A DNA stretch of 52,227 bases. Origin: an uncultured Candidatus Saccharibacteria bacterium. Its GTDB lineage: Bacteria > Patescibacteriota > Minisyncoccia > Phycocordibacterales > JACOZG01. The notes beneath the pieces are model-generated. The model saw nothing but the letters and a program-made list of their open reading frames with translations, was not told the DNA's origin and made no database searches. Of this stretch, positions 1-52,227 are shown in pieces. How positions within the stretch are numbered: position 1 is the first letter of the stretch; each line of letters starts with the position of its first letter. Made by a program: the position numbers and the translations under genes. The DNA is taken from assembly GCA_964448295.1 (NCBI GenBank), contig CAYUVV010000001.1, positions 89,838 to 142,064 of the forward strand. Reading direction: 5' to 3'.

Positions 1-1
1 C

Positions 2-181
2 GGTCTTGGGGTGACGATTATCAGTAGCGGACCAACCAAAGAAGAGTCAGTGAGGGGGATTCTCAAAAACGCCACCAAATTACGCGCCGTTTTGGATCAA
101 GCGGCTGATTTGGCCGACAGAGTCCGCGACCCCGGCATCCTGAGAGAAATTGCACGCCTTCGACAAACCGCCAGCGAATGA
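2..181 (+). CDS. 3' end of a hypothetical protein (truncated by window edge)
   Basis: Open frame GLGVTIISSGPTKEES...RQTASE ending TGA 179-181, followed by a terminator hairpin. Confidence 0.6.
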   Translation, partial: GLGVTIISSGPTKEESVRGILKNATKLRAVLDQAADLADRVRDPGILREIARLRQTASE

Positions 182-188
182 AGCTCTT

Positions 189-231
189 ACCCTCCCTCTG
201 CCCCGATTATGGGGTTAGGGGGAGGGTTTTT
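189..231. terminator. Intrinsic terminator hairpin between convergent genes
   Basis: ACCCTCCCT..CCCC / GGGG..GGGGAGGGT stem followed by TTTT; overlaps the stop of the minus-strand gene. Confidence 0.7.
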
Positions 232-772
232 GTATATGACGGGCGGTCAAAATTGCTTCTTTTAATTTTTCTGGATGAGGCAAGTTGGCGATTATTACTT
301 CTTTGATTGCGCCGGCGGTTTGCACATGCAGATTGCCGTAATGAAGCAGGGTGGGGAAGAAACCGCTGACCACCAATTTTATGTCTTGTATGTTGCCAAG
401 AGGAATCGTGGCGACGTCGCGGGAGAAAAACCCTAATTGCTCTATATCAATCAGCCGTTCACTGGTAATTATTAGGGCATCGAGATAGTAATCAGCGAAA
501 GTGGCGGCGAGAATGAGCCACAGGAGGGTTAGCCAGGCGGAGATGATAAAAACGAGTAGGGGCGCAGAATGTAAATCAACGACGAGATTACTCAACTGGT
601 TTGGCGAGTCGGGGAGCAATTGTCCCCCGTTGGTCATGATAACCACCAGCGCCACGATCGGGAGCAGCCCGGCAAAAATTAAACCCGTTGTCTGCATAAG
701 GAAAACGAACCAATGTTTGTGAGCGGTGAGAATTATTTTTTCTACCTCTCCTAACTCCACTAAATGTTTCAT
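215..772 (-). CDS. Membrane protein with bacterial PH (bPH_2/DUF304-like) domain
   Basis: Two TM helices then LIITSERLIDIEQLGFFSRDVATIPLGNIQDI...FGNL-like YGNLHVQTAG; start moved to ATG 772 (MKHLVEL). Confidence 0.75.
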   Translation of the reverse strand: MKHLVELGEVEKIILTAHKHWFVFLMQTTGLIFAGLLPIVALVVIMTNGGQLLPDSPNQLSNLVVDLHSAPLLVFIISAWLTLLWLILAATFADYYLDALIITSERLIDIEQLGFFSRDVATIPLGNIQDIKLVVSGFFPTLLHYGNLHVQTAGAIKEVIIANLPHPEKLKEAILTARHIQKPSP

Positions 773-783
773 TGTTGGATTGA

Positions 784-978
784 TTAGAGCGCGTTGGCGG
801 CAGCTATCATCATCCCGATGAAAACCAAACCAACTACGACATAAATAAACAGCCACACCGCGCCCCTTTCCGGTTGTAGAGCAAAACGCCACCAATGATA
901 CCACAACACAATACCCATTAGGGCAAAAGCGGCGATCACCAACAAAAGAATAATGGGGACAATGGCCGACATTTTCAT
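784..978 (-). CDS. Small two-TM membrane protein
   Basis: 64 aa, two hydrophobic helices flanking YHWWRF; TGcTAGAAT extended -10 immediately upstream. Confidence 0.7.
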   Translation of the reverse strand: MKMSAIVPIILLLVIAAFALMGIVLWYHWWRFALQPERGAVWLFIYVVVGLVFIGMMIAAANAL

Positions 979-1034
979 CTATATTCTAGCAAAATTTGGC
1001 AAACCGAGGCGAAAGTTGATAACCTGTGGTGGTG

Positions 1035-2864
1035 ATGGTTACGACGCGAAAGAAAATCAGACGGCAGCGGACTTGGCGTTTGGACGATATTCTGGCCTTA
1101 GCAGATTATCCAGCGCGGGTGGTGGCGGCAGAAAAATCATTAGACGAACTCACCTTGCGGTTTGAAGGATTAAACTCGTCGGTATCGCCGGCAGAATTTG
1201 CCAACTTTCTCGAGGCGGCGGAGAGTTTAACGACGGAGCTATCGCGTTTGACCTCCCGTCTTGATCTAATGGAGGCGCTAGATTGGCGCGACCCGGACGC
1301 CGCTCGTTTTCGTCCCCTGATTCATCGTTTAACTTTGGCTGGCTCCGCGTTAGCGCGGCAACTTGATCAATGGTTGTCGGGCCGGCGGTTGGCCAACAAG
1401 ATCGCGCTTGATGACGCTACCGCTCGTTCTCTGTTTGCCTCGGTGCCAAAGCTTGAATATCGTTTGTGGCGTAAGCGTCAAGCGGCACGGCATCTTTTGA
1501 GCGAAGCGGAGGAGAAAATTATCGATCATAAGGATCTTAACCTTGCGACCCCGCTTCTCGATTTGCATGATATTCGCGAGACGGAGGAAGAGTATGAATT
1601 GCGCTTGCCCGGACGACGTCCCCGCCGGATCAAAAGCCGTGCCGTTCTAATGGGTTTGGCTTCCGATCATCGGGCCGCTTACCGTCGCGGGTCTTATCAG
1701 GCTTTTTTACGGGTGAAGGATCATTCTGCCCACCAGAGTTTTCTCATCTATCAGGCGGTGGTACGGGACTGGGGCGACGAGGCGCGGTGGCGTAATTATC
1801 CGAGCCCGATCAGCGTTCGCAATCAGAGTAATGATTTGCCCGAGGCGGTGCCGGAAGCCCTGCTTTCAGCCGTAACCGTCGAGCGCGGGGTGTTCCAAGA
1901 TTTTTTCCGTCTCAAGGCCAGACGTTTGGGGGTAAAGAACCTGTCCCGTTTTGATGTGTATGCGCCGCTAGAATCCGCTCGTTTTTCGGCCCGTTATTCT
2001 TTTGCCGAAGCCGAAAAGATTGTTCTCCGCGCTTTCCGGCGTTTTTCGCCGCGTTGGGGCGATCTAGCCGAAAAAATCATTGCCGGTGGCCACCTTGATT
2101 CTCACCCGCGGGCGCGCAAACGAGACGGAGCGTTTTGTGCAACAGTGGCGCCGACTGTTGTCCCGTACGTTTTTCTCAATTACACCGATCGCGCGCGCGA
2201 CATAGCGACTTTGGCGCACGAGCTTGGGCACGGCATCCATTCTTTACTGGCGAGCCACCTACCGGCCAGTGTGCAATCAGCCACCCTGCCTCTGGCCGAG
2301 ACGGCATCCACTTTGGCGGAGCTCGTGTTGTTTGACGAGCTGTTAATGACCGCGCGGGGAGATCGGGAGCGGGCGGGGTTATTAGAGCGTCGTCTGTCCG
2401 ATGCTTATGCGACGATTTTACGCCAAGCAGAGATCGTGCGGTTTGAGATCGCCGCCCACCAAATTATTACGGATGGGGCAACGGTGGACGATGTGTCCGA
2501 TTTGTGGCTCAAGTTAACCCGAGAGCAATTTGGCGGCGCGGTGACGGTGCCCAGGATTTTTCGCCACGAATGGTCATACATTTCTCACATTTTCCACTCA
2601 CCTTTTTACTGCTATGCCTACAGCTTTGGTCAGCTGTTGGCTTTGGTTTTGTACGAGCGCTATCGGCAGACTGGGGTTCAATTTGTGACACAGATTGATG
2701 AACTGTTTTCCGCTGGCGGCTCCGAAGATCCGGTTGTTTTGCTCCGACGGATCGGCGGCGAGCCGGAGACGGTCGAATTTTGGCGTTCTGGTTATGCCCC
2801 CCTTACCCGCTGGCTTGCCGAGCTTGCTTTGGTTTATGATAAAGGCGGTTTATGGAAGAACTGA
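1035..2864 (+). CDS. pepF: M3 family oligoendopeptidase F
   Basis: HELGH zinc motif, KRDGAFC, LAETAST, HIFHSPFYCYAYSFG; start could be any of GTG 1026/1029/1032 or ATG 1035. Confidence 0.85.
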   Translation: MVTTRKKIRRQRTWRLDDILALADYPARVVAAEKSLDELTLRFEGLNSSVSPAEFANFLEAAESLTTELSRLTSRLDLMEALDWRDPDAARFRPLIHRLTLAGSALARQLDQWLSGRRLANKIALDDATARSLFASVPKLEYRLWRKRQAARHLLSEAEEKIIDHKDLNLATPLLDLHDIRETEEEYELRLPGRRPRRIKSRAVLMGLASDHRAAYRRGSYQAFLRVKDHSAHQSFLIYQAVVRDWGDEARWRNYPSPISVRNQSNDLPEAVPEALLSAVTVERGVFQDFFRLKARRLGVKNLSRFDVYAPLESARFSARYSFAEAEKIVLRAFRRFSPRWGDLAEKIIAGGHLDSHPRARKRDGAFCATVAPTVVPYVFLNYTDRARDIATLAHELGHGIHSLLASHLPASVQSATLPLAETASTLAELVLFDELLMTARGDRERAGLLERRLSDAYATILRQAEIVRFEIAAHQIITDGATVDDVSDLWLKLTREQFGGAVTVPRIFRHEWSYISHIFHSPFYCYAYSFGQLLALVLYERYRQTGVQFVTQIDELFSAGGSEDPVVLLRRIGGEPETVEFWRSGYAPLTRWLAELALVYDKGGLWKN

Positions 2865-3802
2865 TTGGACGATTTTCCGAGCAATGGCGGTGTCCTTTAA
2901 CACTGCTTAATGGGGCAGCTTTATCGAGCTACGATCACGCGGTGTTGGTTGGCCTTGGTGGTTCGGCTTTAGCGGCGGATCTATATCTCACCCGGCGGCC
3001 GGAAGTCCCGCTCCTTGTTTGGCGTGATTATAATTTGCCGGAGAGCCCAAGCGAGAATTGGCCGCGCACACGATTAATTCTTTCGTCTTATTCCGGCCAA
3101 ACCGCGGAGGTGTTGATGGCCGCCCGATCGGCGCGGGCGCGGGGTTGGCAACCGCTTGTATTGGCGAGTGGGGGCGAATTATGGCGTTTGGCCGAGGAGT
3201 GTAACTGGCCGCGGATTGTTTTGCCCGCGGGGTGGCCCCAGCGTTTGGCGGTGGGAGTAATGTTGCGGGCTTTGGCTCAAGCGCTTGGTGATGAAGCGAC
3301 AGAGAGCGACTTGCAGAGTTTGCCCGCATCTATTTTTACAGCGGCCGACAGAGAGCGGTCTTCGGATTTGGCTCGTCGCTTACGCGGCACGGTGCCCGTA
3401 GTTTATGCCGCCAACGCCCGTCGGGCGTTGGCCTATTTTTGGAAAATCAGTCTTAACGAAACCGGCAAAATGCCAGCGTTTTATAATGTTTTACCCGAGG
3501 CCAACCATAATGAATTAGAAGGTTTCGCCGCTCAAACAATGACACCGTTTTCTTTTATTTTTATCACGGCGGGAGATAACGAATCCGCCCCCATCGCCCG
3601 GCGTTTCCAAATTTTGGATCGTCAGATTAAATCGAAAGGTTGGTCGGTAGAATGGGTTGAGGCGGGCCATGATTGGCAGGCGTTGTTTCGAGTGGTCCTT
3701 TTGGCAACGGCAACAGCAACGGCACATGCCCGCCTGCTCGGTCTTGACCCGCTGGCAGTGCCGACTATCGACAAATTTAAAGAAGAATTATGCCAAACTT
3801 AA
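2852..3802 (+). CDS. Bifunctional phosphoglucose/phosphomannose isomerase (SIS fold)
   Basis: GLGGSA, SSYSGQTAE and PEANHNELEG motifs. Confidence 0.85.
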   Translation: MEELIGRFSEQWRCPLTLLNGAALSSYDHAVLVGLGGSALAADLYLTRRPEVPLLVWRDYNLPESPSENWPRTRLILSSYSGQTAEVLMAARSARARGWQPLVLASGGELWRLAEECNWPRIVLPAGWPQRLAVGVMLRALAQALGDEATESDLQSLPASIFTAADRERSSDLARRLRGTVPVVYAANARRALAYFWKISLNETGKMPAFYNVLPEANHNELEGFAAQTMTPFSFIFITAGDNESAPIARRFQILDRQIKSKGWSVEWVEAGHDWQALFRVVLLATATATAHARLLGLDPLAVPTIDKFKEELCQT

Positions 3803-4632
3803 TTGTTTTTGATGTTGGAGGCACCAAAACTCGCGTCGCTTTATCTCGCGATGGAGAAACCCTGGTTGGGGAACCGTTTATCCAGCCCACGCCGGCCAAG
3901 TTGGTTGATGGTCTCGAATTGCTCACCCGTATGATTTTAGAGTTGTCGTCTGGAGAAACGATCGCCGCGATTGCCGGCGGCCTGCCCGGCCCGGTTGATC
4001 GGCATCACGGGCGGCTGGTTGCTGCTCCTAACTTGCCCGGTTGGGTGGGGGAACCGATTCGGGAGATTCTAGAACGGCGTTTGCAGTCCCCGGTTCTTTT
4101 AGAAAACGATGCCGCGTTGGTGGGTCTGGGAGAAGCGGTGTTTGGCGCTGGTCGCGGCGAACGGATTGTTGCTTACTTGACGGTGAGTACTGGTGTGGGT
4201 GGGGTAAGGGTTGTGGAGGGGCGGATAGACGAGCGGAGTTTAAGTTTTGAGCCCGGGCATCAACTGATTGACCCGGGGCGAACTCTCGCACCCGAAGCCC
4301 CTGGACCGTATTTGCAGGATTTAATTTCCGGCCGAGCGGTGGAAACTTATGTGGGCCGGCCTCCAAGAGAGATCAACGACCAAAAATTCTGGGACAAGAT
4401 CGCCTACTGGTTAGCTTTGGGTTTAAATAATACGATTGTGCACTGGTCGCCGCAGGTGGTCGTGCTCGGCGGCAGTATGTTCCACGAGCCCGGCATTAAA
4501 ATTGCCGATACCGAGCGTTATCTAAAAGCGGTCTTGCGTATTTTTGATGAACCGCCGCCACTCAAACCAGCCCAACTTGGTGATTTTGGCGGCCTTTACG
4601 GGGGTTTGGCTCTGCTAAGAACCGGTCGTTAG
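3790..4632 (+). CDS. ROK family sugar kinase (glucokinase-like)
   Basis: DVGGTK, ENDA, TVSTGVGG, EPGHQ motifs. Confidence 0.85.
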   Translation: MPNLIVFDVGGTKTRVALSRDGETLVGEPFIQPTPAKLVDGLELLTRMILELSSGETIAAIAGGLPGPVDRHHGRLVAAPNLPGWVGEPIREILERRLQSPVLLENDAALVGLGEAVFGAGRGERIVAYLTVSTGVGGVRVVEGRIDERSLSFEPGHQLIDPGRTLAPEAPGPYLQDLISGRAVETYVGRPPREINDQKFWDKIAYWLALGLNNTIVHWSPQVVVLGGSMFHEPGIKIADTERYLKAVLRIFDEPPPLKPAQLGDFGGLYGGLALLRTGR

Positions 4633-4653
4633 GTTTCAAGTTATCCCCAGTGT

Positions 4654-4676
4654 ACCGCCCTCGCGCGGGCGGTTTA
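4654..4676 (+). terminator. Short GC hairpin after the pepF-PGI-ROK operon, directly followed by a TATAAT
   Basis: ACCGCCC-tcgcgc-GGGCGGT then TTATAAT. Confidence 0.45.
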
Positions 4677-4722
4677 TAATTTCAGGGTCGGTTTTAATAA
4701 TTAGCTGAAAAAGTTTCAAAAT

Positions 4723-7047
4723 ATGCCCGCCCACCGTCAAAAATCGAAAAAAACGACGATTTCTTTGAAAAAAATCCGCAAACGTGACGGAAGTGTGGTG
4801 GGCTTTGATGAGCAACGCATTGTAGTGGCAATAGGCAAAGCCATGAAAGCGGCCGGCGAGGGTCGGCAAGAAGTTGAGGGGGTGGCGGTGGCCGCGGCGG
4901 TAGTGCGAGAACTGAAACAGCAACTGAAAAAACAGCCAACCACATACATTCCTTCGGTGGAAGAGGTTCAAGACATTGTTGAGAGACAGCTTATTTTTCA
5001 CAATTTGGCCCGAGTGGCCAAGAGCTACATTTTATATCGTGAACGACGGTCAGAAGCGCGTCGGCTGCGGGGGGAAATTCCTAAGGAAGTGCGTGAGCTT
5101 GTTGGCCAAAGCAAGAAGTACTTTCCTAACCAACTGTCTGAATTTGTTTATTACACCACCTATTCGCGCTGGCTGGACGAGGAGGGCCGTCGGGAAACTT
5201 GGCTCGAAACAATTGACCGATATATCGGTTTTATGCGTGATCAAATTGGCGACAAACTGAAAGAAGCGGAGTATGCCGAGATCAAAGAATATATGCTTAA
5301 AATGGGGGCCATGGGGTCGATGCGCTTGTTGCAGTTCTCGGGCAAGGCCGCGGCTTCTTCGAATGTCGCGGCTTACAATTGTTCGTACTTGGCGCCGACA
5401 GCTTGGCAAGATTTTGGCGAGATTGTTTATATCTTGATGTGCGGGGCAGGAGTGGGTTTTGCGGTGCAAGAGGAAAATATCGGTCAATTACCAATCATTC
5501 GACGGCAAATTAGAGAAAAAGCCAAGACTCACATAATTCCAGATAGCCGCGAGGGTTGGGCCGATGCTCTAGTGCTCGGAATGAAGACTTGGGCTGACGG
5601 CAAAGACGTGGTTTTTGATTATTCCCAACTGCGACCACGTGGTGCTCGTTTGAAAACGATGGGGGGACGATCTTCTGGGCCGGATCCTCTGCGCAATTTG
5701 CTTGATTTTACCCGTGCTCGGATGCTCGCTAGACAGGGGCGCCGTCTGCAGACGATTGATGCGCACGATATTATTTGCAAAATTGGTGAAGTGGTGGTGG
5801 CGGGTGGGGTGCGTCGCTCGGCCTTGATTTCTCTCTCCGATCTCGATGACGTGGCAATGCGTGAGGCTAAAAACGGTCAGTTTTATCTAAATCATCCTGA
5901 GCGCGCCATGGCTAATAATTCGGCTGTTTATAACGAACGGCCGACGATGGCCCAATTTATGGAGGAGTGGTTCAATTTGGCCCGCTCCGGTTCGGGTGAG
6001 CGGGGCATTTTCAATCGCGGGGGCTTGAAAACCCAACTACCGGGCCGGCGCTGGAAAGTTTTCGAGCCTGATCTGAGCAAGAGCGGTACCAATCCATGTG
6101 GTGAGATTGTCTTAAAGTCTAAACAGTTTTGCAATCTGTCGGAGGTGGTGGCGCGAGCCGAAGATACCGAAGAAACTCTGCTTGAAAAAGTGCGAGTGGC
6201 CGCTATTCTTGGCACTTACCAAGCCACCTTAACTAATTTTCCCTACCTTTCTCCGGATTGGAAGAAAAACTGTGAAGAAGAGGCCTTGCTCGGTGTTTCC
6301 ATTACTGGTCAGTGGGATTGCCCGGTCCTGCGTAATCCAGCCACTTTTCGCAAGTTGAAGGAGATGGCATTGGAAACCAATCGTAAGTACGCCGCTCGTT
6401 TTGGCATCAATCCGTCAACTTGTGTGACGACTGTTAAACCTTCCGGCAACGGATCGCAGTTGTTCCACTCTTCTTCTGGCATGCATCCGCGGCACGCGCC
6501 GTTCTACATTCGACGCGTGCGGATTGAAAGCCATAATCCGATTTTTCAAATGTTGCGTGATTTGGGGGTGCCCTATCAGCCAGAGGTTGGTCAGGATCCG
6601 GCTACCGCTACGACCTTTGTATTGGAATTTCCAATTGCCTCCCCAAAGTCCCGGGCTTATCGGGATAGTTTGACGGCGATCGAGCAATTGGAGTACTGGA
6701 AGATGGTGAAAGAAAACTATACAGAGCACAATCCCTCGACTACGATTTCGGTAGGTGAGGAGGAATGGCTTCGGGTTGGTAACTGGGTATACGAGAATTG
6801 GGAAATGGTCGGCGGGTTATCGTTCTTGCCCCGTTCCAATCACGTCTATCGTTTGGCGCCCTACGAAGAAATTACGGAAAAACAATACAAGGAACTGGTG
6901 CAAAAGTTTCCAGAAATTGATTTTGCCAAATTGGTTCTCTACGAACACGACGACCAAACCGAGGCCAAGCGGGAATTGGCTTGTTCCGCTGGCACCTGCG
7001 AAATTGAGGTTACCTCTCCGGATGGCACATCCACAATTGCCATTTGA
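4723..7047 (+). CDS. nrdJ: Class II (adenosylcobalamin-dependent) ribonucleotide reductase with N-terminal ATP-cone
   Basis: ATP-cone KIRKRDGSVVGFDEQRI, AYNCS, VVAGGVRRSA, TNPCGEI, FCNLSEV, TVKPSG, C-terminal ACSAGTCEI shuttle cysteines. Confidence 0.9.
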   Translation: MPAHRQKSKKTTISLKKIRKRDGSVVGFDEQRIVVAIGKAMKAAGEGRQEVEGVAVAAAVVRELKQQLKKQPTTYIPSVEEVQDIVERQLIFHNLARVAKSYILYRERRSEARRLRGEIPKEVRELVGQSKKYFPNQLSEFVYYTTYSRWLDEEGRRETWLETIDRYIGFMRDQIGDKLKEAEYAEIKEYMLKMGAMGSMRLLQFSGKAAASSNVAAYNCSYLAPTAWQDFGEIVYILMCGAGVGFAVQEENIGQLPIIRRQIREKAKTHIIPDSREGWADALVLGMKTWADGKDVVFDYSQLRPRGARLKTMGGRSSGPDPLRNLLDFTRARMLARQGRRLQTIDAHDIICKIGEVVVAGGVRRSALISLSDLDDVAMREAKNGQFYLNHPERAMANNSAVYNERPTMAQFMEEWFNLARSGSGERGIFNRGGLKTQLPGRRWKVFEPDLSKSGTNPCGEIVLKSKQFCNLSEVVARAEDTEETLLEKVRVAAILGTYQATLTNFPYLSPDWKKNCEEEALLGVSITGQWDCPVLRNPATFRKLKEMALETNRKYAARFGINPSTCVTTVKPSGNGSQLFHSSSGMHPRHAPFYIRRVRIESHNPIFQMLRDLGVPYQPEVGQDPATATTFVLEFPIASPKSRAYRDSLTAIEQLEYWKMVKENYTEHNPSTTISVGEEEWLRVGNWVYENWEMVGGLSFLPRSNHVYRLAPYEEITEKQYKELVQKFPEIDFAKLVLYEHDDQTEAKRELACSAGTCEIEVTSPDGTSTIAI

Positions 7048-7071
7048 GATTTTATTTGGTATTATTGTTCC

Positions 7072-7483
7072 GCCGGTTATGGAATGATCTTTTGCCAGAT
7101 GACCGCTCTCGCCTGCCGTTTCGGTTGGCGGGGGAGGAAAGTCCGAACACCGTCAAAAATGGTAGTGGGTAACACCCATCGCCCGCTCGGTGACGAGTGA
7201 GGCAGGGACAGTGCCACAGAGACAAATACTATCCGCCGTTAGGGCGGAGAAAGGTGAAAAGTCTGCTGATGTTCTTTTGGGGGCAACAGCAGAGCCCATT
7301 CGCCGTTTGGTGGGTGGGCGGGTAAACCCTACCTGGTGCAAGGCCGTGTCCGTCCGCCACTGGCAGACGGAAGTGCCGCTTGATCTTGCGAGCAATTGCA
7401 AGACTAGATAAATGGTCATCATCCGCCATCAGGCGGAACAGAATTCGGCTTATCGGCGACTGATTATTTTTATTTCAACCGGT
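7072..7483 (+). ncRNA. rnpB: RNase P RNA (core approx. 7091-7460; ends approximate)
   Basis: GAGGAAAGTCC (7134-7144), AGTGCCACAGA, GGTAAACCC, GCAAGGCC, ACAGAATTCGGCTTAT; 5'/3' ends can pair (CCGGTT/AACCGG). Confidence 0.95.
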
Positions 7484-7498
7484 AATTTTGGTATGTCT

Positions 7499-7532
7499 CA
7501 GCCCCGATTCCGCTTAAGGCGGGTCGGGGCTG
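7499..7532 (+). terminator. Hairpin downstream of rnpB
   Basis: CAGCCCCGATTCCGC / GCGGGTCGGGGCTG stem. Confidence 0.6.
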
Positions 7533-7578
7533 GGCCGCTTTTCGGTTCCTCGATCCTTAGTTATACTGAAAAGATAAA

Positions 7579-9639
7579 ATGCGTTTAGTTTTTTTGGTGG
7601 CCGTCGGCCTGCTTGCTTGGATTGGTTTGCCTGATTCTTGGCTGTCTTTGCCGGCGGTTAAGGAATTGACGGCGGGCAGTTTAATTTTAGTGGCTTCTTT
7701 GACCGGGCTCTGGTCATCGTTTCGTTCGGGGGTGTTGTCGTGGTTTTCTGGTTGGTGGGCGATCAGTTATTTCGTCCTCGCGGTCGTCGGCCTGGTCGCC
7801 TGGAGTTTGTCTGCGGGAACAATTGTAAGCATCGCTCCGAGTCTGGTTCTCGGTTTGGCGTTCATTTTAACAGCCTTCTCCGGTGGCGATGAGGTTTTTC
7901 GTCAGCGCTTATTTTTGGTCGGAATAGCGACTGGTTTTATTGCAATTCTGATTCAGCTTTTTTATTTTCCTGACGCGATCGCTGGTTCTTGGTTTGACCT
8001 TGGTTGGCTAGCTGTTTTGGCATTAGTGTTTGGTTCAGTTGTGCTAGATGGGGGAGGCCTGGTTCGAGCAAAAAAAATCGTCGTCTGGTTTTTAACTGTC
8101 GCTGGCTTAGTCGGAATGATTTTTACCAACCAGTGGTTTTTGTGGTTAATTGCGGTTTTGGGGCTGGGTTTGATCATAGTGAGCGGCTGGCGATTCGCTC
8201 GTTGGTGGCCGCACTCGACGGCCGCATTTGTTCTCACAGTTTTTGGCGCTTTTTCTTTGTCGTCGGTTACCCCCCTTGGCCATTTTTGGCAAGAGCAATT
8301 ACGAACTTGGGGGGTTGGACGGGAAACGTCAGTGATGACTTGGTCGGCGGCGTTTGAGTTGGCTGCGCGTGCCACTCCTACTCAAAAAATTTTTGGTTAT
8401 GGCTGGGGGCGCCTGGCCGACGCTTGGCGGGAGCACCGCCCTGTCCCCACCCCGATTTCGCCAGATGGTTTTTTTACCGACGTTGATCGCGGTCCTGGGT
8501 GGTTGGCGACTTGGACGCTCGAAACCGGCGCGCTTGGTCTCGGGGCTTGGTTATTTTTTAGTGTTTGTGGGTTTATAGTTTACGGTCGGATTTTTTATGA
8601 TTGGTGGCGCCGTCAATCGCCAACCGGGGAGCCGCCGGATTTTTTTCCTGTGGTTAGCGTGGCGGGCGCGTCGATGAGTCTTTTGATTTTTTGGTTTTGG
8701 CCACTCGGTTTTGTAGGAGCATTTTACGCTGTGATTATTTTGAGTTTACCCGTGGCCGGCATTGGCGCTAATCGGATGTTTTTGCGCCGATCGATCGTGC
8801 TACGCGAGCTCAACCCTGGCTTCCGGATCTGGTTTTACGTGCTTGGGATTGCCGCGGCTCTGCTTTTGGCGATCGTTCTGTTTTATTTAGTGATTGGTTC
8901 TGTGGCTCGAGCCTATGCCGAACGGGCTGAACGGTTTTTGGTTCTCAATCCAGACTCGATTTTATCTCTTGATTTGGCCAACACGGCCGTTTACTGGCGC
9001 GCTCACGACGACGATTACTGGCGGGTTGTTACAGCCGCGCGTCTTCAGCAATTCAACACCGCTCTTCGTTCCAAATTAACGACAACCGATGACAAGCTCG
9101 CTTCTCTCACTAAAGATTTATTGGCGGTGGCGGCGAAGGCAGTTGAACTGAACCCCGCCGATGCGCGGAATTGGTTTAGCCAAGGATACGTTTTTGAGTT
9201 TCTGGCAATGGCCGGCTTGCCTGGCGCTTGGCCCCAAGCGGCGGAGGCCTATCGCAAGGCGGCCGGCCTCGATCCTTACCAGCCGCTACGTAATCTGGCC
9301 GCCGCCCGCGCTTTGGTTGAGGCGGGTGATAAAACAGACGGGCCCGACTTTTATTTAGGCCGGTTTTTGTCAGCCTCGGCTGAGGAACCGTCCGCTTGGT
9401 TTCAGGCCGGTTATATTTTTTACAATGTTGAGAATTGGGAACGGGCAGCGGCGTTATTTGAGCAGGCCTTAGTCCTCGACCAGAATTACGCCGATGCTCG
9501 ATATCTACTTGCATTGAGCGAAGAACGTTTGGGTCTTACGGAACGAGCTTTGGCCAATTTGCGCTTGGTGGCGGCTGCCAACCCCGAGCATCCGGCGGTG
9601 GCAGAAGCACTATCGCGCTTGACCGTAGACCCGCTCTAG
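7579..9639 (+). CDS. Polytopic membrane protein (O-antigen-ligase-like) with C-terminal TPR repeats
   Basis: About 12 TM segments; FGYGWGR..., ETGALG; C-terminal AVELNP, AAALFEQALVLDQNYADARYLLA TPR patterns. Confidence 0.65.
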   Translation: MRLVFLVAVGLLAWIGLPDSWLSLPAVKELTAGSLILVASLTGLWSSFRSGVLSWFSGWWAISYFVLAVVGLVAWSLSAGTIVSIAPSLVLGLAFILTAFSGGDEVFRQRLFLVGIATGFIAILIQLFYFPDAIAGSWFDLGWLAVLALVFGSVVLDGGGLVRAKKIVVWFLTVAGLVGMIFTNQWFLWLIAVLGLGLIIVSGWRFARWWPHSTAAFVLTVFGAFSLSSVTPLGHFWQEQLRTWGVGRETSVMTWSAAFELAARATPTQKIFGYGWGRLADAWREHRPVPTPISPDGFFTDVDRGPGWLATWTLETGALGLGAWLFFSVCGFIVYGRIFYDWWRRQSPTGEPPDFFPVVSVAGASMSLLIFWFWPLGFVGAFYAVIILSLPVAGIGANRMFLRRSIVLRELNPGFRIWFYVLGIAAALLLAIVLFYLVIGSVARAYAERAERFLVLNPDSILSLDLANTAVYWRAHDDDYWRVVTAARLQQFNTALRSKLTTTDDKLASLTKDLLAVAAKAVELNPADARNWFSQGYVFEFLAMAGLPGAWPQAAEAYRKAAGLDPYQPLRNLAAARALVEAGDKTDGPDFYLGRFLSASAEEPSAWFQAGYIFYNVENWERAAALFEQALVLDQNYADARYLLALSEERLGLTERALANLRLVAAANPEHPAVAEALSRLTVDPL

Positions 9640-9661
9640 ACCATTCTTTGGTAGCCAAATT

Positions 9662-11341
9662 ATGGTCCGACGTTTTCTTAATTTGCTCGCTCGCGAAACT
9701 GTTAATTTTCAAGAAGCGGCCGTCTTGCTAGGTGCGGCGGCTGTCGTATCTCAACTGCTATCTTTAGCCCGCGACCGTCTATTGGCCGCCCGTTTTGGCG
9801 CTGGCCACGTTCTCGATGTTTATTACGCCGCTTTTCGTTTGCCGGATATGCTTTATGTCGGGATTGCCTCCTTTGTGTCCATTACCGTACTAATTCCCTT
9901 TTTGGTAACGCGCCTGGAAGAAGAAAAAAATCTCCGATCGTCCCGAGAGTTTCTAAGTCAAGCGTTCTCTTTTTTTATCGTGGTGATGGTGATTTGCGCC
10001 GCTTTGGCTTTTTGGTTGTTGCCAGAATTAGCTCCTTGGTTGGCTCCCGGTTTGCCCACTACGGCGCGCGCTGATTTTGTTAGTTTGTCGCGTTTATTGT
10101 TGCTTTCCCCTTTGTTGCTTGGCCTGTCTAACTTGTTTGGTGGGGTGGTGCAAGCGCACCGCCTGTTTTTCCTTTATGCTTGGAGTCCGATCGTCTACAA
10201 CTTGGGGATTATTGTCGGTGTTTTGTTTTTCGCGCCGCACTGGGGGACTTTTGGTTTAGGTTTAGGAGTAGTTCTGGGGGCCGCGGCGCATTGGTTGATT
10301 TTGGCTCCGGCCGTTTGGCGCCGGGGCTTGTGGCCACTTTTTTCTTTTCGGTGCCGCTGGGCGACGCTGGCGCCCGTCCTTCGGTTGTCTTTGCCTCGCA
10401 CAATCGCGCTCTCGTCTCACAACCTATCTCTGCTAGTTTTGGTGGCTCTGGCCACGCTTTTAGGCGAGGGGGCGGTGGCAGTGTTTAATTTCGCGTTTAA
10501 TCTTCAGTCGGTACCACTAGCGGTCGTGGGAGTCAGTTATTCTGTGGCGGCTTTTCCAACCCTGATTCGTTTAGCGCGTGGCGCACGGGACGGATTTTTA
10601 ACACAGATGACGTCCGCCGTTCGATCGATTTTATTTTGGTCTTTGCCTGCCGCCGCCCTGTTTGTGGTTTTGCGCGCGCAGATTGTGCGAACAATTCTCG
10701 GTTACGGTTTATTTGATTGGCGCGATACCCGTTTAACGGCCGCCGCTCTTGCCTTATTTGCGTTATCGGTGCCAGCGCAAAGTTTGGCTTTGCTGTTTAT
10801 TCGCGCCTATTATTCGGCCGGTGCAACGCGTCGGCCGGTAATAATTAGTCTCGCGGCGGCCGCGAGTCAGGTGGCGCTCGCAATCGTCGGTTTGTGGTGG
10901 TGGTCGGCCGATCCCATCCGGGCCGGCACAATTTCAACTTGGTTGCGGGTGGGTGATTTGGGTGAAACCGCGATAATTTTTTTACCGTTTGCGTTTTCAT
11001 TGGGCGTCTTGATCCAACTGGGTGGTTTGTGGTTTTTCTTCCGGCGCGATTTTGGCCGTTTGCCAATTCCACCTCGCTTTGTTGGCGATTTATCGCTCGC
11101 GACTTCGACCGCCGCCCTTACCGCCTATTTTGTTTTGCGCCTAGCGGACAACTGGTTTGATCTGGAGCGGGTCGCCGGAGTGTTTGGTCAAGGTCTCGTG
11201 GCGGGCCTGTTTGGTTTGCTGGTGTTTGTCGCCGTGTTACGCGCTCGGGGAAATGAAGATTTGCGTTCTTTAGGTACGGCTTTGCGACGTCGCTTTTGGC
11301 GCGTTCGCGTGGCGGCCGAATCACCGACCGAGATTTTATGA
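9662..11341 (+). CDS. murJ: Lipid II flippase MurJ (MviN)
   Basis: SQLLSLARDRLLAARFG, DVYYAAFRLPD, YSVAAFPTL, RAYYS motifs; many TMs. Confidence 0.9.
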   Translation: MVRRFLNLLARETVNFQEAAVLLGAAAVVSQLLSLARDRLLAARFGAGHVLDVYYAAFRLPDMLYVGIASFVSITVLIPFLVTRLEEEKNLRSSREFLSQAFSFFIVVMVICAALAFWLLPELAPWLAPGLPTTARADFVSLSRLLLLSPLLLGLSNLFGGVVQAHRLFFLYAWSPIVYNLGIIVGVLFFAPHWGTFGLGLGVVLGAAAHWLILAPAVWRRGLWPLFSFRCRWATLAPVLRLSLPRTIALSSHNLSLLVLVALATLLGEGAVAVFNFAFNLQSVPLAVVGVSYSVAAFPTLIRLARGARDGFLTQMTSAVRSILFWSLPAAALFVVLRAQIVRTILGYGLFDWRDTRLTAAALALFALSVPAQSLALLFIRAYYSAGATRRPVIISLAAAASQVALAIVGLWWWSADPIRAGTISTWLRVGDLGETAIIFLPFAFSLGVLIQLGGLWFFFRRDFGRLPIPPRFVGDLSLATSTAALTAYFVLRLADNWFDLERVAGVFGQGLVAGLFGLLVFVAVLRARGNEDLRSLGTALRRRFWRVRVAAESPTEIL

Positions 11342-13137
11342 ATCATCACCAACGAATTCGCAACTTTTCGATCATTGCCCATATTGATCACGGCAAGTCT
11401 ACCTTAGCTGACCGCTTGCTCGAAATTACTGGCACGATTCCCGCCCGCAAAATGCGAGAGCAGGTGCTTGATAGTATGGAACTCGAACGAGAGCGTGGGA
11501 TTACAATTAAAATGCAGCCCGTGCGGATGAATTACCGTGTCGCTGGTGAGGATTACGAGTTAAATTTGATCGACACCCCCGGGCACATCGATTTTTCTTA
11601 CGAGGTTTCGCGAGCGTTGCGGGCGGTTGAGGGCGTGCTCTTGCTTGTTGATGCTGGCAAGGGAATCCAAGCCCAAACCATTAGCGTGGTCGAAATGGCT
11701 CGGGCGCTGGATTTGCCAATTATTCCGGTGATCAACAAAATTGATTTGCCTTCGGCCGATGTTCCAACGGTCAAAAAAGAGCTTGCCGGTCTGCTAGGAG
11801 TCGCCGAAAAAGAGGTCTTGGCCGTTTCAGCAAAGACTGGTTTGGGAGTAGAGGCCGTCTTGGCGGCGGTGGTCGAAAAGTTACCACCGCCGCCGGTTTC
11901 GGCGCTCTCGGCCGAGCCACGAGCGCTCGTTTTCGATTTTTCTTTTTCTTCCCACCGCGGCCTAACGGTTTACGCCCGCTTGTTTGATGGCGAAATCCGT
12001 CGCGGTGATCGCCTGCGTTTAGCGGCGAGCGGCGAAGAGTTTACCGTGCAAGAAATTGGTTTTTTCAAACCAGAACCGCAACCACTAGCTAGTTTGGTGG
12101 CCGGCGAGATTGGTTACTTAGTAACCGGTATCAAGACGCCGCGTGGTGCGAAAGTGGGTGACACCCTGCTCGCGCCAACCAGCGGGTTGTTGCCAGTGAC
12201 TGGTTATCAAGAGCCCCGGCCGGTTGTTTTCGCCTCCCTGTATCCCGAAAGTCAGGACGGTTTTGTCGCTCTTCGTCAGGCCTTGACTACTCTCCAGTTA
12301 TCCGATGCCGCCGTATCGTTTGCGGAGGAATTTTCTTCAGCTTTGGGTCGCGGATTCCAGTGCGGATTTTTGGGGCTATTGCATTTGGAAATCGCGACCG
12401 AGAGATTGAAACGAGAGTTTGGCGTGGAAATGGTGATGACCACGCCCTCCATCCGTTACGAAGTGGTAAACAAGAACACGAATGTTCGTCAGGAAATTGC
12501 TTCACCGCCGTTGTTTCCGGAGAATACTAAAAATTATGAAGTGCGAGAGCCCTGGATCGCGGCGACGATTATTACTCCCTCAAATTATCTCGGGGCTTTA
12601 TTACAGGTTATTTACGATCACGAGGCGATAGTTTTGGAGACCGGCAATTTTGGCAATCGGACGCGTTTGAATATCGAAATGCCCTTGCGGGAGTTAATGC
12701 GGCGGTTTTTTGATGATCTAAAAAGTGTTTCCTCTGGCTACGCATCTTTTTCTTATCAACCTCTCGATTATCGTTCGGCGACGGTGGTGCGACTTGACGT
12801 TTTGGTCGCCGAGGAGCCGATTTGGCCGCTTTCTCGTTTGGTGGGACGAAGACGGTTGGAGATCGAGGCCAAGGAGGTAGTGGAACGCCTGCGCGATCTC
12901 TTACCACGGCAGTTATTCGTTCTCAAAATTCAAGCTCGGGCCGATGGACGGATTGTTGCCGCCCGCGCTGTGCCAGCTTTGCGCAAAGATGTTACCGGCT
13001 ATCTTTACGGCGGCGATATTACCCGTAAGCAGAAATTGTGGGCCAAGCAAAAACGCGGCAAAAAACGTCTACAAGAACGCGGGAGAGTCCGCATTCCGTC
13101 GAGTGTTTACCTCAAACTGCTTGGCGGCAGTGGTTAA
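11338..13137 (+). CDS. lepA: Translation elongation factor 4
   Basis: IRNFSIIAHIDHGKSTLADR, ERERGITIK, DTPGH, NKID, YGGDITRKQKL; start ATG 11338. Confidence 0.97.
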   Translation: MNHHQRIRNFSIIAHIDHGKSTLADRLLEITGTIPARKMREQVLDSMELERERGITIKMQPVRMNYRVAGEDYELNLIDTPGHIDFSYEVSRALRAVEGVLLLVDAGKGIQAQTISVVEMARALDLPIIPVINKIDLPSADVPTVKKELAGLLGVAEKEVLAVSAKTGLGVEAVLAAVVEKLPPPPVSALSAEPRALVFDFSFSSHRGLTVYARLFDGEIRRGDRLRLAASGEEFTVQEIGFFKPEPQPLASLVAGEIGYLVTGIKTPRGAKVGDTLLAPTSGLLPVTGYQEPRPVVFASLYPESQDGFVALRQALTTLQLSDAAVSFAEEFSSALGRGFQCGFLGLLHLEIATERLKREFGVEMVMTTPSIRYEVVNKNTNVRQEIASPPLFPENTKNYEVREPWIAATIITPSNYLGALLQVIYDHEAIVLETGNFGNRTRLNIEMPLRELMRRFFDDLKSVSSGYASFSYQPLDYRSATVVRLDVLVAEEPIWPLSRLVGRRRLEIEAKEVVERLRDLLPRQLFVLKIQARADGRIVAARAVPALRKDVTGYLYGGDITRKQKLWAKQKRGKKRLQERGRVRIPSSVYLKLLGGSG

Positions 13138-13144
13138 AGGTTAA

Positions 13145-13258
13145 TTAGAAAGCGAAAAGTCCTGGCGCGTAGAGCAGGATCATCCCCAGGATAACGATAA
13201 TGCCCGTGATAATCCAGATCCAGCGCAGGCCTTTTTGGTATTTGGTTTGCCACAACAT
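13145..13258 (-). CDS. 37-aa single-TM membrane peptide (not in ORF track)
   Basis: MLWQTKYQKGLRWIWIITGIIVILGMILLYAPGLFAF*; fills the intergenic gap; TGtTATCAT -10 ten nt upstream. Confidence 0.7.
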   Translation of the reverse strand: MLWQTKYQKGLRWIWIITGIIVILGMILLYAPGLFAF

Positions 13259-13264
13259 AACTTT

Positions 13265-13277
13265 TGTTATGATAACA
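13265..13277. promoter_or_regulatory. Palindrome providing an extended -10 box on both strands
   Basis: TGTTATGATAACA: TGtTATGAT on + (towards ftsB-like gene), TGtTATCAT on - (towards 37-aa ORF). Confidence 0.6.
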
Positions 13278-13284
13278 TAAGATT

Positions 13285-13599
13285 ATGGCTAGAATCAAAA
13301 AAGCCCGTCGTTGGTATTTTTACGCCACTTCTCCGCTTTCTCTGTTGATTTTAGCCACCGTTCTCTTTTTCAGTGGTCGCGCGGTTTGGAGCCATTATGA
13401 GCAGAATCGTGTCTCCGCCGCCGCGCGTGAGGCGGCGGAGGCCGAGCTCGGCCACTTACAAGCGCGTATCGCCGAGCTCGAGTCGTCAATTAAAAGCTGG
13501 GAAACGCCACGCGGGCAGGAAGAGCTAGTACGCGAGCATTTGCCGGTGGCGCGCCCGGGAGAAAAAGTTCTTAAAATCGTTGGCGGTAATCAAAATTGA
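13285..13599 (+). CDS. ftsB: Septum formation initiator FtsB/DivIC family
   Basis: N-terminal TM, coiled coil, EELVREHLPVARPGEKV motif. Confidence 0.75.
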   Translation: MARIKKARRWYFYATSPLSLLILATVLFFSGRAVWSHYEQNRVSAAAREAAEAELGHLQARIAELESSIKSWETPRGQEELVREHLPVARPGEKVLKIVGGNQN

Positions 13600-13618
13600 G
13601 TGGCGATGAGCCCAAACA

Positions 13619-13689
13619 GCGGGATTAGTTCAGGGGCAGAATGCGTGCTTCCCAAGCATGAGACGCGAGTTCGATTCTCGCATCCCGCA
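13619..13689 (+). tRNA. tRNA-Gly (CCC)
   Basis: GCGGGAT/ATCCCGC acceptor, CGTGC-ttCCCaa-GCATG, TTCGA T-loop; CCA not encoded. Confidence 0.95.
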
Positions 13690-13713
13690 TTTACTAGGCC
13701 AACCAAAAATATT

Positions 13714-13750
13714 AAAAACACCCCGCGCCTTTTGAGCAACGGGGTGGTTT
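13714..13750. terminator. Bidirectional terminator hairpin
   Basis: AAAAA-CACCCCG...CGGGGTG-GTTT. Confidence 0.6.
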
Positions 13751-13790
13751 GAAGTTTTTGGTTGACAACTAACCCATGGACATACCATGA

Positions 13791-15629
13791 TCAAGATTCC
13801 GAACCAAGACGCTCCACGTCTTTCTGGTGCATCGTGGCATAGATACCGCCTCGAGCCATCAGCTCGCAGTGGGTTCCTTGCTCGACGATCTCGCCCTTGT
13901 CCATGACGATCACCTTGTCGCACCGCTCAGCGCGGCAAACATGGTGAGTGATCATAACCACAGTGATGCCTTTGAGAGCGAACACCTGGTCGATGACCTT
14001 CTGCGCGGACTCGGGATCGAGCTTTGCATCGGGTTCATCGAGGATGAGAATCGGCGTTCCCCGATAGTGAACTCGGGCCAGCGCCAGACGCTGTTTTTCT
14101 CCGCCGGAGAAGTCTCTGCCTCCGAACTCCACTCCGATCTGCGACTCGTATCCTTTCGGGTCCGAGTCAACAACCTCGTCGAAGTTTGCGAATCTGCATG
14201 ACGCAGCCACAGCCTTGAGGTCGATTGTTTGACCGAGGCGAGAAGATGCGATCTCCTCGCCAACGCGACGTTCGAGCACCGTGTATTCCTGTGTCAGTGA
14301 GGAAGCGATGTTGCTCCACACATTAGGCTCGATGTTCCGCAGATTGATGTCGCCTGCGTATACCGCGCCGGAAGTTGGGTCGTAATGTCGCATGAGAAGT
14401 GCCTGGATCGTGGACTTGCCGCTGCCGCTCTTACCGACGATCGCCAGATTTGTGCCTGGCTCTATTATGAAGCTCACGTTCTTGAGCACCAGTGTGTTGG
14501 TTTCGGGATACGCGAAGCATACTTTATCGAACCTGACGAGCGGCGTGATGTCGAATCTGGGGACCACCGGATACTCCGTCTTAATAACGGGCTTCAAGCC
14601 TAGGAAATCTTTCTCGATGAGAATGACTCCTTTGGCGCTGTTCCACTGCTCGGCGATGAGCGACACGATGGCTTCCATGTTCCCTTGAAAAGTTCTCGCG
14701 GCCGCCATGACGATAGTGAGCGTTCCGATTTCTCCCGCGTAAGCGATTGTTGACCAGATTGCGTGAATGATGACCCCGCACAAGCCGGTAACCGCCAGAA
14801 GATGAGTGAGCATCTCTTTGCGAATGCTGACCTTGCGAATCTGATTGTAAGCATCAAGCACGCTGCCGACGTTGATGTCGATGTCTCGACGCAACGGCTG
14901 CATCTGGTTGAACATGAGCGCCTGCACAAAGGCGTTAGTGTTGTGGTAAGGCTTTTCCAGAACGCTGCGCTGCTTATGATGCGGCACAAGTTGTTGGAAA
15001 AGATTCCACCACATGGCGACAAGCCTGAACTCTACAATCATCATCGGCAGTGCGGTGAGCACTAGGACGAGGGCGTAAATTGACTTGTACCAAAGGAGCG
15101 ATGCTCCGAACAGAGCGAACGATACTACGGTCGTGAAGAGATTGAACATCTCGTCAGAGAACCAGATTCTCGTCTGCCATGAAGTCGGAAGCTCCTGGAT
15201 TCGCTTTTGCAGGTCGTCGTATTCTTTACTCCTGAAGCGAGCCACATCGAGTGTTGCCCGATGATCGTTGAGTTCGCGTTGGTTGGCGAACCGCAACGTC
15301 TGATTCCACTTGCTCCGGTAGAACCAGTTGAACCGGCCGAGTATCACTCCGAAGAGTAACACTCCGAGCAGGAATGCGACTGGACCGAGAAGACCGCTTT
15401 GGGCAATCTCCGCGAGCGAGTGGGTTCCTCCCTTGAACTTTCCCATCATGCCCTGAACCTCATTGATGATGAGGCCCGTGGCTTGGATGGTCAAATAAAG
15501 GAGGACAGTTGTGACCGCCGAGATGGCAAGCCGGCCGGTCGTCTCCGTCTTGCTGTGTCTCCAGCAAAACGAAAATGAATAGCGCGCTGCGAGAAGCAGC
15601 GTTGCAATCGTTTCTTTCAGTTTGTTCAT
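13791..15629 (-). CDS. ABC exporter (fused TMD + NBD)
   Basis: N-terminal TM domain; GKSGSGKST, LTQE, FSGGEKQR, ILILDE, ITHH. Confidence 0.9.
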   Translation of the reverse strand: MNKLKETIATLLLAARYSFSFCWRHSKTETTGRLAISAVTTVLLYLTIQATGLIINEVQGMMGKFKGGTHSLAEIAQSGLLGPVAFLLGVLLFGVILGRFNWFYRSKWNQTLRFANQRELNDHRATLDVARFRSKEYDDLQKRIQELPTSWQTRIWFSDEMFNLFTTVVSFALFGASLLWYKSIYALVLVLTALPMMIVEFRLVAMWWNLFQQLVPHHKQRSVLEKPYHNTNAFVQALMFNQMQPLRRDIDINVGSVLDAYNQIRKVSIRKEMLTHLLAVTGLCGVIIHAIWSTIAYAGEIGTLTIVMAAARTFQGNMEAIVSLIAEQWNSAKGVILIEKDFLGLKPVIKTEYPVVPRFDITPLVRFDKVCFAYPETNTLVLKNVSFIIEPGTNLAIVGKSGSGKSTIQALLMRHYDPTSGAVYAGDINLRNIEPNVWSNIASSLTQEYTVLERRVGEEIASSRLGQTIDLKAVAASCRFANFDEVVDSDPKGYESQIGVEFGGRDFSGGEKQRLALARVHYRGTPILILDEPDAKLDPESAQKVIDQVFALKGITVVMITHHVCRAERCDKVIVMDKGEIVEQGTHCELMARGGIYATMHQKDVERLGSES

Positions 15630-15724
15630 TTGCTACCTCTCTTTTTGGATTTGAGTTTGAAGGCTTTTTTATGCCTTGGTTCGGAATTGACAAAGGACGT
15701 AACTTGGTTCAGTGTTCCTACTTG

Positions 15725-15753
15725 ATTATAACAAATATGTATTCTGTAGTCAA
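15725..15753 (-). promoter_or_regulatory. sigma70 promoter of ABC exporter
   Basis: TTGACT-17 nt-TATAAT with TG extension. Confidence 0.8.
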
Positions 15754-15810
15754 GGGTATTTTATAAGGTTGGTTTTTTTGGTTCATAATCGTGTGCTAGA
15801 ATGCAGCCCT

Positions 15811-16065
15811 ATGAAAAAAGTTGTGATTTATAGCACGCCGACTTGCGGTTATTGCCAGCTGGCCAAAGAGTTTTTTCGTGAGCACGAGGTGGCTTACGAG
15901 GAGCATAATGTGGCCACCGATGCCGTTAGGCGCAAGGAGATGGTAGATAAAACCGGCCAATTGGGCGTGCCGGTGATCGTGGTGAGCGACGCCGACGGGA
16001 AAAATGAGCAAGTGATTATAGGCTTCGACGAAACCGGTCTCCTGTCGGCCTTGGGACTTAAATAA
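15811..16065 (+). CDS. Glutaredoxin / NrdH-redoxin-like protein
   Basis: YSTPTCGYC, GQLGVPVI, IIGFD; start moved to ATG 15811, 8 nt after TGcTAGAAT. Confidence 0.88.
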   Translation: MKKVVIYSTPTCGYCQLAKEFFREHEVAYEEHNVATDAVRRKEMVDKTGQLGVPVIVVSDADGKNEQVIIGFDETGLLSALGLK

Positions 16066-16071
16066 AGCCCA

Positions 16072-16143
16072 GCCCCCGTAGTTAAATGGATATAACAACT
16101 CCGTCCTAAGGAGTAATTGTAGGTTCGATTCCCACCGGGGGCA
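16072..16143 (+). tRNA. tRNA-Arg (CCT)
   Basis: GCCCCCG/CGGGGGC acceptor, ACTCC-gtCCTaa-GGAGT, GGTTCGATT. Confidence 0.92.
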
Positions 16144-16183
16144 TCAATTCGCTTTTTGGGACCGGCTTTGTTATATTAGTTTC

Positions 16184-16468
16184 GTGGAGTGGACGGATCA
16201 TCGCTTAAACAAGGTTGAGGCTCTGGTAGAGGAGAATAATAAAATTCTCCGCCGTTTGCAGAGAACGGCACGCTGGACCCAGTTTTTCGTGTTTGTGAAG
16301 TGGGTGGTGATTTTAGGCGCGTCGTTTGGCCTGTATTACTACCTCCAGCCGTTAGTTGACGGTTGGCTGTCGACTTATCAATCACTCTGGCAGCAGGCCG
16401 GAAATTTGGGAGAAAGTTTGCCGTTTTTGGGCGGTTCGGTTGAGGAGAGTTTAACAACGCCGAGGTAG
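16184..16468 (+). CDS. Small single-TM protein with N-terminal coiled coil; stop codon lies inside tRNA-Phe
   Basis: LVEENNKILRRLQR...FVKWVVILGASFGLYYYLQP; TGtTATATT six nt before GTG. Confidence 0.75.
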   Translation: MEWTDHRLNKVEALVEENNKILRRLQRTARWTQFFVFVKWVVILGASFGLYYYLQPLVDGWLSTYQSLWQQAGNLGESLPFLGGSVEESLTTPR

Positions 16469-16534
16469 CTCAGTTGGTAGAGCGTCCGCCTGAAGAGCGG
16501 TAGGTCGCCGGTTCGAGCCCGGCCCTCGGCACCA
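16459..16534 (+). tRNA. tRNA-Phe (GAA)
   Basis: GCCGAGG/CCTCGGC-ACCA, anticodon loop ctGAAga, GGTTCGAG. Confidence 0.97.
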
Positions 16535-16699
16535 GAAAGGAAATTGCAAGCCAGAGCTCGCCGCCTCGCTGTGCTCGGCGGCTCGCGCGTATTGTATTTT
16601 CGGCTCAAAACGGAATTCGCGATTTCGTTTGAGGGGAAGAAAAATTTTTAATCCAATACGAAATCTCAGAAAAAGCTCTAAAATATTGGCTTTTTCTGT

Positions 16700-16733
16700 T
16701 GCGCTTGACTTTCAAGCGCATACATGCTATATT
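16700..16733 (+). promoter_or_regulatory. sigma70 promoter with operator-like palindrome over -35
   Basis: TTGACT(16705)-17 nt-TGcTATATT(16728); TGCGCTTGA-ctt-TCAAGCGCA perfect 9-bp inverted repeat. Confidence 0.75.
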
Positions 16734-16824
16734 GGTGCTGTCATCGGAATTCCAAAAACCCGCTGACCTTGGCGGTATTGTGCCGCCGAGAACAGCACAT
16801 TCCCAAAAGGAAGGAGCGATAGTC

Positions 16825-16973
16825 ATGCACGAACTCGTTCTCGTTGGCAAGACCGTGGCACTCGTCTGCTCGCTGGCAGGCCTGTACTTCACCGTCAAGC
16901 CGAGTACCAGAAGTCCTCGTTGGCCTGGAACGGAGCGGCGGCCATCCTGTGGCTCGTTTCGTTCGTCGCGTAG
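16825..16973 (+). pseudogene. Frameshifted 49-aa two-TM protein
   Basis: AAGGAAGGAG SD, MHELVLVGKTVALVCSLAGLYFTVK then -1 frame AEYQKSSLAWNGAAAILWLVSFVA*; one base missing at about 16899. Confidence 0.65.
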
Positions 16974-17000
16974 CACCGCACGCCATGTCTCGGCCCCATC

Positions 17001-17038
17001 GCCGCGCTATTCTCCGGAGTAGCGCGGCATTTCTTTTT
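17001..17038 (+). terminator. Intrinsic terminator of the small cassette
   Basis: GCCGCGCTA...TAGCGCGGC then ATTTCTTTTT. Confidence 0.75.
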
Positions 17039-17121
17039 AATTGAAGTATTTTGTAATTTCATATAAGATTTAATTGGTGTTTGCTTTGCAAACTCAAATT
17101 TATTCGCCGTCAAAGAAAAAC

Positions 17122-17223
17122 TTGAAATTGTCAGCGGTGCGGCTTCGCCGCCTGCATTTTTGGCGGGGGTTCTGCCGCGCCGAAGGCGCGGTGGGTTCGC
17201 ACTAATTCAAGTATCCTGCACCG
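17122..17223 (-). repeat. Element-end remnant E1 (GC hairpins, shared motifs with 23491-23657)
   Basis: TTGAAATT..AGCG, GCGGCTTCGCC, CCGCGCCGAAGGCGCGG, TGGGTTCGC at same distance from CACC core as in E2. Confidence 0.6.
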
Positions 17224-17316
17224 GTTGGCTTACCAGCTAATATGTGTTAGTTTAGCTGGCACGTTGGTCTTTGATTTTTGAGGTTTGCTCGTTCCACTTT
17301 TCATAAGGGGCAAGTT

Positions 17317-18039
17317 ATGCCTACTCGACGTATCGTGCTTAAGTTTTCTGGAAAGATGTTTGATTCCGACTCCGGTTTGCAAACATTGGCAGACGTTCTT
17401 AGGTCCCTTTGTAAAACGATGGAGGTGGTGCTTGTGCCGGGGGGTGGCAATCTTCACCGTCGGGAGCGGGGGAGGTCGCGAATCGCCGGAGATCGTAGTC
17501 CTCTTGCGGCTGAACACCGGTCTAATTGTGTCGGCATGTTGGCCACCGTGGCTAATGCCTTCTGGCTGGTGGATGCCCTAGACTTGGTTGGTATGACTTA
17601 CGGGGCGTTGAGTAAATTACCAATAAAAACGTTAATACCAGATTACACCGTCGAGCAAGCTAAACAGTTGCTGGCCCAAAGACATCTGTTGATTGTGTGC
17701 GGGGACACAGGGCAACCCGGTGTCAGTACCGATACGGCGGCCGTTTTAATGGCCTATGAGTTGGGGGTTGAAACTGTTTACAAAGGGACAAATGTCCCCG
17801 GAATTTTCCCCTTGGACACTGAGGGAAGACCCCAGATCGGAGCACCGGTTATCAATGAGTTAACTGGCACTCAATTTCTTGCCGGCGGTTTTCACACAAT
17901 TCTTGATCCTTGTGCCGTGGCTTTAGCCAGAGACCACCGCATTGCTCTACAGGTTTTTGAATCGTGCCGGTTGTGCTCGGATGCCATCGTTCGCTCAATT
18001 ACTAACAATGTCACCGGTACGACTATCAAGCCGGTCTAG
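17317..18039 (+). CDS. Divergent UMP kinase (PyrH-like, amino-acid kinase fold)
   Basis: VLKFSG, VPGGGN, GMLATVAN, GQPGVSTDTAA, KGTNV, ILDPCA, GTTI; several canonical residues altered. Confidence 0.7.
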   Translation: MPTRRIVLKFSGKMFDSDSGLQTLADVLRSLCKTMEVVLVPGGGNLHRRERGRSRIAGDRSPLAAEHRSNCVGMLATVANAFWLVDALDLVGMTYGALSKLPIKTLIPDYTVEQAKQLLAQRHLLIVCGDTGQPGVSTDTAAVLMAYELGVETVYKGTNVPGIFPLDTEGRPQIGAPVINELTGTQFLAGGFHTILDPCAVALARDHRIALQVFESCRLCSDAIVRSITNNVTGTTIKPV

Positions 18040-18059
18040 CGGGGTAACCCGCAACCAAT

Positions 18060-18095
18060 AACCCGCCCACGTTTGTCGTGCGGCGGGTTTCTTTA
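18060..18095. terminator. Terminator hairpin between convergent genes
   Basis: AACCCGCC-CACG...CGTG-C-GGCGGGTT then TCTTT; preceded by GCGGG-gtaa-CCCGC. Confidence 0.65.
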
Positions 18096-18108
18096 TTCGA
18101 ACGAAATA

Positions 18109-18588
18109 TTACACCGACTTAACTTTAATTTTTTTAACCTTGTCTTTATCGATTTTTGGCAAACGAATGGTAAGGAGCCCGTGCCACTCGGTGGCCTCGG
18201 CCTCGTCAGCTTCGACTTCGGCCGGCAGTAAAATGGTTTTAGCAAACGAGCCCCAATAAAGTTCTTGTTGGAAATAATCCTCGCCTTCGGCCTCGCGTGT
18301 AAATTCCCGTCGGCCGCGGATGGTCACCATATCGCGCGTAATGTTGATCGTCAGATCCTCGGGGCGGACGCCGGCCGTCATGGTTTTGATATAAATATCA
18401 GTCGGTGTTTGGTAAACATCTACGGCAAGCTCGCCCTCTTCCTCCGGCGCTTCGTCTGGCAATTCTTTTTTGCCGGGCGTTTGGTGAGCGACGTAGTCCT
18501 CGGGACCAAGATCCTCGTCCTCACTCCGCAGGGGAGAAAAGTTGCCCGTCAATCTTTCGAAAAAAGAACGTCGCCCTTTTGCCATCAT
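18109..18588 (-). CDS. Hsp20 / alpha-crystallin small heat-shock protein
   Basis: LAVDVYQT, AGVRPEDL, ELYWGSFAKTILLP, GLLTIRLPK. Confidence 0.9.
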   Translation of the reverse strand: MMAKGRRSFFERLTGNFSPLRSEDEDLGPEDYVAHQTPGKKELPDEAPEEEGELAVDVYQTPTDIYIKTMTAGVRPEDLTINITRDMVTIRGRREFTREAEGEDYFQQELYWGSFAKTILLPAEVEADEAEATEWHGLLTIRLPKIDKDKVKKIKVKSV

Positions 18589-19352
18589 AGTTTTTTAATT
18601 GCTTTTGCTTTTTCAAATAATAAAATTACCAAAATCGCCGCAAGCCACAGTAAGAGAAACACTTGGAAAATTTGACCGAGCCCCACTTCACTCTCGGCAG
18701 ACCGACCAACTTGGCTCAGGTTAATTATAGAAAGGTTGAAAAAGGCGTGCAAGCCAACGGCGAGGATGAGACCGCCCCAACCCGCGATCCGGCGCCGCCA
18801 ACCTCGGGCATAAAAACCGAGTGCTAGCCCAAAACCGAAAATTCCCGATGAGGCTACGTGGAGAATCGTTGCGCCGATAAAGCGCAAATTTCCGGTAAGA
18901 GTGAAGGTGGCGAGATCCAGACCGGCGCGAATGTCTCCCAGTAGATACAAAGAGTTTTCGACGGCGGCAAAGCCGAGCGCGGCGGTAACGAGGTAGATCA
19001 TTGCGTCTACTGGTTCGTCGTAATCCCGATTGCGAAAAACGGCCAAGGCCACCGCGCCGAATTTGACGAGTTCCTCAATAATGACCCAGACGATCACAAG
19101 GCCGGTTGAAACGAGGAGAGAGTCGGCGACGGCCGCTGTTTCGTTAAAGAATATGTCTTTTGCTAAGCGTTCCAGCACGAAAGCGGGCAAAACGGAGATT
19201 GCACCTAGGGCGAAGACGAGCCCGATCAATTTTTTGGGTTCGGGACGGGCCTTATCTTCCTTTAACCAAAACCACAACCACAGGCCGGCAGGGAGGATGC
19301 CACCGAGAGCCGACCAATAGAGATTGCCGTCGGTAACGATTTCCCAAAACAC
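18585..19352 (-). CDS. PrsW family intramembrane glutamic metalloprotease
   Basis: IIEELVKF, LGFAAVEN, LHVASSG, LHAFFN; EDKARPEP. Confidence 0.88.
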   Translation of the reverse strand: MFWEIVTDGNLYWSALGGILPAGLWLWFWLKEDKARPEPKKLIGLVFALGAISVLPAFVLERLAKDIFFNETAAVADSLLVSTGLVIVWVIIEELVKFGAVALAVFRNRDYDEPVDAMIYLVTAALGFAAVENSLYLLGDIRAGLDLATFTLTGNLRFIGATILHVASSGIFGFGLALGFYARGWRRRIAGWGGLILAVGLHAFFNLSIINLSQVGRSAESEVGLGQIFQVFLLLWLAAILVILLFEKAKAIKKL

Positions 19353-19356
19353 TCGC

Positions 19357-20481
19357 TTATTTTACCAAAACATCGTCAGGTGAGCGAAGCGGCCATTCGC
19401 CGTGGACGCGAATGGCCGCGAACTCCGGTTCTGCCGGAAGGAGTGGTTGGTAACCACAAGCCATTTCAATGAAAGCCGCCGCCGCGATCATCGTGGCATT
19501 ATCGCCCGTGAGGTTGGCCGAGGGCGCTAAGAGAGGTTGATTGGTAGACTCGCGCGCTATCGTTTCCAAACGACGAACAAGTTCGTGATTGGCGGCCACC
19601 CCGCCTCCCACGACGATCGTTTGCGGATGATGTTCTGCCGCGGCGTGTTTGGTTTTGGCGATCAAGGAATCAAGCGCCGCTTCTTCAAAAGCTAGCGCGA
19701 CCTTTAATGCGGTTTGTTCCCGTGCCCGTTCCTCGGGCTCCATTTGCGCCAACCGGTAACGAACGGCCGTTTTCAAACCCGAAAAAGAAAAATCTAGATC
19801 GCGACTATTTTGCATTGGCCGTGGGAAAGGTGGAGTCAATCGGAAACTCGCCGGTAGTTCTCGCCGCGCGCGATCAGCCAGTTGGGCGAGCGCCGGCCCG
19901 CCCGGATAAGGGAGATCGAGTAAACGGGCCACCTTATCGTAGGTCTCACCAACCGCATCGTCGCGCGTTTCCCCAAGCTTTTCATAACGCCCCCAGTCGC
20001 GGAGGAGTACGAGCTCGGTGTGGCCGCCGCTTACGATCAGAGCCAAAACCGGAAAAACAAATTGTAATTTTTTGGCGCCATTGTTGGGGGCTTCGGTTAC
20101 GAGAGGGGAATACAGGTGGCCGGCAAGATGATTGGTGGGATAGAGGGGGAGTTTGCGTTCTCGAGCTAGCGCGCGGGCGAACTCGAGGCCAACCCAGAGT
20201 GCCGGTTCGAGTCCTGGTCCAGCGGTAACGGCAATCAAGTCTACTTCTGGTTTGATTGGAACGGCGGCGAATAGAATCGGAAGATTTTTTTCGTGCTCAC
20301 GGCGGGCAAGATTAGGCACTACGCCCCCGAAGGGGGCGTGAATTTTGGTTTGTGAAGAGACGGCGTGGTGGAAGACACGAAAACGCGGTTGCTCATTTAC
20401 CCATTCTCCGCCTACCAAGCTGATTGCTGTTTCGTCGCAACTTGTCTCAATCGCTAAAACTGTTTTTGCCGATTTATCCAC
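19357..20481 (-). CDS. tsaD: tRNA N6-adenosine threonylcarbamoyltransferase
   Basis: IETSCDET, GGVVP, GPGL..AL, HLAGH, SGGHT, DDAVGE, FSFSGLKTA, GDNATMIA. Confidence 0.95.
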   Translation of the reverse strand: MDKSAKTVLAIETSCDETAISLVGGEWVNEQPRFRVFHHAVSSQTKIHAPFGGVVPNLARREHEKNLPILFAAVPIKPEVDLIAVTAGPGLEPALWVGLEFARALARERKLPLYPTNHLAGHLYSPLVTEAPNNGAKKLQFVFPVLALIVSGGHTELVLLRDWGRYEKLGETRDDAVGETYDKVARLLDLPYPGGPALAQLADRARRELPASFRLTPPFPRPMQNSRDLDFSFSGLKTAVRYRLAQMEPEERAREQTALKVALAFEEAALDSLIAKTKHAAAEHHPQTIVVGGGVAANHELVRRLETIARESTNQPLLAPSANLTGDNATMIAAAAFIEMACGYQPLLPAEPEFAAIRVHGEWPLRSPDDVLVK

Positions 20482-20514
20482 TTTCTAGCCATACTGGCAT
20501 TTTTTTCTCAAACG

Positions 20515-20541
20515 TGCTAGAGTGAAGACCAGAAAGGGGGT
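20515..20541 (+). promoter_or_regulatory. Extended -10 plus strong SD module
   Basis: TGcTAGAGT-gaagacc-AGAAAGGGGGT, 8 nt before TTG. Confidence 0.65.
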
Positions 20542-20549
20542 GACAGGTC

Positions 20550-20918
20550 TTGAAGAAACGAGCTAATCGTCGTTATCATCGGAATATCTCGCGCCCAAGA
20601 ATTTTCGAAGTCTATGGCTCAAGAGAGGACGGCACACTTGTTTTTTTGGGAAGAACGCAAGCCGTTAGTCCCGCTCAAGCTACCAATCAGGTGCGGTTTC
20701 GAGAATTTGGGCTGAAGCCAGAGGATGAGTTACCATACGGTTTGGTAGCTAAAGAAATCACCAAACCACAGATTCCAGCAGACTCAAGTAGAGATGACGA
20801 GGAACCACCGAAAGAGAGATCCAAGCCCAAGCCGAATACCGTCAATCGAGGCATACCGCCTCGATTGACCTGCTTGCTTTTTCCGGTTAGAGATCCTACG
20901 GCTTGGGCTAGGGTGTAA
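20550..20918 (+). CDS. Hypothetical basic protein (orphan cassette)
   Basis: Own promoter/SD and downstream terminator; Arg-rich N-terminus, low-complexity C-terminus. Confidence 0.55.
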   Translation: MKKRANRRYHRNISRPRIFEVYGSREDGTLVFLGRTQAVSPAQATNQVRFREFGLKPEDELPYGLVAKEITKPQIPADSSRDDEEPPKERSKPKPNTVNRGIPPRLTCLLFPVRDPTAWARV

Positions 20919-20920
20919 CC

Positions 20921-20960
20921 GCGCTCGCGCATCATGGATGATGCCGAGCGCCTTTTTGTT
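20921..20960. terminator. Terminator hairpin
   Basis: GCGCTCG-c-GCATCAT/ATGATGC-CGAGCGC then CTTTTTGTT. Confidence 0.65.
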
Positions 20961-20962
20961 TG

Positions 20963-21034
20963 TGACCCCACCGGGAATCGAACCCGGATTTGCGCCTTGA
21001 AAGAGCGCTGTCCTAACCATTAGACGATGAGGCC
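20963..21034 (-). tRNA. tRNA-Glu (TTC)
   Basis: Reverse complement GGCCTCATCGTCTAATGGTTAGGAC AGCGCT-ctTTCaa-GGCGC...GGTTCGATTCCCGGTGGGGTCA; TTGGCA-17-TGtTAAAGT promoter upstream. Confidence 0.95.
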
Positions 21035-21158
21035 TTAACTTAAACTTTAACACTCTTTATTTTGCTTGCCAAGTTGCGCGCCGTTGGCGGACAGGAGGAT
21101 AATTATAACGTTGCCGACACGGGGTCGAGATTATTCGCCTTAATCCGGAAAAAACATT

Positions 21159-21239
21159 ATGGAAAAGGGTAAGACCTGCGAGCAATGCCAACACGAACAC
21201 AAGAAGTCTGACGGTTCTTGCGATTGCGGTTGCAAATAG
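21159..21239 (+). CDS. 26-aa Cys/His-rich metallothionein-like peptide (not in ORF track)
   Basis: MEKGKTCEQCQHEHKKSDGSCDCGCK*; A-rich leader, own terminator. Confidence 0.7.
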   Translation: MEKGKTCEQCQHEHKKSDGSCDCGCK

Positions 21240-21260
21240 TCGAACCGCGTCGGTGTTTAT

Positions 21261-21296
21261 AAAAACAAGCTCCAGCTTTGGCCGGGGCTTGTTTTT
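21261..21296. terminator. Intrinsic terminator
   Basis: AAAAACAAGCTCC...GGGGCTTGTTTTT. Confidence 0.75.
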
Positions 21297-21312
21297 TGCT
21301 AGTATTTTCGGC

Positions 21313-21401
21313 GGAGGAGTGCCAGAGTGGTCGAATGGGCCGCACTCGAAATGCGGTGTCGCCCTTACCGGCGACCGTGGGTTCGAATCCCACCTCCTCC
21401 G
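21313..21401 (+). tRNA. tRNA-Ser (CGA)
   Basis: GGAGGAG/CTCCTCC-G, CCGCA-ctCGAaa-TGCGG, long variable arm GTCGCC..GGCGAC. Confidence 0.96.
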
Positions 21402-21514
21402 TTTTGACTAATTTTTCTAGACGTGATATAAGAAAGATTCGCCAGTCGTTATTGCTGGCTGGCGCGGTCGATCTTTATCATCTTAAAACACCAGGTTACT
21501 TGGTGATAACCAAC

Positions 21515-21829
21515 ATGTCGCTTTTCTTCTTTTTCGCCGTTGGAGTGTTGGAGCTCTTTATTGTCACGGCCTGGACGAAGGTGGTGGTGGGCTCGCGGGT
21601 GGTTATGAGCGGGGCCGTCACTTTTGTTAACGTGCTTATCTGGTATTTGGTGCTGGAGACTATTATCTCCGACATTAATAACTGGCCGCTCGTGCTAGTT
21701 TACGCGCTCGGTTGCGCGCTCGGCACGATGATCGGGGTTTCTTATCTTGATCGTAAAAGCGCGCCGGTGGACGAGATGGCGGACCAGTCGCCCAAACTAA
21801 TCGAACATGAGTCAGTCTCAATCGCCTGA
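21515..21829 (+). CDS. Small three-TM protein, DUF5698-like
   Basis: VNVLIW...LVLVYALGCALGTMIG pattern; start moved to ATG 21515 (longer ORF runs through tRNA-Ser). Confidence 0.65.
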   Translation: MSLFFFFAVGVLELFIVTAWTKVVVGSRVVMSGAVTFVNVLIWYLVLETIISDINNWPLVLVYALGCALGTMIGVSYLDRKSAPVDEMADQSPKLIEHESVSIA

Positions 21830-21858
21830 CGACGTTCCAGATCCCGACGGTAAATCCT

Positions 21859-21888
21859 AAAACGGCTTCGCGTGAGCGAGGCCGTTTT
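21859..21888. terminator. Intrinsic terminator
   Basis: AAAACGGCTTCGC-gtga-GCGAGGCCGTTTT. Confidence 0.7.
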
Positions 21889-21984
21889 ATGGTTAAGATA
21901 TAAAAAATATGAAAAGTTGTGCCAGCGCGAGCTTTACACGTCTAAGCACAGCCAATTAGTTTTAATGTCGCTTTGCTCGGCGAA

Positions 21985-22068
21985 TCCGTTTGGGCGGCAC
22001 GGGAAGGAAAGGGGGTGAGGGAGAAAGGAATTCCCGCGCCGCCCTCGCTTGCCGTCGATACGCTAAAA
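21985..22068 (+). repeat. 84-bp inverted repeat, left copy
   Basis: 80/84 identical to reverse complement of 23497-23580; internal GGGCGGC(A)CGGGAA/TTCCCGCGCCGCCC stem with purine-rich loop. Confidence 0.92.
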
Positions 22069-22069
22069 A

Positions 22070-23485
22070 CTACTTTGAATAAGATAAAGAGTCGATTATC
22101 TTATCAAAAAGTTTTTCAAGAGAAGCAAATTTCGCGTTTGTTCCTTCAAAATGAATGCTCATGCCCGGCCACTTGCTTGATTTCGTCTGCAAAATGGCGG
22201 CTTTGAATGGAATGGATTGTCTTTTGTCGGCAGGAATTTCGCCTTCTCCATATTCGTATTTGTAGGCGAAATTCCCCTTGAAGACGACAACTTTCACTCC
22301 GTTTGAAAGCGTTCGCAAATTACATTCGGTTATCTTTATGTCGTAAGAACCAGAAGAATCAAGATAAGCGTTCTTCTGGCAAGCTGTATCAAGCGATTGG
22401 CCAGAATACTGATAAAGAGGAGGTGAACCTTCGTAAACGTAATTTGCAGTCTTAGAGTTGTCGGCTTCAAATTCTACTTGTGCCGGATCATCCCAAGAAA
22501 AGAGAGGGCTCTTGAACGAGATATTGATAGTTTCAATTCGCGGCTCCGAACCAAACGCGCCGCCAGTTGATTCAACAAGGTTGCCCCAATACTTCGGAAC
22601 TTTAAATGCCACGCCTAACTCTTTGGAAGATTGAGCCGCGAATTGATTGATGTCAATCGGCAACGCTTTTACAGAAGCAAGAATATCCTGAAATTCTGCA
22701 TACTTCTGTTCGTTGAACAGCCCCTTAATCGTCGCGGCGTTCAATGATTGAGCGTTGGCAGGAAGTTTATTGGTTTTCTCCTGATAAACAATATAGATTA
22801 CTCGTTCATTCAAATTCGGGTCCTTGATGAAAACTCTATCTTCCAAAGTGTACTCAACGGGTGTCGTCTTATCTCTCGCGTATGCGTTCACATACGAATC
22901 AGTTAATCCAGTCGCGTAATATCTAACCGCTTCCATTCCGTTTATTTGAAATGGTTTGCTACCGGTTTCATCTTGATAGACATATTGTGGATAATCGTAA
23001 ATCGGAAATTGAGGATTATTTTTCTCAACCTGTAAGGGAATATCATAATGAGGCAAACCATTTCCAAGTCGAATGAAAGCGGAAAAACTTATGCAGTCAA
23101 TCGGGCAAGCATTCCGGCTATATCCGTTCGGATATTGATAGGATTGGAAAAAAATGTTTGGCAACATTTTGCTTCCATCTTCATCTTTATCAAGGAGAGA
23201 AAGTGTTTGTGGATACTGAAAACTTATCGCGGTGTCTGCATCTGTATACAAAGCATGTCCAGCTTTCGGAGTTTCCTGAACTGTATTTACAGAAGTGTTT
23301 GACTGATTTTTAACGATACTTGAATTTTTATAAAAATAATTTTTGTAGACAAAAAAACCAATGACCAACAAAATAATAACAACGCCAGTCAAAGCAAGAA
23401 CTAATTTTGAATTGCCGCTTTTTGGAGTATTGAAATTTGTTGGCGGCAAATTACCAACCTGTGGTTCTTTATTTTCTTCTTCCAT
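22070..23485 (-). CDS. Membrane-anchored surface protein with two PsbP-like domains (AT-rich gene)
   Basis: N-terminal tail + TM (LVLALTGVVIILLVIGFFVY), YTDADTAISFQYP and SKELGVAFKVPKYWG domain starts; start moved to ATG 23485 (471 aa). Confidence 0.75.
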   Translation of the reverse strand: MEEENKEPQVGNLPPTNFNTPKSGNSKLVLALTGVVIILLVIGFFVYKNYFYKNSSIVKNQSNTSVNTVQETPKAGHALYTDADTAISFQYPQTLSLLDKDEDGSKMLPNIFFQSYQYPNGYSRNACPIDCISFSAFIRLGNGLPHYDIPLQVEKNNPQFPIYDYPQYVYQDETGSKPFQINGMEAVRYYATGLTDSYVNAYARDKTTPVEYTLEDRVFIKDPNLNERVIYIVYQEKTNKLPANAQSLNAATIKGLFNEQKYAEFQDILASVKALPIDINQFAAQSSKELGVAFKVPKYWGNLVESTGGAFGSEPRIETINISFKSPLFSWDDPAQVEFEADNSKTANYVYEGSPPLYQYSGQSLDTACQKNAYLDSSGSYDIKITECNLRTLSNGVKVVVFKGNFAYKYEYGEGEIPADKRQSIPFKAAILQTKSSKWPGMSIHFEGTNAKFASLEKLFDKIIDSLSYSK

Positions 23486-23496
23486 ATTTATTGAAA

Positions 23497-23580
23497 TTTT
23501 AGCGCATCGACGGCAAGCGAGGGCGGCGCGGGAATTCCTTTCTCCCTCACCCCCTTTCCTTCCCGCGCCGCCCGAGCGGA
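23497..23580 (-). repeat. 84-bp inverted repeat, right copy (part of element end E2)
   Basis: Reverse complement matches 21985-22068 with 4 mismatches. Confidence 0.92.
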
Positions 23581-23619
23581 CAGTTTTGGGAAGTTCGCAA
23601 AACGCCGCAGGCGTTTTGC

Positions 23620-23776
23620 TCAAAATGGGTTCGCGCTACATTCAGAATATCCCACCAAAAGGAATTTTGCAAATTTTCGGAAGAGGTTGCCTCGCGGCTT
23701 CGCCCCTGCCGAGCGGCGAAGCCGCGAGGCAATGCTTCCGTCTGGCTCAAAAAATTCTGAAAGTTCCTGTTGGTGG
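23620..23776. mobile_element. att-like / recombinase-tail remnant forming an extended imperfect palindrome next to tRNA-Ala
   Basis: 18-bp perfect stem 23687-23704/23715-23732; both outward arms end in TGGTGG (23652-23657 on -, 23771-23776 on +) and match at 21/26 positions. Confidence 0.6.
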
Positions 23777-23844
23777 ACCTAGGGAGAATTGAACTCCCGC
23801 CTCCTCCATGCCATGGAGGCGTCGTACCACTAGACTATAGGCCC
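23771..23844 (-). tRNA. tRNA-Ala (GGC)
   Basis: Reverse complement GGGCCTA...CCTCC-atGGCat-GGAGG...TTCAATT...TAGGTCC-ACCA; A32-U38 typical of Ala-GGC. Confidence 0.95.
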
Positions 23845-23884
23845 GGGTAATACTATTCTACCGAATGCAGGATAGCACAAAACC

Positions 23885-24865
23885 ATGTCGCTCTCAATTG
23901 GCATCGTCGGTCTGCCCAATGTTGGCAAGTCAACCCTTTTTAACGCCCTGACGAAAAAAGGGGTGCCAGCCGAGAATTACCCCTTCTGCACCATTGACCC
24001 GTCGGTGGGAGTGGTGGCGGTACCTGATGAACGTCTAACTCGACTCTCGGTCTTTAGTCAATCGGCCAAAACCATTCCGGCCGCTGTTGAATTTGTCGAT
24101 ATCGCCGGTTTGGTAGCTGGCGCGGCGCGCGGCGAGGGACTTGGCAATCAGTTTTTGGCACACATCCGCGAGGTGGACGCCATCGCGCACGTTGTTCGCG
24201 TCTTTGAAGATGAAAAAGTAACGCACGTGGCGAACAAGATTGATCCGTTGGCGGATTTGGAAACGATCAATCTTGAACTAGCTTTAGCCGATCTTGAAAC
24301 GGTGGAAAAGCGCTTGAATGGTTTAGCGCGCGATGCTAAACGTGGCGACAAGGCGGCGCTGGCTGAAGAAGCGGCGCTTCGGTCAATCAAGCAAAAATTG
24401 GAAAAAGGGGAGTGGTCCGGCCCTAACAAGCCGCCATCGCTCCAACTGCTGACGGCTAAGCCCGTTATCTACGTTTTGAATATTTCGGCGGCGACGGAAA
24501 ATCAGGTGGAAAAAATTAAAACCAAATTGGCTGGGCAGAAAGTGGTGACAGTTGATCCGGTTTTTGACGCCGGCCTCGACGATCTGATTCGCGCTGGTTA
24601 TGAGCTGTTGGGTCTAATCACTTTTTTTACCACTGGGCCAGACGAAACTCGGGCTTGGACGATCAGGCGCGGGAGCACCGCGCCCGAGGCGGGTGCCGCC
24701 ATCCACTCCGATTTTTGCGACAAGTTTATTCGGGCCGAAGTAATTGGTTACGAAAAGTTGCTCAAAGCGGGCGGTTATGCCGCCGCACGGGAGCGCGGCT
24801 GGCTCCGCACCGAGGGTCGCGATTACATTGTTGAGGATGGTGATGTCATCGAGTTTAAGATTTAA
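23885..24865 (+). CDS. ychF: Redox-regulated ribosome-binding ATPase YchF
   Basis: GIVGLPNVGKSTLFNALT, YPFCTIDP, DIAGLV, FFTTGPDETRAW, GDVIEF. Confidence 0.96.
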   Translation: MSLSIGIVGLPNVGKSTLFNALTKKGVPAENYPFCTIDPSVGVVAVPDERLTRLSVFSQSAKTIPAAVEFVDIAGLVAGAARGEGLGNQFLAHIREVDAIAHVVRVFEDEKVTHVANKIDPLADLETINLELALADLETVEKRLNGLARDAKRGDKAALAEEAALRSIKQKLEKGEWSGPNKPPSLQLLTAKPVIYVLNISAATENQVEKIKTKLAGQKVVTVDPVFDAGLDDLIRAGYELLGLITFFTTGPDETRAWTIRRGSTAPEAGAAIHSDFCDKFIRAEVIGYEKLLKAGGYAAARERGWLRTEGRDYIVEDGDVIEFKI

Positions 24866-24873
24866 ATAAAAAA

Positions 24874-24902
24874 CCCGCGTTCGTCGTGCCGACGAACGCG
24901 GG
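24874..24902. terminator. Terminator hairpin (13-bp perfect stem)
   Basis: CCCGCGTTCGTCG-tgc-CGACGAACGCGGG preceded by A tract. Confidence 0.75.
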
Positions 24903-24919
24903 ATCTCGGCTCGGGGTGA

Positions 24920-25447
24920 TTAGACTCGATCGGCGTAGGGAAAAACCGACGGCACTGCCAGTCCCAAGCCCAACAAAAACTCAATACTAGCGACCAGCTT
25001 TTCTTTCTGTTGGTTTCTAGCCAATTCGATCAATTTGTCTTCAACCGTTTTTCGAATTTCTTCTTCCTTTTTTGCGCAGAGGTTACCGATGGTTCCGATT
25101 ACTGATTCGTGTTTAGCGAAGACGAAGGTGGCTAATCGGCTGAGCGCGTTTACAAAATTCTGGACGCGTCGCTCCGACGTTGCAGTAATCGATAGGCAAA
25201 CCATAAACCAGACGACCACAATTGTGCCCATTGTGATCGATAGCCAGTACCAGTCTAGAAACCAGCTAAGACCAATGATCGGTACACAAAAGATAATTGC
25301 CCGCGCCCAATACCAAGCGCTTATAGCGCGTCTAGCTTGGGCCAAAGGATCGTTTCCGCCCGCTCCATTTTTCCAGCCAAGCCTAAGATATTCTGGCAAT
25401 AACTTATTCTGCGCAAGCGAGATGAGGAGCTTTGATTCCGTCGTCAT
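24920..25447 (-). CDS. Hypothetical two-TM protein (orphan cassette)
   Basis: AAGGAG SD 7 nt before ATG 25447; hydrophobic hairpin at residues ~45-85. Confidence 0.6.
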   Translation of the reverse strand: MTTESKLLISLAQNKLLPEYLRLGWKNGAGGNDPLAQARRAISAWYWARAIIFCVPIIGLSWFLDWYWLSITMGTIVVVWFMVCLSITATSERRVQNFVNALSRLATFVFAKHESVIGTIGNLCAKKEEEIRKTVEDKLIELARNQQKEKLVASIEFLLGLGLAVPSVFPYADRV

Positions 25448-25552
25448 GGCATTCTCCTTTGAAAGACCAAACTCGACTAACATCTTTATACTTTTTGGCT
25501 AACTCGTCAAGTCTAACCGCAACGGGCGAAATAGGTTATAATCACCAGCAAT

Positions 25553-26095
25553 ATGGAAAATGAAAATTTGCGGTCATCAAAATTGTTTCGCTGGGTACTT
25601 GTGCTCGGAATCATCGTTGTCTTGAATCTCCTTTTTAATTACTCGATTCATTTGTTTTATCCGGCGCCGCAATACGATAAGTTTTGCCCCGAGTCGCCGG
25701 TGAGTAAATTGCAAACCGAAACGGAATGCGTACGAGGCGGTGGCGCTTGGACGGAGACCCCGCCGCCGGCGATGGTCGAAGGCCGTACGCCGACCCCCAC
25801 CGGTTATTGCGATCCGCATTTTGCCTGCCGGCAGTTGTTTAGCGACGCGGAGGCCGTGTACAACCGAAATGTCTTTTTAATTTTGGTGGTGCTTGGAGTA
25901 GCCGCGGTGATCGCGGGTTGGCTGGTGGCGACGGCTCCGGTCGTTTCGCTTGGCCTGGCGTTAGGTGGCGTCTTGTCATTTATTGTCGGCGCTGTTCGTT
26001 ATTGGTCGGAGATGCAGGATTATCTGCGTATTATTCTGCTCGCCTTGGCGCTGGCCGTACTTATTTGGCTTGGGGTTAAAAAATTGAAGAAGTAA
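25553..26095 (+). CDS. Four-TM membrane protein with Cys-containing external loop
   Basis: TM-loop(4 Cys)-3 TM; TATAAT 10 nt upstream. Confidence 0.7.
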   Translation: MENENLRSSKLFRWVLVLGIIVVLNLLFNYSIHLFYPAPQYDKFCPESPVSKLQTETECVRGGGAWTETPPPAMVEGRTPTPTGYCDPHFACRQLFSDAEAVYNRNVFLILVVLGVAAVIAGWLVATAPVVSLGLALGGVLSFIVGAVRYWSEMQDYLRIILLALALAVLIWLGVKKLKK

Positions 26096-26113
26096 AAATT
26101 ATCAAGGGTCTTG

Positions 26114-28348
26114 ATGCAAAACTACGATCCAAAAAAAATCGAGACAAAGTGGCAAAAAATTTGGGCGCAGGAAAAATTGTTTCGAGCCAAAAATCCCGCG
26201 CCCCGCGGCAAAAAACAAAAAAAATTTTACGCGCTAGTTGAATTTCCTTACCCTTCGGGCGAGGGTCTGCACGTTGGCCACGTTCGGAGCTATACGGCAT
26301 TAGATGTTCTGGCTCGCAAACGCCGAATGGAGGGCTACAATGTGCTCTATCCGATGGGCTGGGACGCTTTCGGTTTGCCGGCCGAAAACTACGCCATCAA
26401 AACCGGTGAGTCGCCCGCGAAGACGACCAAAAAAAACATCAATCGTTACCGCCGGCAACTTCAGTCACTTGGTTTTTCTTTTGATTGGTCACGAGAGGTA
26501 AATACTACCGATCCAGATTATTATCGCTGGACTCAGTGGATTTTTTTGCAATTGTTTAAACGGGGTTTGGCGTACAAAGCCAAGATTCCAGTTAACTGGT
26601 GTCCCGCTTGCCAAACTGGTTTGGCGAACGAAGAGGTGGTAGATGGGCGTTGCGAGCGTTGCGGCGGTCCAACGGAAGAACGGGAGCGGGCGCAATGGTT
26701 GCTCGCCATCACTAAATACGCCGATCGCCTTGATCACGACCTCGATTTGGTTGATTATCCGTCTTTTGTTAAGACCCAGCAACGTCACTGGATTGGACGA
26801 TCCGAGGGGGCTTTGATTGATTTCCCCAGCGCGGTTGGGGACAGCACGTCAGTGACGGTTTTTACCACCCGGCCGGAAACAATTTCGGGCGCCACGTTTA
26901 TAGCCCGAGCTGGCGCCGCTGATCGGTTTACCGGCAGTTATGTTCTGAATCCGGCGACCCGCGAATCGATACCGGTCTGGGAGGCGGAATACGTGTTGGA
27001 CGAAGTGGGGACGGGAGCAGTGATGGGCGTTCCAGCCCACGACGAGCGTGACCGTGAGTTTGCGCAAAAACATAATTTGCCGATAAAGAAAGCCCCGCTC
27101 ACCACCTCGGACATACTTAAGGGTTTAGCTGTTCGACGCCACACTAAATATCGTCTCCGTGATTGGGTTTTTAGCCGCCAACGTTATTGGGGAGAACCCA
27201 TACCACTAATTTGGTGCGAGGCCTGTGATAATTGGCAACCTGTGCCGGAAAAAGACTTGCCAGTTAAACTCCCGTCGCTCAAGCAGTACCGGCCAACCGC
27301 GGCGGGGGACTCGCCGTTGGCGTCGGTGGCGCGTTGGGTTAAGACTCGGTGCCCGACCTGTGGTGGCCCAGCCCAGCGCGAAACAGATACGATGCCGAAT
27401 TGGGCCGGCTCATCTTGGTATTATCTGCGTTATTGCGATCCAGCCAATCGTCGCGCGTTAGCGGATCAAAAAAAGATGGCTTACTGGTTGGGGCGTGGCC
27501 GATCTGGTGGCGTGGATTGGTATAATGGCGGCACTGAGCACACCACCCTTCATCTCCTTTATTCTCGTTTTTGGCACAAATTTTTGTACGATTGTGGCGT
27601 GGTGCCAACCGCCGAGCCGTATCGTAAGCGCACCAGTCACGGTTTTATTTTAGCCGCCGATGGCCAAAAAATGTCGAAGTCGCGGGGTAACGTTATTAAT
27701 CCGGACGAGATCGTTAAGCGTTTTGGCGCTGACGCGTTGCGTGTTTACGAAATGTTTATCGCGCCATTCGAGCAAACGGCTGTGTGGAATGAAAACGGCT
27801 TAGTTGGTGCGAGGCGTTTTCTCGAGCGGGTTTGGCGTTTGGTTGGGCGTGTGGCGGTGGGAAGCGCCGTGCCTTCCTTACCCCCCAATATTAATGACCT
27901 GCTGGAAGAATCGGTGCGTAAGATTTCAACAGATATTGAAGCCCTAAAATTAAATACGGTTGTGAGTCAGTTGATGATTTTAGCCAACGCGTTGGAAAAA
28001 GTAGAAGCGATTCCTGCCGCCAATTTTAAAGTTTTTCTTCGTCTTCTTAGCCCGTTGGCGCCGCATTTGGCTGAGGAGTTGTGGCGCGGGGTTTTACGGG
28101 AAAGACGTTCGGTTGTTTTGGCGGTTTGGCCGAGCGTTAAATCCCGATCAACGCCGGTTTCCGAGGTAGAGCTTGTAATTCAAGTTAATGGCCGGGTGCG
28201 CGATCGGGTACCGATCGCGCGGGGGATGGATCAATCCTCGGCGCTGACTCTCGCTTTGGGCCGTCCGGCTGTTCTCCGGTGGTTGGCTGGTAAAAATTAT
28301 TCAAAGGTTATCTACGTTCCGGATCGCTTGCTTAATTTGGTTGCCTAA
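26114..28348 (+). CDS. leuS: Leucyl-tRNA synthetase
   Basis: FPYPSG..LHVGH, PMGWDAFGLPAEN, RLRDW, KMSKS; shortened CP1 editing domain. Confidence 0.96.
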   Translation: MQNYDPKKIETKWQKIWAQEKLFRAKNPAPRGKKQKKFYALVEFPYPSGEGLHVGHVRSYTALDVLARKRRMEGYNVLYPMGWDAFGLPAENYAIKTGESPAKTTKKNINRYRRQLQSLGFSFDWSREVNTTDPDYYRWTQWIFLQLFKRGLAYKAKIPVNWCPACQTGLANEEVVDGRCERCGGPTEERERAQWLLAITKYADRLDHDLDLVDYPSFVKTQQRHWIGRSEGALIDFPSAVGDSTSVTVFTTRPETISGATFIARAGAADRFTGSYVLNPATRESIPVWEAEYVLDEVGTGAVMGVPAHDERDREFAQKHNLPIKKAPLTTSDILKGLAVRRHTKYRLRDWVFSRQRYWGEPIPLIWCEACDNWQPVPEKDLPVKLPSLKQYRPTAAGDSPLASVARWVKTRCPTCGGPAQRETDTMPNWAGSSWYYLRYCDPANRRALADQKKMAYWLGRGRSGGVDWYNGGTEHTTLHLLYSRFWHKFLYDCGVVPTAEPYRKRTSHGFILAADGQKMSKSRGNVINPDEIVKRFGADALRVYEMFIAPFEQTAVWNENGLVGARRFLERVWRLVGRVAVGSAVPSLPPNINDLLEESVRKISTDIEALKLNTVVSQLMILANALEKVEAIPAANFKVFLRLLSPLAPHLAEELWRGVLRERRSVVLAVWPSVKSRSTPVSEVELVIQVNGRVRDRVPIARGMDQSSALTLALGRPAVLRWLAGKNYSKVIYVPDRLLNLVA

Positions 28349-28350
28349 TA

Positions 28351-28379
28351 TTGACTCTTTTAGACAAAAATGATAGTTT
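28351..28379 (+). promoter_or_regulatory. sigma70 promoter
   Basis: TTGACT-17 nt-TGaTAGTTT. Confidence 0.7.
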
Positions 28380-28404
28380 GGTCATAACCCGATAAGTTAA
28401 TATT

Positions 28405-29448
28405 ATGTCCAACGAAATCAAAGAGGTTTTAAGTTTTGACCCCAAGGCAGTCGTCAAGCGTTTGCTTGAGCCGCTATCCGAGCGTTCGCGCGATATCCTG
28501 AAAAAGCGCTACGGTTTGGAGTCAGCTAAAGGGCTAACGCTTGAGGCTATTGGTCGGCAATACAGCATTACACGGGAGCGGGTGCGTCAAATCGAAGAGT
28601 TTTCTCTCAATCATCTTCGGCAATCACCGGCCGCCGCCGCCGTCGCAGGCGAGTTGGCGGAACTAGAGTCAGCTATGGCCGATTATGGCGGTGTGGTCCA
28701 CGAGCAGGAGTTTTTGAATCATTTGTCCAAACAGCCGATGGGCCGCAACCAGATCCACTTTTTGTTGGTGGTGGGCGGCGTGTTTGCTAAGCGACGGGAG
28801 ACCGACCATTTTTATCATCGGTGGACAATTGACGAAAATTTGGCCGAGCGCGTGGAGCAGGCCCTTCGTCGCTTGGCGGGAGTACTCGCGCCCGACGATC
28901 TTTTACCGGAAGAAAAAATGCTTGAAAATTTTTCCCGGCATCTCGAGCCGGCGGTAAGCGCTGGCGTGACGCCGGAGAAAGTCCGTCGCTGGCTGACTTT
29001 GTCTAAAGAGATTGGTCTTAGTCCGATTGGTGAGTGGGGTCTTTCGTCCTCGCCCAATGTGCGGATGCGTGGCGTGCGCGATTACGCCTTTCTCATCTTG
29101 CGCGACCATGGAGAACCGATGCATTTTCGCGACGTCGCACAAACGATCAGCGACCGTTTTTCTCGTCGCGCCAACACCGCCACCTGCCATAACGAATTGA
29201 TCAAAGATAAACGTTTTGTGCTCGTAGGTCGCGGTATTTACGCTTTATCGGATTGGGGTTACCAACCCGGTATTGTGCGTGATGTTATCAAAGCCATAAT
29301 CGAGAAACACGGTCCCTTGACGGAAGCCGAAGTGATCCGAAAAGTGCTCGACTCCCGTCAAGTAAAACCAAACACCGTTTTGGTGAATTTGAAAAACCCT
29401 CGCTATTTTCGCAAGGATTCTGGCGATAAATATATTGCCGCTTCCTAA
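28405..29448 (+). CDS. Protein with N-terminal sigma-70 region-4-like HTH and C-terminal RNAP-delta/HARE-HTH-like winged helices
   Basis: LSERSRDILKKRYGL...TLEAIGRQYSITRERVRQIE; GEPMHFRDV, HNELIKDKRFVLVGRGIYAL. Confidence 0.75.
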   Translation: MSNEIKEVLSFDPKAVVKRLLEPLSERSRDILKKRYGLESAKGLTLEAIGRQYSITRERVRQIEEFSLNHLRQSPAAAAVAGELAELESAMADYGGVVHEQEFLNHLSKQPMGRNQIHFLLVVGGVFAKRRETDHFYHRWTIDENLAERVEQALRRLAGVLAPDDLLPEEKMLENFSRHLEPAVSAGVTPEKVRRWLTLSKEIGLSPIGEWGLSSSPNVRMRGVRDYAFLILRDHGEPMHFRDVAQTISDRFSRRANTATCHNELIKDKRFVLVGRGIYALSDWGYQPGIVRDVIKAIIEKHGPLTEAEVIRKVLDSRQVKPNTVLVNLKNPRYFRKDSGDKYIAAS

Positions 29449-29473
29449 CCAGCCGCGCTATTATTAAGGTGCG

Positions 29474-30700
29474 ATGAGTTGGTGGGAATTTTTTGCTCCT
29501 GGCACAGAGGTTTTGCGACGAGTGATTTTTCTTTCGTCGCCTCTTTGGGTGTCGATTATCCTTGGTCGGTTGTTGTGGATTATTTGGTATCGTTACCGGC
29601 AGTCGGAGTATATTTTTAAAGACAAGCGGGTGTTGTTGGAAGTCAAGATTCCGCGGGAGATTACCAAATCGCCGCAAGCGATGGAGCTTGTTACTCACAT
29701 TCTTTATCAGACCTACGAAGCCAATTGGTTGGAGCGTTTCCGCAAGGGGGTCGTGCGTTCTTGGTTTTCTTTGGAGTTGGTTTCGCTGGGTGGCACCATC
29801 CATTTTTATTTTCAAATTCCAAAATTTTTCAAAAATTTAGTCGAGACGCAAATTTATTCTCAATATCCGGAGGTGGAAATTGGTGAAGTCGAGGATTATA
29901 CCAAAGCGATGGCTTATGATCCGCAAGGTGCTTGGCAACTATGGGGGGCAGAACTGCAACTTGGTAAAGCTGATCCGTATCCCATCAAAACTTATGTGGA
30001 TTACGGGCTTGATAAGGATCCTAAGGAAGAGTACAAAATTGATCCGCTCACGCCCGTGCTTGAACTTTTAAGTTCAATTAAGCCGGACGAACAGGTTTGG
30101 ATTCAAATTTTAGTGATGGCCGCTAAGGACCGTTTTCCCGTCCCAGGTTCGTGGTTTAAGAAGCGTGGTTGGAAGGATGAGGCCCGTGCTTTGGTTAAAA
30201 AACTTCGTAATTTAGATGAGGCGGAGCGTCTGGCCAAAGAAGGCAAGTTTGCTCCCGTCCGGTTTCTCTCGCCCGGGGAAGAGACGGCCTTGAAATCAAT
30301 TGAACGTAATTTGGATAAGTTCGGTTTTGATTGCGGCCTCCGCCTGATGTATTTTTCCAAAAAAGAGACTTTTAGCCCGCACAACATTGTGGGTTTACTC
30401 GGGGCCTTCAAGCAATTTTCTTCGTCCGAGCTTAACAGCTTCAAGCCCGGGCGAAAAACTTCCTTTGATTTTCCTTGGCAGGATCCGTTTGGTTATCGGC
30501 TTAAAGCGATGAAGCGGGAAATGTACGCGGCTTATTGCCGGCGAGGTTATTTTTATCACCCTCATAAACGTAAGCCCTTCGTGTTGACGAGCGAAGAATT
30601 GGCCACTATTTATCACTTTCCCGGGCAAGTGGCAACAACCCCGACTTTGGAGAGAATTGAGTCTAAACGTGGCGAACCACCAGTTAATTTACCTCGTTAG
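29474..30700 (+). CDS. Conserved CPR-type membrane-anchored hypothetical protein
   Basis: N-terminal TM, LLEVKIPRE...AME, YPIKTY, ELATIYHFP, RGEPPVNLP. Confidence 0.6.
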   Translation: MSWWEFFAPGTEVLRRVIFLSSPLWVSIILGRLLWIIWYRYRQSEYIFKDKRVLLEVKIPREITKSPQAMELVTHILYQTYEANWLERFRKGVVRSWFSLELVSLGGTIHFYFQIPKFFKNLVETQIYSQYPEVEIGEVEDYTKAMAYDPQGAWQLWGAELQLGKADPYPIKTYVDYGLDKDPKEEYKIDPLTPVLELLSSIKPDEQVWIQILVMAAKDRFPVPGSWFKKRGWKDEARALVKKLRNLDEAERLAKEGKFAPVRFLSPGEETALKSIERNLDKFGFDCGLRLMYFSKKETFSPHNIVGLLGAFKQFSSSELNSFKPGRKTSFDFPWQDPFGYRLKAMKREMYAAYCRRGYFYHPHKRKPFVLTSEELATIYHFPGQVATTPTLERIESKRGEPPVNLPR

Positions 30701-30703
30701 CTT

Positions 30704-31651
30704 ATGTGGTTGCTCCTTAGGCAAATCAAATTTAAAATTTTGGCAGTGGCCGGCTTTCTTTTTTTGGCCTGGGTTTTTTTGCCGCCCCTGCGGTCGCCAA
30801 CCGCGACGGTGATCTCGATCGAGCCCGGTCAAACTGTGTCCGAAATCGTCGAGACCCTGGAGGATAATCACATCATTCGTTCGCCGTTAGTGTTTAAGAT
30901 AGCGACTCGATTGTTTGGTGGTGACGGCGAAGTCCAAGCCGGTGATTATTTTTTTGACCGACCGTTATCCGCCGTGAACGTTGCTTGGCGTCTGGTCCGA
31001 AAAGATTTTGGCCTTGAGCCTCTTCGGATCACAATTCCCGAAGGTTTAACAAACCAAGAAACGGCGGAATTGTTAGCGGCGCGTTTGGAGAGGTTTTCCC
31101 CCGATTATTTTTTGGTGTTAGCTGATGGTCGCGAGGGCTATCTTTTCCCCGACACTTATTTTTTTTCACCTTACGCTCGAGCTTGGCAGGTGCTTACTGC
31201 TCTGGAACAAAATTATCGTCGTCAGGTATCGGGTTTGCGAGAGGCGATTGATGTTTCTAACTATAGCGAGCACGAGATAATCACCCTTGCCTCGATTATT
31301 GAACGCGAGGCCCGGGAGCCAGAGGCCCGGCGCCTAATCAGTGGCATTCTCCACCGCCGACTGGAAGCCGATATGCCTTTGCAGGTGGATGCTGTTTTTC
31401 CTTATTTTCTTGGTAAAAACACCTTCGAATTAACCCTTGATGATTTGGCGGTCGATTCGCCTTATAACACCTACCGCTATCGCGGCTTACCACCCGGGCC
31501 GATCGCCAATCCCGGGCTTGATGCCATCGAAGCGGCACTCAACCCGACTTTTTCCAACTACTGGTTTTATCTTTCTGACCTGTCTGGTAATATGCACTAC
31601 GCCGTTGACTTTGAACAACACAAACTAAATAAAAATCGTTACCTCCCTTAG
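30704..31651 (+). CDS. mltG: Endolytic transglycosylase MltG
   Basis: TIPEG, EGYLFPDTY, ASIIERE, LQVDA, SPYNTY, GLPPGPIANPG. Confidence 0.95.
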   Translation: MWLLLRQIKFKILAVAGFLFLAWVFLPPLRSPTATVISIEPGQTVSEIVETLEDNHIIRSPLVFKIATRLFGGDGEVQAGDYFFDRPLSAVNVAWRLVRKDFGLEPLRITIPEGLTNQETAELLAARLERFSPDYFLVLADGREGYLFPDTYFFSPYARAWQVLTALEQNYRRQVSGLREAIDVSNYSEHEIITLASIIEREAREPEARRLISGILHRRLEADMPLQVDAVFPYFLGKNTFELTLDDLAVDSPYNTYRYRGLPPGPIANPGLDAIEAALNPTFSNYWFYLSDLSGNMHYAVDFEQHKLNKNRYLP

Positions 31652-31656
31652 TTTTT

Positions 31657-32256
31657 ATGAAAAAGAATAATTTAGTATTTCTTGATTTGGAGACCACCGG
31701 CCTTGATCCCAATCGGCATGAGATCCTTGAGATCGGGATTCTCCTGGCTCAGCCGGTTTTTCGTCCTTCGGGTTTGGACTACGAAACAGTCTTGGAGTGG
31801 GAGACTAAAGTCAAGCCGGAGCATTTGGAGACGGCAGAACCGGAGGCCCTGCGCATCAACGGTTATCGCGAAGCGGATTGGCTCTTCGCCGTTTCTCTGC
31901 CGGCTGCGCTCGAGACACTAATGAAGAAGTCTGCCGGAGCGGTGATGGTGGCGCAAAATGTGAGTTTCGACTGGTCCTTTCTCGCCGCCGCTCTTGGGCG
32001 AACGGGCGTAAAAAACACTCTCCATTATCATCGTCTTGATCTGGTTTCTATGGCTTTCGTTCGCTTATTGCGGGACGCGCGGGTTGAGCGTTTCAATTTG
32101 GCGGCCTTGGCCGAGCGTTTCGGCATTAAAAACGAAAAAGCACACACAGCCTTGGCCGATGTGCGCGCCACTTATCGCATCTTTCGACACCTGCTTGAGC
32201 TACCAGACGAGCCTGCTAAATCGGCGGCCGTGAGCCGCCCCGCGTCACTGTTTTAG
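31657..32256 (+). CDS. DEDDh 3'-5' exonuclease (DnaQ-like)
   Basis: FLDLETTG, AQNVSFD, AHTALADV. Confidence 0.9.
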   Translation: MKKNNLVFLDLETTGLDPNRHEILEIGILLAQPVFRPSGLDYETVLEWETKVKPEHLETAEPEALRINGYREADWLFAVSLPAALETLMKKSAGAVMVAQNVSFDWSFLAAALGRTGVKNTLHYHRLDLVSMAFVRLLRDARVERFNLAALAERFGIKNEKAHTALADVRATYRIFRHLLELPDEPAKSAAVSRPASLF

Positions 32257-32778
32257 GTGTTTTTGAGCTAGCCCGGCGAGAACAAACAGGAAGGCAAAAA
32301 CCGTTGCCGACATCAGTGGGATGGTGATGTAACCCAGAACGACGAAAAGCTTGTCTTGGCAATTAATGAAGAAGGCTGATTTTTCTGTGGAGCAGAACAG
32401 GGAATCGCCAAAACTGTCTGACCACTGAACACCATAATTCAGAATAGCTACTATCAAACCGATAATGGAAAAAGTGGAAATGGCACGCCAGAGTTCCTTA
32501 GCTGGTTGCCGCGCTAGCCAGAAGAGCAAAATAACTTGCGGGTAAAGAAATATGCGTTGATACCAACAGAGATTGCAGGCTGGTAAATTAAACCATTCTG
32601 AATAGATTAAACTTAAGACTGTTCCGGTGACGGTAAGAATCAAGGCTATGGTGGCGGCCCTGGTCCCAAGCCAGAATTGCACGGAACGCGGGCCTTGCCA
32701 CCACAGATAAAGCGTCACAAGCAAACCGACCTGGAGGGCAACTGTTCCCCAACCTAAAATTTGATTGAAAATTTCCAT
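32245..32778 (-). CDS. dsbB: Disulfide bond formation protein B
   Basis: ACNLCWYQRIFLYP, second Cys pair, YITIPLMS; start moved to ATG 32778, 6 nt after TATAAT. Confidence 0.85.
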   Translation of the reverse strand: MEIFNQILGWGTVALQVGLLVTLYLWWQGPRSVQFWLGTRAATIALILTVTGTVLSLIYSEWFNLPACNLCWYQRIFLYPQVILLFWLARQPAKELWRAISTFSIIGLIVAILNYGVQWSDSFGDSLFCSTEKSAFFINCQDKLFVVLGYITIPLMSATVFAFLFVLAGLAQKHLKQ

Positions 32779-32824
32779 TTCGGCATTATAGACCGGTCGA
32801 CGACGCAATGCTAGTTTAGGGTTA

Positions 32825-33892
32825 ATGAGAAAAAGGATTCTCGTGGCCATGTCGGGAGGGGTGGATTCGGCGGTGGCGGCGGGTTTGCTCCAGCGCCAGG
32901 GTTATGAGGTGGTGGGGGCATTTGCCCGTGGCTGGGAGCCAGCTACGGGCGGAACGTGTAATTGGCGGCTTGAGCGCCGTGATGCCCTGCGGGCGGCGGC
33001 GCGCTTGGGTCTCCCCCTTCTAACCTTCGATTTTTCTGACGATTATGAGCGGTTGGTGGTTCGGCCCCTGCTCTCCGGTTATCGTCGGGGCGAGACGCCC
33101 AATCCAGATATTTTATGCAATCGGGAGATTAAGTTTGGGTTATTGGCTCACGCCGCGCGCAAACAAGGATTTGATTATCTGGCAACCGGCCACTACGCGC
33201 GTCGTGAAGAATCGAGCAGCGGCTTGTTGTTGAAACGAGGTCGAGACAGCAGTAAAGATCAAAGTTATTTTTTGTGGACCCTGCGCCAAGCTGATCTGGA
33301 GCGAACCATTTTCCCGCTGGGCGATCTAAAGAAAAGCGAGGTGCGAGCGTTGGCCCGACGTTGGGGCTTGCCGCAGGCCCACAAGCCAGACAGCCAAGGG
33401 TTGTGCTTTGTCGGCCAGATAGATTTCAAACAATTTTTGCGTCAAGAATTGAAACCGGAGAATGGGGAAGTTCTTAATGAGGGGGGAAAAGTAATCGGCT
33501 ATCACAATGGCGCCGCGCTTTACACGGTCGGCGAACGTCACGGTTTTACAATTACAGATCCGAGCACGACCAGTCTAGCGCATTATGTGATTAAAAAGGA
33601 TGTGCTCGCCAACACTCTTACCGTTAGTTCCAGGCCGATTTCAACGACAAACAAGCCGAGCCTTGTAAAATTCAATCGGGTAAATTGGGTCAGTGGTCAA
33701 CCGCCCGCCCTAGAACGAAATTATCTGGCTCAAGTGCGTTACCGCCAAAAGCCGGTCAGTGGACGACTCAAACCGTTTGGAAACGATAATTGGTGTTTCG
33801 AGTTTGATCGGCCTATCACGGCCGCCCCGGGCCAGTCGCTCGTTATTTACGACAGCGATACTCTAATCGGCGGGGGAGTGATCAAAAAATGA
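32825..33892 (+). CDS. mnmA: tRNA 2-thiouridine synthase
   Basis: AMSGGVDS, PNPDILCNREIKFG, ATGHYAR, KDQSYFL, DSQGLCF, PGQS. Confidence 0.97.
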   Translation: MRKRILVAMSGGVDSAVAAGLLQRQGYEVVGAFARGWEPATGGTCNWRLERRDALRAAARLGLPLLTFDFSDDYERLVVRPLLSGYRRGETPNPDILCNREIKFGLLAHAARKQGFDYLATGHYARREESSSGLLLKRGRDSSKDQSYFLWTLRQADLERTIFPLGDLKKSEVRALARRWGLPQAHKPDSQGLCFVGQIDFKQFLRQELKPENGEVLNEGGKVIGYHNGAALYTVGERHGFTITDPSTTSLAHYVIKKDVLANTLTVSSRPISTTNKPSLVKFNRVNWVSGQPPALERNYLAQVRYRQKPVSGRLKPFGNDNWCFEFDRPITAAPGQSLVIYDSDTLIGGGVIKK

Positions 33893-33921
33893 CCCACCAA
33901 TTTCAACAAAAATTGGTGGGT
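33892..33921. terminator. Terminator hairpin between convergent genes
   Basis: ACCCACCAATTT-caaca-AAATTGGTGGGT. Confidence 0.7.
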
Positions 33922-33941
33922 GCGGAATGTGCCCACTTTGT

Positions 33942-34424
33942 TCATCTTTTTATCAGGCCGTCTTCCTCCAATTGTTTGAAGGCTTTAGCTGTCGCTTCCC
34001 CCACTGCGCCACCATTCAGGTCGCGAGGTACCCTATTGAACCAGCCGTAATCTAATTGTCCGGTTTTCATCGTAAACGCTGGTGGCGTTGTTTCGTTGGG
34101 AATAATTGCGAAAAACAGGCGGGTGCTGAACGTCATTTCTTGCCCACCGTTAGTCACAAGATGCCCGGTTATCGCCTCGCCATATGGGAAAAATTTAATC
34201 TTGTGTTTTTTCCAAACCTTGGCGTTTAATCCCAACTCCTCCTCGAGCTCGCGAAACAGCGCGGTATTATCATCTTCTCCCATTTTAACTTTTCCGCCAG
34301 GCCACATCCAATATTTTTGTCCGGGCCAATTGGGGTAACTTTCAAGAAACATTAATGTTTTTCCCTGATGTAAAATTGCCGCTCTGGACACTCTAACTAA
34401 CCTTTGACTCGTGTGGTGGATCAT
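33942..34424 (-). CDS. Nudix hydrolase (orphan cassette)
   Basis: PGGKVKMGEDDNTALFRELEEELG Nudix box; start moved to ATG 34424. Confidence 0.8.
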   Translation of the reverse strand: MIHHTSQRLVRVSRAAILHQGKTLMFLESYPNWPGQKYWMWPGGKVKMGEDDNTALFRELEEELGLNAKVWKKHKIKFFPYGEAITGHLVTNGGQEMTFSTRLFFAIIPNETTPPAFTMKTGQLDYGWFNRVPRDLNGGAVGEATAKAFKQLEEDGLIKR

Positions 34425-34434
34425 CTCTATGACC

Positions 34435-34480
34435 ACCTCCTTTCTCCGTTGAGGCTAACAAACAAATAGTTATGTGTCAA
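34435..34480 (-). promoter_or_regulatory. sigma70 promoter and SD of Nudix cassette
   Basis: TTGACA-17 nt-TGtTAGCCT-caacgg-AGAAAGGAGGT. Confidence 0.8.
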
Positions 34481-34483
34481 ACC

Positions 34484-35776
34484 TTATTTCTCCCTAATGT
34501 CTTGCTGGCCGCGGCGGATGTCCCAATCGTCGGGGCTAGTGTCGGAATGGAGTTTTAAGATTGGGAAACGGCGGCGCAAAAATTTATCCATTTGATGAGC
34601 AACGCGGCGGAGGGTGGGGTGGACGAGTCGGCCAGAGCGAAGCTCGGTAACGTAAACCGCCGCGGGTAAACCGTAGGTTACGCGGCAAATTACCACAAAA
34701 CCCATTGCCGCATAGTATTGTTTTAGTTGGGGAGCCAGCTTTAATTTCGCGATGGCCTTTTTTTGTTCGCTGATCAGTTTTTGCGCTCGCTCGCGGCTCG
34801 CTCGCGGCAGTTGTTCGAGATACCAAGGATGGAAGCCGTGTTTGGTAGTGAGTAGGGGCATTCGGCAGACGCCGTGCCGGTGTCGCTGAAGATCGCGAAA
34901 GGAGCCAAAGTCGAGCGGGAATTCGAAAGTACACTGCCCTAACTCGCTCAAAATGTGGGGAAGATTGGTTTTAGACGGGCGTGTTTGCAAGATGGCGCGG
35001 TGGGGAGTGAGGGCGCTTGGGGGGACGCTCGTGCGCGCGCGAAAGTCGTTGGGAGGTGGCACTGCCTGATAATAAGCATATTTTTTCATCATCTTGGCCC
35101 GATATTTTTCTTGGGCGGGGTTGGCAGGATGGCCAAAACTGGAGCGATATTTGATTTGGAGTTCTCGCAAAATTTCTTCTGCTAATTCCACCACCTCGGG
35201 TAGTGGCCAGTGGCGCAGCAAAGCCAGTTTATCCCAAGCTTGGCGCAAATTAGTGTGCCAAGAGAGTTGGGTGGTTGTTCCGGCCGGGAGAAAGCCGCGT
35301 AAGCTGTCGAAAATTCGGGCTTTAACGGCACGCTCATAAGTTTCTTCGTTCTCATCAGTATCGCGCGGATAACGAAGACGAATGAAATCAGCCACCGCGC
35401 TTTGTTCGCGGGTATAGAATTCAAGCCAACGGTCGAGTATGGCTTGCCCGGCTGAATTAGCGGCCGGATTTAACAGCGGTTGCCGCGACAGGTCAATATA
35501 GCGGGAACTGGTCTCTTGGCCGGAATAGAGCGGCCAATCTTGAATGGCTTTGGCGGCGAGCATCGAAACATTTTCAATAAAAATCGTAGTTGAACCACAG
35601 TCGGCAATCGAGCTGTGGCCGTAGCCGATGTAGTATTTTTCCATAAATTTACCGGAACCGGTAACTCTAACCTTCTCAACGTGCTCGACTACGCTGGCCG
35701 CGCTCCGCGAATAAAGCGCCTGCATCATCGCCATATCCTCGGGATTAAATTCGTCGTAAACGAAAATTTTCATCAA
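34484..35776 (-). CDS. thyX: FAD-dependent thymidylate synthase (long, two-domain type)
   Basis: GYGHSSIAD, QETSSRY, DFGSFRDLQRHRHG, ELRS...HP. Confidence 0.85.
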   Translation of the reverse strand: MMKIFVYDEFNPEDMAMMQALYSRSAASVVEHVEKVRVTGSGKFMEKYYIGYGHSSIADCGSTTIFIENVSMLAAKAIQDWPLYSGQETSSRYIDLSRQPLLNPAANSAGQAILDRWLEFYTREQSAVADFIRLRYPRDTDENEETYERAVKARIFDSLRGFLPAGTTTQLSWHTNLRQAWDKLALLRHWPLPEVVELAEEILRELQIKYRSSFGHPANPAQEKYRAKMMKKYAYYQAVPPPNDFRARTSVPPSALTPHRAILQTRPSKTNLPHILSELGQCTFEFPLDFGSFRDLQRHRHGVCRMPLLTTKHGFHPWYLEQLPRASRERAQKLISEQKKAIAKLKLAPQLKQYYAAMGFVVICRVTYGLPAAVYVTELRSGRLVHPTLRRVAHQMDKFLRRRFPILKLHSDTSPDDWDIRRGQQDIREK

Positions 35777-35778
35777 TC

Positions 35779-36204
35779 CTATTTCCCGGTGCTACCGAAT
35801 CCTCCTTTACCCCGTTCAGATTCCGTTAAACTTTCCACTTCCTCTAATTCAATCCGAGTAACTGGTTGGATGATTATTTGAGCAATTTTATGCCCTTTTT
35901 CAAAACGAAAAAACTTGTCTGATAAATTCATCACGCCGACGTGAATTTCTCCACGATAACCAGAATCAATTACCCCCCCGAAAGTTTTGATTCCGTATTT
36001 GTGTGAAAGTCCACTTTTGTCCCAAATTAAGCCGACGTGGTTTGGGGGTATTTCAATTGCTATCCCCAGCGGTATTGATTTGCGTTCGCCAGGCCCTAAT
36101 TCCAACTCTTCCAGCACAAAAAGATCAAGCCCGGCATCACCCGGTTTGGCATAAAGAGGAAAAACCGCCTCTGGGTGGAGGCGTTTAATTTTTAATTTTA
36201 CCAT
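35779..36204 (-). CDS. dut: Trimeric dUTPase
   Basis: AGLDL, KSGLS, GVIDSGYRGEI, IAQII, RGKGGFGSTG. Confidence 0.96.
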   Translation of the reverse strand: MVKLKIKRLHPEAVFPLYAKPGDAGLDLFVLEELELGPGERKSIPLGIAIEIPPNHVGLIWDKSGLSHKYGIKTFGGVIDSGYRGEIHVGVMNLSDKFFRFEKGHKIAQIIIQPVTRIELEEVESLTESERGKGGFGSTGK

Positions 36205-36721
36205 TTTTATTAAATCGATCAGACTTATAATCCTCGATTTCGGGATTAAGAATTTCTAATCTAACCCCCGCTGTTTCGAAAATCTCTTTAGTTTTTTGTC
36301 CTCGATGATAATCTTTGCTGGCCACCACCTTCTTGATGCCCGCGTTTATTAAAATTTTCGCACAAACATAACAAGGTGTCATGTGACAATAGAGAACGCC
36401 GCCGTCAACCGATACTCCCAACTTAGCCGCTTGCGCAATCGCGTTTTGTTCAGCGTGTACGGTCCTGACGCAGTGTTCCGATTCACTGTTATCAAAATTG
36501 ATAATTCGATGAAGTTCGTGGCCAACCTCATCGCAGTGCGGCAAACCGGTTGGTGAACCAACGTAGCCAGTTACTAGGATTCTTCGATCTCGGACAATCA
36601 CGCAACCAGATCGACCGCGGTCACACGTTGCCCGGCTACCTACCAATTCGGCAATTTGCAAAAAGTACTCATCCCAACCGGGACGTATGTACCTATTATT
36701 GATGGGTGCTTGGGCCATCAT
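36185..36721 (-). CDS. dCMP deaminase (ComEB-like)
   Basis: RPGWDEYF, RATCDR, TGYVG, VHAEQNAI, PCYVC. Confidence 0.92.
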   Translation of the reverse strand: MMAQAPINNRYIRPGWDEYFLQIAELVGSRATCDRGRSGCVIVRDRRILVTGYVGSPTGLPHCDEVGHELHRIINFDNSESEHCVRTVHAEQNAIAQAAKLGVSVDGGVLYCHMTPCYVCAKILINAGIKKVVASKDYHRGQKTKEIFETAGVRLEILNPEIEDYKSDRFNKNGKIKN

Positions 36722-36737
36722 CCCCAATGATACCTCT

Positions 36738-37166
36738 TTATTTCGTAACCTCAATCCCCATCGAGCGGGCGGTGCCTTCAATGGTTCGGATGGCGGCCTC
36801 AAGATCAGTGGTGTTAAGGTCGGGCATTTTTTTCTCAGCAATCTCGCGCACTTGGGCGGCGGTAACCTTGCCTGCGCGCGCTGCGAGGTTTTTGCCCGAG
36901 CCCTTTTCTGCCCCCGCGGCTTTGATGAGTAAGTTAGACGCCGGCGGCGTTTTTAGAACAAAATCAAAGCTCCGGTCGCCATAGATCGAGATCTCAACCG
37001 GCACAATAATATCGCCCATTTTGGCCGTGGCGGTGTTAAATTTGTTTACAAAGTCGCCGATATTGATGCCGGCCGGGCCGAGCGCTGTTCCTACCGGCGG
37101 CGCCGGTGTGGCTTTCCCGGCGGGGATTTGCAGTTTGATTTTCTTTTCTAGCTTTTTCTTAGCCAT
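36738..37166 (-). CDS. rplK: 50S ribosomal protein L11
   Basis: [33 protein letters not shown]. Confidence 0.97.
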
Positions 37167-37173
37167 AAATAAA

Positions 37174-37761
37174 TTAAATTTTCTTGACTTGCAAAAAATC
37201 GAGCTCGACCGGCGTTTCGCGGCCAAACATCGAGACAAGAACCTTAACTTTGCCGCGTGCAGTGTCAATCTGATCTACCTTGCCCTCGAAATCTTTGAAC
37301 GGCCCATCCACAATCTGAACGGCTTCGTTGGTTTGGAGATCGATGGTGTGCGAGACCTCTTCTTTGCCCATTAAACGGAAAAGATGATCAACCTCGGCCC
37401 GATCAAGGGGCACGGGTACAACACCCGAGCCGACGAAACCCGTTACCCGCGGAGTATTCCGCACAACGTACCACGAGTCGTTGGTAACGATCATCTCGAC
37501 GAGCACGTAACCCGGGTACACTTTTTCTTCCACTGTTGCGCGTTTACCGCCCCTAACCTTTACTTTCTTTTCCGTCGGGACAATGATGTTAAAAATTTTG
37601 TCTTCCATCCCTAACGATTCGATTCTCTGCTTCAAGTTGCGAGCGACGGTGTTTTCGTAGCCGGAATATGTATGGATAGCATACCAATGACGGCCAGGCG
37701 CGATCTCTTTTTCATCTAGTGCGGCTGGAGGGGCTTTTTTCTCTGTTTCCGGAGCGCTCAT
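37174..37761 (-). CDS. nusG: Transcription termination/antitermination factor NusG
   Basis: [51 protein letters not shown]. Confidence 0.97.
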
Positions 37762-37762
37762 G

Positions 37763-37942
37763 TTATTGAAGTATTTGCTCGAGACCGTAGGCAAAACCCA
37801 GATCAAGCAAACCAAGCATGGCGGCTACGAAGATGGAAATACCGATCACGAGCACGGTAAAATTGGTCGTTTGGCGGCGGGTAGGCCAGGCGACATGTTT
37901 CAACTCCGCGCGGATCTCCTGCAAATAATTACCAATTTTCAT
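37763..37942 (-). CDS. secE: Preprotein translocase SecE (59 aa, not in ORF track)
   Basis: MKIGNYLQEIRAELKHVAWPTRRQTTNFTVLVI...; directly upstream of nusG. Confidence 0.93.
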   Translation of the reverse strand: MKIGNYLQEIRAELKHVAWPTRRQTTNFTVLVIGISIFVAAMLGLLDLGFAYGLEQILQ

Positions 37943-37949
37943 TTCCAGT

Positions 37950-38016
37950 ATCTTACCTTCTACATCCGGTTTGTCAAACTGTGATTTTGGTGCTAGGTTA
38001 GAGACAGAAAGGGGGT
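37950..38016. promoter_or_regulatory. Back-to-back promoters sharing one -35 region
   Basis: + strand TTGTCA(37971)-17-TGcTAGGTT-AGAAAGGGGGT; - strand TTGACA(37977)-16-TAAGAT for secE. Confidence 0.65.
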
Positions 38017-38026
38017 CTATCTATTT

Positions 38027-38503
38027 ATGCTTAAGTTCGAGGATAAAAGCACCAGACGTTTGCACGGACTTCCTTGTGTCGAACGCCAGACCGTTCTTGT
38101 TATTTTGCACAACCCGGGAAATCGCAAATTCGGATGTTTGAATTGGGGTGACATTGGTTATCGAACTTTTGTGATGGGCGGAATTGAGCCTGGGGAGACC
38201 CCGCAACAAGCCGCCTTACGGGAAGTGCGCGAAGAAACCGGCTACGTGGATGTTGAGGTTGTTACAGTTTTGGGCGAGTATCTGGCTTTCTACTACACCA
38301 TTCACAAAAGGGAGAATCGGAAAGCCCCAACCACGATTGTCTTGTGCCGGTTACGCAGTTCAACGCGGCAGGGGCTTGCCCCCAATCTGCCCCACCAGTT
38401 TGTGTGGCTGGGTATCAGCGAGGTTTCTGAATTCTTGCGCGGCACGGGTCAGCAACATGCTTGGGTTCTGGCCTATCTCCATTTGGGTCTTTTTCTGTCC
38501 TAG
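38027..38503 (+). CDS. Nudix hydrolase (orphan cassette)
   Basis: GGIEPGETPQQAALREVREETG Nudix box. Confidence 0.85.
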   Translation: MLKFEDKSTRRLHGLPCVERQTVLVILHNPGNRKFGCLNWGDIGYRTFVMGGIEPGETPQQAALREVREETGYVDVEVVTVLGEYLAFYYTIHKRENRKAPTTIVLCRLRSSTRQGLAPNLPHQFVWLGISEVSEFLRGTGQQHAWVLAYLHLGLFLS

Positions 38504-38532
38504 GTACAAACCCAGCTTTTGCGGCGAATCAA

Positions 38533-38570
38533 GCACCGAAGTTCTTGCAAGAACTTCGGTGCGCTTTTTT
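38533..38570 (+). terminator. Intrinsic terminator
   Basis: GCACCGAAGTTCTT-gc-AAGAACTTCGGTGC then GCTTTTTT. Confidence 0.8.
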
Positions 38571-38599
38571 TATTTATACTTTTCCAGTAAGATGACGGA

Positions 38600-40297
38600 A
38601 TGAAGTCAAGTGAGATTCGGCAAAAGTTTTTGACGTTTTTTGAGAATAGGGGGCATAAGATTGTGCCATCGTCATCGCTGGTGCCCGACGATCCTTCGGT
38701 CCTTTTAACCACGGCAGGGATGCAGCAGTTTAAGCCCTATTATCTCGATGCCGCCGTTGCCCGGCGGGAATTTGGCGGTTATCACACGGCTTCGATTCAA
38801 AAATGTTTTCGGACAACCGATATTGATGAAGTTGGTGACGACACCCACCTCACATTTTTCGAGATGCTCGGCAACTTTTCTTTCGGCGGTTATGGCAAGG
38901 GCGAAGCAATCGCGTTCGCCCACGAATTTATTGCTCGAGAGTTAAATTTACCAATTGCCTACGTGACGGTTTTTGGCGGTGGCCGGGGCGTGCCAGCCGA
39001 TGATGAGTCAGAGAAGATTTGGCGCGAGCTCGGTGTAAAAGATGTGCGACGCGAGGGAATTGACGACGTGTTTTGGGGGCCGACGGGTAACGCCGGCCCC
39101 TGCGGCCCAACGACCGAAATTTATTGCGAAAACGCCGCCGGTAAGACGGTTGAGATCTGGAACGTCGTTTTCAACCAATTTTTTTACAATGGTACGCGCG
39201 AGGACTTGCTTGCGGGCGCGGCGGGCAAAAGGCTTGAACCATTGCCACAATTGGGAATTGATACCGGAATGGGCCTTGAACGTCTAGCGATGGTGGCGCA
39301 GAGCAAAAAAAATATTTTCGAGAGTGATTTATTTTTGCCTCTGCTTGAGCGGTTGGGGGATAATGGCCGGTCGGCTCGGATTGTGGCTGATCACTTGCGC
39401 GCCGCCACTTTTTTGATCGCTGATGGCGTTACGCCCACCAACACCGATCGCGGTTACATTTTGCGTCGGTTGATTCGCCGGGCAGTGCGTCATGCCCGGC
39501 AACTTAAACTTGAGGGCGGTTTAAGCAGTTTGGTGCCAAACATTATTCAAACTTACGGTAATCATTACCAAGAGCTGGGTCAAAATCTAGAAAGGGTTGT
39601 TCAAATTTTGAATGAAGAAGAAAATAAATTTGCCGTGACTTTGGAACGTGGTCTCAAAGAGTTTGAGCGGGGGACCGACGCTTTTACTCTTTTTACAAGT
39701 TATGGTTTTCCGCTGGAACTGACGGCGGAATTGGCGCGCGAACAGGGGAGAGAGATTAATATCGCAAACTTTGAAGCGGCAATGCGCGAGCATCGTGATG
39801 TCTCGCGCACCGGTCTTGATAAAAAATTCGTTGGCGGCCTTGCTAACCACGAACCGTCGACGATCAAATTGCACACGGCGCACCACCTTCTGCTCGCGGC
39901 CCTAAAGCGCGTGCTTGGCGTAGATGTTAAGCAACGCGGTTCGAATATCAACGAAGAACGCCTGCGTCTTGATTTTAGTTTCGCACGCAAACTAACCGAC
40001 GGCGAAAAGCAGGCAATTGAAGCGCTGGTGAATGAGAAAATAAAAGAGGACCTGCCGGTGATCCAGCAAAATTTACCTAAAACCGAGGCCGAGAAATTGG
40101 GCGCAGAAATGGAATTTGGAACCAAATATGGCGATGTCGTCTCGGTGTACACGATTGGCCAGGGCGATCAAGTTTTTAGCCGCGAGTTCTGCGGCGGGCC
40201 ACACGTGGGCCACACTGGCGAAATTGGTGGATTAAAAATCTTGAAAGAAGAACCAAGTGCGGCGGGTGTTCGTCGAATCAAAGCCAAGCTCATTTAA
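38600..40297 (+). CDS. alaS: Alanyl-tRNA synthetase lacking C-Ala domain
   Basis: LLTTAGMQQFK, TFFEMLGNFSFG, GPCGPTTEI, DTGMGLER, editing HTAHH and CGGPH, GVRRIKA terminus. Confidence 0.96.
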   Translation: MKSSEIRQKFLTFFENRGHKIVPSSSLVPDDPSVLLTTAGMQQFKPYYLDAAVARREFGGYHTASIQKCFRTTDIDEVGDDTHLTFFEMLGNFSFGGYGKGEAIAFAHEFIARELNLPIAYVTVFGGGRGVPADDESEKIWRELGVKDVRREGIDDVFWGPTGNAGPCGPTTEIYCENAAGKTVEIWNVVFNQFFYNGTREDLLAGAAGKRLEPLPQLGIDTGMGLERLAMVAQSKKNIFESDLFLPLLERLGDNGRSARIVADHLRAATFLIADGVTPTNTDRGYILRRLIRRAVRHARQLKLEGGLSSLVPNIIQTYGNHYQELGQNLERVVQILNEEENKFAVTLERGLKEFERGTDAFTLFTSYGFPLELTAELAREQGREINIANFEAAMREHRDVSRTGLDKKFVGGLANHEPSTIKLHTAHHLLLAALKRVLGVDVKQRGSNINEERLRLDFSFARKLTDGEKQAIEALVNEKIKEDLPVIQQNLPKTEAEKLGAEMEFGTKYGDVVSVYTIGQGDQVFSREFCGGPHVGHTGEIGGLKILKEEPSAAGVRRIKAKLI

Positions 40298-40305
40298 CAA
40301 AAAAT

Positions 40306-40335
40306 CACCCCGCTGTTCGATGAACAAACGGGGTG
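40306..40335. terminator. Terminator hairpin between convergent genes
   Basis: CACCCCG..GTTC-gat-GAAC..CGGGGTG preceded by A tract. Confidence 0.6.
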
Positions 40336-40360
40336 CTTGGGGCGATCTCTATGGGGCGGA

Positions 40361-40834
40361 TCAGTCTGCAGGTGATAGCGATTCGGCAATTTGTTCAAGG
40401 GGCTTGCCGTAGGCGACCAACTTCTTGTTCTGCCACTTTCCTGTGAAGGCGAGGGTGAGTTTTGCGCTGCCTCTTTGTTTGCTTGGCTGGTGGTATTCCA
40501 TGACGGGAAGGCCGAGAAGTTGAAATTCGCAGCCACTCTTTCCTAGGTTTACCGGTCGATCAATCGACGAAAACACTAGGCGACGAGCCTCGGCCATCAA
40601 TTTTTCCCGCTCGTTACCTCGGTATTCATATCGACCGTCAATTTGCAGACAAACGCCCGTGTTATTGTCCTCTGTAACTGTAATTTCAAACGGTATCTTC
40701 TCTTGCCAATAATGGATTGTGTGGGTGTTTGGCTGGGGATTATCGACAGCAAACACCAGCGTCAACACCACCGTCAGCAGGATTATTATTCCTGTTACCG
40801 TCAGGCCCGCGACAAACCCCTGTCGTCCGCTCAT
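40361..40834 (-). CDS. Hypothetical membrane-anchored protein (orphan cassette)
   Basis: N-terminal TM, two Cys; CGGAGGA SD; start moved to ATG 40834. Confidence 0.65.
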   Translation of the reverse strand: MSGRQGFVAGLTVTGIIILLTVVLTLVFAVDNPQPNTHTIHYWQEKIPFEITVTEDNNTGVCLQIDGRYEYRGNEREKLMAEARRLVFSSIDRPVNLGKSGCEFQLLGLPVMEYHQPSKQRGSAKLTLAFTGKWQNKKLVAYGKPLEQIAESLSPAD

Positions 40835-40895
40835 AGTCTGTCCTCCGTCTTCGAGTTTCAAGATCTATCAGACAACAAGCTGATATTCTGTCATT

Positions 40896-40924
40896 AGGAT
40901 ATTGGAATAAATGTATTTTGTCAA
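40896..40924 (-). promoter_or_regulatory. sigma70 promoter
   Basis: TTGACA-17 nt-TATCCT. Confidence 0.75.
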
Positions 40925-40982
40925 ATTTGGGAATTGGCAACACTTATTCGTTGTCAGTTGTTTTGCTGTCTTTTAAAATTAG

Positions 40983-42128
40983 ATGACGATGAGCGAAGTT
41001 TTGGGAATCATTGATGTTCATAGTCACGGCGTGAGCGGCGCGCTTCTCGCGCCGCCGACGACAACTGGCCACGCCGGCCGTTGTCGCGAGCCGGTTCTCG
41101 TCCATCATGAAGACATCAGTTTCGAGATAAACCAGGAACCGGAATTGATGTTTGGCCAAATAGTAGATGCTCTGCGCCGCACCGCCGCGGCGGTGCGGCG
41201 GGGGAGCGGCGGTCGGCACATCGCCGGCCACTGTTTTCTTTCCGCGCCGTTTTATCTCGACCGGACGAAAATCATCCGTTGGCGGCACAAAGAGCCGCGC
41301 CTGTTTACCGCCCGGAATGTAGGAGAAGTTTTGGATCGTGAAGGTAAAAAATTTTTGGCGGACGGGGAAAATTATCATCTGTTGGAAAAAAGAATTCTTC
41401 GCTTAACTCTAAATGGTTATCCCGTGCCGCTAGGGGTGTCAGCTCGTGCCACGGAGGCCGAGATTGCGATGTATTTTTCGGCTACTCCTGGCGCGTTATT
41501 AAATCGTCTTTCGGCCAGTTTGCGTGGCGAGCGGTGGCGGTCGGTTGTTTTCCACCCATTTTCGTTCATGCTTTATCGAGTTGTCCCGTATCTGTTGCCA
41601 AATTTGACCAATCTCACCCTCGTGAACGTGGAAGAAGAAATTACCGAAGTTACAGTTGTTTCCCAAGGAGTTTTGCTGGAAACCTTCTCTTTTCCACTGG
41701 GTAGCAATCATCTGATTCGCCAATACGCTGCCAATTTTAGGACGGTGTTTGCGGAGGCCGAATCAGCGCTTAAACTATATTTTGCCGGCACTCAAACGGC
41801 CGCCGCAGCCCAACGAATAAAAAATTTTCTCCGAGAACAAGCCGACGCTTGGCTCAAGTTATTTCAAGATAATCTTGATCAGGCGCTCGACCAATTTCTC
41901 CTTTCGCCCGAGGTGCTGGTGCTAACCCAGCCGTCGTTTGCTCCATTGTATGTTGGTTGGCTCAGCCGAACGTCGAGTAACTCCAGTCTGGTTATCAACA
42001 ACAGCCCCCTACACGCTCGGGCGCTAGACGACACATTGTTTCAATCTTATTGTGGTGGTGGTTTAAATCCTCCAGCGGACGCGCGCTTGGTGCTCGGCGG
42101 CATATTTTGTGATAACATTAAATCATGA
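40983..42128 (+). CDS. Divergent FtsA-like actin-fold protein
   Basis: LGIIDVHSHG, LNGYPV, LVNVEEEITEV, SFPLGSNHL, AESALK pattern of FtsA/PilM-type fold with degenerate nucleotide loops. Confidence 0.55.
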   Translation: MTMSEVLGIIDVHSHGVSGALLAPPTTTGHAGRCREPVLVHHEDISFEINQEPELMFGQIVDALRRTAAAVRRGSGGRHIAGHCFLSAPFYLDRTKIIRWRHKEPRLFTARNVGEVLDREGKKFLADGENYHLLEKRILRLTLNGYPVPLGVSARATEAEIAMYFSATPGALLNRLSASLRGERWRSVVFHPFSFMLYRVVPYLLPNLTNLTLVNVEEEITEVTVVSQGVLLETFSFPLGSNHLIRQYAANFRTVFAEAESALKLYFAGTQTAAAAQRIKNFLREQADAWLKLFQDNLDQALDQFLLSPEVLVLTQPSFAPLYVGWLSRTSSNSSLVINNSPLHARALDDTLFQSYCGGGLNPPADARLVLGGIFCDNIKS

Positions 42129-43411
42129 TTCAAGACGTAAAACGTTCCAAACCAAGTTTGCGCGAGGTTTTGCCAAAAACCACCGAGCGCGCGACGGGCG
42201 ATGCCGTGCGTCGGCCAGCGACATCCGGTGATTATGAATTAACGGTGGGTGAGCGTTTCCCAAAAAAACGCTGGTGGTTAGTAACCCTAGCGGTGATTTT
42301 GGTCGTTTTGGGCAGCGGGGCTTGGGCCACTTGGCGCTGGGGCGAGGCCCGGATTGTTCTTTATCCGCGCGCGGTATTGGTTGAGGCCACGGTGCGGTTA
42401 ACGGCGAGTTTAACACCGACGGGGAGCGACCTCGGCTATCAATTGGTTCGTTTGGATGGTCAAAATGAGCGTGTTTTACCAGCGACGAAAATGGAGGCCG
42501 AGCCAACACCCGCAAGTGGATTAATCACTATCTACAATAATTATAGCGCTCGGCCGCAGGTGCTTATCGCTCGCACGCGTTTCGCAACATCGGATGGAAA
42601 AATCTACCGCATCAGCAAACCGGTCACCGTGCCCGGTTCGCGCGAGGTTGACGGGAAAATAGAGCCGGGAGCAGTGGAGGCAACGGTAATTTCTGACGGC
42701 GTTGGCCCTGATTATAATGTTGGGCCAACAAAATTTACCATCCCGGGCTTTAAGGGCGATCCGCGTTTTGAAGGATTTTACGCTGAATCCGTTTCTCCTA
42801 TGACGGGTGGAGCGGACGGGGCTCGACTGTTGCCTAAGCCAGATGAGCTGAAGACAGCGCGAGAATCAATGATTGCTGATTTAAAAAACAGGTTATTGAC
42901 CGAAGCCCGGTCTTCTTTACCGGCGGAAATGATTATTTTTCCGCTAACGGCGCTCGAGACGACAGAAAAAATTGTCCCGTTAGGCGAAAATCAGGTTACG
43001 GTAACGCAAACGGCCGATTGGGCCGCCGCTGTTTTTCGTCGAGCCGATTTGACCACTCGCTTGATTCAATCGTTGGCTAGTTACGGTTTGCCGCCCAAGC
43101 CGACGATTGCTAACTTGGACGGACTCGACCTTTTGGTTCTTGACCGGGTGGCGACAGAAATCAAAGAAGGTCGTCTCGACTTTAATTTGAGTGGTAAATT
43201 ATTGGCGGTCTCGGAAATAGATACCAATGATTGGCAAGCCCGTTTAGCGGGAGCGGCGCGCGGGGAACTTGCGGCGTTGGCGAGCAACGATCAAACACTT
43301 GAAAGATACGATCTTGCTTTTAGACCACCGTGGCTTTGGCATTTTCCATCCACCAGGGAAAAAATTATCATTGAGGTGGCAACCCCAGTGCCGGACGCGC
43401 TTGACGTCTAA
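42125..43411 (+). CDS. Membrane-anchored protein with baseplate-J-like beta domain (CPR-typical)
   Basis: N-terminal tail + TM, ASGLITIYN, TRFATSDGKIY, VTVPG, VGPDYNVGPTKFTIPG, MTGG. Confidence 0.55.
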   Translation: MIQDVKRSKPSLREVLPKTTERATGDAVRRPATSGDYELTVGERFPKKRWWLVTLAVILVVLGSGAWATWRWGEARIVLYPRAVLVEATVRLTASLTPTGSDLGYQLVRLDGQNERVLPATKMEAEPTPASGLITIYNNYSARPQVLIARTRFATSDGKIYRISKPVTVPGSREVDGKIEPGAVEATVISDGVGPDYNVGPTKFTIPGFKGDPRFEGFYAESVSPMTGGADGARLLPKPDELKTARESMIADLKNRLLTEARSSLPAEMIIFPLTALETTEKIVPLGENQVTVTQTADWAAAVFRRADLTTRLIQSLASYGLPPKPTIANLDGLDLLVLDRVATEIKEGRLDFNLSGKLLAVSEIDTNDWQARLAGAARGELAALASNDQTLERYDLAFRPPWLWHFPSTREKIIIEVATPVPDALDV

Positions 43412-43429
43412 CTATTGCTTTGCTAGCAT
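43401..43429 (+). promoter_or_regulatory. sigma70 promoter of the infA-alpha operon
   Basis: TTGACG-17 nt-TGcTAGCAT overlapping the upstream stop. Confidence 0.7.
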
Positions 43430-43464
43430 AATTCCACCTTTGTTGCGCATGGGTTTTTATTCGA

Positions 43465-43731
43465 ATGACGGTCGATAATTTGGCTCCGAACGACGGGTCG
43501 GAAACGGCTGGCGACAATGGTGGGGGTCGCGGTGATTTGGTTACCGGCGTGGTGTTGGAAGCTTTGCCCAATGTTCTTTTTCGCGTTCGTTTAGATGGTA
43601 ACGAAAACGAGATTCTAGCGTATTTAGCCGGCAAAATGCGTCTTCATCGGATAATGGTCTTAGTTGGCGATCGGGTGGAGGTAGTGCTTGATCCGTATGG
43701 CGGCAAAGGGCGGATCGTGAGAAGGTTTTGA
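43465..43731 (+). CDS. infA: Translation initiation factor IF-1
   Basis: [32 protein letters not shown]. Confidence 0.95.
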
Positions 43732-43743
43732 ACTTACAATAAA

Positions 43744-43860
43744 ATGCAGATTCGTTCAACGTTAAAAAAGCGCTGTGCGCGATGCCGTTTCGTCAAACGG
43801 CGTGGTTATTTGTATGTCGTTTGCTCAAACAAACCTCGCCATAAACAAAAACAAGCTTAA
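43744..43860 (+). CDS. rpmJ: 50S ribosomal protein L36 (Zn-binding form, not in ORF track)
   Basis: MQIRSTLKKRCARCRFVKRRGYLYVVCSNKPRHKQKQA*. Confidence 0.95.
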   Translation: MQIRSTLKKRCARCRFVKRRGYLYVVCSNKPRHKQKQA

Positions 43861-43875
43861 TTTTTTTGCAAAATC

Positions 43876-44256
43876 ATGCGGATTGCTGGAGTAACCTTGC
43901 CGAAAGAAAAACGTCTCGAAATTGCCTTGACGGCGATATACGGGATTGGTCGCCCGCTCGCCAAAAAGATTTTGGCCGGAGTGCGGGTGTCGGAGGGTAA
44001 GAAGCCGGGCGAGATAACCCCGGAAGAAGAAAACTTGATCCGCCAAGCCGTTGAGGCGGAAACAATCGAAGGGGGTCTGCGGCGATTGATAAGCGCGAAT
44101 ATCAAGCGATTAACGGATATTCAGTCGTATCGTGGTTCGCGCCACCTTCGACGTCTGCCCTCACGCGGTCAGCGCACTAAGACCAATTCTCGCACCCGTC
44201 GCGGTAACGTGCGGAAGACTATGGGCTCTGGGCGTAAAAAACTAGAAAAGAAATAA
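43876..44256 (+). CDS. rpsM: 30S ribosomal protein S13
   Basis: MRIAGV, ALTAIYGIG, YRGSRH, RGQRTKTNSRT. Confidence 0.97.
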   Translation: MRIAGVTLPKEKRLEIALTAIYGIGRPLAKKILAGVRVSEGKKPGEITPEEENLIRQAVEAETIEGGLRRLISANIKRLTDIQSYRGSRHLRRLPSRGQRTKTNSRTRRGNVRKTMGSGRKKLEKK

Positions 44257-44261
44257 TCACT

Positions 44262-44696
44262 ATGGGAAAGAAAAGGGTTGTTCGGAAAAGCGGCCAGAGC
44301 GTAGATCAAGGTTTGCGCTCGCGCGCTTTAGCGCGTGGCGGTCGGCGTAAACTCGAGCGCGCGGTATTGCATATTGAAGCGACGTACAACAACACCAAAC
44401 TAACGCTGGTTGATCTCGAGGGCAAGGTGATATCGTCCGCCTCGAGCGGTAGCTTGGGTTTCCGTGGAGCGAAAAAAGGGACCACTTTTGCCGCGAGCAA
44501 GGTGGGAGAACTGATGGCCGAAAAAGCCGAAAACATGGGCGTTAAAGAGGCAGAAGCCGTGGTGCGGGGAGTTGGTTCCGGACGCGAGTCTTCCCTGCGT
44601 TCTTTTGTTAGTCGAGGGATCAGTTTAGAAAAAATTACTGACGCGACGCCGGTGCCATTTAATGGCCCGAAGCCACGCAAACCGCGGCGGGTTTAA
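44262..44696 (+). CDS. rpsK: 30S ribosomal protein S11
   Basis: HIEATYNNT, GFRGAKKGT, GVGSGRES, DATPVPFNG. Confidence 0.97.
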   Translation: MGKKRVVRKSGQSVDQGLRSRALARGGRRKLERAVLHIEATYNNTKLTLVDLEGKVISSASSGSLGFRGAKKGTTFAASKVGELMAEKAENMGVKEAEAVVRGVGSGRESSLRSFVSRGISLEKITDATPVPFNGPKPRKPRRV

Positions 44697-44708
44697 TTTT
44701 TTAATAAA

Positions 44709-45335
44709 ATGCAAATCGGACCAAAATTTAAGATTTGTCGGCGTTTGGGAGATCGAGTTTTCCCAAAATGTCAGACTACTAAATTCACCACTTCATCCGG
44801 AGGAGTGGGTGGTAACGCGCGCGAAAAGGCGGGTGGTCGGCCACGGCGCGGGTCGTCCAACTACGCCGACCAACTTCTAGAAAAACAGCGAGCGCGTTAC
44901 ACTTATTGCCTGTCGGAGCGTCAGTTTGCTAACTATGTGAAAAAGGCGAACTCCAGCACCGAGGCTCCCGCCGTCAATTTATATCGCCTATTGGAGTCAC
45001 GCCTTGATAACATCGTGTTTCGTTTGGGTTTAGCCGCCTCACGACGACAGGCGCGGCAGATTGTTACTCACGGCCATGTTGTTGTTAACGGTCGCCGTGT
45101 TAATTTTCCGTCTTTTGCTCTTAAGCCGGGAGATAAAATTACCATTCGTTCCCAAAGCCGCGACCGTGGATTGTGGCGTGATTTAAACGAACGAGTGAAG
45201 GACTGGCGTTTGCCAGAATGGTTGCGTGGCGAGCCGGCGGAAATGACCGGGCAAGTGGTCGCGTCGCCGACGATGAGCGAATCGGAGTCGGGTCCGAATT
45301 TAACAGCGATCGTTGAATTTTACAGCCGAGTATAG
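44709..45335 (+). CDS. rpsD: 30S ribosomal protein S4
   Basis: QLLEKQ, LESRLDNIVFRLG, ARQIVTHGH, VEFYSR. Confidence 0.97.
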   Translation: MQIGPKFKICRRLGDRVFPKCQTTKFTTSSGGVGGNAREKAGGRPRRGSSNYADQLLEKQRARYTYCLSERQFANYVKKANSSTEAPAVNLYRLLESRLDNIVFRLGLAASRRQARQIVTHGHVVVNGRRVNFPSFALKPGDKITIRSQSRDRGLWRDLNERVKDWRLPEWLRGEPAEMTGQVVASPTMSESESGPNLTAIVEFYSRV

Positions 45336-45364
45336 TTTTTTTAAACAATTAATTTTTTTAAAAT

Positions 45365-46366
45365 ATGACTGATCATTTCACTGACATTATCCTACCCTCC
45401 AAACCGAAAATTATTAAGGAAGAAGGTAATCTGGGGATATATGAGATAGAAAATCTTTACCCCGGCTATGGCCAGACGCTCGGCAATTCTTTGCGGCGCG
45501 TGATTCTTTCGTCACTCGTTGGCACGGCAATCATCAAGTTAAAAATTGCTGGCGCAGACCACGAGTTCTCAACTATCACCGGAGTGAAGGAAGACGTTAT
45601 CGCTTTAATTTTTAATCTAAAGCAAATTCGTTTTCGTTTAACCACTAATGAGTCGCAGGAGGTGAGGCTTAAAGCTAAGGGCCCGGCGGAAGTAACCGCC
45701 GCTCATTTGGAGATGCCCGGCCAAGTTGAAGTAACTAATCCGGAAGCGATAATTGCTCATCTAGCTGATAAGCAGTCGAGTTTAGAGCTTGAAATGACGA
45801 TTGCCCGTGGCCATGGATATTTGCCTAAGGAGGCCGTTCGTCAAATGACGGGCGAGGTCGGTAGCGGAACCATTTTCCTTGATGCCACCTTTACCCCCAT
45901 CCGGCGCGCTAGTTACGAAGTCGAAAATATGCGAGTTGGCGACCGTACTGATTACAACCGCCTTCGTCTACATATCGAAACTGACGGAACCATGACCCCG
46001 CGTCAGGCTCTAGAACGAGCGGTGGAAATAATGATTGAGCAATTACGGTCGATCGTCGGTTTCCGTGAGCCGGAAACTGTATTGGAGAGCGCAGTTTCTC
46101 GAGCGACGGCGGTCGAGCCGTCGATGCCGAGTGACAAAACGGGCGGATCGAATACCATATCGGCCGTTGATGCCAAGTTGAAAATCGAAGAGCTTGGTTT
46201 TTCGACTCGCGTGGTTAATGCGTTGGCCGATGGCGGCATCCGAACGCTTGGTGGTTTGTTGAGAAAGAAGGAATCAGACCTGCTCGAGCTTGGCGGTCTT
46301 GGCGACAGAGCAATTAAAGAAATTAAAGACACGCTCGCCCGTCGTCAATTGATCTTGAAAGAGTAA
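45365..46366 (+). CDS. rpoA: RNA polymerase alpha subunit
   Basis: PGYGQTLGNSLRRVILSS, HEFSTITGVKEDV, RVGDRTDY, alpha-CTD IEELGFSTR. Confidence 0.97.
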   Translation: MTDHFTDIILPSKPKIIKEEGNLGIYEIENLYPGYGQTLGNSLRRVILSSLVGTAIIKLKIAGADHEFSTITGVKEDVIALIFNLKQIRFRLTTNESQEVRLKAKGPAEVTAAHLEMPGQVEVTNPEAIIAHLADKQSSLELEMTIARGHGYLPKEAVRQMTGEVGSGTIFLDATFTPIRRASYEVENMRVGDRTDYNRLRLHIETDGTMTPRQALERAVEIMIEQLRSIVGFREPETVLESAVSRATAVEPSMPSDKTGGSNTISAVDAKLKIEELGFSTRVVNALADGGIRTLGGLLRKKESDLLELGGLGDRAIKEIKDTLARRQLILKE

Positions 46367-46367
46367 T

Positions 46368-46721
46368 ATGAGTTATCATCGTCGCCAACGGAAATTTGGT
46401 CGAACGCGCGACGGACGGCGGGCGTTGTTGCGTTCCTTGGCCCGCTCGCTGATTCGTTATGGTCAGATTGAGACGACAACCGCGCGCGCTAAGGAGTTGC
46501 GCCCCTTAATTGAGCGGCTCGTGACTTATTCAAAAACAGATAATTTGGCCGGAAAACGCTTAGTTAGAGCACGGTTGGGGGGCGCGGCAACGGAGGTTAA
46601 AAAATTGTTTGAGGAGTTGGCCCCACGTTATCAAGGCCGCGCTGGTGGTTATACAAGGATTGTGAAGTTGCCAGCTCGCGCCGGTGACGGCAGTCCGCTG
46701 GCGATTATTCAATTTGTTTAA
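46368..46721 (+). CDS. rplQ: 50S ribosomal protein L17
   Basis: RKFGR, QIETTTARAKE, RAGGYTRIVK, RAGDGS. Confidence 0.97.
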   Translation: MSYHRRQRKFGRTRDGRRALLRSLARSLIRYGQIETTTARAKELRPLIERLVTYSKTDNLAGKRLVRARLGGAATEVKKLFEELAPRYQGRAGGYTRIVKLPARAGDGSPLAIIQFV

Positions 46722-46726
46722 GCGTT

Positions 46727-47092
46727 ATGTCGACCGAACAGCAAATCAAAAATTATATAATCAACGCCGCCCGACGGCCGGTTGGTCGGGTGGCGAGTGA
46801 GGCGGCTTTATTGCTTCGCGGCAAACGCGAGGTTTCTTTTCAGCCCAATCTGATGCCAGCTGTGCGCGTTACAATTGAGAACGCTTCCCAAATTGTTTTG
46901 ACTGGCGGAAAATGGCGCGGTAAAATTTATACTCGCTACAGTGGTTGGCCGGGGGGCTTGAGTCGAGAAAACGCCTCTGATCTGGCTCGCCGGTTGGGTC
47001 AGGCGGAGTTATTGCGACGGGCGATCAACCGAATGTTGCCTCGGAACAAGTTGCGCCGTCAAATGTTGGCTAATTTAGAAATAAAATTGTAA
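46727..47092 (+). CDS. rplM: 50S ribosomal protein L13
   Basis: INAARRPVGRVAS, LLRGK, YSGWPGGL, RMLPRNKL. Confidence 0.93.
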   Translation: MSTEQQIKNYIINAARRPVGRVASEAALLLRGKREVSFQPNLMPAVRVTIENASQIVLTGGKWRGKIYTRYSGWPGGLSRENASDLARRLGQAELLRRAINRMLPRNKLRRQMLANLEIKL

Positions 47093-47101
47093 TTATTTAT
47101 T

Positions 47102-47518
47102 ATGGCTAGGGCCGTTTCATCGCCGGAAAAATATGTGGAAGGGGTAGGGAGACGCAAGTCGTCTGTCGCTCGAGTGCGTTTGTACACCCGGGGTGATAAA
47201 GGTCAGATTGTTGTTAACAATAAAGACTGGAAAGATTATTTTGTTACCGCCGCCGCGCGTGAGGCTTTGTTGGCGCCCCTAAAAATTTTGTCGGCGGAGA
47301 AAACATACGCGATTCAAGTCGTGGCGCGTGGCGGCGGCACTGTCTCGCAAGCGGAAGCGATCGCTTTAGGTTTGGCGCGCGCCCTGATCCAAGCGACGCC
47401 GGAATCGCGCGCGACGCTTAAAGCCGCAGGGAAGCTCACTCGCGACGCGCGCGCCAAGGAACGGCGAAAATTTGGTTTGAAGAAAGCTCGCAAAGCGCCG
47501 CAGTGGTCGAAACGTTAA
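47102..47518 (+). CDS. rpsI: 30S ribosomal protein S9
   Basis: GRRKSSVARV, GGGTVSQA, LTRDAR.KERRK.GLKKARKAPQWSKR. Confidence 0.97.
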   Translation: MARAVSSPEKYVEGVGRRKSSVARVRLYTRGDKGQIVVNNKDWKDYFVTAAAREALLAPLKILSAEKTYAIQVVARGGGTVSQAEAIALGLARALIQATPESRATLKAAGKLTRDARAKERRKFGLKKARKAPQWSKR

Positions 47519-47524
47519 TTTTTG

Positions 47525-48073
47525 ATGGAGGAGGAAAAAGAGCCAACCGTATCTGAAGTTGACGAAGGGTCGCCCAATGCCGAATTGGCGGCGAAATTAG
47601 CGCGTTGCCGTGACGAGTTAAAGCGTTGCCAAACGGAAAAACGTGATTATCTTGATACTGCGCAACGTTTGCGAGCTGATTATCTCAACCTCCAGAAAGA
47701 ATTGGCTGCGGTTCGAGCCACGGCGGGACGGGCGGCAGAGGAGGCCCTGCTTAAGGAATTTTTTCCGATTATTGACGGGTTAGAGGCCGGTTTGAATCAT
47801 CCCGCGGGCGAGGCGGTTTCTTCTGATTGGCGTCGCGGACTGGAACAAATTTACAGCCAAGTGAAAAATTTTCTTTCTCGTCTGGGGGTTGAAGAAATTT
47901 CCGCTGAGACGGGAGAGAAATTTGATCCCGTCTGGCATATCGCTCTTGAAACGACATCGGCCGTGGAGGCCGAATTGGATGGCCGAATCGCGGCGGTGCT
48001 CCAAAAAGGTTATCGTCGGATGGGAGTAACCCTGCGGCCGGTGGGCGTTCGCGTCTGGCATTTTAAAAGTTAA
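47525..48073 (+). CDS. grpE: Nucleotide exchange factor GrpE
   Basis: [30 protein letters not shown]. Confidence 0.9.
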
Positions 48074-48087
48074 CTTTTTTGTGCACT

Positions 48088-49914
48088 ATGGCAAAAATTC
48101 TTGGTATTGATTTGGGAACTACCAACTCGGCGATGGCATATGTGGCGGGTGGCGAACCGAAGGTGGTGGAGAACAACGAGGGTGCGCGCACCACTCCTTC
48201 GGTTGTCGCTCTCACCAAGTCCGGAGAGCGGACGGTTGGTCTTTTGGCCAAACGTCAAGCGATCACAAATCCGGAGAATACCATTTTTGGAGTGAAGCGT
48301 TTAATGGGGCATCGGTTTGACGATCCACACATTAAACGCGATCGGGAAATTGTGCCGTTCCGTTTAGAATCTGCGGCCGAAGGCGGAATAAAAATTAAAT
48401 TAGGTGACCGAACTTACAGTCCGGAGGAAATCTCGGCGATGATTTTGCAAAAATTAAAGGCGGACGCGGAAGCCAAATTAGGCGAAAAGGTGGAGGAGGC
48501 GGTAATTACTGTTCCAGCTTATTTTGATGATTCGCAGCGCAAGGCCACGCGCGATGCCGGAGAAATCGCTGGGTTTAAGGTTCGGCGCATTATTAATGAG
48601 CCGACGGCTGCCGCGTTAGCTTACGGCTTCAATCGTCGTAAAAACGAGCAGATCGCCGTTTATGATTACGGTGGCGGCACTTTTGATATCTCGATTCTAG
48701 AAATTACCGGCGAAGAGGGCGAGCAGAGTATCCAAGTTAAAGCGACTGACGGCGATTCCCACATGGGCGGAGAGGATATTGATCAAGAAATTATTAAGTG
48801 GGTGGCCGGCGAGTTTAAGAAGGATACCGGACTCGACATCACTCGCGATCCCTTGGCGCTTCAACGATTAAAAGAAGCGGCAGAGAAAGCTAAGCATGAG
48901 CTCTCTACTACCGTTGAAACGGAGGTTAATATTCCGTTTATCAGTTCTGATTCCAGTGGGCCGAAGCATCTACTGCTAAAGATGACGCGCGCTAAATTGG
49001 AAGAGTTGGCCAAACCGTTTATTGATCGCTCGATCGACATTACCAAGCGAGCAGTGGAGGCCTCTGGTTACAAGCTTGCCGATATTGAGGAGGTAATCTT
49101 AGTCGGTGGTCAGACGCGGATGCCGGCGATCGTCCAAGCCGTCAAAAATTTATTTGGCAAAGAACCAAACCGCTCGATTAACCCGGACGAAGTGGTGGCT
49201 TTGGGAGCGGCCATCCAGGCGGGCATTTTTCAAGGCGATGTTAAGGATGTTTTGCTGTTGGACGTAACGCCGCTATCGCTTGGGATCGAGACGATGGGTG
49301 GGGTGGCGACCAAATTAATTGAAAAAAACACAACGGTGCCGGTGTCTCGAAGTCAGATTTTCTCGACCGCGGCCGACAATCAAACACAAGTGGAGATTCA
49401 TGTCGTGCAGGGTGAACGTCCGATGGCGGCTGATAATAAGAGTTTGGGACGCTTTATTTTGGACGGTATTCCGCCCGCGCCTCGTGGTCGACCTCAAATT
49501 GAGGTGGTGTTTGACATTGACGCTAACGGCATCTTAAGCGTGCGAGCTAAAGACAAAGCCAGCGGCCGTGAACAATCTATTAGGATTGAAGCTCGTTCGG
49601 GCTTGAGCAAGGAGGATATTGATCGAATGCGCACTGAAGCTGAAGCTCATGCCGCGGATGACAATCGCAAGCGGGAATTGGCCGACGCGCGTAACGCCGC
49701 TGAACAATTGGCTTACACAGCAGAAAAGGCGCTGACGGATGCCGGTGATAAGCTTGATTCCTCGATTAAAACAGCTGTTCAGAACAAGATTAAAGAGTTA
49801 ACCGAAGCGCGCCAAAGTGATGACCTGGAGAAGATTAAGCAAGCGAGCGAGGCGCTGTCTCGTGAAATGCAGAAAATCGGCGAAGCGCTGAATCAGAACC
49901 AAGACAAAAAATAA
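48088..49914 (+). CDS. dnaK: Chaperone DnaK
   Basis: [52 protein letters not shown]. Confidence 0.98.
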
Positions 49915-50997
49915 ATGTCAAAAGATTATTACAAAATTCTCGGATTGGAACGCAACGCCTCGACCGAGGAAGTGCGGAAAGCCTTTCACAAACTGGCGCA
50001 CAAATATCATCCAGATAAAAAAGGTGGTGACGAGCAAAAATTTAAGGAGGTAAACGAAGCCTATCAGATTCTCTCTAATGATAAGCGTCGGGCCGAGTAC
50101 GACGCTTATGGTCAATCGTTCGCTAGCCAAGGAGACGAAGCCGGTTTTGGCGGTTTCGATTTCAGTGGTTTTGGCCAGAATGGCGGTCAGGCGGGTGGTT
50201 TCCAATTCGATTTGGGCGAATTGTTCAACGAGTTTTTTCAGAAGGCAGGTGGTGGCGGCGGTTTCCGTCAGCGGCGAGGGCGTGATATTTCCGTAGACAT
50301 CCAAGTATCGTTCGCGGAGGCGGTTTTCGGTACAGAGCGCAAAATTCTTATCAACAAAGTTGGCGTTTGCCCGTCCTGCCGTGGCGCTGGCGGGGAACCA
50401 GGTTCGTCAACTAAGACCTGCCCAACCTGCAATGGGCGTGGACGATTAAACGAGACACGGCGTTCCCTTGTCGGGATTTTTACCACCACTAGAGAATGCG
50501 GGGATTGCGTTGGGCGCGGCACGATTCCGGAAGCTAGGTGTCGAAAATGCGCCGGTCACGGGGTAGTACGCGGGCCAGAAGAGATAACAATAACGGTGCC
50601 GGCCGGTATCTCTTCTGGGGAGATGATTCGGATTAGTGGCCGCGGTGAAGCCGTTACCAATGGCTTGGCGGGTGATTTGTATGTCAAAATTCATATTGAA
50701 AAGCATCCGATTTTCAAGCGAGAGGGCGAAGACTTACTAATGACGCTTGATGTGAGGCTCTCTGACGCCTTGCTCGGCGCCGAGTACGCGATTAGGACAC
50801 TTGATGGCGGTGAAGTCAAATTGAAAATACCACCCGGTATTTCCACCGGAGAAATTTTGCGTTTACGTGGCCACGGGGCCACCGGCCAAGGCGGACGCCG
50901 CGGCGATCTGCTCGTCGAGATGAGGGTTAAAAATCCGAGCAAGCTCTCACGTCGCGCCAAAAAGCTCGTTGAAGAATTAAAAGAGGAGGGAGTTTGA
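49915..50997 (+). CDS. dnaJ: Chaperone DnaJ
   Basis: J domain with HPD, G/F region, four CxxCxGxG repeats. Confidence 0.97.
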   Translation: MSKDYYKILGLERNASTEEVRKAFHKLAHKYHPDKKGGDEQKFKEVNEAYQILSNDKRRAEYDAYGQSFASQGDEAGFGGFDFSGFGQNGGQAGGFQFDLGELFNEFFQKAGGGGGFRQRRGRDISVDIQVSFAEAVFGTERKILINKVGVCPSCRGAGGEPGSSTKTCPTCNGRGRLNETRRSLVGIFTTTRECGDCVGRGTIPEARCRKCAGHGVVRGPEEITITVPAGISSGEMIRISGRGEAVTNGLAGDLYVKIHIEKHPIFKREGEDLLMTLDVRLSDALLGAEYAIRTLDGGEVKLKIPPGISTGEILRLRGHGATGQGGRRGDLLVEMRVKNPSKLSRRAKKLVEELKEEGV

Positions 50998-51009
50998 TAA
51001 ACATAAACG

Positions 51010-51042
51010 GCCCCCGGTCGCTGTGATGTAGCGACCGGGGGC
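51010..51042. terminator. Terminator hairpin between convergent genes
   Basis: GCCCCCGGTCGCT-gtgatgt-AGCGACCGGGGGC. Confidence 0.75.
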
Positions 51043-51072
51043 GTCTTGTGTTTTGATCGCGTTGATTAGCGG

Positions 51073-51765
51073 CTAGTGGGACGACGGATCCTTCACCAAT
51101 ATTGACCCACAAGCGATGGTGATCGGGCTAGAACGGTTTGGTTTGCTCACAATCTTTCGGTTCTCTGTTAAGGAGCTTGGACTTTCTTGAACGTACTCTA
51201 CGTTCATGGTTACGTTCGATTCCATCATAGGCAATACGCCGCGGCAGTCGTCGCAATCGGTTCCCGGAGAACAACCGCCCCAGCCGTACTCTCCGTTGAT
51301 AATACAGAAGTATTCACCTTCAGGGCACGCCCCCTCCTCGTTGCACACCCCATCTTTGGCAGAGCCGATACAACTGTTGTCACAAGTTACCGTGTATCCC
51401 TCCAGTTCCGCGGTGAACCTACCCTCTCCGGTTTCGTAGTTTTTAACTCGGAGGTCAACATTGCCAAAGTTTGCGAGGGGTAGAGTGACGTCGGTTCCCG
51501 GGCTTATTTCAAGTCCGCCTTCCGTGGCGGGCCAGCCTTCATCGGTTACCACCATGGATACTAGATAAGTGGTTGGGATCCCGTACTGATCATACAACCA
51601 CCCGCCGTCGCAAATCATTGTGCCGTTGTATTTGCCCGGCCTCAATGGGCCGTCGCTATTTGCTGGCGGGTCTGAGACAGCGATCGTTGCGGGGTCATTT
51701 GTGCATCCCCCGCCAATTATTACCGCCAAAAACCAAACTCCAAATATGAGCTTTGTCGGTCTCAT
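51073..51765 (-). CDS. Putative lipoprotein with Cys/Asp-rich insertion
   Basis: MRPTK + hydrophobic stretch + GGGC lipobox-like; CDNSC..AKDGVCNEEG.C....C......CSPGTDCDDC; AAGGAG SD. Confidence 0.65.
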   Translation of the reverse strand: MRPTKLIFGVWFLAVIIGGGCTNDPATIAVSDPPANSDGPLRPGKYNGTMICDGGWLYDQYGIPTTYLVSMVVTDEGWPATEGGLEISPGTDVTLPLANFGNVDLRVKNYETGEGRFTAELEGYTVTCDNSCIGSAKDGVCNEEGACPEGEYFCIINGEYGWGGCSPGTDCDDCRGVLPMMESNVTMNVEYVQESPSSLTENRKIVSKPNRSSPITIACGSILVKDPSSH

Positions 51766-51785
51766 CGCGATTCTCCTTGTGACGA

Positions 51786-52226
51786 TTATTCCCAACCCAG
51801 ACATTCCGGATCCACGAACCGTTCGGGGAATTCCGGCTCGTCTTTTTTTGTTTTTACTACAAAACAGGCCTTATCTGGTAAGCGCCCGCGCAAACTCCAT
51901 ACTGGGTCGAATCGACCATGCCGCGCCTGGAAGTGCAGGTGAGGGCCGCCCGCGAGCGGCGCCACCTCGGCAATTTGTTGGCTGCGCTTGACGATTATGC
52001 CGGTCGTTATCCCAGCATAGGGGATCACGTGAGTGTAAGTACTTGTCCAGCACTCATTATTATCCGAGCAGTGTTCGACGACAACGTAACCACCCCACTT
52101 TTCGTCAACAGTGGAGTATGTGACGGTTCCGCCTCGAACAGCGAAGACGGGTGTGCCGGCTTTGGTTTGTAGATCAACGCCGGTGTGTCGGAGCGGCGGG
52201 CTGTTTGGCCCGCCGCAGTGCTCGTT
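51786..52226 (-). CDS. M23 family metallopeptidase, 5' part outside window
   Basis: Open frame from window edge: HTGVD, GTPVFAVRGG, WGGYVVVEH, YTHV, GPHLHF. Confidence 0.88.
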   Translation of the reverse strand, partial: NEHCGGPNSPPLRHTGVDLQTKAGTPVFAVRGGTVTYSTVDEKWGGYVVVEHCSDNNECWTSTYTHVIPYAGITTGIIVKRSQQIAEVAPLAGGPHLHFQARHGRFDPVWSLRGRLPDKACFVVKTKKDEPEFPERFVDPECLGWE

Positions 52227-52227
52227 T

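Follow-up and report, generated by a model that had tools for sequence, protein, structure and literature searches.

Why should the two halves of one motif lie about 690 bp apart, one of them against the 3' end of a tRNA-Phe gene? A sequence-only reading of the window, a stretch of 52,227 nucleotides from an uncultured Candidatus Saccharibacteria bacterium, had described such an island, had proposed that its ends are halves of a recombinase tail split by integration, and had pointed to an unsplit homologue beside tRNA-Ala. We refer to the tRNA-side end of the island as the A arm and to the far end as the P arm (Table 1). Translation of 16529-16628 and 17191-17222 confirmed the statements made about both half-motifs: the minus strand entering tRNA-Phe translates as ...NREFRFEPKIQYARAAEHSEAASSGLQFPFWC-RG..., and the minus strand of 17191-17222 reads CRILELVRTH. 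The halves do belong together, as the joined form GTATCCTGCACCAGAAAGGAAATTGCAAG is contiguous in L010, L014 and a soil-metagenome contig (run X8). Within the window, the half-patterns TGGGTTCGCRCTA..ATTCA..TATCC and CACCA..AAGGAA..TTGCAA each occur only at the tRNA-Phe and tRNA-Ala sites; 0 matches are expected in 100 shuffles, for patterns drawn up from these same sites, and the proof proper lies in the independent matches of the two halves given below. An assembly artefact can be excluded, because L001, an independent Logan contig assembled from a different sample, matches 13641-20989 at 100% identity.

Table 1. Features of the island at tRNA-Phe and of the second element at tRNA-Ala (positions in the window; LSR, large serine recombinase).
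Feature	Position	Strand	Basis or detail
tRNA-Phe(GAA)	16459..16534	+	ARAGORN, Rfam
Putative attB-type half-site, T-loop-to-acceptor end of tRNA-Phe	GTTCG 16511-16515 ... GCACC 16529-16533		
A arm, relic of the last 33 LSR codons (..REFRFEPKIQYARAAEHSEAASSGLQFPFWC)	16529..16628	-	tblastn, translation
'Up' piece, copy of the LSR 5' leader (LSR nt -44..-18)	16629..16657	+	blastn to L010 2197-2227, L014 4725-4699
Sigma-70-like promoter TTGACT-17-TATATT, TG before -10, for the cargo ORF	16705..16733	+	promoter scan, 10/12 matches
Cargo, small ORF with RBS, 65 codons as read	16825..17022	+	translations
Intrinsic-terminator-like hairpin, then T run	17001..17028	+	terminator scan, 12-bp stem
Copy of LSR codons 31-40 (FAVKEKLEIV)	17103..17132	+	tblastn, residues 31-41
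P arm (B half of the sequence-only reading)	17133..17222	+	tip GTTCG 17195-17199 ... GCACC 17218-17222
tRNA-Ala(GGC), target of the second element, also decayed and of this family	23771..23844	-	ARAGORN, Rfam
Back-to-back A'-type tail arms, LSR body gone	23652..23776	.	local alignment of both arms, hairpin
Cargo module of the tRNA-Ala element	21985..23655	-	repeat search, low GC

We found that the A arm matches residues 458-490 of the LSR encoded by L014 with 94% identity (tblastn, E 7e-15), and that it is 98% identical to the corresponding arms of L010 and L014. The motif is thus the C-terminal tail of CPR LSRs, in line with the earlier suggestion of a large serine recombinase, and the tail is present in 4 intact MAG genes, 120 database homologues and 80 metagenome loci. 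More than 7,700 homologues of this LSR were found; the best 120 of them, drawn from many CPR lineages, show 70-94% identity. LSRs in units adjoining tRNAs contain Resolvase, Recombinase and Zn_ribbon_recom domains (Pfam), and an LSR with the three domains is encoded in relatives L009, L010, L014, L017 and L018. As had been supposed, the island lacks a recombinase: in the 52-kb window tblastn detected no LSR gene, only relics of residues 458-490 and about 31-41.

The TGG of the A arm is antisense to the tRNA CCA, and the junction of tRNA-Phe with this arm is a putative attL. The same relationship holds in all 34 loci with a tRNA called at the tail motif, where the tRNA 3' end falls exactly at the W codon of the LSR; these tRNAs are Leu, Arg, Lys, Ile, Met and Val species, and a survey of flanks adds Gln and Tyr. 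Also in agreement with the earlier proposal, the LSR C terminus depends on context, with 86 homologues ending in or entering tRNA antisense and 10 entering an arm (..RT[H/Y/F] or VYFTK..). The residues that follow WC are arbitrary, depend on the tRNA and range in number from 2 to more than 60, and because of this variation we argue that the extension does not matter. The suggestion that an exchanged C terminus serves as a directionality or activity switch is speculative.

Conservation of the P arm ends abruptly at ..TGCAC(C) in 8 loci with differing flanks, and about 100 nt of it are 100% identical in contigs of unrelated metagenomes (runs X5-X7; aquatic, groundwater and wastewater samples) and in CPR MAGs. 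These observations bear on whether the motif might be a chance similarity, or a common promoter or terminator motif without any mobile-element meaning. The joined motif does resemble a -35/-10 pair, and hairpins follow both copies of the motif. The pair is real, but a promoter by itself does not explain why the left half matches the LSR tail at the protein level, or why identical arms in many genomes have sharp ends; nor are matches expected in shuffled sequence, and the motif matches no Rfam family. On these comparisons we consider the chance or shared-motif explanation refuted.

Several other identities were rejected. A structured RNA, small RNA or tRNA-like gene was dismissed after an Rfam scan of the window gave only tRNAs and RNase P RNA, and sensitive Rfam scans found nothing in 16535-17350 or 21800-23770. 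A tRNA pseudogene would need T-stem pairing, which is absent. The ends of a group II intron were discounted, as GUGYG was not found and inverted repeats are present; a dif/Xer site was discounted as the arms are not symmetric, and an integron attC was dropped on inspection of the sequence. A transposon with terminal inverted repeats, or a MITE, was set aside as there is no target-site duplication at the unit ends and a repeat search of the window showed that the two ends of the island are not inverted repeats of each other.

To place the island among its relatives, we compared it with intact elements, in which the order is tRNA, A arm, LSR, inverted A arm, inverted P arm, leader with one cargo gene, P arm and flank. 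Each arm is about 100 nt long, and the bottom strand of the A arm encodes the last 33 codons of the LSR. The LSR gene is oriented toward the tRNA and sits between two inverted copies, each of about 100 nt, of its own tail, while the single cargo gene sits between inverted copies of the P arm. The inverted repeat brackets the LSR in 64 of 80 metagenome loci, and most of the others are cut by a contig end. The sequence-only reading did not include this inverted-repeat architecture. Because of it, what most genomes contain is not a free attP: their joined motif lies inside the element, as an inverted copy of the putative attP. Two short pieces derived from the LSR recur in the cargo modules. The 'up' piece, which precedes both the LSR and the cargo gene in intact elements, was detected in 30 of the 33 modules surveyed; the piece from codons 31-40 lies just inside the distal arm in 33/33, and its recurrence accounts for the very deep coverage of 17079-17160 in run X6. 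Two other islands have the A...P architecture seen in the window, one at tRNA-Leu in L004 and one at tRNA-Lys in L013, the latter with 89% identity at both ends. The L013 island has TTGACA-17-TAGTAT at the position equivalent to the cargo promoter.

We next consider how the arms relate to the attachment sites of serine integrases. The distance from GTTCG to GCACC in the window is 18 nt in tRNA-Phe (16511 to 16529) and 23 nt in the P arm (17195 to 17218). The 18-nt spacing was found in 27 of 31 tRNA-side flanks, and the P arm repeats the T-loop motif 5 bp farther from the crossover in 30/31 loci, plus 3 with tRNA-like flanks. For serine integrases, a rule has been stated by which attB carries its distal motif 5 bp nearer the crossover than attP does (Rutherford et al. 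2013, PMC3783163). Because the 5-bp shift matches this published rule, the junction of tRNA and A arm is attL-like, that of the P arm with its flank is attR-like and the joined P+A is attP-like. The sequence comparisons therefore support the earlier assignment of the far arm, whose tip is a putative attP-type half-site and whose junction with the pyrH-side flank is a putative attR. In the A arm, no GTTCG-type motif was found at either spacing, and it shares only TCCT at positions 9-12 with tRNAs; we rejected it as a symmetric partner site on this ground, and its designation as the P' half-site follows from position alone. The core common to the sites is G-C-A-C-C, in which GC as the crossover dinucleotide fits most loci, CA fits L034 and AC fits L048.

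The best explanation, to which we assign a probability of roughly 0.8, is that 16529-17222 is a non-autonomous, decayed member of a CPR-wide group of ~3-kb LSR elements that insert at tRNA 3' ends. What the window retains is the tRNA-side A arm, 29 nt of the LSR leader, a cargo unit of its own, the 30 nt copied from LSR codons 31-40 and the distal P arm. In the mechanism that we propose, the LSR would read the T-loop/acceptor end of the tRNA, with its 18-nt spacing, as an attB half-site and the tip of the P arm, with its 23-nt spacing, as an attP half-site. By analogy, the 5-bp difference would correspond to the zinc-ribbon-motif offset of serine integrases, with GTTCG recognized by the zinc-ribbon domain. 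Strand exchange would take place inside the common core at the acceptor/discriminator boundary, such that tRNA/A would be attL, P/flank would be attR and the joined P+A would be attP. An attP of this composition would overlap the last codons of the LSR, and the residues after ..FPxWC would accordingly be set by whatever DNA is joined there. Intact elements contain an internal inverted P+A copy, and their LSR segment is found either way round; in the flipped state, two direct leader copies flank the LSR, and recombination between them would give exactly the LSR-less form seen in the window. To move now, the tRNA-Phe island would depend on an LSR acting in trans. A simple attL/attR picture does not accommodate L017, L025 and L058, whose LSR units have a P-type arm at either side and lie away from any tRNA. 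It also counts against the explanation that no directionality factor is encoded.

Joints that such movement would leave were sought in assembled contigs. Neither the empty tRNA-Phe site (CCCTCGGCACCGGTTGGCTTACC) nor the circle junction (AAGTATCCTGCACCAGAAAGGAAATTGC) of the island was found: the runs that contain the window or L014 are available as Logan contigs, which break at repeats, and these show no joints. Soil run X8 contains one P+A joint, which could stem from a circle, a flipped module or copies in tandem. Neither of the small contigs L102 and L103 shows the overlapping ends expected of a circle. A search of viral contigs for the LSR found no phage carrier and gave two contigs in which the LSR is cut off after 117 residues; an exact 20-mer match in viral contigs was discarded as a chance match within a coding region of a high-GC phage. 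A search for relatives of the flanking pyrH, through which an empty-site allele might be recognized, returned the query alone at E<=1e-40.

The unsplit motif beside tRNA-Ala, which had been taken as the intact form of the recombinase tail, turned out not to lie in a recombinase gene. It is instead the junction of a leftover pair of tail arms with a cargo module, made up of a P arm tip (23626-23656) and 23653-23672, and the homologue at 23626-23672 reads ...SSENLQNSFWWDILNVARTHF. Across the tail arms the minus strand still reads ..SREATSSENLQNSFWW, and this tail resembles that of the L009 LSR, ..SGSKNLQNSCWWT*. The cargo is a 471-aa membrane-anchored protein (22070-23485), whose gene is bracketed by 84-nt inverted repeats (21985-22068 and 23497-23580, 95% identity); the proximal P arm tip is kept and the distal arm tip is lost.

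Integron-like modules are a different account of the architecture. Each unit bracketed by inverted repeats would be a separate circle with a palindromic site, chained at the tRNA; A+P would be a seam and never an attP, and the island would be a deletion product that was never a mobile unit. In keeping with this account, each unit is bracketed by its own near-perfect inverted repeat, the cargo gene differs at every locus compared while the arms are conserved, and one arm type surrounds different genes, the 471-aa protein in the window and an SSF transporter in L009. L025 and L055 have additional genes between inverted repeats at the opposite side of the LSR, L026 has two cargo modules in tandem, and a palindromic P.P' would be a textbook symmetric attP. 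The numbers and orientation of the modules argue otherwise. A cargo module is present in 33 of 38 loci (one in 32, two in L026; none detected in five), always on the head side of the LSR, and in 33/33 it keeps one internal order and one orientation with respect to the LSR, whereas random palindromic circles should give both orientations and variable numbers. In addition, inverted sites would excise a unit only with a palindromic crossover dinucleotide, with GC, CA or AC fitting different loci, and A...P hybrid islands recur at three different tRNAs. We consider separate modules improbable.

A domesticated inversion switch is another conceivable origin, in which the LSR would only flip its own gene between tRNA/A and the inverted P/A, toggling itself or the cargo, and the tRNA-Phe island would be a dead switch. 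The recombinase does lie inside a segment with inverted sites at its bounds, as in Hin, and both orientations occur among loci, with the tail facing the tRNA in 43 and the segment flipped in L055 and L102. Identical arms would also make the product sites the same as the substrate sites, so that a directionality factor would be unnecessary, and a sigma-70-like promoter (TTGCAA or TTGACT, 17-nt spacer, TATTCT) spans 40 of 44 distinct junctions and is directed into the cargo gene. Set against this, LSRs as close as 70-94% identity are found across many CPR lineages at 8 or more species of tRNA, where neither the flanks nor the cargo are related, and this requires movement between sites and genomes. 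The identity of the ~100 nt of P arm across aquatic, groundwater and wastewater samples counts in the same direction, and the orientation at tRNAs is skewed 43:1 rather than mixed as expected of an often-used switch. A pure switch is thus very unlikely, and we return to a mobile LSR element as the preferred origin of the island.

Beyond the island itself, we tentatively suggest, at somewhat less than even odds, that these elements form an undescribed CPR class of minimal single-gene shuttles of ~3 kb. Their LSR would accept nearly any tRNA gene, using the universal T-arm/acceptor end as its attB half-site, and their attP would overlap the enzyme's own last codons. Two inverted attP copies, parting the LSR and cargo segments, would act as a flip-flop that allows inversion, integration and perhaps exit without a directionality factor, and LSR-less satellites would ride on it.

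Phage-type large serine integrases (Listeria A118/LI, Bxb1, phiC31) have the same Resolvase, Recombinase and zinc ribbon domains, a short core common to the partner sites and a distal motif 5 bp closer in attB. By contrast, the CPR family targets the generic 3' end of many tRNA genes instead of one unique gene, its sites have one half that is seemingly specific, and its putative attP overlaps the stop region of the enzyme; within ~3 kb the element has a single cargo gene and lacks a directionality factor, and its LSR gene is bracketed by ~100-nt inverted tail copies. SSV1-type (fusellovirus) integrases likewise have attP within the integrase ORF, which is altered by integration into a tRNA gene. 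However, Int of SSV1 is a tyrosine recombinase left in two large parts, whereas the CPR enzyme is a serine recombinase in which loss or exchange is confined to the residues that follow ..FPxWC, 2-3 codons short of the usual stop.

Hin of Salmonella and FLP of the yeast 2-micron plasmid also place a recombinase between inverted sites, occur in both orientations and have two unique segments parted by two inverted junction copies. The CPR enzyme is a large serine recombinase, not a small serine recombinase or the tyrosine recombinase FLP; its sites resemble attL and attP and are not identical to each other as hix or FRT sites are, the outer half-sites being different (tRNA versus P arm), and the element also integrates, being found at many tRNAs and not fixed in the chromosome. 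In IS607, Tn4451 (TnpX) and Tn5397 (TndX), a serine recombinase likewise moves a small unit and needs no separate directionality factor; these units are not known to have long terminal inverted repeats or to target tRNA ends. Integrons resemble the CPR family in a recombinase divergent from the cassette, a promoter at the recombinase-side junction that is directed into the cassette and diverse single-gene cargo. They differ in that a serine recombinase takes the place of the tyrosine integrase IntI in the CPR family, whose cassette, usually a single one, lies between two long inverted arms and does not end in an attC hairpin, and whose platform is mobile as a whole; variable-number cassette arrays were not encountered (the most was two modules, in L026). 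Small cargo islands at tRNA 3' ends, with recombinase-less satellites beside autonomous elements, are shared with tRNA-gene islands and tycheposons (Islander/TIGER-type). Those islands rely mainly on tyrosine integrases and have a direct repeat of the tRNA 3' part (PMC4383910). In the CPR family, the putative crossover lies instead at the acceptor/discriminator boundary, the element supplies only ACCA and the repeats are inverted.

The family is very widespread and apparently undescribed; we found no description of it in the literature. CPR bacteria (Patescibacteria) have tiny genomes, and their means of gene gain are poorly understood. With thousands of LSR homologues and a different single gene in each copy examined, the family could be a main route of gene traffic among them. 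To studies of recombinases, the family brings a natural collection of attB/attP pairs, hundreds in number and following the 5-bp rule, in which the attB half-site is a universal feature of tRNAs and one half-site per site appears specific. A compact serine integrase that lands at the ends of tRNA genes would also be an attractive landing-pad tool for genome engineering. No known mechanism explains why the LSR gene is bracketed by its own inverted tail, or why every cargo module carries a fixed mosaic of short pieces derived from the element itself.

Finally, the cargo ORF of the tRNA-Phe island is probably frameshifted. Homologous copies have one extra base after 16900 (an indel in run X6), and with this base the ORF would encode a two-helix membrane peptide of ~50 aa ending at 16973.

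In the Candidatus Saccharibacteria window, 694 bp separate tRNA-Phe from a pyrH-like kinase gene. The sequence-only reading had proposed that the ends of this island are two halves of one split recombinase-tail motif, with an unsplit homologue near tRNA-Ala. We found both halves and the homologue (23626–23672) as described. The minus strand beside the tRNA reads ..NREFRFEPKIQYARAAEHSEAASSGLQFPFWC and continues into tRNA antisense, and the far end of the island reads ..GGTGGGTTCGCACTAATTCAAGTATCCTGCACC up to a boundary followed by GG. The half-patterns occurred in the window only at these sites, with 0 expected in shuffles. A Logan contig from another, independent sample was identical to the window across 13641–20989, so misassembly does not account for this layout, and the assembly graph of the window's own sample had a branch point exactly after 17222.

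The island ends (16535–16700 and 17041–17222) were matched by contigs of unrelated aquatic, groundwater, wastewater and soil metagenomes, with differing middles and unmatched chromosomal flanks; one soil contig joined 17217 straight to 16529. A degenerate pattern for the right half (17222 side) hit CPR MAGs, for the most part those of Saccharibacteria, at 11 loci, where approximately 100 nt were conserved inward, with a sharp stop at ..TGCAC(C) or ..CCCAC(C) and unrelated sequence outside. In L010 and L014, relatives with an intact recombinase, the left half (16529 side) stands directly past this stop, contiguous with the right half; the joined motif is therefore real. The right-half loci contain chains of units that begin right at the 3′ end of a tRNA, with 76–154-nt inverted repeats of approximately 100% identity on both sides of the units.

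Features annotated in the window
Feature	Coordinates	Strand	Remark
Bacterial class A RNase P RNA	7087–7468		Rfam, 188.6 bits
tRNA-Phe(GAA)	16459–16534		
Sigma-70-like promoter, strong	16705–16733	plus	motif scan
Small ORF with ribosome-binding site	16825–17022	plus	between promoter and terminator
Terminator	17001–17028	plus	motif scan
pyrH-like (amino-acid-kinase) gene	17317–18039		adjoins island
Second relic of the recombinase family, at tRNA-Ala	21985–23776		
Back-to-back tail-arm pair (palindrome), recombinase gone	23652–23776		

The unit adjoining the tRNA encodes a 490–535-aa large serine recombinase (LSR) that contains Resolvase, Recombinase and zinc-ribbon domains and whose C terminus reads ..EAASSDLQFPFWCA before the stop. 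Residues 458–490 of this enzyme share 94% identity with the left half in the window (E = 7e-15), and homologues of the enzyme lie at tRNA 3′ ends, which bears out the sequence-only reading's assignment of the tail to large serine recombinases. More than 7,700 homologues were recovered by protein search; the best 120 are spread over many CPR lineages, at 70–94% identity. Among these 120, 86 stop no more than 3 residues from ..FPxWC or continue into tRNA antisense (..RQESNLRP.., ..GPGSNRRP..), and in 10 the frame continues into a tail encoded by an arm, for example WCSILELVRTHF.. or WCVYFTKLEPIFK. Among 80 metagenome loci, the tRNA 3′ end coincided with the W codon (TGG, antisense to CCA), as the sequence-only reading had supposed, in all 34 with a tRNA called at the tail motif; target tRNAs across loci were those for Leu, Arg, Lys, Gln, Ile, Tyr, Met and Val. 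That reading had also proposed that the exchange of C termini would be a built-in switch. The tail after WC depends on the tRNA; its residues are arbitrary and number anywhere from 2 to over 60, a variation from which we argue that the extension is neutral. In these 80 LSR loci, the arm encoding the tail was repeated in inverted orientation upstream of the LSR start in 64 (at least 90 nt long in 43 of these), and a contig end cuts most of the remainder. Arms within one unit are nearly identical, while the LSRs diverge by 20–35%. In two IMG/VR loci (L015, 60–430; L016, 4–354), the LSR gene stops after residue 117 and unrelated phage-like genes follow, as if there had been an insertion into the gene or the viral contig boundary lay there.

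On the LSR head side, the A-type arm (approximately 100 nt, the bottom strand of which forms the last 33 LSR codons) invariably adjoins another kind of arm, the P arm, with the consensus ..GCGTTCGGACTAATTCAAGAATACT up to the boundary at GCACC. The T-loop motif GTTCG lies 23 nt from the boundary in the P arm versus 18 nt in the tRNA; 30 of 31 loci, as well as three further loci with tRNA-like flanks, show an offset of exactly 5. In the window, the distance is 18 at tRNA-Phe and tRNA-Ala and 23 at the arms at 17195 and 23629. For one serine integrase, the zinc-ribbon motif was shown to lie 5 bp nearer the centre in attB than in attP (Rutherford et al. 2013, PMC3783163). By analogy, we infer that the tRNA end acts as a B-type half-site and the P arm as a P-type one, so that the tRNA–A, P–flank and P–A junctions would represent putative attL, attR and attP sites, respectively. 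Crossover would occur inside the shared G-C-A-C-C, within which the dinucleotide that would fit as the crossover differed between loci (GC in most, CA in L034, AC in L048). No GTTCG-type motif was found in the A arm, and thus each site seems to have one specific half only. We also observed LSR units flanked on either side by attP-type arms (L017, L025/L026, L038, L057, L058, L061 and L103); no tRNA lay in the up to 6 kb of sequence available around them. A second arm type gives the tail WCVYFTKLEPIFK.

A cargo module was present on the LSR head side in 33 of the 38 loci with enough sequence, L026 carrying two in tandem. These modules, 0.7–2.1 kb long, lie between inverted P arms (97–100% identity) and their cargo is unlike in every locus, including a dihydroorotate dehydrogenase, a short-chain dehydrogenase, a metallophosphatase, an SSF transporter, an HNH protein and many unknowns. 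Every module (from loci L022–L100, plus L014 4814–6004 and L102 1500–2460) contained four 20–30-nt pieces derived from its own LSR locus and lying in inverse orientation to the LSR. The arrangement, which runs proximal arm, LSR nt 137–157, 1334–1360, −44 to −18, cargo, LSR nt 91–119 and distal arm, was identical in order and orientation of the pieces in 33 of 33 modules. This fixed order favours LSR and cargo as one composite over a random chain of independent cassettes. The mosaic looks like a recombinase circle turned inside out about the position of a 17-nt hairpin (nt 120–136). At 40 of 44 distinct A–P junctions, TTGCAA or TTGACT, a 17-nt spacer and TATTCT provide a putative promoter (−35/−10) directed into the cargo gene. 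The LSR segment occurred in both orientations, with its tail to the tRNA in 43 loci and its head to the tRNA in L055, and in L102 it is flipped beside its cargo. These orientations come from different loci: in the contigs of the sequencing runs, which end at the repeats, no inversion within one population, no empty site and no circle junction was seen. Extra genes were observed on the recombinase tail side in L025 (1936–4713, an 845-aa ORF) and L055 (2090–5253, two ORFs), where perfect 117–123-nt inverted repeats directly abut the ORFs.

No intact LSR was found within the window, in agreement with the proposal that the island had lost its recombinase and kept cargo. From the tRNA outwards, the island consists of the A arm, 29 nt of LSR leader, its own cargo unit, the piece of LSR nt 91–119 and the distal P arm. 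This form may derive from a flipped state such as that in L102, in which two direct leader copies would recombine and thereby remove the LSR together with both inner arms (A and P) and the remaining two LSR pieces. The same LSR-less form was found at tRNA-Lys (L013, with both ends 89% identical and other cargo) and tRNA-Leu (L004), so it recurs, either through repeated decay or through movement as a satellite. The recombinase-less island of L004 (2.1 kb, 1277–3441) lies between tRNA-Leu and a B-type arm and carries two small ORFs that, by eye, look like a HicA/HicB pair. The motif near tRNA-Ala, which had been taken as an unsplit homologue, is real, but it marks the internal junction within a second relic, one that has lost its LSR. 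The cargo of this relic is a gene of low GC content that encodes a 471-aa membrane-anchored protein and lies between 84-nt inverted repeats (95%), and the module has lost the outer tip of its distal arm. Overall, the sequence-only observation was confirmed, and its interpretation was largely right, yet incomplete.

The enzyme and the 5-bp rule identify the family as a large-serine-recombinase integrative element. Unlike phage integrases, however, it targets generic tRNA ends, uses sites with one specific half each, has a putative attP that overlaps its own stop region and has no directionality factor; the elements are also very small, with an inverted-repeat, two-segment layout. The family resembles SSV1 solely in having its putative attP inside the integrase frame, integrons solely in its promoter-plus-cassette logic, and Hin and the 2-micron plasmid solely in its flip-flop layout. 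We found no description of this CPR family in the literature searched. Taken alone, the tRNA-Phe island is an unremarkable decayed relic; the family that it reveals merits follow-up.

The small ORF of the island, which has a strong promoter and a leader of approximately 90 nt, looks frameshifted. Homologous copies in a groundwater run have one extra base after 16900, which would yield a two-helix membrane peptide of approximately 50 aa. The neighbouring pyrH-like gene had no homologue but itself at E ≤ 1e-40 among 5.8 billion proteins. In a groundwater metagenome, the depth of matching contigs rose to approximately 12,000× at 17079–17160, because the highly conserved recombinase codons 31–40 and the arm sequence are common to very many CPR elements.

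Follow-up and report, generated by a model that had tools for sequence, protein, structure and literature searches.

The two 84-bp inverted repeats that bracket a single gene in this stretch of patescibacterial DNA are read here, with a probability of roughly 0.7, as the best-kept remnants of two inverted arms of ~160 nt, which would have bounded a cassette linked to a large serine recombinase (LSR) and now stand orphaned in the window (the whole stretch of DNA analysed, 52,227 nucleotides). In related loci, homologous arms bound the small cargo cassettes of LSR-encoding integrative elements situated at tRNA genes. The outer ~40 nt of such an arm, which we call arm A, would be a recombinase half-site mimicking the T-arm of a tRNA, and comparison of the relatives shows the inner GC hairpin with its purine loop as the fixed boundary at which different cargoes join the arm. 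In the window, the AT-rich cargo most likely arrived by horizontal transfer and is predicted to be expressed from the arm. The copy found here is most likely an orphaned, immobile cassette, because the 52 kb contain no recombinase gene and the outer half-site of the distal arm has been lost.

The bracketed gene and its arms

An inverted-repeat search returned the 84-nt pair reported in the initial annotation at the same coordinates (Table 1), with 95% complementarity (80/84, so that four of the 84 positions differ between the two arms) and a spacing of 1428 nt. The bracketing is as close to base-exact as had been proposed: the enclosed minus-strand gene (471 aa, from the ATG at 23485-23483 to the stop codon at 22070-22072) is separated from the left arm by 1 base at its stop codon and from the right arm by 11 bases at its ATG. 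The cargo is also more AT-rich than its neighbours (GC content of 0.39, compared with 0.50 and 0.53 for the 1.5 kb on either side), and by this measure looks foreign in origin. The GC stem of 14 bp and the 25-nt purine loop previously described in each repeat were found again; the right copy pairs at 14/14 positions and the left one at 13/14. Within the 52 kb, the 53-nt hairpin core occurs exactly twice (none expected from 100 shuffles), and neither the exact core nor nhmmer detected further arm copies elsewhere in the window. Depth at the repeat was ~2x that of the single-copy flank (run X1), which points to a copy number of about two for the source genome.

The promoter-side arm exceeds the 84 nt, since its homology to the family extends to about 23677, and it scored 150.7 bits with nhmmer. 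On the distal side the whole-arm profile matches 21904-22051; the outer half of that arm is weakly recognisable, in register, with an outer-only nhmmer profile (E 0.02). In agreement with the initial annotation, the window holds neither transposase nor invertase: tblastn gave no match to a recombinase or transposase homologue, LSR included, anywhere in the 52 kb. No direct repeat of the kind expected of a target-site duplication was seen in the sequence just outside the window's arms. Beyond the distal arm, the ORF at 21278-21829 encodes a DUF5698 protein, and the hairpin that follows it is read as the terminator of this gene, although it is unlisted by the terminator scan.

Table 1. Layout of the cassette and its flanks, in window coordinates
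Feature	Position	Strand	Remarks
tRNA-Ala(GGC)	23771..23844	-	Upstream of cassette, same direction; ARAGORN, Rfam
21-bp GC-rich hairpin between tRNA-Ala and arm	23687..23732	.	Inverted repeat; counterpart is the B-prime GC hairpin seen in L016 and L022
B-prime-head-like segment, left (P-type) half of attP-like site	23652..23686	-	Contains -35-like TTGCAA (23667-23672)
Promoter-side arm A, full length	23497..23651	-	nhmmer; predicted fold
Arm A: -10-like TATTCT	23644-23649	-	
Arm A: CGCGAACC box, P'-type half-site	23628-23635	-	GAAC box +20 from core
Arm A: hairpin 2	23597-23619	-	
Arm A: hairpin 1 with purine loop	23521-23573	-	
Arm A: cassette-specific inner extension	23497-23513	-	L036 homology breaks at 23513
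Cargo gene, 471 aa	22070..23485	-	GC 0.39
Inner 84 nt of distal arm, intact (inner extension and hairpin 1)	21985..22068	+	Inverted relative to 23497-23580
Probable decayed outer half of distal arm	21904..21984	+	Retains AGCGCGAGC box; E 0.02, weak evidence
Hairpin 3' of DUF5698 gene, flank on distal side	21853..21894	+	Inverted repeat; read as terminator

The cargo protein is predicted to carry an N-terminal transmembrane helix (residues 26-51), together with two beta-rich domains resembling PsbP/Mog1. The top Foldseek matches of its model (pLDDT 76.8) were PsbP chains, with E-values of 9e-5 to 1e-2, ~200 of the 471 residues aligned and a TM-score to the target of 0.44-0.55 (~0.47 for the match at E 9e-5). 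No Pfam family matched the 471-aa protein itself, and its homologue P0010 reached 28.1 bits against PsbP_2 (cut-off 27) over the N-terminal third of the model only, with no single stretch attaining the E-value limit by itself. The two PsbP-like domains of the earlier description find support at the level of the fold; the protein is most likely membrane-anchored and extracytoplasmic, with a PsbP-like fold. No Shine-Dalgarno sequence lies ahead of the ATG. The same cassette is found at a different place in L006. More distant homologues of the cargo (68-72% identity) have ordinary gene neighbourhoods and no arms around them, and an exact search with the cargo protein recovered no further contig.

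Arms, recombinases and att-like junctions in related loci

The arms of the window belong to a family of structured arms, ~150-390 nt long, from metagenomes of Patescibacteria (CPR). An exact 19-mer taken from the hairpin recovered ~30 true arms from metagenome contigs, a pattern which in part forces the conservation seen in hairpin 1, as it derives from that hairpin. The exact core is present in only 2 of 185,579 representative genomes (GTDB), both of them CPR (L061 and L062), and the other matches in genome collections were mostly due to chance, within coding regions. No arm copy was found in a viral collection, and no Rfam family matched the arms at gathering or E-value thresholds.

Inverted arm pairs, of 62-386 nt and with 84-100% identity between partners, surround unrelated cargo in at least eight independent elements: the 471-aa protein of the window (also L006-8), a 359-aa protein (L011, L012, L024), an ABC-F ATPase (L013), a HAD hydrolase with a 380-423-aa protein (L019, L022, L047), a patatin (L051), OMP decarboxylase with a 253-aa protein (L068), five genes including AbiEii (L071) and ArsR/thioredoxin/ArsP (L076). 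The cargoes in this architecture fall into surface, defence (AbiE, TIR, patatin), resistance (ArsR/ArsP) and metabolic classes, and the arm pairs recur across many independent samples and assemblers, in contigs of up to 260 kb. Family arms are usually found at or near the 3' ends of tRNA genes. In three loci (L011, L023, L068) the LSR gene, the adjoining B' segment and the arm are 85-88% identical at the nucleotide level, the cargo is different, and homology stops immediately past hairpin 1; likewise, the arm of L036 is 92% identical to that of the window, with other cargo and a break at the same side of this hairpin (Table 1). The arms of one pair have cassette-specific inner extensions in common and are mutual closest relatives. 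The cassette proposed initially is supported by at least eight unrelated cargo sets in homologous arms, by near-identical modules that carry different cargo and by the site-specific recombinase beside the cassette in relatives. Hairpin 2 is maintained through compensatory changes, and cargo orientation is identical relative to the promoter-side arm in all nine independent elements.

A recombinase gene accompanies many of these arms. The LSRs of the relatives (457-560 aa when associated with arms) have Resolvase, Recombinase and Zn_ribbon_recom domains; the gene is divergent from, and adjoins, the promoter-side arm in L011, L013, L022, L023, L024 and L036, is present in further arm-bearing loci (L068, L070-72, L075-76), and points away from the centre in 7/7 cases. 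Starting from LSR homologues, a second inverted repeat of 118-209 nt was found to flank the LSR gene in 6/6 loci; it abuts a tRNA 3' end in five of them, and an arm-bracketed cassette follows it in three. Complete elements span ~3.7-6 kb, with the recombinase and one to five cargo genes, and no phage or conjugation genes were found in the elements examined. The window cassette has no adjoining recombinase gene, either here or in L006 (where a fragment of an IS630-like HTH gene lies upstream of it), and for this reason its link to LSRs is made through arm homology.

The layout in the relatives runs from a tRNA 3' end through inverted B', the LSR gene, B' joined to A, the cargo and inverted A to the flank, and the recombinase module and the cargo module are therefore each contained within a long inverted repeat. 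The central B'|A junction is attP-like and also resembles a -35/-10 promoter; as transcription of the cargo always leads away from this junction, we infer that the arm is the 5' leader of the cargo. The outer junctions (B'|tRNA and flank|A) correspond in sequence to the products expected of attP x attB recombination. A core of 3-6 nt is common to the three junctions, with a GAAC box at +20 in arm A and at +15 on the tRNA side (6/6 elements); seen from the crossover, the CGAACC box at the outer end of the arm lies 5 bp farther out than its counterpart in the tRNA T-arm. Known attP and attB sites differ by a 5-bp shift of the zinc-ribbon (ZD) motif (PMC3783163), and the offset between arm and tRNA matches it. 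The P-type half, ending in ...TTGCAAAATTCCTnTTGGTGG|, is conserved in the window and in L006, L036, L068 and L011. In the window, homology to L006 and L036 begins in this half, the P|P' junction of the promoter-side arm is intact with its GAAC box at +20, and the distal junction is decayed. Hybrid junction triplets of attL/attR type are present in L013, L022, L068 and L071. No empty site was found for these four loci or for the window (among the closest YchF relatives, L073 stops within tRNA-Ala, and L074, too diverged, has no arms), and no circular form or excision product was seen.

We could not derive the long inverted duplication from a single attP x attB event. Two models could account for it: an excised circle bearing two inverted attP copies, in the manner of the yeast 2-micron plasmid, or a nested insertion, in which two modules would each be bounded by inverted repeats. 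A bolder proposal, which we regard as tentative, is that Patescibacteria carry undescribed miniature integrative elements whose LSR and swappable cargo modules are each enclosed by long inverted repeats as a result of a second, inverted attP within the element, the window holding an orphan cassette of this kind. Excision would then give a circle like that of the 2-micron plasmid, its two recombination sites in inverted orientation, and cargo would be swapped exactly at the conserved GC hairpin, as a natural form of recombinase-mediated cassette exchange.

Competing explanations

The arms could instead work at the level of RNA, as a structured 5' leader or a small RNA, with an end-to-end mRNA panhandle that controls stability, RNase III-like processing or translation; as the sole explanation we consider this unlikely. 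In the B'|A elements followed across the junction (L006, L013, L022 and L068) the repeat begins at a -10-like box, and in the window its edges lie 11 nt from the ATG and 1 nt from the stop codon, so that the repeated unit corresponds roughly to the 5' UTR. The cargo has no Shine-Dalgarno sequence of its own, the loop GAAAGGGGGTGA is 1/12 positions off an ideal extended Shine-Dalgarno sequence, and the purine loop would serve as a ribosome stand-by site. The compensatory changes in hairpin 2 and the terminator-like hairpins after solitary arms fit the same explanation. Solitary arms are numerous (L016, L046, L038 and others), and together with these hairpins they also suit a small RNA gene. The -35/-10 of the window matches at 8/12 positions, a low score that the promoter scan left uncalled; no terminator was called in the window arms, and none of the RNA-seq runs contained the region. 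Against an RNA device, most other cassettes hold cargo with a promoter, a Shine-Dalgarno sequence and a terminator of its own, set 65-210 nt in from the arms. The junction triplets of recombinase type and the 5-bp shift of the box are signatures at the level of DNA, no Rfam family matches, and the loop of L027 is inverted with respect to the sequences on either side of it, which is incompatible with a strand-specific RNA role. An RNA role could exist alongside the DNA role.

The initial annotation also suggested an invertible cassette, in which recombination between the arms would flip the gene with respect to a promoter at the outer edge and produce phase variation of a surface protein. Long inverted repeats around a whole gene do permit homologous recombination, a serine recombinase gene adjoins such cassettes in relatives as in Hin/Gin/Cin systems, the -35 lies outside the repeat and the cargo is of surface type. 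These points are outweighed by the uniform orientation of the cargo (9/9) and of the LSR gene (7/7), and by the type of the enzyme, since large serine integrases normally recombine only attP x attB pairs and leave other pairings of sites unrecombined (PMC3783163). The cargoes, mostly housekeeping or defence genes, are atypical for phase variation, and the window has no recombinase and no outer site in its distal arm. Logan contigs break inside both arms, and their one strand-switch joint, confined to the repeat, is uninformative on inversion. We judge an on/off cassette quite improbable. The accompanying idea that inversion would alternate the source of read-through, tRNA-Ala in one orientation and the tRNA-Ser side in the other, has no support either: the hairpin read as the DUF5698 terminator stands on the tRNA-Ser side, and the arm family has its own promoter-like -35/-10.

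Very little favours a MITE/REPIN-like composite, in which two non-autonomous, high-copy repeats would have landed by chance on either side of the gene and become able to mobilise it. The repeats are short, structured and non-coding, they appear in many contigs and solitary copies exist, but two copies in 52 kb and ~2 per genome by depth are not those of a high-copy REP sequence, an outcome for which the initial annotation had allowed. Equally contrary are the lack of a target-site duplication in the flanking sequence, the rarity of the core among representative genomes, the pairing of arms as mutual closest relatives with common inner extensions, the coincidence of outer ends with tRNA or att-type cores, and the association with a serine integrase instead of a transposase or RAYT. 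That the pair is a chimeric inverted duplication made in assembly is hardly credible: assemblers do break or mis-join at inverted repeats, and Logan contigs (as well as L007 and L008) end inside arms, but the window arms differ from each other, the architecture recurs across samples and assemblers with pairs of varying identity, and a contig of run X3 crosses the left arm and continues into the cargo.

A G-quadruplex role for the purine loop was considered and dropped. Parvovirus-ITR-like rolling-hairpin replication, palindromes of telomere-resolvase type and hairpin ends of IS200/IS605 type were set aside, the associated enzymes being unseen in the loci examined.

Relation to known systems and biological significance

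The LSRs of the relatives have the same three-domain organization as those of LSR elements and prophages (phiC31, Bxb1, the A118/LI integrase, SCCmec Ccr, Tn4451 TnpX), and the sites agree in having a short common core at the crossover, an element half-site box 5 bp farther out than that of the host, and outer junctions resembling attL and attR hybrids. To our knowledge, LSR elements have att sites of ~50 bp without long repeats, and we know of none with an internal inverted attP. In contrast, the relatives carry an internal inverted, full attP-like copy and inverted repeats of 120-390 nt around each module, and are tiny and, in the elements examined, devoid of phage or conjugation genes, the window copy lacking even the recombinase. 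A literature search on LSRs in CPR, or on LSR elements with long terminal inverted repeats, gave nothing that matched.

The tycheposons of Prochlorococcus are bounded by flanking direct repeats. Like the relatives described here, they are small, cargo-bearing elements at tRNA genes of streamlined genomes, with modular cargo related to niche or defence; unlike them, they have replication modules, ends marked by partial tRNA genes and hosts of a different phylum, and most use tyrosine recombinases, an LSR being present in a minority (bioRxiv 10.1101/2020.12.28.424599). Inverted repeats receive a single mention there (bioRxiv 10.1101/2020.12.28.424599). The likeness to the yeast 2-micron plasmid (FLP/FRT) is one of geometry only: the predicted circle would have recombinase and cargo segments between two long inverted repeats, with a recombination site in mid-repeat that is deduced from coordinates and conditional on excision, whereas FLP is a tyrosine recombinase of a eukaryotic plasmid with no known integrated form at tRNA genes. 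Hin/Gin/Cin/Pin systems, too, have a serine recombinase gene directly next to a segment that inverted repeats enclose, but they use small invertases with 26-34-bp sites and an enhancer, and their segments occur in both orientations. Here the enzyme is a large integrase, repeats 5-10 times longer are present and a single orientation is found (9/9). Integrons (attI/attC, Pc) resemble the relatives in having a recombinase divergent from a promoter and site that precede exchangeable cargo, and hairpin-forming repeats; they differ in the tyrosine recombinase IntI, arrays of attC in direct orientation and promoterless cassettes, none of which is present here, where a serine recombinase is associated with inverted arms.

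The genomes of CPR/Patescibacteria are tiny, and because few mobile elements have been described in them, the gain of accessory genes in this group is poorly understood. Our comparison indicates a recurrent and compact architecture, seemingly for gene delivery, in which a tRNA gene is followed by an LSR and by cargo bracketed by inverted repeats. If these elements are active, they would help explain strain-level variation among episymbionts, they would represent an unusual use of sites by a serine integrase (an internal inverted attP combined with mimicry of the tRNA T-arm), and they would provide new small integrases with defined targets at tRNA ends. For the window alone the meaning is more modest: a probably horizontally acquired gene for a membrane-anchored protein, held in a decayed cassette.

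Bracketed gene and its predicted product

The window copy is most likely an orphaned member of a recombinase-linked cassette family. The initial annotation had described 84-bp inverted repeats bracketing a single gene, and the repeat search bore this out: the two copies are 95% complementary and 1428 nt apart, their 53-nt hairpin core has exactly two occurrences in the 52 kb and none in 100 shuffles, and the enclosed 471-aa gene (the cargo) is separated by 1 nt at its end from the left copy and by 11 nt at its start from the right one. As had also been stated, the cargo is more AT-rich than its neighbours (GC 0.39, versus 0.50 and 0.53 in the flanks and 0.62-0.67 in the repeat arms). The 14-bp GC stem described for each repeat is present, around a 25-nt purine loop, in both copies (14/14 pairs on the right, 13/14 on the left); single-stranded DNA folding gave the stem-purine-loop hairpin for the right copy and a different, weaker structure as the minimum-energy fold of the left. 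Just inside the repeats there is a weak residual likeness of the two sides (TTTCAATAAATATGGAAG versus CTTTGAATAAGATAAAGA), with a 4-5-nt indel containing the stop codon, and likewise in the related contig L006; it may be due to chance in AT-rich sequence.

The cargo protein of the window has no Pfam match. AlphaFold, with a 15-sequence alignment, predicted a TM helix near the N terminus (residues 26-51) and a pair of beta-rich domains (pLDDT 76.8, pTM 0.72), Foldseek against the PDB placed PsbP chains on top (E 9e-5; TM to target 0.44-0.55), followed by LpqN and Mog1p, and the homologue P0010 matched Pfam PsbP_2 with 28.1 bits (cut-off 27), a match confined to the model's N-terminal third. Helix and matches lead us to regard it as a predicted membrane-anchored protein of PsbP/Mog1-like fold, probably extracytoplasmic, and at the level of fold the proposal of a TM-anchored protein with two PsbP-like domains is supported; a role in host attachment is speculation.

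Homologues of this protein number only 17 among 5.8 billion proteins. The closest (88% aa; contigs L006-L008) likewise lie inside inverted repeats, with arms of ~160 nt in L006; since the homology with L006 runs on past the right 84-nt copy, to 23677, the promoter-side arm of the window is full length. Of the distal arm only the inner 84 nt are intact, the outer half being barely recognisable by an outer-only profile match, in register (E 0.02). More distant homologues (72% and 68% aa) reside in ordinary operons, RecO-X-CLIPPER and NrdG-X, with no arms around them. The flanks of L006 match another part of the window, and therefore the cassette sits elsewhere in the related genome. In L006 and L007, a near-copy of the tRNA-Tyr 3' end (GGTCCAGCTCGGCGCACCA) ~180 nt downstream of tRNA-Tyr looks like an att duplication from another small insertion. 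The host belongs to the Patescibacteria; among named organisms its YchF matches Candidatus Vogelbacteria best, at 73%, and the source contig measures 257,657 nt. The closest relative, L073 (YchF 87% identical), whose contig ends within tRNA-Ala, has between tRNA-Ala and ychF an acetyltransferase gene that is missing from the window; judging from these sequences, the surroundings of the tRNA-Ala next to the cassette are variable.

Positions of features in the window and in related contigs
Contig	Feature	Position	Strand
Window	84-nt inverted copy, left	21985-22068	
Window	84-nt inverted copy, right	23497-23580	
Window	distal arm, outer half	21904-21984	
Window	cargo ORF (stop 22070-22072, ATG 23485-23483)	22070-23485	-
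Window	residual likeness inside repeats	22069-22095, 23470-23496	
Window	region preceding cargo ATG	23486-23560	-
Window	tRNA-Ala(GGC), tRNA search	23771-23844	-
Window	tRNA-Ser, tRNA search	21312-21402	+
Window	tRNA-Glu, tRNA search	20962-21034	-
Window	homology with L006	23677 to 21983	
Window	match to L006 flanks	16.5-17.2 kb	
Window	break of homology with L036	23513	
Window	region compared with L073 1-680	23798-23894	
L006	arms	279-440, 1865-2017	
L006	tRNA-Tyr region and near-copy (L007 too)	2276-2361, ~2521-2540	
L022	far-side flank, LSR gene 3' end	2-652	
L027	solitary arm	13055-13199	
L039	abutting arm end	422-470	
L051	repeat-rich region	2224-6174	
L051	tRNA-Lys(CTT) copies	2461-2536, 4587-4660	
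L068	direct repeat	8658-9146, 11149-11637	

A family of arms with diverse cargo

An exact 19-mer from the inner hairpin (hairpin 1), GAAAGGAATTCCCGCGCCG, was found at 43 loci of metagenome contigs, ~30 of them true arms, and a profile made from these confirmed and widened the result. From outer to inner end, an arm consists of a -10-like box, GCGCGAACCCATTTTGAG, hairpin 2 (maintained by compensatory changes), a spacer, hairpin 1 (GGGCGGCGCGGGAA, purine loop, TTCCCGCGCCGCCC) and CTCGCTTC. The -10-like box is preceded, at 17 nt, by a -35-like TTGACA/TTGCAA, which is not part of the repeat and is present on just one of the two sides. Among GTDB representative genomes the core is present in only 2, a Kerfeldbacteria MAG and a MAG labelled Saccharibacteria, and it is absent from viral contigs. 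In the source sample, depth over the shared repeat is ~2x that of the flanks, which suggests ~2 copies in the source genome. A high-copy REP or MITE is excluded, and the earlier MITE/REPIN-like reading is not supported.

Inverted arm pairs bracket unrelated cargo at different loci: a 359-aa protein (L011, L012, L024), an ABC-F ATPase (L013), a HAD hydrolase with a 380-423-aa protein (L019, L022, L047) or a patatin-like lipase (L051), with 99-100% identity between the arms of a pair in L013, L022 and L051. L011, L023 and L068 have in common a recombinase gene, one copy (B') of a second inverted repeat, and arm A (85-88% nucleotide identity), carry three different cargoes, and lose homology directly after hairpin 1 (...CTCGCTTC); the arm of L036 is 92% identical to that of the window, again with different cargo. 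Each cassette also has its own 16-35-nt inverted extension inside this boundary (GCCGTCGATRCGCTAAAA in the window). Hairpin 1 therefore marks the constant border at which a conserved adapter meets the variable cargo.

Tight bracketing is peculiar to the cassette of the window and L006; in the other cassettes 65-210 nt separate the arms from the cargo, which has its own promoter, Shine-Dalgarno sequence and terminator. The window cargo's ATG has no Shine-Dalgarno sequence (...GCTAAAATTTCAATAAATATG), and the hairpin 1 loop ~60 nt 5' of it, GAAAGGGGGTGA, shows 1 mismatch to the ideal extended Shine-Dalgarno sequence, GAAAGGAGGTGA.

In the solitary arm of L027, the purine loop of hairpin 1 runs opposite to the sequence on either side of it, with the pyrimidine strand in the standard orientation, which looks like a small stem-mediated loop flip. 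In L039, a full arm is joined at its outer end to the reversed inner end of another copy (...GTCGGCGCGAATTTTTCCAAAGCGAGGG / TGTATC...), a head-to-tail remnant. Both tRNA-Lys(CTT) copies of L051 are followed by the same palindromic terminator, which is also the outer end of both arms, and several more direct and inverted repeats lie within 4 kb.

Recombinase linkage and att-like junctions at tRNA genes

In L011, L013, L022, L023, L024 and L036, the gene of a large serine recombinase (LSR) lies divergently, 200-300 nt beyond the promoter-side arm; its product has 457-560 aa and the domains Resolvase, Recombinase and Zn_ribbon_recom. In L013 and L022 this gene lies inside the second, perfect inverted repeat (B, 137-150 nt), one copy of which is directly adjacent to a tRNA 3' end and the other to arm A. 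An independent test started from recombinase homologues (>2,483 at E<1e-30), from which long contigs were retrieved. L068 (182 kb) reads flank, A/A' around OMP decarboxylase and a 253-aa gene, B/B' around the recombinase, tRNA-Lys; L071 (134 kb) is arranged in the same way at tRNA-Leu, with AbiEii among its five cargo genes; and L076 (216 kb), with a recombinase only 48% identical, has 386-nt A arms around ArsR/thioredoxin/ArsP and 159-nt B arms, at tRNA-Pro. In L070 (53 kb) B arms abut tRNA-Lys, in L075 (135 kb) the tRNA (Pro) is ~1.1 kb off, and in L072 (260 kb) one repeat surrounds a cNMP-TIR gene and the recombinase, at tRNA-Leu. B arms thus surround the recombinase gene at 6/6 loci and abut a tRNA 3' end at 5/6. 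Very many recombinase homologues are on contigs of just 1.7-5 kb, which fits either assemblies that break at the long inverted repeats or free circles of small size.

On its far side the L022 cassette is flanked by the 3' end of another, diverged LSR gene, and B'-like sequence precedes the arm, suggesting that elements accreted in tandem at one tRNA-Leu. In L068, a perfect 489-nt direct repeat with a 94-aa ORF in each copy brackets a 526-aa gene just past the tRNA-Lys bounding the recombinase element, and could represent a further cassette, of another kind, in this hotspot.

Aligned in one orientation, the three junctions of an element (B'/A in the centre, B'/reverse-complemented tRNA on the tRNA side, flank/A on the far side) share a 3-6-nt core with the halves exchanged, the pattern that would be expected of attP, attR and attL. 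In 6/6 elements this core is followed by a GAAC box (CGAACC motif, the reverse complement of the tRNA T-loop), whose position is +15 towards the tRNA and +20 in arm A. In serine integrases, the zinc-ribbon-domain motif lies 5 bp nearer the centre in attB than in attP (PMC3783163), and on this match arm A is taken to have, in its outer ~40 nt, a putative attP-type half-site mimicking the tRNA T-arm. The promoter-side arm of the window has the same P/P' junction, with the box at +20.

Proposed mechanism and state of the window copy

The invertible cassette initially proposed is not favoured by these data. Cargo and central arm share one orientation in 9/9 independent elements, the recombinase gene is directed away from the centre in 7/7, and serine integrases without a directionality factor do not recombine pairs other than attP x attB (PMC3783163), all of which argues against a recombinase-driven flip-flop of the cargo. 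The elements would integrate at tRNA 3' ends via LSR-mediated attP x attB recombination and would keep, in their interior, an inverted copy of the attP region. Circularised on paper, L013 or L022 forms a circle of ~3.7-4.1 kb in which the recombinase segment and the cargo segment are set apart by two inverted B'A copies, a geometry resembling the 2-micron plasmid. Alternatively, two repeat-bounded modules could have been inserted successively at the same tRNA end, a description that better fits the tRNA/A junctions of L019 and L051.

In their working the elements appear most like a serine-integrase integrative element, and in ecological role they resemble tycheposons; literature searches on LSRs in CPR and on LSR elements with long terminal inverted repeats yielded no description of an inverted-repeat-bracketed two-module architecture. 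The window copy differs from a serine-integrase integrative element in the first defining feature, as it encodes no recombinase. With no LSR gene within 52 kb and a decayed distal half-site, the cassette is probably immobile and fixed in place. The central junction would in addition serve as a -35/-10-like promoter driving transcription of the cargo, so that the arm would be the cargo's 5' leader, and the AT-rich cargo gene of the window was most likely acquired horizontally and is probably expressed from the arm.

Follow-up and report, generated by a model that had tools for sequence, protein, structure and literature searches.

A palindrome at the 3' end of tRNA-Ala(ggc) in a CPR bacterium is probably the collapsed recombinase module of a small integrative element

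The window, i.e. the whole stretch of 52,227 nucleotides analysed here, corresponds to positions 89838-142064 of contig C1 of genome G000 (590 kb, 8 contigs, completeness score 100%). The relatives of this genome's recombinase carry lineage names of the CPR/Patescibacteria. On the minus strand of the window, the tRNA-Ala gene is followed by a palindrome, about 70 nt with a small hairpin, an 84-nt repeat, a cargo gene and an inverted 84-nt repeat; ychF lies divergently upstream of tRNA-Ala. The features of the locus, with LSR standing for the large serine recombinase of the element family, are as follows.

23771-23844, minus strand: intact tRNA-Ala(ggc) gene with encoded CCA (ARAGORN; Rfam RF00005, 62 bits)
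23771-23776, minus strand: core 1, CCACCA, the last 6 nt of tRNA-Ala; a core of 5-6 nt also ends the inverted repeats of intact elements
23707-23770, minus strand: arm A (a, type 1), tRNA-proximal, 93-99% identical to arms flanking LSR genes or adjacent to tRNAs
23705-23706, no strand: 2-nt junction (CC) between the truncated arms, read as the deletion point from the comparison of an X1 contig with metagenome locus L151
23658-23704, plus strand: arm B (a', type 2), distal, assigned by its translation and by matches to arms of G005, L184 and L157
23652-23657, plus strand: core 2, CCACCA, inverted with respect to core 1 (from the sequence)
23581-23651, minus strand: outer part of arm b, aligning with b' arms upstream of intact LSR genes (L151, L144, L184)
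23497-23580, no strand: inner arm b, the 84-nt inverted repeat to the right of the cargo, 95% complementary to 21985-22068
22070-23485, minus strand: cargo gene, 471 aa, product predicted from sequence to be membrane-anchored or secreted
21985-22068, no strand: inner arm b', the left inverted repeat of the cargo, 95% complementary to 23497-23580
21890-21984, plus strand: tentatively, a decayed outer b' with a degenerate core 3 (TGGTT, 21890-21894)

Read from the tRNA, the sequence runs CCACCA, ACAGGAACTTTCAGAATTTTTTGAGCCAGACGGAAGCA TTGCCTCGCGGCTTCGCCGCTCGGCA, GG, GGCGAAGCCGCGAGGCAA CCTCTTCCGAAAATTTGCAAAATTCCTTTT, TGGTGG, GATATTCTGAATGTAGCGCGAACCC..., which corresponds to the core, arm a (64 nt), the 2-nt junction, arm a' (47 nt), the inverted core and arm b. 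The latter continues into the 84-nt repeat and then the cargo. A 10-bp hairpin at 23597-23619 lies inside outer arm b, and the 84-nt repeat 23497-23580 contains an internal GC hairpin of 14 bp. The GC content of the cargo gene is 43-45% compared to about 51% for the genome, and no Pfam family was found in the cargo protein. The stretch 21890-21984, which shows only a weak similarity to outer arm b (GATAT.., AGCGCGA), is the probable far end of the element; synteny with the same-genus genome G001 ends at about 21899.

From core to core, positions 23652-23776 form a 125-bp imperfect palindrome. The initial annotation had described a perfect 18-bp stem, which is present (23687-23704 / 23715-23732) and extendable to 21 nt at 95% with a spacer of 4 nt. 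The outer arms that it had matched (23652-23677 / 23751-23776, 26 nt) are complementary at 21 of 26 positions, and both arms indeed read outward, each with a translation ..RSREA..WW. The TGGTGG at 23771-23776 is the reverse complement of the tRNA-Ala(ggc) 3' end CCACCA. BLAST of the palindrome against itself gives a hit on the opposite strand with 70% identity over 134 columns (E = 2.5e-11). For 23630-23789, local alignment with its own reverse complement scores 87, compared to a mean of 20.0 (sd 4.8, maximum 46) in 1000 dinucleotide shuffles, and a chance palindrome was rejected on these values. In a genome-wide scan with 160-nt segments on an 80-nt grid, the segments partly covering the palindrome score 69 and 65 and one other site scores higher (72); the palindrome is among the strongest in the whole 590-kb genome. 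What the initial annotation proposed as a weak dyad symmetry of the core was not confirmed, as just an 11-nt match at 91% turned up, which we do not regard as meaningful. A dyad symmetry of arm a and arm b' around the core is unconvincing, too, as their shared TTCAGAA motif is placed asymmetrically.

The two arms of the palindrome are remnants of protein-coding sequence. Arm A represents the outer 64 nt of an arm of about 141 nt, and its plus strand encodes the final 22 codons of an LSR, AERRSREAMLPSGSKNSESSCWW. Of arm B, which likewise stems from an LSR 3' end (..RSREATSSENLQNSFWW on the minus strand), the outer 47 nt are left; they terminate in the conserved block TTGCCTCGCGGCTTCGCC. No LSR open reading frame was found between the window arms, where just these 22 and about 17 terminal codons are left.

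A metagenome scan with a 21-mer of the arm yielded more than 120 contigs, several of which contain the arm word twice, inverted and about 1.6 kb apart, with an LSR gene in between. Most clearly, this is the case for L151, whose inverted arms (124-264 / 1687-1827, 141 nt, 99.3%) enclose an LSR of 511 aa with all three Pfam domains (Resolvase, Recombinase, zinc-ribbon). Arm A (AERRSREAMLPSGSKNSESSCWW) matches the C-terminus of this LSR, ..AERRSREAMLPSGSKNSESILWW. The proximal arm of L151 adjoins a tmRNA-like 3' end, and ..TTTCGCGCAAAGTTTAGAATATC directly followed by CCACCA precedes the distal arm. Compared over window positions 23707-23776, arm A shows 93% identity to both arms of L151 (70-71 nt, flanking the intact LSR), 97% to L144 (70 nt, upstream of the LSR start), 98.7% to L136 (76 nt, in an uninterrupted b'-core-a), 93% to L152 (76 nt, LSR genes on the contig), 94% to L134 (69 nt, behind tRNA-Leu) and 92% to L168 (89 nt, behind tRNA-Ala(cgc)). 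The outer 36 nt of arm B are 89% identical to the arm behind tRNA-Val(gac) of G005, a relative and family member. Over 26 nt, arm B shows 92% identity to L184 and L157, the L157 copy being the distal arm just upstream of the LSR start. Arms A and B belong to different subtypes (81% alike over the outer 26 nt, with an unalignable middle), unlike the arm pairs of intact elements, which are about 100% identical.

In the initial annotation, the palindrome had been taken as an att-like junction on the tRNA facing an unsplit attP-like site. Both parts are supported by these comparisons. At the tRNA, the arms correspond to the 3' ends of LSR coding sequences, which adjoin tRNA 3' ends both in this genome and in many other CPR genomes. 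On the facing side, b'-CCACCA-a is found uninterrupted just upstream of the LSR in L151, L144 and L136, the place expected of an attP. Between the hybrid site of the window (tRNA, CCACCA, a1) and these uninterrupted sites (b', CCACCA, a1), arm identity is 93-100%. The tRNA together with arm A constitutes site 1, and its arrangement would make it an attL/attR-type junction. Outer arm b, core 2 and arm B constitute site 2, a putative attP-like site that is unsplit and inverted. Read toward core 2, outer arm b mimics a tRNA 3' end (GGGTTCGCGCTACATTCAGAATATC followed by CCACCA).

The search of the whole genome for further copies of the arm, proposed in the initial annotation, gave a match of 26 identical nt (TTGCCTCGCGGCTTCGCCGCTCGGCA) at C1:78822-78847. 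This match lies 35 nt behind tRNA-Ser(gga), inside an LSR 3' coding end (..AERRSREATNPQ..), and the LSR gene beside this tRNA is N-terminally truncated. The objection that the arm might occur solely here, with no relation to tRNAs or recombinases, thereby failed, copies of LSR-end arms being present at other tRNAs. Using the LSR of contig C3 as query, tblastn detected two intact copies in the genome. One is located at C3:67017-68669 and ends in tRNA-Arg(gcg), the other at C1:229223-230770, ending in tRNA-Val(cac), with 76% amino-acid identity to the C3 copy. The C3 LSR contains the domains Resolvase, Recombinase and Zn_ribbon_recom.

Both intact LSR genes are enclosed by inverted repeats of 137 nt that are 100% identical. 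The overlap of the proximal arm with the tRNA is exactly CACCA, and this arm holds the last approximately 45 codons of the LSR. The distal arm lies about 60 nt upstream of the LSR start codon and joins, via an inverted core TGGTG, a second pair of inverted repeats (152 nt at C3, 360 nt at tRNA-Val) that brackets the cargo; at C3 the far arm of this second pair ends in CACCA again. The plan of an intact element is tRNA - core (C)CACCA - a - LSR - a' - inverted core - b - cargo - b' - core - flank. Intact elements built in this way also occur on more than 50 CPR contigs beyond this genome. Arm a of these elements comprises about 105-157 nt including the last approximately 45 LSR codons, and a' is a near-perfect inverted copy of it. 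Read on the other strand, site 2 (a'-c'-b) is b'-c-a, the uninterrupted partner of both hybrid end sites. The second of these hybrid sites would be site 3 (b' with the flank), which is clear at the tRNA-Arg copy and tentative in the window. Excision through the outer cores would yield a circle with two copies of b'-c-a, inverted relative to each other. An element or the scar of one is found at at least 8 tRNA loci of the 590-kb genome, of which these elements make a visible share. A cognate type-1 LSR was not found in the assembled genome, the best match being 41% identical.

The family also occurs in other genomes. Among 75 loci taken from genome contigs by means of the LSR N-terminus, the same pair of arms surrounds the LSR gene in at least 24, many of them with a second pair around the cargo. 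Counting genome and metagenome loci together, 51 LSR genes face the 3' end of a tRNA or tmRNA, covering 17 tRNA isotypes plus tmRNA. The associated recombinases are LSRs of 511-551 aa. Across MAGs carrying the labels of different CPR phyla, LSR N-termini share 92-96% identity, indicating horizontal spread. Among all fetched loci, no homologues of the cargo were found. Full-text searches of the literature gave no published description of the element family, which is no proof of absence.

Arm b', the partner of the distal arm, mimics a tRNA 3' end; in 17 of 23 loci, it has a GTTCGA-like motif beginning 25 nt ahead of CCA. On the b side of the window this T-loop-like motif starts 26 nt before CCA, compared to 21 nt in the real tRNA. 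In the attP of the LI integrase, the distance of the zinc-domain motif from the centre exceeds that in attB by 5 bp (PMC3783163). The spacing is suggestive of b' being a P-type and the tRNA a B-type half-site.

The tRNA-Ala(ggc) gene beside ychF is conserved in relatives, whose genomes are too diverged for a clean empty site. Genome G001, of the same genus, shares the left flank and tRNA-Ala and has a different element at this site. Its cargo is another one, encoding a protein of 774 aa with an HsdS-like region at its end, and the palindrome is absent. Unrelated DNA follows tRNA-Ala(ggc) in 12 more distant relatives, 7 of which are without an encoded CCA.

These data also bear on the idea that the palindrome is an RNA element, i.e. 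a long 3'-trailer hairpin with a role in ending tRNA-Ala transcription or in guiding the processing of the tRNA 3' end. The palindrome begins at the CCA end of the tRNA, and a 371-nt stretch with the tRNA and its trailer (23480-23850) folds far better than its shuffles (z = -6.6). A strong fold is, however, the automatic result of an inverted DNA repeat. The hairpin has no U-tract, the stem being followed on the tRNA strand by CCTCTTCCGAAAA, and no terminator-like site was found on either strand of 21800-24000. With Rfam 15 only the tRNA scores, all other matches reaching 17-26 bits compared to gathering scores of 66-79. Moreover, the arms are protein-coding remnants nearly identical to LSR gene ends elsewhere, a related palindrome (L184) is situated away from any tRNA, and the tRNA-Ala(ggc) genes of the 12 relatives are followed by unrelated sequence. 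We consider an RNA element very unlikely and reject a terminator or processing hairpin because of the missing U-tract, the missing Rfam family and the coding origin of the arms.

Evidence on the origin of the palindrome also comes from the population. All of this read evidence is in the form of Logan unitigs and contigs of the runs of the source study. Aligned to L151, the palindrome contig of X1 skips 1572 nt (L151 186-1757), with CC between the two sides. In X1, the left side of the unitig covering 23708-23768 (depth 15) overlaps two alternative contigs as neighbours. One of them contains the collapsed junction (23536-23737, 202 nt, 0 mismatches, depth 11). The other is a contig of 486 nt with a depth of 3.7, whose first 30 nt are arm A and whose positions 176-440 are collinear with LSR coding sequence (L151 1349-1613, 86%), the spacing being exactly as expected. 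In X3, a 289-nt contig matches 23708-23948 with the start of ychF, tRNA-Ala and arm A (241 nt, 0 mismatches); to the left of 23708 it continues with GCCGCTTTGCGCAAGGCGCAAAGCGGCTTA, the intact inner-arm hairpin, in place of the junction. An allele of the tRNA-Ala locus that keeps the inner arm, in X1 together with LSR coding sequence, at least its 3' part, thus coexists with the collapsed allele that was assembled into the genome, as judged from these contigs. This coexistence is the strongest new evidence. Along b, core 2 and arm B, the X1 contig has a depth of 11 and no branches, indicating that the recombinase-bearing allele does not have that stretch in common with it. The hairpin repeat is common to other loci, and this blocked the rebuilding of the left junction of the recombinase-bearing allele from unitig depths.

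The contigs speak, too, against a fold-back artefact of the assembly, according to which the LSR gene would really be present in all cells. Inverted repeats longer than k do break and mis-join assemblies, and mirrored contigs of the element family exist (L154, L159, L182). Yet the independent unitig assembly of X1 spans the junction over 202 nt with 0 mismatches at depth 11, from which it follows that junction-spanning 31-mers are present in the reads, and the depths of the two neighbours (11 and 3.7) add up to that of the shared unitig (15). On account of the independent unitig across the junction we rejected this explanation, to which we assign next to no probability.

Taken together, our explanation, with a probability of roughly 85%, is that a small integrative element had inserted at the 3' end of tRNA-Ala(ggc) and that its recombinase module collapsed into the palindrome. 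Compared to the intact plan, the locus at tRNA-Ala lacks the LSR gene as well as the inner portion of each arm. They may have been lost by an illegitimate deletion, aided by the long inverted repeat and the small self-complementary hairpins within the arms; as these hairpins are self-complementary, there is short direct homology between a and a'. Alternatively it might be that a central deletion occurred, to which long inverted repeats are prone. Either route would remove the gene and leave a shorter palindrome. The fusion point of the window lies at the self-complementary GCGGC-TTC-GCCGC of the conserved 26-nt block. In L184, two arm types are fused within the loops of their internal hairpins, i.e. 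the 5' half of one is followed by the loop and the 3' half of the other. No recombination event was observed directly.

Since the window arms represent two subtypes, one plain deletion within a standard element does not suffice as an explanation. Before the deletion, two recombinase modules were probably stacked, or an arm had been exchanged. Tandem elements exist, as seen in L042. Of the three origins that the initial annotation had offered for a fusion of two element ends (inversion, tandem integration and deletion of the recombinase), the deletion is the supported one, with the LSR-bearing allele of the locus as evidence. Other collapsed palindromes of the type core-a..a'-core are present in L184, in L022 and at C5:34633-34758, and these relics are independent and of different sizes. 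Further palindromes of about 80-170 nt (L030, L032, L037a-c, L047, L072 and others) were rejected as members of the family, their sequences being unrelated.

The locus is a relic of the LSR-element family and not an autonomous member, and its cargo cassette is now stranded. Most likely, the palindrome has no function of its own and represents a recent, still polymorphic scar.

Instead of being a scar, the palindrome could be a pair of live sites (tRNA-core-a and the inverted b'-core-a), at which LSRs acting in trans flip or swap the cargo or capture modules. The enzyme could come from the two intact LSR genes of the genome or from an incoming element. The locus has kept its two cores together with 47-64 nt of core-proximal arm sequence, half-sites of LSRs comprising about 25 bp. 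L184 combines the same arm types and the same b arm with a b' mimic as left partner instead of the tRNA, which suggests that an exchange took place at the left core once the collapse had happened. That G001 has another cargo inside these flanks would fit as well. The resident LSRs, however, share only 41% identity with the type-1 enzyme, and the arms belonging to them are different. In 3 of 54 loci the recombinase module lies flipped with respect to the tRNA; each of the three is interrupted by a contig end and possibly reflects an assembly error at the repeat, making them weak evidence for inversion. No alternative orientation of the locus was found in the unitigs, where a lone joint of the 'opposite strands' kind lies inside a repeat and is ambiguous. 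We regard live sites as improbable, at odds clearly better than those of an RNA element.

In a related and similarly improbable scenario, the palindrome would be kept as a compact 'double landing pad' for arriving compatible LSRs, which could invert, replace or add cargo cassettes. If this were true, the tRNA 3' ends of CPR bacteria would be exchange platforms resembling integrons or shufflons, built on serine-recombinase chemistry and on the mimicry of tRNA by cassette arms. The element core would then donate the encoded CCA to the tRNA gene.

Compared to known systems, the parent elements of this relic resemble the large serine integrases (Listeria A118/LI, phiC31, Bxb1, SPbeta SprA) in their Resolvase/Recombinase/zinc-ribbon architecture, in the attP-like site beside the recombinase gene and in the short core as the only sequence common to the sites. 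In the element arm, the tRNA-like motif is 4-5 bp more distant from the core than in the target, similar to the attP shift of the LI integrase (PMC3783163). Unlike these integrases, the elements target the very 3' terminus (discriminator plus CCA) of many different tRNA and tmRNA genes, and the integrated form carries the attP-like sequence a second time in inverted orientation. Furthermore, one attP-like arm is the recombinase's own 3' coding end and the other mimics a tRNA 3' end. No gene for a directionality factor is evident, and at tRNA-Ala the LSR gene is gone.

The tRNA islands known as Islander/TIGER islands and tycheposons are bounded by direct repeats of tens of nucleotides. With the Islander/TIGER islands at tRNA and tmRNA genes (PMC4383910) and the Prochlorococcus tycheposons (10.1101/2020.12.28.424599), the elements described here share the small cargo islands at tRNA 3' ends, the stacking and decay at one tRNA and a locus that varies among close relatives. 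They differ in the serine recombinase, in sharing only about 5 nt and in repeats that are inverted.

Inverted recombination sites that bracket a segment are also known from serine invertases (Hin, Gin, Cin, PinQ), and in Salmonella the invertible segment contains the recombinase gene itself (PMC12529663). Invertases of the Hin/Gin type, however, are small (about 190 aa, with a C-terminal HTH), enhancer-dependent and act on sites of about 26 bp that are not tied to tRNA ends. The features of such a small switch are not found here, the recombinases being LSRs of 511-551 aa. The yeast 2-micron plasmid has FLP/FRT inside two long perfect inverted repeats, FLP being a tyrosine recombinase. The proposed circle would be comparable, as it would contain two inverted b'-core-a repeats (about 290 bp for C3), each with a recombination site, which would separate a recombinase segment from a cargo segment.

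Like internally deleted relics such as MITE-like derivatives and solo ends, the palindrome retains only terminal inverted parts, placed head to head. Unlike MITE-like relics, it shows no sign of multiplying. Two members with this arm combination were found, i.e. a single copy in the genome and one related palindrome in the metagenomes (L184) with other deletion end points.

The palindrome is an ordinary relic in kind; the element family from which it derives is unusual and apparently undescribed, residing in ultra-small CPR/Patescibacteria. Itself a scar, it shows the loss of a recombinase module under way, with the arms, a deletion of 1572 bp compared to an intact relative and both alleles at hand. 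Recombinases with a nearly universal natural target could be of interest to genome engineers. In organisms with few known types of mobile elements, these elements may be a main route by which accessory genes move.

The 26-nt block TTGCCTCGCGGCTTCGCCGCTCGGCA of the recombinase arms, which corresponds to the codons of AERRSREA, shows 100% conservation at the DNA level. It was found in the window, on contig C1 of the host genome (G000) and at seven of the loci compared with the window, which are contigs of related genomes and metagenome contigs:

Occurrences of the 26-nt block
Window 23687-23732, 26-nt block
C1:78822-78847, 26-nt block in G000
L115, L130, L138, L147, L159, L167 and L174, 26-nt block at compared loci

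The arms sharing this block have differing flanks, and the adjoining recombinases exhibit only 31-50% identity to the two large serine recombinases (LSRs) used as queries. In the metagenome scan, an exact 21-mer of the arm block was detected in more than 120 contigs. A mere coding tail would not account for such strong conservation, so the block may serve as a site in DNA or RNA.

At three loci (L013, L049, L072) the recombinase gene is directed away from the tRNA, and the arm upstream of its start codon is joined to the tRNA 3' end. This is the orientation expected from an inversion of the recombinase module, in contigs that all end inside the gene. Three metagenome contigs (L154, L159, L182) are mirror-symmetric, carrying the same recombinase module on either side of a cargo segment; most likely these are assembler fold-backs at long inverted repeats.

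Outside the window, a 126-bp palindrome is located at G000:C5:34633-34758, with a spacing of 89 nt between it and the tRNA-Thr(tgt) 3' end. In contrast to the window palindrome behind tRNA-Ala(ggc), it has the opposite polarity: its centre, CCACCA-GCCGCCGC-AAA-GCGGCGGC-TGGTGG, is faced by two b' arms mimicking a tRNA 3' end, and only 8+8 nt are left of the collapsed a/a' part. Furthermore, an 87-94-nt unit bounded by CACCACAGAAAAATACTCTTT and AAAGAGTATTTTTCTGTGGTG, which are inverted cores, recurs in L020, L145, L159, L183 and L195 and may represent a mini-module of another subfamily. With the CACCA...TGGTG ends as reference, its asymmetric interior runs in either direction, but the contigs were taken as stored, unoriented to their flanks, and this is hence uninformative on inversion.

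At several loci of G000, cargo is bracketed by repeats of one hairpin family, of which the window holds the following example:

Cargo cassette
Window 21985-23580, gene of a 471-aa membrane-anchored protein between 84-nt inverted repeats

No Pfam family was found for this protein. Repeats of this family also flank cargo on both sides at C3:68865-70595, C1:241626-244036, C1:81860-84792 and C1:161845-166022. A different cassette, encoding a 774-aa protein with an HsdS-like region at its end, occupies this locus in the same-genus genome G001 (L108, G001:C13:14000-17596, between the gene on the tRNA-Ser(cga) side and tRNA-Ala(ggc)), where both contigs of the assembly break inside tRNA-Ala.

An intact type-1 element, the subtype of the palindrome's arm A, adjoins the tRNA-like 3' end TGGTGGAGGTGCGGGGAATCGAACCCC in L151 (1822-1900), for which ARAGORN in tRNA-only mode gave no call. 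The combined scan of all loci called a tmRNA, its locus not being part of the output. Probably ssrA is also among the targets of this LSR element family.

Encoded CCA is absent from most of the 44 tRNA genes in the whole G000 genome; about 10 clearly encode discriminator and CCA. Examples are:

CCA-encoding tRNA sites in G000
Window 23771-23776
Window 16459-16534
C1:38476-38562
C1:161750-161826
C3:67067-67141

Directly 3' of at least 8 of these about 10 genes lies an element arm or an arm-like scar (Tyr-gta, Ser-gga, Phe-gaa, Ala-ggc, Ala-tgc, Val-cac, Glu-ctc and Arg-gcg). The element core may be the source of the CCA encoded in the tRNA gene.
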